A stretch of DNA of 62,880 nucleotides, counting the filler, from Collodictyon triciliatum (lineage: Eukaryota), in NCBI GenBank assembly GCA_043381765.1. It is 4 parts of 4 records of this genome, joined end to end, with 100 filler letters (N's around TTAATTAATTAA, not from the genome) between each part and the next. Parts side by side here need not be neighbours in the genome. Positions count along the whole stretch, not along the records: positions 1 to 25,779 come from JBHJMP010001033.1; 3 more parts are not named here. The stretch is one strand, 5' to 3'. How positions within the stretch are numbered: the first letter of the stretch is position 1; each line of letters begins with the position of its first letter. A program made the position numbers and the translations under genes. Under the pieces are notes generated by a model. That model saw only the letters and a list, made by a program, of their open reading frames with translations. It ran no database searches and was not told where the DNA came from. Shown here piece after piece: positions 1 through 62,880 of the stretch.

Positions 1-98
1 AACAAAAAAACAAAAAACAAAAAAACAAAAAACAAAAAAACAAAAAACAAAAAAACAAAAAACAAAAAAACAAAAAACAAAAAAACAAAAAACAAAAA
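1..98. repeat. AACAAAA(A) microsatellite
   Basis: Tandem aacaaaaa(a) units visible from base 1. Confidence 0.9.
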
Positions 99-127
99 AT
101 AACTGGTTCCAAATTGAAATGTTCAGA

Positions 128-1650
128 TAGACCCAGACTCGCAGTCTCATGTGATTCGAATCGAGTCCAACATCGATCTAGTATGCGCCCTCACAAAAGA
201 ACTCTATTACAAGATCAAGAGTTGGAGGGAGAACGCACCTCGAGAAATCATAATGTTGTGTTGCTACTTGAAGGATTGTATTCAAGAAGGTCTTCGCCGT
301 ATCTTTTGTTTTTTCTTATTTTTAAAATTACAATCACTCTGTATTACGTGCATATACATATTCTAACCCCTTTGTCAACAAAATAGCGTTTCCATCAAAA
401 GTCAAGTTTGCCTTGACTACCTTTCTATTCAAGTCGCTAATATGCCAGATGATAGCATTTCCGGAGTCTACTGGGGTCGTACAAGGTACTGAGAAAATCA
501 ATACATTTTTTTCATGGCCTCAGAGTCTCATATATGTTACTCGTTGCGAATAGTATCTCAACACCTTCATCGATGTTGATACATAATCTAAAGCAACGGG
601 TTGAATATATCTGAATATAATAATGGGGAAAGCGTAAGCCATTTGATTATAGCGCATATATCACCCGGGATACGGCGCGGTCTCCAGTTGATATCTCGAA
701 ACTTGATGCTTCTATTTCGAGGGTCCATATACTCATCGATAGAGAACCCACACCTTTCTTTTATCAACAGCGTGGTTATCATGCCACTTTTAGAAGAGGC
801 TGGGGAATTAGTAGAATCCTTTCATGTATGAACAATATGGGTATCCTACTTGTGGATTTCTTTTCTTGGGTAGCAACAATAATGTACTCGAATATTGTAC
901 CGAAGCATAACAATATCATGATTAGACACCCGAGAATGCCCATTATGACTCTGCAAACGCCACCATTGATGAATCTACACACGACGTTTGAACTCATCAA
1001 TAGTGTATGGGTGTTTGGTGTGGGATGTGGTTGTTATGGTGAAGCCTGTGCCTATCTAACAGAGGGCAATTATATATAGGAATCCCTCCAAGCAATCTAC
1101 GGGTATGTGCAGCGACACACGGAAGAGCTTCTCCAATACGTGAACAGCATGATCAACAGCGACGGGGGGATTTTACCCAACCACATTCCTTTGGTAATGA
1201 TGTGTCCTGCACATATGCCATAGAAGGCCGAAGGAGTATCCCGACACAGGGACACCCGAGCCAAGACAAGATACAATCGCCTTGGGATAACTTGCCTTGG
1301 TCTAGGTTGAAAATCTGAAGAAGTATCTGGGGCGACTCCACCATCGCCGATTGCCACTGGGCCGCTCGTCGTCTGCAGCCACCCTGGAAAGCCCGCCCTG
1401 GTCTCCAACATCGTACGCAGAGAGGATAATTGTTGTGGACAGCGTCGGGCCGGAACCCGAGGCAAGCATGGCCGACCGCATGTGAGATAACGCTGGGCCC
1501 CGTCATGTCCTGGGCCGGGCCGATGGCAGACTCCGGCCAACTGGGGCGGTGCGTGGGTGTTTGCTGTGTGCGCAGGCCCATGCGCAAGAACACACCGAGA
1601 CTGCCCAGAGTCCCTTAGACCACTTCTGAACAATAATAAATGGGCTTAAT
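128..1650 (+). pseudogene. Possible degenerate spliced gene of unknown family
   Basis: Two exon-like blocks with AG/GT boundaries (~128-289, ~387-485) are followed by coding-like sequence in which every frame is interrupted by stops (e.g. ...EGNYI*ESLQAIYGYVQRHTEELLQYVNSM...). No family recognised. Confidence 0.25.
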
Positions 1651-2952
1651 TGGCAACGCCTCGCGCGGGGTGTGTGCTTCGGTGATCCAAAAGCCCTGGT
1701 GCGGAGAAGCAGGGAGGGGAGAGAACTCGCACTCACGCGCCATACCTCGCGGCCTTAGGCACTGAGTCAGGACCCCTTTCAACGAGCGGATGAGACTGAA
1801 GCTCCATCTCCCAAAAGGTTTGTGTTGCCTTCGTCAAGTTCACCCGGGGCGTGGAGGCGGCCTCTTCGTTCCGTTACTTTGATCTGGCCCGGTATTCTTG
1901 CAACCCAAAGCGTTGCTGCAACACAGTCAACCCCATTCTGCATGCTCTGTGTTGTGGTACATGGCTTCTTCGTCTGTTTTCTTCTTCATTGCTACTCTTA
2001 AGCGCGAATGTCTTTCTGTAGAGCTTGTTGTGTTGCTCAGGAGATACGAGGGGGTCACCGAAAGGCATGGGTATCTCTTTGGATCTTCGAGTTTCGATCG
2101 TGTCCGCTGCGTCCACATCATAAGAGCGAAGGTACACCGCTCTATTCAAAAGCAAAATATTAAGTCGCGGTTGCAATTGTATGACTTTCTGCATAAACCA
2201 GTGTCCCACTATCTCGACGCTGCTTCATAACATTGATGAGTTACATACAATCCAACATTTTCTCAGTAAATGTGTTTTCTTTCCCTATATCTAGATGGTT
2301 TCATTTTGAATCAGAAAATCAAACCAATATATATATATATTTTGAAATAAATATAGCTGTGCTCATGTTAATATTTAATTATCAAAGAGAATAAACATGT
2401 ATGGATAGTCTAAAAACGAAAAAAAATTACTGTAAAAATAATAGGAAATCAGATCAACACATACTGATAATCAACGTGGGAGCGAGTGTATATGTAATAA
2501 CATAATTGGATGGTTTCATGTATGCCAGGAAGCAGTAGATATATTTAAAAAGCCAAAAATTTACCAGTTTTTTTTACTTTTAAATATCTTTTACATATTA
2601 ATGGATTATATAAGCATTTTTGACTCACTAGCGCGAATAGCAATTCAATTTGTATCATTTGTCAAATAATGTGAGCAACTTGAAATATCGTTCAGGTTAC
2701 AAATAGCCCGGAGCCAAATTGGGGGCAGGTGTATGGATGGTTTTCATTTCTAGTCAAAGAATATGCATGTTTGATCATGTCAGAAGAGAAAGAAGAGATG
2801 CTGAAATTAAATCAAAACTGTTAATATCTATTCTTTATGAAAATCATTCCATTTTTCTTTCATCATACAGTAAACCTGATACCAAAGTATTTTATACTCC
2901 AATTTTCGAAATATCATCACTTCCCTTCATCATTCTGTCCAAAGTACGATAG

Positions 2953-4151
2953 ACTGCACTCGGATATCATATCACCATTGAATGCTGACCTGAAAATTAC
3001 ATGAATATAGGGGAGCCCGATGTCATGTGGATTGAATCAATTTCAAAAAGAATACATCACTGGTCTATGCAGCTTGTAGGAGTATTTGTGTACCAAGGTA
3101 TTGGGCTTAATAATTAAAAAAACTTTAATTTTATTGAAGAAATCATAAGTTGAGGTTATCAAAGGGTAAGCGATTATGGATTCTAAAACAAAATAAAACA
3201 TAACAAAACAAAACAAAAATAAAGGTACTTTATTTACTCTTACCAGCCTAGAAATTAACCCATACACCAACTCGCATGAATAAAATGTAAATTCAATACC
3301 CTTTCGATCACCAATGTGAATAGGTACAATCACAGAAAAAAGAGGTGATGTAATTAAATCGAAGATAAGCATCTTTAAGTTGAGTACAAAATTACAAGAC
3401 ACTAGGAAATTACTGAACGAAGTAGATATTGGTCGATTATTCAATCATAGTGCAGAACATGTTCCTTATGTTTTGATAGAAGAAGATGCGGGAAGCAAAC
3501 AAACAGAGGAAGAAGAGGGTGAGGGGAGTCACGGCTTAGTTCAGAAGCAAAGGCCTGCACGTAAAGGCAAGAGGAAATTGATTGTGGATGAAGACCCTTT
3601 CAAGGTAATGTCCCTCGATTTGAGCCTGAACCACGGAGCTTGCGTGTTTTCTTTCATAACCGTCCGAAAAGCAATTATATCAAGGATGTACTAATTCTTG
3701 GCTAAGTCTCTGCTCTGTCATAAAATATTATGGTATTTTTGTTTTGAGAAAGTTTCCCTCATTTGATTTTTTTTTATAGGTGAACATCAGTCAATGTGTA
3801 GATCTGGTGATATGCTCTGGGTTGGGGTCTCAGATACACATATACGAACAAGGGGGAAAAGGCGAGATTCTGAGAACTGAATATGAAGAACGTGTTTTGG
3901 ATGGACAACACTTGGACGCAGCATCTCATATTCAAGAAGCAAGTATAGGCAAAGCAGAGGAATGGATTGAAACAGAACTCAGGTTGCATTCTTTAATTTT
4001 GCATATGATATCTTTTGCCTGTATTCAAGATATAGAGTTTGGTATGTGTTAGAGAAAAGCCTTAGAGTTTCTGTTTATTTTGTGGAAATAGGTCCATGGA
4101 CGTTGCGGCTGGCGAGTACGAAAGGGAGATGAGAGAGTTGGTGCGGCTTGA
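2953..4151 (+). pseudogene. Spliced hypothetical gene or gene remnant (acidic/basic low-complexity protein)
   Basis: Exons ~3451-3604, 3780-3982 and 4092-4151 join in phase through GT-AG introns (…DEDPFK|VNISQC…ETELR|SMDVAAG…GAA*). A candidate upstream exon at ~2953-3097 carries an in-frame TGA. Confidence 0.3.
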
Positions 4152-4580
4152 AAAAAGGATGCGTGTGCTGCAGTCTCTTCTGGATGAGCACACACGCCTT
4201 TTCTTGGATATTTCATAAAGTGCGCCAACGAAGCCTTTGCTGTCGACCGAGATTGCAAGTTGCCGAGGTTCGTCAGCAAAGGCGCAGATATCCGCAGTTT
4301 TTGCCACTGCAATGACTTCTTCCCTTTCTGCTCTGCCTCTTGGTGGGATTTCTCGGCGAGGAAGCGCGAGTGCCACAAGAGAGAGCGCCAGAGAGAAGGA
4401 CTTGCTTTCTTTCCCCTCTTCTTTGCTTTTTCCCTTCATTCTTTTTTCTTTCATTTTTTCTTCCTCTTTTTCATTTTTTTCTTTTCCTTTCTGATCCCAG
4501 AGAACAGTCGTGGGCGCTTTTTCGGTAAGAATGGTTGTGCTCCGATCCACTCTCAGCCTCATCAAACAATCCAGCGTAGA

Positions 4581-7387
4581 ATGCAACGGGGCTTCCTGGT
4601 TCTTTTCGCAGGGCTTGCTTTTGCTATTGCGCAAGTGATGTGCGTCCCGATCGAGAGAGTCTCTCACAGCCAGTTTGAGAAACTCAAGCACGCGCAGTTT
4701 GACTCTCGCACACCTTTCAACAGCTCTGCCGTTGCGTTGCTTACAGAGTTCATCAACATTCCCTCTGTTACTGGAGACGAGCTCCTCTTCTCGATCGCAC
4801 TGGAGGTAACCGCACTGCCACAAGCGCAACTTCTGAGACATGCCTTTCTTTTATTTCTTTCATTTCTTTCATTTCTTTCATTTCTTTCATTTCTTTCATT
4901 TCTTTCATTTCTTTCATTTCTTTCATTTCTTTCATTTCTTTCATTTCTTTCATTTCTTTCTATCTATCCTCCCTAAGGCCATGAAGAATATTGCGTTTTC
5001 TTCCTCCAAACTCATGAGAAAAACATCAGAAAGTAGCCATTTAAAAGATAGAGACCGATACAGCATCTGACTATGTATCCCCCTTACTCTATTCAAACGA
5101 CCCCAGACATGGTTTACCGAACGTGGTTGGAGAGTCACTAAACAACAAGTCGCTCCCAACCGCAATAATATTCTCGTGACTCGTGGATCGTCCACGAACC
5201 CACGTCTCTTGTTCAGTTCACACATGGACACAGTACCCCCTTTTATTCCAGCGACTATCGAAGGAGATGCAGTTTGTCACTTATAAGCATATATTTTGTC
5301 AATATGACATACATTTAATTATATTTCTGAACTTTCATAATGAAACACAAGATACACATCCATGAAAATGGTTTATGGCGCATCAGCTGTGCATGTCCTT
5401 TTATTTGACTGCGCAATTATTTTGACTATCTAGATCAAAGGTCGAGGAGCCTGTGATGCTAAAGGTAGTGTTGTAGCTCAGATTCTGGCGGCTGACTATT
5501 TGGTTAGAAATAACCTTGTTTCAAACGAAGATGTGGGGTCTGTTTCACATACAAAACTTGCGAAAATTCATCCTTTAGTCTAAGCGTTTGTTACATCCAC
5601 TCCAACAAAGTCGAGTGATGAGTGCATCTTTGCTATTTTTTTTCATTTGATTATTTAGTATGATTATCCTCTCAATACTGCAAAATTCAACACCTTATAG
5701 CTTTTTCTCGTCACAAAAATATGAAACTATCTTAGAATGTAGTAGTATACTAAAAACACATTACTTACCTATTCAATGTCGATTTGATGGCCATGGAACC
5801 AAACTGGCTATTAGATTTTTGTATGTTGTTGGAGAGGAGGTGGATGGGTCTGGAATGAAGAAAGCAAACGAGGTGAATTCCTTGCATTATCCAAATATTT
5901 TGTGTATCACATAATGAATATACAGGGCGCATTCGCCACGAAGGAAATGCATGGACATGTACATTTGTTTCCTTTTTTTTTTCTAACATTTTTCTTCGTA
6001 TCATCCAATCAAATGGTAGAAAGTAACCATTCTCTACATTTAAAATGCTTCTTTTAAAACCCGTACAGCTCCGCTTGAATCCGCTCTATTTTGTTAATGG
6101 AGAACCAACCGAATCCAAGATGGCAGAGGGACACAAGGTTTCATTTAAATAGATTACAATTCTTTCGAAAAGAACACATTTTTTCCGTAAGTTTAGTTCA
6201 CATAAATATTTTTGAACTTATTTGATGTTCCCTTTAACGTTTTATGAAAAAAATTATCAAATCAGGGTTCCGTTGCATTCATATTGAACACGACGGGTAT
6301 TGCTGGGCATTCAGGATATCCCGAGGTTGGTATATCGGCAATATCCCCGATCTTGGACATACTGCAAGATCTGGAGAACGAGGTGCTTTTCTTTATCTTT
6401 TTCTTTTTGGATACGACTATACATATAGTCTTGGTTATCATACCCTTCAGTTTATGCACTGGATAGTAAAACAAATTGTACATGATGCAAAATTTACACT
6501 CCGAAAAAAAGAAAGAAGAAAAGCCTGACATTTCCCCCTGCATTCGATTCAAAGAACGAATGAACTATACCATTTTAACACAGTAGATGACGCAGTATAG
6601 CTTGGAGAGGTCTAGTTTTGAATGAATGATTAATACTTTCATATCCCTTTTGACCAGCCATGGCCCGTAGATTCTGTATTTGGAGCAACAACACTTAATG
6701 TCGGGAAAATCGTTGCGGGTGTAGCAGGGAATGTCATCCCTGACTTTGCCACAGCTAGTGTCATGGTTCGGGTGACCACTACAGCAGATTCCATCTTGGC
6801 AAGAATCTTGGAGATTGTTGGGACAAGGTCGTAGCGATTCCTTTATTATTGTTCATGCTGTATGAGTATCGGTGATAAAATTGGGACTACTGATTCGGTG
6901 TATTATATCATTTTAGGGCATGAATGCATTTTAACATGATGTTTTATTACTTAGGGGCGAGGTTTTTGTCAGCACCAAGAGTGACCCCGTTCGTTGTTCA
7001 GTCCTCCCCGACTACCCATCCGCGGTAATGTCGTATGGAACCGATATACCTTACTTCCAGTTCTCTGGACAGGTTTGTATCTTTTCTTCTTTCGAAATAT
7101 CGCCAATCAGAAATTTTCGATCGGCTTCAACTTTTCTTAGTCGCATCCTTCGACATATACGCGGTGTTTTTCATCGGGATGCCTGAACACATGGCCTCGC
7201 CCAACCACGAGCTGCATTACTCATCTACCGTTATCTATTGAAGCGCTACCTCTACGGCCCAGGCTCGATTCTGGTGGCGCACAGTGAGAAAGAATTTGTC
7301 AGCACCACCGAGCTGCTCTCTGACATAGAGGCATACAAAAACATTGCGTTAACGCTTCTTCGCCGCCAAGAAAGCCACCACCAATAA
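4581..7387 (+). CDS. Secreted M20A family metallopeptidase (ArgE/DapE-like), about 9 exons
   Basis: Spliced product has a signal-like N-terminus (MQRGFLVLFAGLAFAIA) and the M20 motifs INIPSVTGDE, SSHMDTVP, GRGACDAKG, VGEE, GEPT, GHSGYPE, TTLNVG, NVIP and GPGSILVAHSEKE. It ends in TAA at 7385-7387. Confidence 0.9.
4850..4957. repeat. (TTTCTTTCA)n intronic tandem repeat
   Basis: About 11 copies of a 9-bp unit in intron 1 of the M20 gene. Confidence 0.9.
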
Positions 7388-8206
7388 ACACACAGCCCCA
7401 AATCCGCCCGGATTACCCCCATTTCCCTCTGTCCGCCACAGCCCAGACCGAAACGAGAACGGAGCAGCAACGGTAGCAAGCACCCCGCATCTGGAAATCC
7501 GCGTTAAGGGTGGAAGTAGGGGTAAGATTCCGAGTGCGAGTATAATCACGGAGAAAACAGAGCAGAGAGGGAGAGACGGGAGATGTGCACGCCAGCCCCG
7601 CACGACCTGACCATGCTGCCAATCATCTGCTCTTGCAGTATACAAAGCGAATATGAAGGGAACAGAAGCCGGAGCATACCAAACCGTGCAGTGCGAATAG
7701 ACGTTGGCGGGAGTGACGCGCTGCGCAATTTAGCGGCCGGGTGACCGAAGACAAAGGAACATTACGCCTTTGGCTGTCGCCCTTTTCTGCGCGGTGTGAG
7801 TTTCTGCGGTTCAGAATTGTGATATATTACGAGCGGGTGTTTGGGTGCAGTAGTATAGTTTCTTTCCACAGACATGTTCATACACTTATTTCCACAACCC
7901 TGGTGTTGAGACGGCTTCGGTGGCCCTGTGCGTCGCCCAGCGAGGACAAAGACACGCCCACCACCGCCACATCAATTCATGAGTGCTCTTGTGTCCCGCG
8001 TCACCTGCTTCGGCTGTATGCCGATCCCTGGGTTGTTGAGACAGTACATTTTACGAGGCCTCCCCACTGTCTCAATCGCACCCGGCGATGCCAAGACACG
8101 GCACTCATAACCGCAATACTGATGCCAGCTTTTTCCTCTTCCTTTCACCCGCGCGTTTGTGCACAACACAGAAAGTTTTGTGCACTCACTAAGGACCGCA
8201 CGCAAA

Positions 8207-10353
8207 ATGGACACTGAAGTTCGTGTTTCGAGTGCAAAAGGAGCCCGTGTTGAAGACCCAGATGTTAGAGAGGGTGCAGAAGAGGCTACAGAAGTGGAGA
8301 ACGAGCTGCTACCAGATACCCGTACCGTCCTATCTCAGACCGTTCCTGTGCATCAGCATACTCGAAAGGTTATGCAGAAAATTGTCAATCTACTGAAAGG
8401 CCTCTCCCGCAAATTCCAGACCGAGGAAGATATTCTCATGGCCATTGAGACTGCCGTGGAGGTACTCATCAGCCATCGCCCGCATATAACCGCCTCTCTC
8501 AACAGAATCAAGGCTAGACTGTCCGCCTCGGATGATATCCCAGTGTACGGCCCCAAAATCCCTTCTCATTATCAAACAAACACTGAGATCCATTCGAAGG
8601 TCAAGGAGAGAGTCCAAGCTAAATTGTCGGAGTTTGAGAAGGCAAAGCAAGAGCAATCCACCGAGAGTGCCGAGAAGGATACGGATTTCGTTCAACAAAA
8701 ATATGAAAGCGGAATAAGCAGTGATAAGGGACCACCATACCAAGAAAATCACCAGAATGAGGTCCGAAGTGATAATGATAGTTTACAGCAACAATTACCG
8801 ATAGTGTTGATGGGTACAGGCCCAGGGACATCCTCCAATAGCACTGCACATACTATAGTATTACAAAAGGTATTCGCATACTGACATATTTTGAATGGTA
8901 TCGATTTCACTGAAAAAAACTTGATACCATTCATATGGGCAACACTTTTCCATGCTTTCACAAATAGAAAAATTCAGATTCGTTCGAGACTATAACTTTC
9001 ACACACACATATATAGGCTAGGCAATTGCTCCAAGATGGCACCCAACCAAAGTTATTTACTCCAGGGAAAGAAACAGCTATGCCCCAGAAGGAAAAACAT
9101 CTCAATTCACAACAAGAGATCGGACACGGGACTGAAAGCGATGAAAGCAACAAAGGATTAGTATCAAATCAACAAAAATCGAAGCATGGTGACATCCAGG
9201 AACATGCTGGGACAACAGGCACGGTGCAAGAAAATGCAACCCGGACAGCCTTCAAAATTGGTGAGCCTAAAGACAAAGAGGGTATCCCACCAGACCAAAA
9301 TCAATACATTACTATGGCTTGTAAAGATGAGAAGGATGCACACACTGGCTTACTGAAGCATTTTTCTCCATCGCTGCATGCTCAAAATTACAACACTCTG
9401 GCGGGGATACCCGTTAATACGCACCCTAATACACATCGGCACAAAATCGTCACCCACGAAAGCGTCGATACCAACCCCAGACGACACATAATACGAAATG
9501 CACTGACTTTTGACACGCACGTAGAATCCCCGAAGCAGGTTCTTTATATAAAATAATTGCACCCTTGTTTCCCCTCCATAGTATTCCATCGGCAGAATAT
9601 GAATTGAGAAATCTTTGATTTACACCTAATATTGTTAGATGGTAGAACTATGAAATATTTTATCTAGTAATTATTCAAAAATTTTAACTTTGATATATTT
9701 GCTGGTGTGATTAGGGGTTCTACTCAAGAAATATTACAAAGGAACCAATTCAAGCAGGCTTTTTACCAGGGAGCTCAATTACACCCCAAAGTCAAAATGT
9801 ACTCAGAGACCGTGATATCGGAGCACAAAGGAGGCCGTTCATACATGAAGACTCTACAGATTTTAACTTTCCTATGCCCCCGGAATATGACCAATTTGAT
9901 TATGAATGTGAGGGCGAGAAGCAGCAAACCTTTACTGGGATAGAAGCAAGTAGGCCAATCCAATCCAGTACATCTGTTCCTTCTAGCACAATATTTCATA
10001 TTGCATCGTATGTTCACCAAGCCTGCAGGTCCAAATTCGGTCATACCATTACGATGTCGACGAATGAAAACTCTTGGATTCAAGTTGCTAAACTTTTGGT
10101 TGATGTAATCTGTCCAAACAGAACACCACTTGAGTTATCAATTTATACTGCAAAAACGTACTTAAATTTGATTTCGACGGTCTCGCTTCCTTTCTTATCA
10201 GAATTCAGTCCGGAGGAGTCTTTGCTTATTGCAAAGTACATTCAATCGATTATATACAATACAGCTGTAGACAAGCCATCGATAATCGGGACACATCAGC
10301 AATATGGCAATTCTCGTCCGACTTTTCATCGCTCTTCTCACGATTGGAAATAG
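8207..10353 (+). CDS. Three-exon hypothetical protein (~600 aa)
   Basis: ORFs 8207-8869, ~9017-9538 and ~9715-10353 join through phase-0 GT-AG introns (LQK|ARQLLQ…SPKQ|GFYSRN…MPPEY…HDWK*). No recognisable domain. Confidence 0.6.
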
Positions 10354-10930
10354 TGATACAAACACGGTTTGGTGTACAATCTTCAATCCAAATTAAAATG
10401 TGTAGTAATAGGAGCCGAGGTAAACTAGATGCCTTTTTTTTTCCCCTCATCACTCGGGTTGCATTCCTTTATACTTTGGTGTAAAAGCGTTTTATGAGGA
10501 CAAAAGGATTTTCATGATTGCAGAATTGCAGTATCTTGTACTTCTCTGCATTGTCTTTTCTATTATGAAGAGAAAGGAAAAGAAAACAAAGCAAAGATAA
10601 AGAAGCACACAACAAAACTAACACAAAAACTAACAAACAAATAGAGGTGGATTCGCAAGACATTGAACCTTTTATTTTTTTTTTTGAGTCGAATGCTCAG
10701 TTTTTGTTATTGTATGCTTGATTGTTACTTGTACTTGAACTCCAAGAAACATACAGGTATTTTTTTTTCCTTTATTCGATTCTAGAAACATACAGGTATA
10801 ACAATATAATACCGATGAAGGGAATCCTGTAAATTTGGTTTTGACGCACACGATGATTAGCTCCCTATTCGTCTTGAAAACTTTGTCACGTAAATGCAAG
10901 TGAAACAACATTGAGATGAAATAGTAGACA

Positions 10931-10985
10931 TTTCCTTTCCTTTCCTTTCCTTTCCTTTCCTTTCCTTTCCTTTCCTTTCCTTTCC
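10931..10985. repeat. (TTTCC)n microsatellite
   Basis: About 11 tandem copies. Confidence 0.9.
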
Positions 10986-11528
10986 TTCTCTTTTTTAGTT
11001 TTTTTTTTTTTAAAAAAAAAGCGTCTATGCTGGATATTCTGGCCTTTCCACTTTCCCAAGACGCGACAGCCAGATAGCAGTCAACAGCTAAGTGCCAAAA
11101 GAAAAGCAGTCTGTGATGTTGGTGTTGGACTCTGCATTCTTCTTTGAATGCGCAGAGTCCAAACAGTGCGGACACTGTAAAAAGACTGGCAAGTATGAGC
11201 ACAAGTGTGACAGGTCAAGCAAAACACAGCCCAAAACTGGGCGGCCTCGACCTGCGCGCAAAGCCACACCGGCCAAGCGTTCTGTATGATGATTCACTTG
11301 TGCAACTTGGCCACTTCCAGGAAAACTTCGGAGGGTTGAAGTTGATCTGAAAAGGCGGGTATATGTGACTCACGGGGCACAACCACTCGAAGCAACTGAC
11401 TCGACACACAACCTTACACTGATAAAGAATAAAGATGTTGAGAGAAGAGAGATGTGGCATGAGTGAAAGCGGACTGTGTTTTGACAATCGAACGCCACAG
11501 GACAAACATCCAAGGGCGCGGAGCAGCC

Positions 11529-14500
11529 ATGGACAAAACAGACTTCGATGCCGTCGTTGTCGGGACAGGACTGACCGAGTCGATCATTGCAAGGTTTGTG
11601 TGCCCTCGAGTTTTTGCTAATTGCAGAGCTGTCTTCCTCACGAGAAAAGACACAGCTCTCGACGATTGAGAGCAACACGAGAGATGTTTCGCTGGACACA
11701 CTCTTGCCATCTAGCAGCAAGAGATCGTATACGCCATTCCTTGCCTTGATTCCCTTCTTGCTCACGAAGCATGTCCACAGCGCACTCTCTCGAGCTGGAA
11801 AGAGTGTACTTCACTTGGATGCCGCCCCCTATTATGGAGGCGCATGGGCCACACTGTCTTTCAAGCAGATATCTTCATTCACTTCGAGCTTCGACGTGGA
11901 ATTAGGTGACATGCTTTTATCTTGATCTTTTCAATCCCTTAAAGTGGTCGCTTTTTTCGACTCATTTGATTGCTCCGAGCATGATATTCACACCCGCGCA
12001 GGTGGCTCAATTATAGGCGAAAAAGAATCTTTTTCATGCGATCCAGAACGCGCAGGAGAGGAGCAGAAAGATGGTATTCATTTTGTGCCTTTTCGTTTTG
12101 ACTGAAGTATAAATCTAAGGGATGCAGCAAATAAAACAGGTTAAGTAACTTGTATAATTAACAAGAACCTGCAGTCGAACTAGAGCAATTGCCTATCATA
12201 CATCACAACCTTGATTGGATATCTAATGTGGATTATGAAATAGCGGAAGGAGCAGTTCCAAACCCAGTGGTATTGTATATTGCTTCCACTTTTCACTCTT
12301 TAGAATTTTTGTTGTTATGTATACTGTAAAAAAAAAAAGCTACAAGAACTGAAGGAGAGTGAGGTACAATTGCCAATTGTTTCAATATAGGGGCATCAAG
12401 ATGTGAGGGAGGACATGACTGATACGTTGCCCTCTGATGGTCACTTGACCGAGACTAGCACAGCTAATCCCATCACTGAAGAACTCATGAAACAATCGCG
12501 TCATTTTAATATTGATTTGTGTCCAAAATTGATAATGGCGAGAGTAAGATATATATAATACATTCAAAGCTTATTGTGTGTTCTCTCTCTCTCTCAATTT
12601 TGATATCCTTTCAGCTTATGAAACTTCTCTCTGTTTTTTTAAATAAATAACCAATTCAATAATAAGGGTAGACTTTGGTGTTCTAGTAACATAAAATAAA
12701 AATAAGTAGTCACCCTAATACTTTTGCCCAAATATGCATAGGGTGCGTTTGTCAGACTTTTGATAGAATCAGATGTAGGAAGGTACCTAGAATTCAAAAA
12801 CCTTGAGGGAATATATTTGCATTCGGATGGGAAGTTTCTCCAGGTATTTTTGGATATTTTTTTTTGTTGTCCTTTCACATAATTTAGTCTTAAATCCCTA
12901 CTATGGCGAGGGTAGACGTGTAATAAAGATCAATACTATATGCCAACTTTTTTTTTTTGCATAAATTAATTAAATTACGCGCAAACAACTCTAATCAACC
13001 ACTTGGCTCTCACGATCGATGTGCTGATTTATTTATTCGTCTATAAGTGACTCATTTTATGTTAGAATACCACATCTGATAAATACATTAGGTCCCTACT
13101 TCACAAGACTCTATCTTCAGCAGTGGGTTCATTACAAATCCTGAGCGGCTTGCTCTGCGAAAGTTTATGAAATTCTGTATGGAGTACAACTCTAGTGAAG
13201 AACCCCATAAGCTGGAAGGTATGAGGTCATCATAGACTCTATGAAAAACTAAAATTTCACTTAAAAGGAAGATAAAAAGAAAAGACATAAAATGCGTATA
13301 ATACCACACAAAGTAACGATATACATGAGTCAGTGACATTATGAACATTTAATAGATGCCATGGCAAATAGTTCATTCACAAAGTTTTTGCAAACATTTA
13401 AGCTATCTCAAAGGCTATGTGAGTTTATATGCTATTCAATAGCCCTACTTGAAGAAAATCAAGGCAAGCATTTATACACATCTATATATTTTATCGTCTG
13501 TTCCAATTTATGGAGGATGAACATTGAAGTTTTTGTTATTTTCTTGAAAAATATCGCTAACATGTTTTGTAAATGCAGAGTCCAACCCGGCTAGTACGAA
13601 AGATGTTCTACCAAAGATTCAATTGTAAACCCATAATTCAATTAATGACTGTCATTATTCTGTAGAAATTATATGAAAAATCATATTTTGATATTTTTTT
13701 TAATATCTTATTACCAAAAGCTTTATTAATTCTATCGGAGTTTATGGGCCTACTCCATATCTCGTTCCTCTTTATGGAACAGGAGAATTACCACAAGCAT
13801 TTTGCAGGCAATTCCCATCTAATATTTTCCATTCCGGAAAACTTTTTCGTGTTACATCTACAAACTTGATACTTGGAACACTATACCACTACCTTGAATC
13901 GTTATTATACGATATTTTCCTTTTTAGATAGAACATAACCAAATTAACTTTTTCTTTTGTATAAAAATAAATAAAAAAAGGTTGAGTGCAATTTATGGTG
14001 GAATATATATTCTGCGTCACTGGCCTACGGCACTCACCGTTGCACATTTACAAGAGGTTTTTTTCTCTTTCTTTTAATTCATATAACTCATGTGAATGAT
14101 ATTCTGCTAGTCTAATGAGGACGGTTATTATTCCACTCTCAGGGAGATAAAGTTGTTCATGTCCGAACAAACGAAGGGTTTCGGTTTAATACAAAATACT
14201 ACATCGCGTCCAGTGTATTTTTTTAATTTTGAATATAATCGCCGAATTATGATAATTTTTTTAAATGAATATTTTCGTTTATTTGTTTACCCTATGAAAT
14301 AACGCACATTTTTCCAATTTTTCGATCCCATCTAATTCATCGCCATACAAGCCTTATATGGCCAATTATGTCAATAAAGAAAAGAAAAGGTAAGAATACT
14401 TTAAATAATCATTACTACTTTTGATTTCATCTAGAAAATTTCTAAAGTTGAAGATATGCGAATGTAATCTTTTTGAAAAAAATTATTTATTTTCTTTCTT

Positions 14501-15890
14501 TTCTATTTTTGTTTTCCTTTCTCTTACTCTTACACAACTGCCCTATAGAACGTTCTCTCGCTGCATTTGCGTGACTGATCGTTCCATCATTTCATCACAA
14601 GAAATGGTTATCGCGTCCTTACCGGTGTGTACGCGTGACAAAATTGATTCATTGAAGTAGAATTGTCCTAAAATCTAACTAATTATCGTGCGACCCAGCC
14701 TAACCGTTGTGGAAATGCACACCCGGTCCGCCTAAACCAGTGTGGAAACCACAGCTCTAACGCACCGAAAGGAAAATGTACGTTTGGTCACATATAAATT
14801 AACTGGTTTCAATACCTGGATAACTTTTCAAAGTTACCTTTACCTTTTTTTCTCCCCTTCTATTCTATCCTTTTTTTTAATTTTTTTTTTACCACAATTC
14901 TTACTGCCATCCTTTGTTTGAATTTATTTATTAACATTTATGTTTTCCACAGTCATTCTATATTTCTCCACACTATCTAGCGGAGAACGCTCACTTGTTG
15001 ATTTAAAGTCCAGTGTCGAGTTTATCACAACAACTCTCGATAATGACCCTACTAAACCTAAGCGACTATGGACCATGTTTTACACCCAGGTTTCAATTAC
15101 GTCACGAAATCTTGATAGACTTGCTAGATTCGTCCATATTTTAACTGAATTTAGGCATCGCATAATCGCACGCTTTACTTTATAGACATGCCACCATGAA
15201 CTTATTGCACAAAGGCCTGATAATATCTTTCTAACACCAGACCCCACGGGTGATATAGACCCAAGGTATGACTTTTTTTTTATTTCCCATTTCCAAATAT
15301 AATTTACAATCATATTATGAACCAATTCCTGTTTCGTTCCGTTTATACATTGCCATTAATATATACACTATTACATAACACAAACGCCACCATTGGCTTC
15401 CTTTCACGAATGAAGTTGCTCGGTGTTGGATGCAAAAGCTATATTTGAGAAGATATGTCCCAATACTGATTTTTTACTCAAACAAGTGGAGGAAGAAATT
15501 GTAAGCAATATTTTTTTTTATCGCTGCCTATTTGCTTGAAAAAGAACAAACTATACTCAAATTTCCAATAGCCAAAGAGCAGTCCCTTTTAGTTCAACCA
15601 AACATATGATTTAGTGCCCAGAGGACACAGAGGACTACATGGACGCTATGTCATTAGCCAGACTGCAACAAGAGTTGACCAAGGCGTCATCCAAACAACC
15701 AATGACAGATGCACCAGCGACTGAGAATACTTTGGAAAGTGAAATTGTTTCTACTCCACAAGAGCCCACAGAAATCCCTAGAGACCCCGAAGTTCTGCCA
15801 AGCCAAGAAACACCCCATGCATGCGAGACTGAAAATAGTGCGCAAGGTTATTCCCAGGATTTATCAATGGCCGGCGGGACAGAAAATTGA
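11529..15890 (+). CDS. CHM: Rab escort protein (REP/CHM, Rab GDI superfamily), multi-exon
   Basis: Motifs [58 protein letters not shown] and [26 protein letters not shown] long insert after the first conserved region and the C-terminal [15 protein letters not shown] plus acidic tail fit REP rather than GDI. Confidence 0.88.
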
Positions 15891-16105
15891 GTCCTACAGG
15901 CACTTCGAACTCTAAAAACAGTGCCCATAAAGCAAGGAAAAATACCAGCTTCATTTATTCATTTTTCCTTTTGTATATTTTGTGCGAGTGTAAGGCTTCA
16001 CTGCTCATTCTTTAACGAGAACATCAGCGATCAAATTAGGGGAATGAATCTGGGAAGTGGAAAAATAAAACAGGTTGTAGCAAAATATTGGCAGTGGTGG
16101 GTTTA

Positions 16106-16897
16106 TTACATGACCAGAGAATTCCTTCCACTGGGGCTAGACTGTAGTTTTTCTCCGCAGTTGAAGCAGAAATTATTGTTCATGGGATTTTCAGCGCGGC
16201 AGTTGCAACAAAAGTACCCACGATTACCGTCACCAAAAAAGACAGGCTGAATGTCTCGAATCTATTCAAGGAAGGGTAAGTTTGTTCCTTGATGTATGAA
16301 GGTAATAGGAAAATATCTCCGTTTGGCTGTTCAGATGAGAATAAAACTTGTTACCCTCCCAACCAACCAGTACGCGTAAATCAATGTGAGCATTAGACCC
16401 GCGGTCGCGATGAAAAATAATAGTGTTAAACCCCACCCGAGAGAGCCTTCCAAGGTGATATTATCAATGGCGATATCCGAGACCTTTGCAGACTCAGTTT
16501 TGACATCAATTTTGACAGGGCGCCTCATATTGTCAAATCGAAAGTCGTACCGCGTCAGAGGGGCGTTTGTCCTGTGCAGAGGTTTAGATGTTGGGGTCTG
16601 CGGTGATGGTCCAGTTGCTTCGATTCACGACGAACGCAGAAGATAGATAAATGGTAAGGTTGAATATAAAGAAAGAATGTTTACCTGAATACTGCATCCA
16701 TCTCCTCCAAAACCATGGCCAAAGTGATGTTGAAGCACAGGTCAACACAGTACTTTGGGGGGCGAGGCGGGGCGAGAGGCGCAGTTTGGCCCGGGGCGGA
16801 AGATCTCGTCACAACCTCGGACCAGAACTCATCCCAGGCCTGGTTTTGAGGCCCTGGTCGGCGCGGTTCGTAGAAGCATTCAATGCACGTCAGGTCT
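16106..16897 (-). CDS. 3' part of a single-pass membrane protein with C-terminal zinc ribbon (5' exons lost in gap)
   Basis: Spliced: …MDAVFR|TNAPLTRYDFRFDNMRRPV…GWGLTLLFFIATAGLMLTLIYAYWLVGR|IRDIQPVFFGDGNRGYFCCNCRAENPMNNNFCFNCGEKL…M*. One hydrophobic helix followed by CxxC-x10-CxxC. Confidence 0.6.
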
Positions 16898-16977
16898 GCA
16901 GCGAGGGTTGGTTATCCTGTCAAACATCTGCTGCGGTCTGAACATAAACGCGAGAGCGGAGGGGAAAGAGGGCCACA

Positions 16978-17938
16978 NNNNNNNNNNNNNNNNNNNNNNN
17001 NNNNNNNNNNNNNNNNNNNNNNNNNNNNNNNNNNNNNNNNNNNNNNNNNNNNNNNNNNNNNNNNNNNNNNNNNNNNNNNNNNNNNNNNNNNNNNNNNNNN
17101 NNNNNNNNNNNNNNNNNNNNNNNNNNNNNNNNNNNNNNNNNNNNNNNNNNNNNNNNNNNNNNNNNNNNNNNNNNNNNNNNNNNNNNNNNNNNNNNNNNNN
17201 NNNNNNNNNNNNNNNNNNNNNNNNNNNNNNNNNNNNNNNNNNNNNNNNNNNNNNNNNNNNNNNNNNNNNNNNNNNNNNNNNNNNNNNNNNNNNNNNNNNN
17301 NNNNNNNNNNNNNNNNNNNNNNNNNNNNNNNNNNNNNNNNNNNNNNNNNNNNNNNNNNNNNNNNNNNNNNNNNNNNNNNNNNNNNNNNNNNNNNNNNNNN
17401 NNNNNNNNNNNNNNNNNNNNNNNNNNNNNNNNNNNNNNNNNNNNNNNNNNNNNNNNNNNNNNNNNNNNNNNNNNNNNNNNNNNNNNNNNNNNNNNNNNNN
17501 NNNNNNNNNNNNNNNNNNNNNNNNNNNNNNNNNNNNNNNNNNNNNNNNNNNNNNNNNNNNNNNNNNNNNNNNNNNNNNNNNNNNNNNNNNNNNNNNNNNN
17601 NNNNNNNNNNNNNNNNNNNNNNNNNNNNNNNNNNNNNNNNNNNNNNNNNNNNNNNNNNNNNNNNNNNNNNNNNNNNNNNNNNNNNNNNNNNNNNNNNNNN
17701 NNNNNNNNNNNNNNNNNNNNNNNNNNNNNNNNNNNNNNNNNNNNNNNNNNNNNNNNNNNNNNNNNNNNNNNNNNNNNNNNNNNNNNNNNNNNNNNNNNNN
17801 NNNNNNNNNNNNNNNNNNNNNNNNNNNNNNNNNNNNNNNNNNNNNNNNNNNNNNNNNNNNNNNNNNNNNNNNNNNNNNNNNNNNNNNNNNNNNNNNNNNN
17901 NNNNNNNNNNNNNNNNNNNNNNNNNNNNNNNNNNNNNN
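16978..17938. other. Within-scaffold assembly gap (961 N)
   Basis: N run without the TTAATTAATTAA spacer. Confidence 0.95.
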
Positions 17939-17980
17939 TGAAGCCGAATATATATTAATATTAATATATATTCGGCTTCA
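17939..17980. repeat. Perfect 42-bp palindrome at the element end
   Basis: TGAAGCCGAATATATATTAAT|ATTAATATATATTCGGCTTCA; the second half is the exact reverse complement of the first. Confidence 0.97.
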
Positions 17981-18257
17981 CAATTGTTCTGAACCTGCAA
18001 TTTTGACATTGTTTCAGTGTATCCAGGGGGTTGGCGAGGCGTTTCTCAAGTCCTGGCGAGGGTATTGCCAACCTCCCAGGGCTTCCCCCACACTCTTTTT
18101 ATATGTCAGCCATCTCCGGAAATTATTCATTTGGTTTCGCCGTTTGTGTTGGAACTTAAGTCAGTAACAAAGGATTACATAAACAGCATGAGACCCCCCA
18201 CACTCTTTTAGGTGTCCAGGTTCGCCGTTTGTGTTCGTAAGTAGGTTTGCGGAAAAC

Positions 18258-18808
18258 GAGAGGGTGAGAGGGTGTAGAGGGTGTTTTTTGACCCCCCCCG
18301 GTTCCGGCTGGGATTGCCATTTCCGGTTTCCGGAATTACTATCCCCCCGGAAATGGGGGAACCGGAAATCCATTCTCACAGCTGAATAGGAATGAACACC
18401 CTCTCACCCTCTCACCCTCTCCAAATAATTATAAATATATAATATAAATATATAAGACTGAGAGGAGTAAGAGAATTAAACATATATTTCCGGAATTTTC
18501 CGGAAAAAATAAAAAATAGAGGGTGTTAGGGTACACCCTCTATTTTTCATAAATTGAAATTTCCGGGAATCCCAGCCTTAAAGGGAGTCGAATTGAGCAT
18601 TTTCTCCCTCATAATTTTTTCCTTATATCTTTAGTGCGGGGGCCAGGCTACTGACTCACCCACCCGGCTACCAACCGGGGGTAAGTATTTTCCGGAAATT
18701 TCCGGAAAAATCAGGGGGCGGGACGGGAACACCCTCTCTTTTTCAAAAATTTGGCGTGGATTTTCCGGGGGACGGGAACACCCTCTCTTTTTCAAAAATT
18801 TGGCGTGG
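18258..18808. repeat. Cluster of inverted and direct repeats (putative origin/terminal repeat region)
   Basis: (GAGAGGGT)3-like 18258-18285 is inverted against 18395-18421. There is a hairpin at 18512-18547, a 22-bp palindrome at 18688-18709 and a 40-bp direct repeat at 18720-18759/18769-18808. Confidence 0.9.
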
Positions 18809-18911
18809 GCTGGGTTTTGAGCAAAAAATTGCGGCAAGGTCTGGGGCTTGGGTAAAGTATTCAATTTAAATTGAATATTTTATTTAATGTTGGCGCGCCA
18901 GGGTAAGATGT

Positions 18912-19313
18912 TTATTCTGCTTCTACGTCGCTTAAGTGGTCTGAATCATAATCGTAATTTAATGTGCGTTTTTCTCCCACCGCCACAAACTCCATAAGAG
19001 ATTTCTCCAAAATATGCACCACCCTGTCAGAATCGCATCCCCTCTCTCTCATGTTGTTTGTTATCTGGGTTATTTTTATAAAAGACGTTTGCAGGGTTAG
19101 CGGGTCTTTGACTCTTTCCACGATTTCATGAAAATCATCAAGTGAATACGTATGCAGACCCCTAAATTTAATAATGAACCCCAGCCAATTTATTACGTAA
19201 AAATTTGTGGTACTAATTTCCCCATAATCGTCTTCAAATTCTTGGAAAACAATTTCAACTTTAAGGCCGTCAAAAGCAAAAGAGAAAATTTCGGGGTTGC
19301 TGGCGGAGTTCAT
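18912..19313 (-). CDS. Hypothetical protein of the mobile element (~133 aa from first ATG)
   Basis: Intronless ORF, divergent from the HNH gene across an AT-rich spacer. No motif recognised. Confidence 0.55.
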   Translation of the reverse strand: MNSASNPEIFSFAFDGLKVEIVFQEFEDDYGEISTTNFYVINWLGFIIKFRGLHTYSLDDFHEIVERVKDPLTLQTSFIKITQITNNMRERGCDSDRVVHILEKSLMEFVAVGEKRTLNYDYDSDHLSDVEAE

Positions 19314-19412
19314 TCCTATTCTTACAAAACAAAAAAATTTGAAATTTAAACGCACTTTTACATTTTTTCGACAGAATCATTTTCTAAAAAAAATATTTTT
19401 CTGAGAATCATT

Positions 19413-19907
19413 ATGACAGAAGTTGAGGTCTTTGCCCGGGTTTTGGATTTTCCTAATTATATGATTTCAAATTTTGGCCACGTCCTAAGAAATGGTCAAG
19501 TACTTAACCCATTTATAAATAACAGCGGTTATGCGAGCGTTATGTTATCAAATGGCACAATCCAGAAACCTTGTTTAGTCCATCGACTTGTAGCCACTTA
19601 TTTTGTGGAAAAAAATAACCCAGATTTTAATATAATTGACCATATAAACGGGAACAAGGCAGACAACCATTATACAAATATACGATGGTGCAATGCCTCA
19701 ATGAATGCCAGGAACCGAAAGGCAATTTTATCAAACACACAAATTCAGGGAGTACATAAACATAAAAATGGTTCTTTCGAGGTTTCTTATTATGTTGATA
19801 TATATCAACGAAAACGAAAATATTTTAAAGACTTGGATTCTGCCATAAAATGGCGTGAGAAGATGGTGGATATATATTATTCCAGGGTTAAAGCTTCCGA
19901 GCCCTGA
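19413..19907 (+). CDS. NUMOD4-HNH homing endonuclease with AP2-like C-terminal DNA-binding domain
   Basis: YMISNFGHV (NUMOD4), VHRLVA…IDHINGNKADNHYTNIRW…N (HNH), GVHKHKNGSFEV…KRKYFKDLDSAIKWR (AP2-like). Confidence 0.92.
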   Translation: MTEVEVFARVLDFPNYMISNFGHVLRNGQVLNPFINNSGYASVMLSNGTIQKPCLVHRLVATYFVEKNNPDFNIIDHINGNKADNHYTNIRWCNASMNARNRKAILSNTQIQGVHKHKNGSFEVSYYVDIYQRKRKYFKDLDSAIKWREKMVDIYYSRVKASEP

Positions 19908-20709
19908 AAACAACTGATTTCAATTTATCCGGGTCCCGCTGTAGGTCTGCGACGTTTTTGAGAATCTTCATGGCACTAGCCTGGAACCCTCCAAGGTACG
20001 CCCATCTCTCAATTTCTTTGTATGTTCTTGGCCCGTATTTTTGCCCGCCCTGTACACCATAATACCCGCCATTGTTATCTGCTTTTATGGTTATTTGATC
20101 GATCCCATTTGTGAAGGAAATCACCTTCCCCGTGGGGGTTCCGTTGTTTGCCACCGAGGTAACTTTTTCGCTTGAAAACATTGACGTGGGAGAGAATCCC
20201 GCCCCTGCTTTTTGTTCTCCCTTGACATAACCAGCCATAGCCCTGTTCTGGGCTTGCAGCTTTCTAATTAAATCCAAACGTTTAATTAGGTCCTTTGTAT
20301 CCTCGTCTGCAAATTCAATATATTGCGCGCCAATCCGGTCAAATTCGTTTATTAATTGTTGTTTGGTTTTTAGTTTCCAACCAGGGTCGTAATAATATTC
20401 AAGACTCTTTAACTCTTTCGGGGTAAACATCGGGTCATCTTCTTCCCCGGGAGCAGGTTCTTCCCCGGGAGCAGGTTCTTCATATTCTTGTTGTTCTTCT
20501 TGTGGTTCATCAGGGAAGCGAGATTCACGTAATGCCGAACTAAATGCCCGTCGCATTGACTCTGTAAACTCTTCAAGACCAATCTCAAATCCTTTTAATT
20601 GTTGTGGATTTTGAGATTTTGATCTGGCACGAGATGACTTTGGCTGTGATGATTCTGCTTCGGGTCTACCTGGGCGGTCTGGTTGTGGTGAATTATCTCT
20701 TAAAGACAT
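19888..20709 (-). CDS. Hypothetical protein of the mobile element (273 aa)
   Basis: Long intronless ORF with an EPAPGE duplication; overlaps the HNH stop by 20 bp. Confidence 0.75.
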   Translation of the reverse strand: MSLRDNSPQPDRPGRPEAESSQPKSSRARSKSQNPQQLKGFEIGLEEFTESMRRAFSSALRESRFPDEPQEEQQEYEEPAPGEEPAPGEEDDPMFTPKELKSLEYYYDPGWKLKTKQQLINEFDRIGAQYIEFADEDTKDLIKRLDLIRKLQAQNRAMAGYVKGEQKAGAGFSPTSMFSSEKVTSVANNGTPTGKVISFTNGIDQITIKADNNGGYYGVQGGQKYGPRTYKEIERWAYLGGFQASAMKILKNVADLQRDPDKLKSVVFRARKL

Positions 20710-20727
20710 ATGATAATAAACATTTTT

Positions 20728-21783
20728 TTACCTTAATTTTATATCTATATAAAAAGAATCTGATAACCTGACTCTCATCACGTTATTTGGAATTCTTTTT
20801 TTCCCCTTGTACTTCTCCTCTGGGGTTATTTCTTCTACATTAGTCTTCTCCTCTGGAAATAGTTCGACCCCTTTAATGTCTGGAAAAACACTTGATTTTC
20901 TAAATTTTTGCGATTTCAATCCTTTTTTTATTTCCTGGGTAAAATTTCCCTTTGGAGTTTTGTTATAAAAATCTTCTATATTGTCAATTAATGTATATAG
21001 TATGTCGTATTTGTTTGAGAAAGGTGTTATTGATTTTTCATGTTTAATGTTAACATCAAGCTGTAAGACATTATTATAAATATCTTTCTTGACTGACATA
21101 ATGTTATTTTTAATTACAACTTCATCTGACTTACCTTGTTTAATTTTAGTTGCTATAGTTTTTATGTCTTGGTGTATTTTATAAAGTTGATTTAATTCAA
21201 TACTTGAGTTTGTGCTCAATTCTTTCATATCCAGATCTTCACCAGGTATTTTTTTTGGGGTAGAAGGTTCCACCCTTTCCTCTTCTGGCTCCGCTTCAAG
21301 TCTCTGCAGCGACGTATCTGCTTTTGAAATTGCTTTAAAAAAATAATCTTTATGTCGTTCTGTGAATGAACTTGGTTTTAAAATTTGTTTCAAATTTACA
21401 TAATCTGTATTTGTATATTTACCAGTTAAATACGTTATTCTATCCCGTAGTTCTATCCCTTCAGGGGTTGACATGTTGACGACATACACTTTATTTGCCC
21501 TATCATAATGGTACGCAAAATTTAACACTGGAGACTTTATTTCATTTTCAGAATCTACATAAGAATTATACACATAAATTAAAGCATACATCATATGTAT
21601 ATAATCCTCGTCAGGGTAATAACTTTTTGAAAAATTATCTTTTTCTTTAAGTACAGATTCCCACAAATTATTTCGGTTTTCTTCTGTAAATTCTCCGATA
21701 CCGTTCTCATTTTTTATAATTTCTCTGGTATGGTGGGGCTTTTTGCTACCAGACATTATTTTAGATATTAGAGATTGACTCAT
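20728..21783 (-). CDS. Hypothetical protein of the mobile element (351 aa)
   Basis: Long intronless ORF in AT-rich DNA, 18 bp upstream of the 273-aa ORF. Confidence 0.78.
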   Translation of the reverse strand: MSQSLISKIMSGSKKPHHTREIIKNENGIGEFTEENRNNLWESVLKEKDNFSKSYYPDEDYIHMMYALIYVYNSYVDSENEIKSPVLNFAYHYDRANKVYVVNMSTPEGIELRDRITYLTGKYTNTDYVNLKQILKPSSFTERHKDYFFKAISKADTSLQRLEAEPEEERVEPSTPKKIPGEDLDMKELSTNSSIELNQLYKIHQDIKTIATKIKQGKSDEVVIKNNIMSVKKDIYNNVLQLDVNIKHEKSITPFSNKYDILYTLIDNIEDFYNKTPKGNFTQEIKKGLKSQKFRKSSVFPDIKGVELFPEEKTNVEEITPEEKYKGKKRIPNNVMRVRLSDSFYIDIKLR

Positions 21784-21935
21784 ATATATAAAAAAAAATA
21801 TATTCTAAAATATGAAAACACATTTTAAAAAATCCAAGGTTGAAAAGAAAAAGAAAGAAAAAAAGTTAAATTATAAAAAAGAGGTGGAGCCCTTTGCCTC
21901 GACTGTCCACCACTTCATCGAACGAAAAAAAAAAT

Positions 21936-23210
21936 ATGATGAACAACATGGAGACAAAAAAAAACAAAACGTCAATAATCCCAAAAAGCGAATGGCAAGC
22001 GAAAATTAGTGAAGTTTTTTACAATGAACCAAAACACACGATGTCCAGGGACGCCCTTTTTACAGCTGTACGGCAATATGGAATTTCCAGATCATATGTA
22101 GATAAATTTATAAAAAGTCAACCAGACTGGCAAATTTTGCAACGAGCTCCGAAACCTAAGGAGACCCCGACGATTATGCGATATGAACCGGGTTACGTGC
22201 AAATTGATACAATTGACATCAAAAATATGGAAAGTGATTCTGCTAAATACTTACTGACATGCGTTGATGTTTTTACACGAAAATTGTGGGCGTATCCACT
22301 GGAATCAAATACAGCAACGGAGGTCGCCCGGCAACTACAAAAATTTATAAATTCATATAAGATACTCAAAACGATACAGTCAGACAACGGGGCCGAGTTT
22401 GTTAACGAGACCGTTAAACGGTTGTTAGAGTCAAGAAACATAACCCACGTTAAGAGCTTACCGGCTACCCCAACGAGTCAGGCGTATGTGGAAAGAAACA
22501 ACGGGACTTTAAAGAGGGCTCTTTATGGCTACATGCAGAAAACAGGTAAGGACCCTATTCCAGACCTCGACAGCTTTGTAGATTCTTTAAACTTACAACC
22601 AAATGCCACAACGGGGGTCGTTCCGGCTGTTGCCATGCTTCCAGAATATAAAGACAAGATTCTCGAGAATATGGAAAAATATAACTCTAAGAAAAACGAC
22701 CAGGGCAACACCAAAGATTTAGAACCGGGCGAAAAAGTACGGGTTCGACTAGAAAAAACAGATATACCGGCGGATATGAGAAACAAAATAAAGAAACAAA
22801 AAGGATACCTCCCAAGGTGGTCGGCATCAGTCTATAAAATAAAACAAAGGTTCGAAGCTAAATCGACCTGGGCCCTGCCATCATACACCCTAGACACATC
22901 TGATAGTCTAAAAAACAAACGTTTTAGAAGATCGGATTTATTAAAGCTGTCAGAAGAGACAAAGATAGAGACCCATAAACCAAAGTCAACCCAAAAAATG
23001 AAAGAGTCGGCCCCGTCTATTCTAAATTATTTCTCTGGTCAACCCACAAGAGAAATCGACGAGGAAGATGAGTTTTATGAATATATAAGACCCAGAGAAA
23101 GACGTCCGAGCGGGCCAGAGGAAGCGGAATATATTCGATTTAATGAACAAACAAAAATAAAGCAAGCTAATGAACGGAGTAAAAGATTGCTTAACAGGAA
23201 TAAAAAATAA
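21936..23210 (+). CDS. Retroviral-like (rve, DDE) integrase of Polinton/Maverick-virophage type
   Basis: VQID…LTCVDVFTRKLWAYPL…IQSDNGAEF…QAYVERNNGTLK with exact D-x35-E spacing. The N-terminus (FYNEP…ISRSYVDKFIKSQ) lacks HHCC, and the C-terminal GEKVRV…KGYLPRWSASVYKI is typical of Polinton-type integrases. Confidence 0.93.
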   Translation: MMNNMETKKNKTSIIPKSEWQAKISEVFYNEPKHTMSRDALFTAVRQYGISRSYVDKFIKSQPDWQILQRAPKPKETPTIMRYEPGYVQIDTIDIKNMESDSAKYLLTCVDVFTRKLWAYPLESNTATEVARQLQKFINSYKILKTIQSDNGAEFVNETVKRLLESRNITHVKSLPATPTSQAYVERNNGTLKRALYGYMQKTGKDPIPDLDSFVDSLNLQPNATTGVVPAVAMLPEYKDKILENMEKYNSKKNDQGNTKDLEPGEKVRVRLEKTDIPADMRNKIKKQKGYLPRWSASVYKIKQRFEAKSTWALPSYTLDTSDSLKNKRFRRSDLLKLSEETKIETHKPKSTQKMKESAPSILNYFSGQPTREIDEEDEFYEYIRPRERRPSGPEEAEYIRFNEQTKIKQANERSKRLLNRNKK

Positions 23211-23732
23211 TTATGTTTTACTGGGTTGCATGGCTTTACTAATTGATTTTTTTGGCTCTCTCTTTTTTCTAGGGGTCGCCTGGGTCTCTTCCTTCTTTAC
23301 TTCTTTAAGTTCTTCCGCTATTTTTTCGTTATCATATTTCACGCTTCTCTCTCGGTTACTGTCACGCGTCTCTGCCGCTTTCTTTCTCCCCTTTTTGATA
23401 ATCTCTTCCACGTCTTTCTTAGTTTTGAAAAACATGACGACGTTATCCTGGTTCACGCTCCATTTTGTTGCGTACTGTCTAAAGAAAAAAACTTTATCTT
23501 TATTGCCCTTCCGTCTGACTTGTTCTTCTTCATCTGGGACAGCCGAAATAAAACCACCTTTCTTCCATCCTCCTTCTGTATCTGTACCGCTGTTATATTT
23601 CCTTGGTTTTGCGATATATGCAATATAGTCCCCGACCTGTATGTCTTCCGGGGCAATCGGCGCCCAATCTTCGGAGCTAAAATTTTCTGGGAGCAACTTC
23701 TTTATTGTTTCGGTAATTTCTGGGGGAGCCAT
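23211..23732 (-). CDS. Hypothetical SH3-like beta-barrel protein with basic tail (173 aa)
   Basis: IQVGDYIAY…WKKGGFI…KWSVNQDNVVMFFK. Its stop codon directly abuts the integrase stop. Confidence 0.75.
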   Translation of the reverse strand: MAPPEITETIKKLLPENFSSEDWAPIAPEDIQVGDYIAYIAKPRKYNSGTDTEGGWKKGGFISAVPDEEEQVRRKGNKDKVFFFRQYATKWSVNQDNVVMFFKTKKDVEEIIKKGRKKAAETRDSNRERSVKYDNEKIAEELKEVKKEETQATPRKKREPKKSISKAMQPSKT

Positions 23733-23793
23733 GTTTATTGCTAGAAAAAAAATATTTATAGAAAATATTTTTTTTATTTAAATGCAAATTTAC

Positions 23794-25779
23794 TTAATCA
23801 TATGTTTCTGGATAGTAATCGTCTATTTTAAATTTTAACCCATTTTCTTTATTTCTCAATTTGTCAACAGATATATTATAAAACGTACCCAGCTCATAAA
23901 TATCCGAATTCTCTGCATTTTTTCGTAATTTTGTGTATTCCTTTCTAATAAATAACTCTGGATATTTCGAGATATATTCTTTTAATTCTGGACTTTTTAT
24001 AAACGATTTAAACTTGAGATTTTTCACAAATTCCGGAGCTGCTATAGTGTTACAAACCTCTTTATATAATTCAAAAAACAACTGAGCTTTAACAACTACT
24101 ATCTCTTTTTTATGAAACTCGAATCCACCTTTTTTGAGGTATCCGTATTTTTCTTCATAGTAGCTGTCCCACTCAAATAAAATAATATCCATGAATTGGA
24201 AAAACGTTGGTTTAAATGTTTCCTTCAACTCTTCTTGTGTGTCACATTTTGGCAACTTGTCATAATTAAAATTCGGGTCATACATCTTTAAGATATACAA
24301 TAAGAGTAATCTGTTATAATATTCGTTTCCACTCTCTTCCCGTAATTTTTTTTGATCTTCCTCACTCAATCTATATTCTTTGCAATCTATCATGGGGAAT
24401 CTTCTGTGATTTTCAGATTCAAATTCGAACGCACATTGTTTATTCGTTAATGCGATATAGCTCGTATAGTTCTTGACCGGGAAGGGGTCCGTCCTCATCA
24501 ATTTTATTTCTGATCGTGATCGGGTTATCGCAGCTTTTATATTTTCAGTAAATTTCTTTGTGTCCTTGGCCCCTGTCTCTTCGCACAATATAAGCAATTT
24601 GTTAAATATACTCGCATTAAAGTATCCAAAGAGGTGAGCGGCTTCACTCTGACTAGTGAAATAAGTTTCTCCCAGTAACTTATTGGCAAAATGTCTCTCA
24701 AGAAATCCAGATTTTCCAGAACCTCCCGTAGCGTTGCGCAAACAAAGTGCTTTCTCGCATAATTTTGGTGTGTTAAAAAGTATATTGCCCAGTATATTTA
24801 TAAAGTACTTTATATTGTACTCTTGTATATTCTTGTCGTTATGGAAACAAAATATCTCCTCAATTTGCCATTTGGTTTTTGAGTTGTCCCAGTCAATTTG
24901 CTCTTGTTCTGTCAATGGAGTATTTTTCAAGTCTGCAACCAATTTTTTATAATTCTCGTTAGACATGAGACCCGGGTTCCCAAACAGTGCGGTCCATGGG
25001 TGGCCCTTAAACGTGTTATATACTCCCTTTGGTACATCTACGCCATACGGATAAAAGCCAAACATAACATATTGCCGCATAGGATACGCACAGACTGTTT
25101 CCCAAACATCTTGAGGCTTGCAATTAAATTCCTCGTGAAATTGCATAACGTAGGACTTGGCGTTTTGTATTTCTTGTGGGCGGTCAAATAATTCGTTTTC
25201 GCGATACAACTTTCCGTTCATTGTAAAATGCGTGTGCCAAAAATCAGGCGGTGGCGGTTCTGTTTTTGGAGGCACATAAGAAAATTCCCAGTCCATTTTC
25301 ATCTTCTTTTCTGTCAATTTGACTTCATACGATGTTTTTTCTTTTATAAACGCTTCGCAGGCTCTTAAAAGATGTTCCGGGAAATCTGATTCTCCATTTT
25401 TTCGAATCATACAACCATCGTGAATTAGCACGTCCACGCTTCGGCCTGCTGAGGTAAAAAATTCATTCATGGCCTCCAAGAGAATTCTCTCCTCAGTTTG
25501 GAGAAACAATGAAAGCATCTTAAATTTTTTATTTGGCCCAGCCTGTGAAAGACAGTGATTGTCATTGCGTAATCGAAGGGGCTGCCAGTCTTTTTTTTCT
25601 TTCCATATAAATTCGGCAAGCTGATTCCATTCATTTTGAATGTTTGAAAGGTCGTTATATACCAATTCAATGTCAAAAGATTGGCAATAATTTGGGATTT
25701 CAGCAAATTCAGGAGCTTGCCCGCCGTACGCTATTTTTAACAATGCGATCTTGGCGTCAAATCGATCCATGTTGAACCT
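23794..25779 (-). CDS. PolA-like primase-polymerase (TVpol) fused to SF3/D5-like helicase, 5'-truncated
   Basis: DAKIALLKIAYGG (motif B-like) and LQTEERILL…VLIHDGCMI (motif C-like), then Walker A GGSGKS, Walker B LILCEE, motif C IALTN and RRF. The frame stays open to the scaffold end. Confidence 0.85.
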   Translation of the reverse strand, partial: RFNMDRFDAKIALLKIAYGGQAPEFAEIPNYCQSFDIELVYNDLSNIQNEWNQLAEFIWKEKKDWQPLRLRNDNHCLSQAGPNKKFKMLSLFLQTEERILLEAMNEFFTSAGRSVDVLIHDGCMIRKNGESDFPEHLLRACEAFIKEKTSYEVKLTEKKMKMDWEFSYVPPKTEPPPPDFWHTHFTMNGKLYRENELFDRPQEIQNAKSYVMQFHEEFNCKPQDVWETVCAYPMRQYVMFGFYPYGVDVPKGVYNTFKGHPWTALFGNPGLMSNENYKKLVADLKNTPLTEQEQIDWDNSKTKWQIEEIFCFHNDKNIQEYNIKYFINILGNILFNTPKLCEKALCLRNATGGSGKSGFLERHFANKLLGETYFTSQSEAAHLFGYFNASIFNKLLILCEETGAKDTKKFTENIKAAITRSRSEIKLMRTDPFPVKNYTSYIALTNKQCAFEFESENHRRFPMIDCKEYRLSEEDQKKLREESGNEYYNRLLLLYILKMYDPNFNYDKLPKCDTQEELKETFKPTFFQFMDIILFEWDSYYEEKYGYLKKGGFEFHKKEIVVVKAQLFFELYKEVCNTIAAPEFVKNLKFKSFIKSPELKEYISKYPELFIRKEYTKLRKNAENSDIYELGTFYNISVDKLRNKENGLKFKIDDYYPETYD

Positions 25780-25879
25780 NNNNNNNNNNNNNNNNNNNNN
25801 NNNNNNNNNNNNNNNNNNNNNNNTTAATTAATTAANNNNNNNNNNNNNNNNNNNNNNNNNNNNNNNNNNNNNNNNNNNN
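25780..25879. other. Artificial scaffold-joining spacer
   Basis: 100 nt of N with central TTAATTAATTAA (stops in all six frames). Confidence 0.97.
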
Positions 25880-25976
25880 AAATAAAAATAAAAATAAAAA
25901 TAAAAATAAAAATAAAAATAAAAATAAAAATAAAAATAAAAATAAAAATAAAAATAAAAATAAAAATAAAAATAAA
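25880..25976. repeat. (AAAAAT)n microsatellite
   Basis: Tandem hexamer at scaffold start. Confidence 0.9.
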
Positions 25977-26181
25977 AAGAGAAAGAAAAAGAAAAATAAA
26001 AAGAAAAAGAAATGAAAAAAAAACGAAACACTTTAGAAACAAACAGATTTACATACCTTGTATAAATTGGAAAAAAAAAAGAGGACGAGTAAAAACGGTC
26101 AAGATAACAAAAAAATAAAAAAATAAAAGATGTATTTAAAGACAAATTCTATTCATACTTTCGTTCTGAGCTCAATATCAA

Positions 26182-29100
26182 ATGATTCAGATGGGGCTTG
26201 TCTCCCTTATAACAGTGCTTCTTTCTCTAGGTATGTCTCAAATTATATAAAGCATTGAAATTATAATAAATTTCAAAAAAAAAAAAAGCACGTCAAGCAC
26301 TTCATCTGATCACATAAGATTTTCAAGCGTAAGCCAGATAAATCTCATCCTATATTCAGCTATTGCATTAGGCGCTTCGTCTGTCACTGCTAGTGACAGT
26401 TCTACAGCCACACTTGTTAGCCAAAATGTCCACACAAACAAAATCAGGTGCGTTGCAGCGTCTCCTGATGGTTCAAATATAATCTCAGCTAGCGACGACG
26501 GGACTTTGAAACTATGGGAATTGTCTGATGGGCGCATGATTCTCACCTTTCTTGGGCATTCCGACGCTGTCTTGTCGGTGAGGTTCTCCTCAAATGGACT
26601 TTACATAGTGTCTGGGGGAGCTGATAAGACCATAAAAAAATGGGACACATCGGCTGGCTCTGTGGCGCTTACCATGCTTGGCCACACGGGCGCAGTGAGA
26701 TGCATCGCTCTTTCCCCGGATGGCATGACTATAGCCTCTGCTAGTGATGACACAACCATAAAGCTGTGGGATTTTTCAAATGGAGGCCTGGCAAATACAA
26801 TCCATGGGCACACAAGCGCGATACTAAGTTTAGCTATATCTCCCAACGGATTGAGGCTTGTGTCTGGTGGTGGCGATAGTACTATCAAAGTTTGGGACAT
26901 TACAAACGGAAGCATTATACGCACCATTTATGGACACACAGACGGTGTTTTGTCTGTGGCATATTCACCTGACGGAACATATCTAGCATCAGGCAGTGCG
27001 GATGCTTCTGTAAAACTGTGGGATGCCTCGAATGGTTCCATTGTTTCTGCCTTTCATGGACACAATAGTCAAGTAAACAGTGTCTGTGTCAGCCAAGACG
27101 GGCTCAAGCTATTATCAGCCAGTAATGACAAAACTGTGTCAGTATGGAGTCTCGAAACTGGAAAGGAGCTTCATCAATTAAGCCAACACACTGGGCATGT
27201 CAATAGTGTTACAATTACCCCAGACAACTTGTTTATCGTTTCTGGCAGTAGCGATATGACTATGAATTGCTGGGGTATTGAAGATGGGATTCTCACCAGG
27301 ACACTTTCTATATCTAGCGATGTAAACAGCATTTCAGTCACTCGGGATGGCAATAGCATCATTTCAGGAAGCAACGACAACACAGTAAAAATATGGGATC
27401 CAAAAAATCAGGCTATACTAAGGACGTTGTCTGGCGGAACTGGCTTTGTTGAGTGCGTTGCCATGTCAACCGATGAAAAGAAAATAATATCGGGCCATGG
27501 GTGGCCAGACAATTCTGTCAGAGTATGGGATTTTGAAAGTGGCGGTCTCATCTATTATCTACGAGGACATTCAAACTCAGTGAATGACGTTCTTGTCACC
27601 CCTGATGATTCGAGAATCATATCTGCCAGCAGCGACAACACCATCAAGATTTGGGCTCTTTCTGATGGTGCTATTACCCGAACATTTAAAGCACATAGCG
27701 CGATGGTGAGTGACATTGCTTTGAGTTCAGATGGTCTAATCCTTGTTTCTGCTTCATATGATTCCACGGTCAAGATTTGGAGCCTTTTGGAATCTAAGCT
27801 CATCCAAACTCTAACTGGGCACGTAGGCCAAGTTCTAGCCGTCTCAATTACACCTGATGGAAAACAAGTAATATCAGGGGGATGGGATGCGCTCATAAGA
27901 ATATGGGATATTTCAGATGGTTCATTGATTCGCTCATTGTCTGGACATATCGACCAAATATATTCAATCTCAGTTAGCCCCAGTGGCCAAAGGATTGTTT
28001 CGGGCAGTGCCGACCAAGCCATCAAAATCTGGGACATTTCAGGCGGAAGCTTGTTACATACATTCATGGGGCACAAAGGCAGCGTAAAATCTGTTGTTGT
28101 TTCGGCAGATGGCGATAGAATCGTGTCAGGAAGCGGCGATAACACAATAAAGCTTTGGATACTATGCCACAGAGGCAGCTATTACGACAAGTCACTCAAT
28201 TCTTGCCACATGTGTAGTCCAGGCTCCTATATACCGCCAAATCAATATTATTATTGTTCTCTTTGTCCATACGGAACATTCCACCAACTTTATGGGTCTA
28301 CAGATCCGGACGAATGCCTGCCATGTCCACCAGGAACTTACAGTCCGACAAGTGGCAGTTCAGCATGCCTTGATTGTGAGGCAGGCACATACAATGGCGC
28401 GCTAGGTCAAAAATTATGTATAGAATGCCCGTCGGGTTTCTACAACCCCCTAGTTGCGCAGCAATTTTGCATTCCGTGCTCGGCTGGTTCATACTCTAAT
28501 ACAACGAAATCTAAAACATGTGATTTATGCCCAGCTGGTACTTTCAATCCGAGTGTGGCTGCAAACGGTATTACTCAATGTATTGCATGCCCCAGCGGAA
28601 CCTACTCGGCATTCCAGGGCCAATCGTCTTGTGATTTGTGTCTCCCTGGGCAATACAATCAAAAAATAAACCAGATAGAGTGCAGTTCATGCCCTAAAGG
28701 TACATACAACCCCAATTATGGAAAAAAAGAACTGACATCATGCCTGGAATGCCAACCTGGGACATATGGTTCACAAGACATGACAGAATGTACTCCATGC
28801 CCCCAAGGCACCTTCAATGAGGAGGGGGGAGTTACAGATTTGACGTCTTGTTTGGAATGCCCCGATGGGAGTTACAGCGCTGAGAGAAGCGCATATTGCA
28901 TCTCCTGTTCACCTGGATTCTACCAAAAGGAAGGAGTTTCAAAGAATGCTACCTCTTGTCAAAAGTGTCCGAAAGGAACATTCAATCCTTTTTCTGATTC
29001 GTATGGAAAGTCCTCATGTGTTGGATGTCCTCAGGGCACGTACAATAATAGGGAAGGGCTGGCGTCGTGTACATCCTGTCCAGCCGGGACATTCAATAAC

Positions 29101-31125
29101 CACACTACATCTGTTGACCTGTCATCATGCATTATTTGCGCCAAAGGTAGTTATAGTTCTGAAAGGAGTTCAACGTGCAATTTATGCCCAACGCGTTCGA
29201 CTACAGACGACACCGGCTCCAAAAGCATCGGAGATTGCAAGTGTTCAACCTCATATGCTTCGTATGACGGACTCTGCACATGCGAGCCAGGTTTCTTCGA
29301 AGACGAGGGAATGTGCCGACCTTGTCGAGTTGGTTACTATAAGGCAACTTATGACACCGGGTTTTGTATGTCATGTCCAATCGGATCTACAACAAACACC
29401 ACAGGCGCAGTGAGTTTAGATGAGTGTGAATGCAAGGATGGATACGAATATTACGGCGATTTATGTATGTGCGGACCGGGGAATTTCGAAGATGATGGCG
29501 CCTGCTATCGCTGCCCCTCAAACACGTATAATCCGGATTATGGACAAACGTCTTGCCGCGAATGCCCACCAAACTCAATTACCACTTCAACAGGCTCAAA
29601 ATATTTTTCAGAGTGCGCATGTATGCTAAATACATACCTTGACACAGAAATGATGAAGTGTATTGATTGCCCAAATGGATTTTTGTGCGATGGTAGTAGC
29701 AAAATAAGTGTCGCTCCGGGGTATTGGCAAACACAAAGTTCCACCGGAGATTACGTCGCATACAAATGCTTAAATCAAGAGGCTTGCTTTGGAGGAAGCA
29801 ATAACACGTGTGCCACGGGTTACTCAGGGCCATTATGCAGTGTATGCGAAAAGGGGTATGGAAAAGTTGGATATAGTTGCACACGATGCCCGTCTGAGGC
29901 AGCAAGTGGGTTGTTGGTATTTCTGAGCATAGTGATGCCCCTCCTGTTTGTTGATTTTATGATTGAGCAGTCCAGGCAGCCGCAGACTAGTGGCATTTTG
30001 ATTTTGAAGCTTTTGTTTACACATTTCCAAATTCTTTCTTACCTGGCCAACTTTGATGTGGATTGGAGCTCCTCTATCGTTTCGATGATGCAGATTCCAG
30101 CTGTTTTCTCCTTTTCTTTATCAGTGGATACATACCCGATGGAATGTCGCTTTGATATGAGCACCTATGACCGGTTGTTTTACTCGATGATAACACCGGT
30201 TGTCTTGGGGCTTGTTGTGATTGTGATTGTCTTTCTTCGTAACATGTACAGACTGTATGCGGATGAGATAACAAAGAAGGAACTAACCTACTTTAGGTTT
30301 CGGCAGGAATTCATCTATTCAGCACTTGTGATGCTCTTTTTTGTGCACCCCACTGTCACAGCGAATATAGCAAAGATATTCCCGTGCGAAACGCTGGGCC
30401 AGCATGATTACTTGAAGGCTGATATGAAGATTGAATGCAATAACCCCACGTATCGTATGTGGAGAAGTATATCGCTTGTCTATGTGGTTGTGTACTGCCT
30501 CATGGGGCCAATTATGCTTATGGTCCGTATAATCAGAAAGAGGCGGTCGCTGGGTAACCCCACGTCCAGCACCTACACGTTGTTGCGGTTTCTGGTGGAC
30601 GGCTACACAGAGCGATGCCAGTACTGGGAGATTGTCTCTATGCTGCAAAAGATTTTGACGGTATTGATAGCCGTCTTCTTTTCCACCTCGCTTCAGATAT
30701 ACTTTGGACTCTGGCTGATGTTCCTCATGATGGCGTTCTCGATTCATTATCGCCCATTCATGTCCAATGTTATGAAGAGAGCACAACTGGAGTCCCTCCT
30801 GGCATTGTACTTTACTCTCATGCTGAGCCTGCTATTCCACCGCTCCAATCTTCGCAGCGTTGTGGAGCTTGTTTTATTGGTTCTCATCATCGCCGCAAAC
30901 GGGGCCATCGCAGCCAAGTTCCTTTCAATCGGCGGCCCTGCCTTGCTGAGGCTTATCCTGTGGAGGACAAGCGACTTGATTGGGCAGCTTTTCGACTTTG
31001 TCGCCCACCAGGCGCTGAAGCCACTGCTTGCCGTCGCGCTCAGGCATAGGGGCGCAGGAAACCGCTCCAGCGATGCAGAGTTGGAGAATCCTGTGGCAAA
31101 GAGAGACACTGCGGAGTCCCTGTGA
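26182..31125 (+). CDS. Signal peptide + 14 WD40 repeats + Cys-rich (GCC2/GCC3, ephrin-receptor-like) repeats + multi-pass TM domain
   Basis: Exon 26182-26230 splices (GT 26231…AG 26359) into the 1539-aa frame, giving MIQMGLVSLITVLLSLAIALGA. It then has 14 GH…WD repeats, many CxxCPxGTY repeats and about 9 hydrophobic segments with FLVDGY…YWE…PF motifs. Confidence 0.88.
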
Positions 31126-31459
31126 TTCGCTGGTTTGAAGGCTTGCTGGGTTGCCTGATGCTGGCATCTTTTGGATCACACTTCTTTCCGAAACTAAATA
31201 AAGCGAATGAAGAATATAGACAAAAGAATGATAAAAAAAATATCAAGTAAAATTCTAATCCTCCGTATATCCCAGACGAGTGCCAGCTGTTGCTTGCGAT
31301 TCGGTTGCTTTCTCCCTTGTCCATGACAGCCTTGGTTCGTTCACGTCGCCACTCCGTATGCCTGCGGGGCTGCATCATTGCGATGATGAGGGTGACATAT
31401 AATGATTTAGAAAAGGCGGTTTGTCTGCACAGCACGGATTGCAATCTGGAGTCTTTGTT

Positions 31460-32452
31460 TTATGACAGCTTCGGAAGATAGATTGTGTATGGATTGGTCG
31501 ACGCGACCACCGGAGACAGCCCGTCGAGCTTCAGCTTCGCCACGTGGACCAAAAAGTATCTGCGTGCAAACAATCCAAGGCGGTTAGAAAATGAGTGCGG
31601 TTTTCTGCTGAAAGCGCACGCACGCAAAGAACGTGCTGCTGGGTGCACGATACGTACCGGTGCCAGGTTGCATCTGCCGTCAGCTCCGGGTGGAAGGAGG
31701 CGCCCAGGATGTGGCCCTGCTGCACAGCGACGATGCGGCCGTCCGGCAGTTTGCACAGGATATCCACGTCTTTGCCAACCTCCTTGATGACCGGCGCACG
31801 GATGAAAACTGCGCGGATGGGCTGTGTGCTGACTCGTTCGCACGTGACGGTTGTTTCAAAGCTGTCCAGCTGCGTGCCAAAGTGGTTGCGTTGACAGACC
31901 ACATCCAGCCCGCCGACAAGAAGCTGTCCGCCCTGGCGATGGATGGGAATTACAACAGGCGATTGCGGATGGAATGGCATGTCTACGGGTATTTGGCTGT
32001 TAAATCGATGGCTAACCCATCTTTACCTTCTTTTGTCCTTCTACGGTGTTGGCCAAGAAAATCATCCCCGCGCACGTCCCAAAAGTCGGCTTCTTTGCTG
32101 ACACCCAATCTCGGAGTGCAGGGAGTATTTGTGTCTTTTCTGCTACGATGGCCATGGTGGTGCTCTGGCAGATGCAGAGCAAAGAGGAGATTGGCAGGGT
32201 AAAATCAGGGATGGGTAGGGGTTGTGCAGGAGTCTCATGACATGGTATTTTGACCGAAAAGAAACAAGATGAGAATGAAGCAAAAAATGACAAAGAAACC
32301 TCTCCACCAGGTAGAATGAGAGCCGAGAGTCCTTCCAAGTCCTTGGGCTGCTTCACCTCCTTTGCAAAGACCCCGAGCTGGTGAAGCGTCGAGCAATGCT
32401 CCGCAAAGCCTCCTTGCAAAGCGAGCACGCCAACCACGGGTCTCTCTGCCAT
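31460..32452 (-). CDS. PDX2: Pyridoxal 5'-phosphate synthase glutaminase subunit (PDX2/SNO), 4 exons
   Basis: VGVLALQGGFAEH, LILPGGE|STTM, FGTCAGMIFLA, RNHFGTQLDSF, AVFIRAP and FHPEL motifs. Confidence 0.95.

Positions 32453-62880: not shown

What the first reader, a model, noticed from the sequence alone, without database searches (positions are those of the whole stretch)
17939..25779. Candidate new class of self-replicating integrative DNA element: TVpol-SF3 helicase + Polinton-type integrase + palindromic end, no pPolB or capsid visible
Seen: a 7.8-kb intronless, AT-rich block of seven tightly packed ORFs inside an intron-rich eukaryotic scaffold, with all frames intact. Known: Polintons/Mavericks and mavirus pair the rve integrase with a protein-primed PolB, whereas TVpol-SF3 helicase fusions occur in Sputnik-type virophages and some Polinton-like viruses, typically with tyrosine recombinases. 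Inference: this element combines the rve integration module with a primase-polymerase replication module and a palindromic end. It may be an undescribed Polinton-like virus/virophage lineage or a capsid-less self-synthesising transposon or linear plasmid. The right part is cut off by the scaffold end, so absence of capsid genes is unproven.
Basis: partly seen in the sequence, partly recalled or inferred. Interest (0 to 1): 0.88.

Follow-up and report, generated by a model that had tools for sequence, protein, structure and literature searches.

The report
Fragment of a Polinton-like virus
This block is one end of a small capsid-forming DNA virus of protists (a Polinton-like virus) whose capsid genes lie just beyond the end of the assembled scaffold, so it is an ordinary member of a known group rather than a new class of element.

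Summary
The block exists. From 18912 to 25770 there are seven close-packed ORFs (96% coding), preceded by about 970 bp of repeat-rich non-coding DNA that starts with a perfect 42-nt palindrome.

It is not contiguous with host DNA. A 961-N scaffold gap lies on its left. On its right is an artificial scaffold-join linker.

- An rve (DDE) integrase.
- A family-A-polymerase (TVpol) + SF3 helicase fusion, confirmed by structure on a 90%-identical full-length homologue.
- An HNH/NUMOD4 homing endonuclease.

The replicase ORF runs off the scaffold end and lacks about 138 N-terminal residues.

The "no capsid, new class" reading fails. [quoted passage not shown] These sit directly upstream of the replicase, exactly where the window breaks.

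The block is therefore a fragment of a Polinton-like virus of a freshwater lineage with no functional names in the databases I searched. Published surveys already describe such endogenous viruses with polymerase-helicase replicases, rve integrases and terminal palindromes.

Integration into the host is not demonstrated.

Verdict: new member of a known kind; low-to-moderate interest.

The parts
16978..17938 (.). Scaffold gap of 961 N. It is the only link between the block and the host-like left flank.
17939..17980 (.). Perfect 42-nt palindrome (two 21-nt arms) at the first base after the gap. Either a candidate hairpin-forming terminus or an assembly fold-back.
   Evidence: the 122-nt stretch 17939-18060 folds as DNA at -25.2 kcal/mol, z -5.7, with the palindrome as one hairpin
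17981..18911 (.). Non-coding, repeat-rich end region. It holds TTCCGGAA palindromes (5 of the window's 7), all 6 of the window's CACCCTCT copies and 4 of its 7 AGAGGGTG copies (the same motif on the other strand), and a 40-nt direct repeat present twice. It belongs to the element and is a candidate terminal repeat or origin region.
   Evidence: A roughly 90%-alike freshwater DNA contig covers 18027-18408 and 18544-18901 (record 1).
18912..19355 (-). ORF of 147 aa with no family match. It is poorly matched in the metagenomic relative, so it is a doubtful or fast-evolving gene.
   Evidence: joints at 18901-19163 and 19194-19252
19413..19907 (+). HNH_3 + NUMOD4 homing endonuclease, 164 aa.
   Evidence: Pfam 9.1e-8 and 1.8e-5, both above cut-off; PHROG HNH families down to 1.8e-23
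19888..20709 (-). ORF of 273 aa. It has a low-complexity N-terminus and a conserved C-terminal domain of about 170 aa, function unknown. The domain is syntenic in L001 and also occurs in the distant PLV contig L008 next to the ATPase.
   Evidence: 25 representative clusters at E<=0.001; no Pfam or PDB match
20728..21783 (-). ORF of 351 aa, unknown function. It is conserved and syntenic in L001 (45% identity).
21936..23210 (+). rve-type DDE integrase, 424 aa from the first ATG (438 aa from the TTG of table 11).
   Evidence: Pfam rve 1.8e-15; PDB retroviral integrase cores; D105, D164 and E200 invariant in 14 sequences
23211..23732 (-). ORF of 173 aa, unknown function. It is syntenic in L001 (73% identity). 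10 of 12 listed differences from relatives fall at codon position 3.
23794..25779 (-). Family-A polymerase (TVpol) + SF3 helicase replicase. Its 5' end is cut by the scaffold end. About 138 N-terminal residues are missing, including two invariant aspartates of the polymerase domain.
25780..25879 (.). Artificial scaffold-join linker (44 N, TTAATTAATTAA, 44 N), which marks the end of the scaffold.

Best explanation
The block is the replication/integration end of a Polinton-like virus (PLV), a small double-jelly-roll-capsid DNA virus of protists. Short-read assembly broke it on both sides.

Gene order in the window is: terminal non-coding repeats with a palindrome, o147, HNH endonuclease, o273, o351, rve integrase, o173, TVpol-S3H replicase. 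[quoted passage not shown] That is the part lost at the scaffold end.

Inferred mechanism:
- The PolA-like domain, fused to a hexameric SF3 helicase, replicates the linear genome without a protein-primed PolB.
- The DDE integrase inserts the genome into host chromosomes through its terminal repeats.
- The ATPase packages DNA into an icosahedral capsid.
- The HNH gene is a nested selfish homing endonuclease.

Shown here: the domain identities, the synteny with capsid-bearing relatives, conservation of the non-coding end in a relative, and purifying selection.

Inferred only: integration in this host, terminal inverted repeats, hairpin priming, and any dependence on a giant virus.
For: 1. Replicase relatives. 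69 proteins match at E<=0.001. The 13 closest (E<=7e-81) are 697-824 aa against 658 aa in the window, so the window copy is truncated.

2. Metagenome scan. It returned 7 loci, 4 of them close relatives (L001-L004) and 3 distant. L001 matches five block genes in the same order and relative orientation: replicase 65%, o173 73%, integrase 76%, o351 45%, o273 68% identity.

3. Packaging ATPase. Upstream of the replicase, L001 and L002 carry a 240-aa Pox_A32 ATPase (3e-13, above cut-off) and L003 a 246-aa one (1e-8).

4. Capsid protein. L002 continues with a 144-aa ORF and a 523-aa open ORF identical to the 585-aa P0070. The AF2 model of P0070 (26 sequences, pLDDT 69, pTM 0.74) matches double-jelly-roll capsid proteins: SGIV 6.5e-15, PBCV-1 Vp54 1.9e-14, mavirus 7.5e-13, Sputnik 3.4e-12, plus NCLDV, virophage, adintovirus and MELD-virus capsid proteins in BFVD.

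5. L001 and L002 are one virus population. They overlap over 3510 bp at 99.86% identity.

6. Indirect co-occurrence. An integrase homologue (P0104), a replicase homologue (P0003) and an MCP homologue (P0084) each report a longest contig of 12095 bp. P0103 and P0002 both report 11846 bp, and P0009 and P0082 both 16634 bp.

7. Replicase fold. The P0001 model (pLDDT 85.3) matches, over residues 1-298, Pol theta (Z 15.6), Klenow (14.9) and T7 DNA polymerase (12.5). Over residues 308-772 it matches the NrS-1 helicase (Z 22.6), the SaPI5 primase-helicase (17.3) and vaccinia D5 (15.5). Full-length BFVD matches include the Qinghai Lake virophage helicase/primase/polymerase (8e-32) and the Zamilon DNA replication protein (1.3e-27).

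8. Freshwater relatives. A freshwater DNA run holds contigs about 90% alike across all 30 depth bins of the block, including the non-coding end. Contigs from three metatranscriptome runs of one study lie on ORF parts between 19362 and 25776. One of them runs 42 nt past the scaffold end.

9. Purifying selection. 28 of the 40 listed differences fall on codon position 3 (binomial p 2e-6). A further 528 differences were not shown by the tool.

10. Literature (passages read). PLVs have variable replicases, including PolA(TVpol)-S3H, and either tyrosine recombinases or rve integrases (PMC4642659, PMC12220804, PMC10120064, PMC11161782). Such elements break up in short-read assemblies (PMC10120064).
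Against: - No capsid, ATPase or penton gene lies in the window itself. tblastn of nine L001-L003 proteins against the whole window gave nothing better than E 0.23.
- The whole genome is not held, so this particular copy could have lost its morphogenetic module.
- The closest homologue, P0001 (90%), sits on a contig of only 3.9 kb, so context is known only for relatives at 65% identity or less.
- No minor capsid (penton) protein was identified in L001/L002. The 263-aa ORF of L003 is only a guess.
- No terminal inverted repeat, target-site duplication or host junction is visible.
- Two scans of IMG/VR with the replicase found no relative.
- Assignment to PLVs rather than virophages rests on the absence of a visible protease and on literature patterns, not on a capsid phylogeny.
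Confidence: 0.82

Rival explanations
1. The block is a capsid-less, self-replicating integrative element (a transposon or linear plasmid) built from TVpol-S3H plus an rve integrase. Either this copy or the whole lineage in this host has dispensed with virions.
For: No structural gene lies in the 7.8 kb available. [quoted passage not shown]
Against: The replicase ORF itself runs off the scaffold end, so the element clearly continues. In every close relative with upstream sequence, the A32 ATPase lies directly upstream of the replicase (L001, L002, L003). L002 also carries the MCP there.
Confidence: 0.05
2. The block is not integrated. It would be a contig of a free or episomal PLV (or of a virus of a co-cultured organism) that was joined to a host contig by mis-scaffolding across the 961-N gap.
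For: No base-level junction with host DNA exists. The contig begins with a palindrome that could be a genuine genome terminus. Relatives about 90% alike occur in freshwater metagenomes.
Against: The element encodes an intact-looking DDE integrase. Scaffolders need read-pair links to place a contig. Endogenous PLVs typically fragment in exactly this way in short-read assemblies (PMC10120064, passages). None of this is proof.
Confidence: 0.2
3. The element belongs to the virophages rather than the PLVs, and in either case it replicates only with a helper giant virus.
For: The replicase's best named BFVD matches are virophage proteins (Qinghai Lake virophage, Zamilon). The intergenic regions are AT-rich and share a TTTTCTA motif: 3 copies in 288 nt against 3 in 6571 coding nt, with 2 of 2000 shuffles reaching that count. 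From memory, this resembles the TCTA late-promoter motif reported for CroV and mavirus. The only IMG/VR contig with a related MCP (L008) was binned with a giant-virus MAG.
Against: No cysteine protease or virophage-type capsid signature was seen in the L001/L002 sequence. The MCP model matches NCLDV capsids as well as or better than the mavirus and Sputnik capsids. The motif statistic rests on three sites. PolA-S3H is shared between virophages and PLVs by exchange (PMC11161782, passages).
Confidence: 0.15

Closest known systems
Polinton-like viruses with a PolA(TVpol)-S3H replicase (PgVV/Gezel-14T, PLV-YSL1, PLV-RED1; cryptophyte, Tetraselmis and Cymbomonas endogenous PLVs)
   Same: The replicase has the same domain fusion. 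Relatives carry a double-jelly-roll MCP and an A32 ATPase. Genes are compact and intronless, and HNH_3/NUMOD4 homing endonucleases occur as passengers (PMC12220804, passages).
   Different: In the passages I read, these PLVs mostly pair TVpol-S3H with a tyrosine recombinase, a DDE transposase or no integrase (PMC12220804, PMC10675990, PMC9356565). This lineage pairs it with an rve integrase. Sequence identity to any named virus could not be measured, because every close database hit is unnamed or 'hypothetical protein'.
Endogenous virophages and PLV subtype 4 of Halocafeteria seosinensis (bioRxiv 10.64898/2026.07.28.741278)
   Same: The passages report terminal palindromes at the ends of the inverted repeats. 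These are preferentially associated with non-pPolB replicases (D5 primase-helicase, PolA-S3H) and particular RVE integrases, with replication and integration genes near one genome end. This is the same trio as here.
   Different: The host is a marine or halophilic stramenopile and the elements are different. Here the palindrome is seen at one end only, at a contig edge, and the inverted repeat and target-site duplication are unverified.
Polintons/Mavericks and mavirus-type virophages
   Same: rve-type DDE integrase; small linear dsDNA virus with MCP and A32 ATPase (in relatives).
   Different: No protein-primed PolB was found in the block or in L001-L003. No Ulp1-type protease was seen. The replicase is PolA-S3H instead.
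Tlr1 element of Tetrahymena
   Same: A PLV-type element that keeps the rve integrase but replaces pPolB with a polymerase-helicase fusion (PMC11161782, passages).
   Different: Tlr1 uses a pPolB-derived palm fused to an SF1 helicase. Here a family-A polymerase domain is fused to an SF3 helicase.
Sputnik/Zamilon V13-type replication protein
   Same: Full-length structural match of the replicase model to the Zamilon 'DNA replication protein' (1.3e-27) and the Qinghai Lake virophage helicase/primase/polymerase (8e-32).
   Different: Identity is only 16-17%. As recalled, and as stated in PMC12220804 passages, Sputnik-type virophages carry a tyrosine recombinase, not rve.

Membership tests
Polinton-like viruses (PLV) | [quoted passage not shown] | tested here: met
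   Met for syntenic relatives. L002's ORF equals the 585-aa P0070, and its model matches DJR capsids of SGIV, PBCV-1, mavirus and Sputnik at 6.5e-15 to 3.4e-12. It is not present in the window itself, because the scaffold ends.
Polinton-like viruses (PLV) | A32/FtsK-type genome-packaging ATPase | tested here: met
   Pox_A32 at 3e-13 (L001, L002) and 1e-8 (L003), directly upstream of the replicase. Absent from the window.
Polinton-like viruses (PLV) | Minor capsid (penton) protein | tested here: inconclusive
   No Pfam hit for any candidate. The L003 263-aa ORF is only a guess from its N-terminal sequence.
Polinton-like viruses (PLV) | Genome of 14-40 kb bounded by terminal inverted repeats, with target-site duplication when integrated | not testable with these tools
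   Only one end is present and no whole genome is held. The other end and the host junction are missing.
TVpol (PolA)-S3H replicase | N-terminal family-A-polymerase-like domain | tested here: met
   P0001 model residues 1-298 match Pol theta (Z 15.6, rmsd 3.6, 269 aligned), Klenow (14.9), T7 DNA polymerase (12.5) and T7 RNA polymerase (9.9). The window copy keeps only the part from P0001 residue 139 onward. In P0001 numbering, invariants D94 and D96 are lost to the cut, while K145, G154, G155 and D256 are retained. Sequence-only searches did not detect this domain: Pfam and PDB.
TVpol (PolA)-S3H replicase | C-terminal superfamily 3 helicase with a Walker A P-loop | tested here: met
   Pfam DUF5906 at 9.5e-16 over residues 348-457. 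G349, G350, G352 and K353 are invariant. NrS-1 C-terminal region Z 22.6, D5 Z 15.5.
Polinton / Maverick | [quoted passage not shown] | tested here: not met
   No PolB family hit in any of the 8 window ORFs scanned, the 7 scanned against PHROGs or the ORFs of L001-L003. The replicase present is PolA-S3H. Unseen parts of the genome remain untested.
Polinton / Maverick | Retrovirus-type (rve) DDE integrase | tested here: met
   PF00665 at 1.8e-15, 57.5 bits against a cut-off of 32.6. D105, D164 and E200 are invariant in 14 aligned sequences. Retroviral integrase cores match at 1.5e-8.
Virophages (Sputnik/mavirus type) | Virophage-type MCP together with a cysteine maturation protease | tested here: inconclusive
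   No protease was seen in the sequence of L001/L002 or L003. The MCP fold search does not separate virophage capsids from NCLDV or PLV capsids. No phylogeny was made, because no named reference sequences were at hand.
HNH homing endonuclease (I-HmuI-like) | HNH_3 catalytic motif with a NUMOD4 DNA-binding module | tested here: met
   PF13392 at 9.1e-8 and PF07463 at 1.8e-5, both above cut-off. 17 PHROG families match at E<=0.01, of which 14 are annotated HNH endonuclease and 3 have no known function.

The most novel reading that the evidence does not exclude
This freshwater PLV lineage would be a distinct, as yet unnamed group. It stably combines an rve integrase with a PolA-S3H replicase, and its genome ends in hairpin-forming palindromes. 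The family-A polymerase domain would then start synthesis from a self-primed terminal hairpin (rolling-hairpin style) rather than from a terminal protein or a primase. That would be a replication mode not shown experimentally for any Polinton-related virus, and so far only proposed as a model in one 2026 preprint.
Probability: 0.15. Interest if true: 0.55.

Novelty: new member of a known kind. Interest (0 to 1): 0.25.

Why it matters
As it stands, the block adds one more fragmentary endogenous or associated Polinton-like virus to the thousands already reported in protist genomes.

Three points have modest value:
1. It documents a freshwater lineage that carries no functional name in the databases I searched: every close hit is unnamed or 'hypothetical protein', and only two more distant integrase hits carry generic family labels. 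The lineage pairs a PolA-S3H replicase with an rve integrase. The passages I read describe that pairing as uncommon for PLVs, though known.
2. The lineage is under purifying selection, and near-identical sequence appears in freshwater metatranscriptome libraries, so it is probably an active virus.
3. If the terminal palindrome is real, it is a second, independent case of the palindrome + non-pPolB + rve association recently noted in Halocafeteria. That association bears on how these viruses prime replication.

The case also shows how N gaps and join linkers can make a virus fragment look like a capsid-less element.

Tried and rejected
- Whole genome: not held. The element could not be extended or counted in its own assembly.
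- The look-up of encoding contigs: closed, so it was not called. The Logan contigs of 11.8, 12.1 and 16.6 kb that probably hold complete relatives could not be fetched. Co-occurrence on them is inferred from equal contig lengths only.
- Supplementary tables of the PLV surveys are closed. They may list elements with exactly this gene set.
- Blanc et al. 2015 (Bigelowiella provirophages, PMC4586850) is not held. Nothing from it is used.

Searches that found nothing useful:
- IMG/VR scans with the replicase, as a single sequence and as alignment A1, found no relative. With the MCP alignment, one distant contig (L008) came up. It shows no terminal inverted repeat within 3 kb of its ends.
- tblastn of P0001 against the phage collection gave one weak hit, to the helicase part only.
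- A sequence-only PDB search with the replicase profile gave 0 hits at E<=1.
- o351 and o273: no Pfam or PHROG family and no usable Atlas hit. The o273 family profile has no PDB hit, and no meaningful Pfam hit in 26 members. Their functions stay unknown.
- No tRNA and no Rfam family in the block.
- No second copy or inverted copy of any block sequence elsewhere in the window.

Sequencing runs:
- No run of the source organism was served. The four runs that hold part of the block are all freshwater metagenomes or metatranscriptomes with small shares (0.06-0.18).
- In the three RNA runs, the depth bins from 17939 to 18986 had zero cover. RNA libraries may also contain DNA.
- Part of o147 (about 18901-19252) is skipped or poorly matched in the DNA relative.

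Motifs:
- The palindromic AT motif AAAAATATTTTT (up to 1 mismatch) gave 7 matches against 2.0 expected, 3 of them in block intergenic DNA. The motif is not kept in L002-L004, so I make no claim from it.

Complex prediction was not used. No binding claim is made.


Full report
**What is in the window**

The region 17939-25779 is a single contig piece. On its left is a run of 961 N (16978-17938). On its right is a 100-nt unit made of 44 N, TTAATTAATTAA and 44 N (25780-25879). That unit recurs at 51623-51722 and 59409-59508, so it is an artificial linker between separate scaffolds. The block is therefore tied to the host-like left flank only by scaffolding across a gap, and it ends where its scaffold ends.

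Within the block:
- 17939-18911 is non-coding.
- 18912-25770 holds seven ORFs covering 96% of the bases, with gaps of -20 to 110 nt.
- The left flank 1-16977 has no ATG-ORF above 259 aa, as expected for intron-rich eukaryotic DNA.
- GC is 0.376 in the block against 0.409 in the flank, a mild difference.

**The genes**

Family searches gave the following:
- The 164-aa ORF is an HNH_3 + NUMOD4 endonuclease.
- The 438-aa ORF (424 aa from its first ATG) is an rve integrase. Pfam gives 1.8e-15, and it matches retroviral integrase catalytic cores in the PDB at 1.5e-8. D105, D164 and E200 are invariant across 14 homologues, which fits a DDE triad.
- The 658-aa ORF carries an SF3-helicase domain (DUF5906, 9.5e-16).
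- The 147-, 273-, 351- and 173-aa ORFs match no family.

**The replicase is truncated by the assembly and is a PolA(TVpol)-S3H fusion**

Of 69 homologues at E<=0.001, the 13 closest are 697-824 aa. They align over the whole window protein and add about 138 residues at the N-terminus. The nine bases between the window's ATG and the linker still read R-F-N, as in the 90%-identical P0001. The ORF therefore simply runs off the scaffold.

An AlphaFold2 model of P0001 (24-sequence alignment, mean pLDDT 85.3) was aligned against 48,161 PDB representatives:
- Residues 1-298 match family A polymerases: Pol theta Z 15.6, Klenow 14.9, Pol nu 13.0, T7 DNA polymerase 12.5, T7 RNA polymerase 9.9.
- Residues 308-772 match the NrS-1 C-terminal region (Z 22.6), the SaPI5 primase-helicase (17.3) and vaccinia D5 (15.5).

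In BFVD the best named full-length matches are the Qinghai Lake virophage 'helicase/primase/polymerase' (8e-32) and the Zamilon 'DNA replication protein' (1.3e-27). The window copy lacks the part holding two invariant aspartates (D94 and D96 of P0001).

**Relatives show what lies beyond the scaffold end**

One scan of metagenome contigs returned 7 loci, 4 of them close relatives.
- L001 (7.3 kb) has homologues of five block genes in the same order and relative orientation: replicase 65%, o173 73%, integrase 76%, o351 45%, o273 68% identity.
- Upstream of the replicase, transcribed divergently, L001 and L002 have a 240-aa protein matching Pox_A32 (3e-13). L003 has a 246-aa one (1e-8).
- L002 continues with a 144-aa ORF and a 523-aa open ORF identical to the 585-aa P0070.
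- A model of P0070 (26 sequences, pLDDT 69, pTM 0.74) matches double-jelly-roll major capsid proteins: Singapore grouper iridovirus 6.5e-15, PBCV-1 Vp54 1.9e-14, mavirus 7.5e-13, Sputnik 3.4e-12. In BFVD it matches capsid proteins of giant viruses, virophages, an adintovirus and a MELD virus.
- L001 and L002 overlap over 3510 bp at 99.86% identity. One virus population thus carries MCP, the 144-aa gene, ATPase, replicase, o173, integrase, o351 and o273.

There is also indirect support from reported contig lengths. Homologues of the integrase, replicase and MCP each report a longest contig of 12095 bp. Two further pairs share 11846 bp and 16634 bp. I could not fetch those contigs.

Nothing resembling these structural genes lies elsewhere in the window (best E 0.23).

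**The non-coding end**

The region 17939-18911 is rich in short repeats:
- 5 of the window's 7 TTCCGGAA sites.
- All 6 CACCCTCT copies and 4 of the 7 AGAGGGTG copies (the same motif on the other strand).
- A 40-nt unit repeated exactly 49 nt apart.

A freshwater DNA-run contig about 90% alike covers 18027-18408 and 18544-18901 (record 1). This region therefore belongs to the element, not to the host.

The perfect 42-nt palindrome occupies exactly the first 42 bases after the gap. The 122-nt stretch that begins with it folds as single-stranded DNA at -25.2 kcal/mol (z -5.7), with the palindrome paired as one hairpin. The relative's contig starts at 18027, so the palindrome is unconfirmed elsewhere. 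A palindrome sitting at a contig edge can be a genuine terminus or an assembler fold-back, and I cannot tell which.

**Activity**

Four freshwater runs from two studies hold small shares of the block.

When laid, the DNA run's contigs cover all 30 depth bins at roughly 85-95% likeness. Contigs of three metatranscriptome runs lie on ORF parts between 19362 and 25776. One continues 42 nt past the scaffold end. RNA libraries can contain DNA, so transcription is suggested, not shown.

Of the 40 differences the tool listed (528 more were not shown), 28 fall on third codon positions (p 2e-6). This indicates purifying selection on o173 and on the replicase.

**Other ORFs**

- The C-terminal ~170 aa of o273 define a small family of 25 representative clusters at E<=0.001, with variable N-termini. 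There is no Pfam or PDB match.
- A member of that family lies next to the ATPase in L008. L008 is a distant PLV-like IMG/VR contig that instead carries a D5_N-type helicase, ThyX and a GIY-YIG nuclease. This illustrates replicase swapping on a related capsid backbone.
- o351 and o173 are conserved only in the close relatives.
- o147 is poorly matched even in the 90% relative.

**Comparison with what is known**

All papers below were read as passages only; section 11 of PMC12220804 was read whole.
- PLVs are defined by MCP, mCP and an A32-like ATPase, with patchy replication and integration genes. [quoted passage not shown]
- In cryptophyte, Cymbomonas and Tetraselmis elements, this replicase mostly goes with a tyrosine recombinase, a DDE transposase or no integrase (PMC12220804, PMC10675990, PMC9356565).
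- Large surveys state that endogenous elements carry 'pPolB or primase-helicase' and 'tyrosine recombinase or rve-type integrase', and that they break into separate contigs in short-read assemblies (PMC10120064).
- A 2026 preprint on Halocafeteria reports terminal palindromes at the ends of the inverted repeats. These are preferentially associated with non-pPolB replicases and particular RVE integrases, and the authors propose hairpin priming (10.64898/2026.07.28.741278).
- I found no passage that names this lineage. Searches. Supplementary tables were closed and may list it.

**Verdict**

The domain calls are right. The 'new class / capsid-less' interpretation is not supported.

The best explanation is a fragment of a Polinton-like virus whose capsid module lies past the scaffold end (confidence about 0.8). 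Integration in this host is unproven: about 0.2 that it is a free virus contig mis-scaffolded.

Novelty: new member of a known kind. Interest 0.25. The boldest reading still open is hairpin-primed replication by the family-A polymerase in a stable rve + PolA-S3H lineage (probability about 0.15).

Noticed in passing
window 25780-25879, 51623-51722, 59409-59508: An identical 100-nt unit (44 N, TTAATTAATTAA, 44 N) occurs three times. The window is therefore a concatenation of at least four separate scaffolds, and adjacency across these points has no biological meaning.
   Followed up: yes
window 19356-19412, 21784-21935, 23733-23793: The AT-rich intergenic regions of the block share a TTTTCTA motif: 3 copies in 288 nt against 3 in 6571 coding nt, with 2 of 2000 shuffles as high. 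The stretches upstream of the o173 and o351 homologues are visibly conserved in L001. This may be a shared promoter. From memory, it resembles the TCTA late-promoter motif of CroV and mavirus.
   Followed up: partly
window 26506-31125 (+) and 52709-54676 (-): Two long intronless host ORFs on other scaffolds. One is about 1530 aa, with 12 WD40 repeats, 11 ephrin-receptor-like cysteine-rich repeats and a hydrophobic C-terminal part. The other is a 655-aa WD40 protein.
   Followed up: partly
L005 10001-10447, L006 4957-5403, L007 2508-2954: Three compost-metagenome contigs (15-48 kb) encode a segment 30% identical to residues 15-145 of the window replicase, which lie in its polymerase part. L005 and L006 have a second short match. 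These are distant TVpol-like polymerases in an unknown context.
   Followed up: no
L008 1-12855: This IMG/VR contig, binned with a giant-virus MAG, is a PLV-like genome piece. Its MCP is 34% and its ATPase 49% identical to L002's. It also carries an o273-domain protein, ThyX, a GIY-YIG nuclease, a DUF5754 protein and a 699-aa D5_N helicase in place of PolA-S3H.
   Followed up: partly
window 25880-25990 and 3-100: Scaffold starts consist of AAAAAT/AAATAA-type microsatellites, about 18 units at 25880-25975, with a related A-rich repeat at the window start. Assembly seems to break at simple repeats as well.
   Followed up: no
window 18901-19252: The freshwater DNA relative skips or poorly matches most of the 147-aa ORF, although it matches both sides. 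This ORF may not be a conserved gene.
   Followed up: partly

Follow-up and report, generated by a model that had tools for sequence, protein, structure and literature searches.

It is not settled how polinton-like viruses (PLVs) and virophages that have lost the protein-primed polymerase copy their linear genome ends; terminal palindromes are a very recent suggestion, made for one host and in one preprint. According to the portions of that preprint on which we draw, endogenous virophage subtypes 1, 2, 5 and 6 and PLV subtype 4 of Halocafeteria seosinensis bear palindromes at their termini, which are located inside the TIRs and next to the TSDs and measure 52 nt in one subtype (bioRxiv 10.64898/2026.07.28.741278). 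The same portions describe rve integrases and non-pPolB replicases in the palindrome-tipped elements, HNH endonucleases in subsets of them, and a proposal that the hairpins prime replication after excision, with parvovirus rolling-hairpin replication cited as the analogy and accidental annealing given as the authors' own alternative (bioRxiv 10.64898/2026.07.28.741278, 2026, unreviewed). In the literature searched, this preprint alone links palindromes to PLV or virophage termini; neither 'palindrom' nor 'hairpin' occurs in the text of a cryptophyte PLV paper (PMC12220804) or in the excerpted text of an EMALE paper (PMC8547959). For the Tetraselmis striata PLVs Tsv-S2a, S2a.bis and S2b, excerpts of a further preprint give a D5-like helicase-primase and TIRs that measure 583-1,724 bp, and describe the genome tips as runs of the AT dinucleotide (bioRxiv 10.1101/2025.10.09.676808). 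A PLV 'end module' of inverted repeat, primase-helicase and recombinase, together with poxvirus hairpin telomeres as replication starts, appears in excerpts of another paper (PMC11296320).

We analyzed a 62,880-nt stretch of the Collodictyon triciliatum assembly GCA_043381765.1, hereafter the window, in which four parts of four records are joined end to end. The first part (JBHJMP010001033.1, positions 1-25779) carries a perfect palindrome at 17939-17980, and the preliminary description had placed this palindrome at the edge of a mobile element. This placement was confirmed: the palindrome forms the visible outer edge of an element with an rve integrase and a D5-like helicase. The integrase is of the retroviral type and the helicase is an SF3 enzyme, and no pPolB accompanies them in the visible part. 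The reading that we prefer, and that we consider moderately probable, is that the palindrome is genuine and self-contained (about 42 nt, possibly slightly longer) and sits at, or very close to, the outer limit of the non-coding terminal region in an integrated PLV/virophage-supergroup element. Relative to the 2026 preprint, the locus would represent a further case of a very recently described type of terminal palindrome.

Three identical 100-nt artificial linkers (N44 + TTAATTAATTAA + N44, with stops in six frames) occupy 25780-25879, 51623-51722 and 59409-59508, the first of them marking the end of the element-bearing scaffold. These linkers join separate scaffolds, and neighborhood across them therefore carries no meaning. 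Elsewhere in the window, two very long uninterrupted ORFs with WD40 repeats (at least 13 matched stretches) were found at 26536-31125 (+ strand) and 52709-54676 (- strand), the former additionally containing 12 ephrin-receptor-like repeats. A SNO/PDX2 glutamine amidotransferase is spread over two ORFs on the - strand (31531-31980 and 32012-32452), a split consistent with an intron or a frameshift. The G+C content of the window is patchy; together with the split gene and the giant repeat ORFs, this gives the DNA a eukaryotic appearance.

The 42 bases at 17939-17980 are identical to their own reverse complement, with two arms of 21 nt (17939-17959 and 17960-17980), no mismatch and no spacer. A 26-bp core of A/T only is enclosed by the G+C-containing clamps TGAAGCCG and CGGCTTCA, each arm being composed of the outer clamp (TGAAGCCG) and a 13-nt inner part of A/T only. 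A whole-window scan identified this as the longest perfect palindrome; the runners-up, with arms of 11 nt (18688-18709) and 10 nt (18858-18877), are both situated in the adjoining non-coding stretch. Shuffling the 61,414 non-N bases 100 times, with dinucleotides preserved, gave longest arms of 6 to 16 nt and never one of 21. When the 21-nt arm was searched at up to 3 mismatches, the window contained only the two palindrome sites (0.01 chance matches expected), and neither a second arm nor a second copy of the whole element was present within the window. The earlier claim of a mismatch-free, AT-centered 42-bp palindrome is thus upheld, with an exact 21+21 match that no shuffle equals. The 102 nt from 17939 to 18040, folded as ssDNA, give an MFE (-21.4 kcal/mol, z = -6.6) that none of 200 shuffles equaled; in this fold the palindrome forms a stem of 19 bp closed by a 4-nt loop.

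The first visible bases of the palindrome are TG, and its ends read TG...CA. Substrates of retroviral-type integrases end in the dinucleotides 5'-TG ... CA-3', and the preliminary description had matched the two. The match stands in that the ends are real and fit a retroviral-type integrase, but the palindrome forces CA once TG is present, so only TG is informative, and TG has a chance of about 1/16. With 17939 assumed to be the true terminus, the TG...CA ends would suit such an integrase but may be due to chance.

As described earlier, no base separates the palindrome from a gap: a run of 961 N (16978-17938) lies directly to its left, ending at 17938, and covers whatever adjoins the element edge. 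A second sized run, of 241 N, is found at 33086-33326, and the two lengths, 961 and 241, make the gap sizes look like estimates. The palindrome is outermost in what can be seen of the terminal region, with the gap as its left flank and the other end of the element outside the window. Apart from 17939, where the palindrome forms the edge, and 25779, where the scaffold ends inside a gene, all scaffold and gap edges and both window ends consist of homopolymer, microsatellite or pyrimidine-rich low-complexity sequence. The low-complexity edges (1-100, 25880-25980, 51560-51622, 59340-59408 and 62780-62880) carry (A5-6C)n, (AAATAA)n-like and (GAAAA)n sequence and T or A runs longer than 60, all typical assembly break points. 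Since the edge at 17939 is the only one formed by a palindrome, contig break and palindrome are plausibly effect and cause; the most economical cause of a break exactly at this base is plausibly the palindrome's effect on assembly or sequencing.

We simulated canonical-k-mer (de Bruijn) unitigs on random sequence. A long perfect palindrome, whether produced by hairpin read-through or by a head-to-head junction, yielded one unitig that overshot the axis by (k-1)/2, that is, by 10, 15, 21 and 27 nt at k = 21, 31, 43 and 55, respectively. A self-contained 42-bp palindrome with unique flanks broke the graph at k <= 43 and was read through at k = 55; at k = 43, the right unitig started exactly at the first base of the palindrome. 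When several different left flanks were supplied, the shared unitig started at this same base at k = 55 as well. Short and long palindromes thus leave the same 21-nt overhang at k = 43, and contact with the gap therefore does not discriminate between them. The earlier argument that the mirror may extend further, given that it starts at the gap, is weakened by these data, as the simulated self-contained palindrome also starts a contig there.

These results bear on the alternative that the visible 42 bp are the center of a much longer, collapsed inverted repeat, which could be a mirrored terminal region of about 950 bp, a head-to-head junction (of two copies, or in a circular or concatemeric form) or the read-through of a closed hairpin telomere in the style of pox- and chloroviruses or of protelomerase replicons. 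The palindrome does reach right up to the gap, and its 21 nt beyond the axis equal the simulated overshoot at k = 43, but a self-contained palindrome produces the same overhang. Measured from the axis, the left contig is 982 nt away (961 N + 21) and the first ORF, at 18912, is 952 nt away; the two distances are similar enough for a mirror image of the terminal region to occupy the gap almost exactly, although the agreement may be a coincidence, the size of the gap being an estimate. A core of A/T only, as in the palindrome, is also what is seen in known hairpin tips and telomere-resolution sites. On the other hand, blastn and tblastx found nothing in 1-16977 similar to the element on either strand, and only a piece of up to about 980 nt could be accommodated in the gap. 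The full head-to-head dimer, which the preliminary description had raised as an end-to-end junction, is therefore not supported unless the gap estimate is badly wrong. None of the 16 ORFs in this left flank has a credible Pfam family, one sub-threshold match having been discarded. Against a free telomere, the contig is scaffolded 961 N away from an unrelated contig, a weak argument in view of the errors that scaffolding can make. In addition, Pfam and PHROGs detected no protelomerase, tyrosine recombinase or Holliday-junction/telomere resolvase in the seven visible ORFs, which is again a weak argument because the element is truncated. The covalently closed hairpin telomere suggested earlier fits poorly as a free end, being scaffolded to an unrelated contig and accompanied by no visible resolvase. 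We regard a longer inverted repeat as possible but on the unlikely side.

A second alternative is an artefact in which a fold-back (inverted chimeric) read added 21 nt of its own reverse complement to a real sequence starting at about 17960. Inverted chimeras arise by fold-back, for example during strand-displacement amplification or through hairpin ligation at DNA ends. A short mirror at the very edge of a contig, where one read can set the consensus, would agree with such an origin, as would the self-complementary words ATTAAT and AATATATATT in the right arm, which favor fold-back priming. However, the axis falls within a distinctive 26-bp A/T-only core with its G+C clamp, at the tip of a long non-coding region; no mirror like that at 17939 was seen at the nine further contig, scaffold or window edges that were inspected; and real terminal palindromes have been reported in related elements. 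An artefact is in our judgment distinctly improbable, and the palindrome is treated below as genuine.

Behind the palindrome, a repeat-dense non-coding region of 931 bp (17981-18911) was found, a putative TIR and/or origin. It contains no ORF of at least 100 aa and a single ORF of 70 aa (18161-18373), and its G+C content is 0.44, compared with 0.367 in the coding part of the element. The direct repeat CCCCCACACTCTTTT occurs twice, at 18085 and 18195, as does TTCGCCGTTTGTGTT, at 18136 and 18221, the duplicated words in 18085-18246 being 15 nt and 26 nt long. An array of three GAGGGTG-type units (18258-18285) is opposed by another array of three in inverted orientation (18395-18421); the words TTCCGGAA and CCGGAAAT sit between these inverted arrays, and a 31-nt tract of A/T only (18425-18455) lies beside the inverted units. 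The motif TTTCCGGAA(T/A)TTTCCGGAAAAA is present at 18487-18508 and 18689-18710. A hairpin with 18-bp arms (18509-18550), an identical pair of 40-bp direct repeats (18720-18759 and 18769-18808) and a 30-bp near-palindrome (18853-18882) are also located in this region. Judged by its sequence, the layout of 18258-18455 is origin-like and makes it a candidate helicase loading site. A palindrome-capped, ORF-poor and repeat-packed stretch of 931 bp matches the expectation for a terminal repeat or an origin.

Five of the seven occurrences of TTCCGGAA in the window fall within 18328-18707. TCCGGA is clustered in a similar manner, with 6 of its 17 window occurrences within 18115-18707. A preprint legend on Tetraselmis virus 1 names TCCGGA as a palindromic upstream motif of unusual frequency (10.1101/2022.07.28.501842), and the cluster hints at a possible giant-virus helper or host. 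No Rfam family or tRNA was detected in or near the element and no tRNA in the window. Scans for sigma-70 promoters and terminators did not exceed shuffles, with 4 terminator-like sites found and 2.5 expected.

The additional palindromes and hairpins nearby (18509-18550, 18688-18709 and 18853-18882) make palindromes a general feature of the terminal region, and the 42-bp palindrome could accordingly be a genuine but short internal site (an origin, an operator or a terminator-like site) with no role in end replication, the terminal region continuing into the gap. The terminator-like scan lists the palindrome as a stem with a T-containing tail, in a total not above that of shuffles. Nevertheless, the 42-bp palindrome is perfect and twice the size of any other in the region, it lies outermost, and the precedent elements bear such palindromes at their extremity. 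We therefore hold an internal site to be highly improbable and retain the reading of a genuine palindrome at or near the element end.

Seven ORFs are visible in the 7.8 kb of the element. The coding G+C content is 0.367, compared with 0.41-0.46 in the neighboring scaffold parts. The ORF nearest the terminal region, ORF133 (133 aa, 18912-19313, - strand), has no family match. It is followed by an HNH homing-type endonuclease of 164 aa (19413-19907, + strand), assigned by Pfam and PHROGs (NUMOD4 + HNH_3), with a PDB match to 1u3e, 'HNH homing endonuclease' (E 1.4e-11). In an exact look-up of six element proteins in a protein collection, only the HNH ORF was present, on one contig of 1,590 bp, which says nothing about copy number. 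An exact match for this protein alone would agree with a homing-endonuclease gene that moves on its own. ORF273 (-) converges on the HNH gene (+), the two 3' ends sharing 20 nt (19888-19907).

ORF273 (273 aa, 19888-20709, - strand) has a disordered N-terminus, in which a mismatch-free tandem duplication of 18 bp (20440-20475) repeats a hexapeptide of the PAPGEE type; its C-terminal domain, about 165 aa long, is conserved. The structure model of the C-terminal domain shows an alpha/beta fold with a pLDDT of about 90. The same domain was found C-terminally in 25 representative proteins with lengths of 170-629 aa, 10 of which have no Pfam family above the cut-off, and Foldseek returned no match in PDB or BFVD at E <= 0.001. 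The C-terminal part of ORF273 is an uncharacterized conserved domain of these elements. ORF351 (351 aa, 20728-21783, - strand) is kept in six relatives and has no family in Pfam or PHROGs; its model is mostly helical but of low confidence (pLDDT 50.9).

The retroviral-type rve integrase (424 aa, 21936-23210, + strand) was identified by Pfam PF00665 (E 1.7e-15). Its DDE triad, D111/D150/E186, is intact and invariant across the 16 aligned sequences (the query and 15 of 23 matches). The best PDB matches are retroviral integrase cores, with 114 PDB sequences at E <= 0.01 and the triad aligned. Between the integrase and the helicase lies ORF173 (173 aa, 23211-23732, - strand), which is rich in lysine and glutamate and has no family.

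The D5-like SF3 helicase (DUF5906/VapE-like, 23794-25779, - strand) matched Pfam DUF5906 (E 9.5e-16) and a PHROG annotated 'DNA primase'. Pfam assigned its homologues as VapE-like and reported no primase domain proper. The alignment of the query with 13 of 69 matches, used as a profile, found no match among PDB sequences. In alignments with homologues of 778-824 aa, the match starts at their residue 136 and on the window reaches base 25779; for one of them, P0009, the figures are residue 138 and base 25776. The homologues run on past 25779, which indicates that the scaffold end cuts both the helicase gene, with the loss of the first ~135 residues, and the element. Within the seven visible ORFs of this truncated element, Pfam and PHROGs detected no capsid gene (double jelly-roll MCP or penton), packaging ATPase, protease or pPolB; morphogenetic genes may be situated past the cut at 25779.

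Close homologues of the helicase, the integrase and ORF351 share 65-90% identity with them and are all unnamed proteins. Among the homologues of these three proteins, P0002, P0071 and P0094 have a longest-contig entry of 11,846 bp, and P0003 and P0072 one of 12,095 bp. The shared sizes suggest a conserved module. The element family may be small, about 12 kb and possibly capsid-less, and shorter than typical PLVs. The gene set fits the polinton-like virus/virophage supergroup (Polisuviricotina); membership in PLVs or virophages proper is unproven because no capsid gene is visible in an element cut at 25779. A pattern search of genome contigs based on the helicase alignment matched 101 stretches, none of which was confirmed. 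A 21-mer spanning arm and flank gave one match in genome contigs, in a proteobacterial MAG with no palindrome, where about one was expected by chance. Against 50,697 phage records, tblastn of the helicase returned four weak matches to phage primases and none to virophages, and blastn of 17939-19400 returned no match.

A possible mechanism follows from the preferred reading of a genuine, self-contained terminal palindrome. With the element in linear form or its end single-stranded, the 3' end would snap back into the hairpin with its 19-bp stem and 4-nt loop, and the 3'-OH of this hairpin could prime a host or helper-virus polymerase, so that the extreme end would be copied. Fold-back priming would in this way solve end replication for a replicon started internally by a helicase/primase, probably at the iteron-like arrays and the A/T tract in 18258-18455, where the helicase would load. 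A strand-specific nick would then reopen the hairpin. The homing endonuclease I-HmuI nicks one strand, and the I-HmuI-like HNH endonuclease of the element is a speculative candidate for this step. The outermost 5'-TG/CA-3' would be used by the integrase. Fold-back priming, HNH nicking and integrase use of CA are steps that we infer.

The preliminary description had proposed that a hairpin end takes the place of protein-primed replication. This part of the proposal accords with the precedent in the preprint on related elements and with the lack of a pPolB in the visible 7.8 kb, but covalent closure sits uneasily with the scaffolding. In a stronger version, a real hairpin would cap the element, with the palindrome as its read-through or unfolded state, and the element with its rve integrase and helicase, possibly small (~12 kb) and capsid-less, would copy a linear form by way of fold-back or covalently closed ends, the HNH nickase resolving them, thereby combining pox- or parvovirus-like ends with retroviral-type integration. 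We consider this version improbable and keep to the self-contained palindrome at or near the end of an integrated element.

If terminal palindromes also occur, independently and in perfect form, beside the rve integrase and D5-like helicase of another element family, they would seem to be general. The 42 nt, with a G+C clamp and an A/T core, would also offer a concrete substrate for assays of fold-back priming, of nicking and of end-processing by the integrase. In practice, such palindromes interrupt short-read contigs precisely where elements end, and they may therefore be systematically under-reported.

Several known systems can be set beside this locus. Poxviruses and chloroviruses, with their hairpin telomeres and concatemer junctions, and protelomerase replicons such as phage N15 and those of Borrelia have A/T-rich palindromic ends in which the axis is the hairpin tip. 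These hairpin-telomere replicons share with the present element an A/T-rich palindrome at the replicated end, and they replicate that end with no terminal protein. They differ in encoding a resolvase, none of which is visible here, whereas the element described here has an integrase and looks integrated and scaffolded. In the rolling-hairpin replication of parvoviruses, terminal palindromes fold back so that their 3'-OH can prime synthesis, and the end is resolved afterwards by nicking. Parvoviruses, however, have ssDNA genomes and an HUH Rep nickase; no HUH protein was seen here, and the only nuclease is of the HNH homing type. Polintons/Mavericks and mavirus-like EMALEs likewise combine an rve integrase, long terminal non-coding repeats and a replication/integration module near the end, but their pPolB, capsid, ATPase and protease are not visible in the 7.8 kb of the element.

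The Tetraselmis PLVs, as described in the excerpts, are also small integrating elements with a D5-like helicase-primase and self-complementary A/T genome tips. In contrast to the present element, they use a tyrosine recombinase rather than an rve integrase, and their tips are simple AT repeats with no G+C-clamped palindrome. Of the Halocafeteria elements, as described in the preprint, the TIR pair, TSD and capsid genes have no visible counterpart at our locus, and the likeness drawn here is one of layout and gene content. Two features of the Halocafeteria type were nevertheless found in the visible ORFs, namely an rve integrase (PF00665, E 1.7e-15) and a non-pPolB replication gene, the DUF5906 helicase. 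As far as these descriptions go, both systems bring together a palindrome of tens of nucleotides (52 at the tip there, at least 42 at the outermost visible base here), an rve integrase and a non-pPolB replicase of D5 type.
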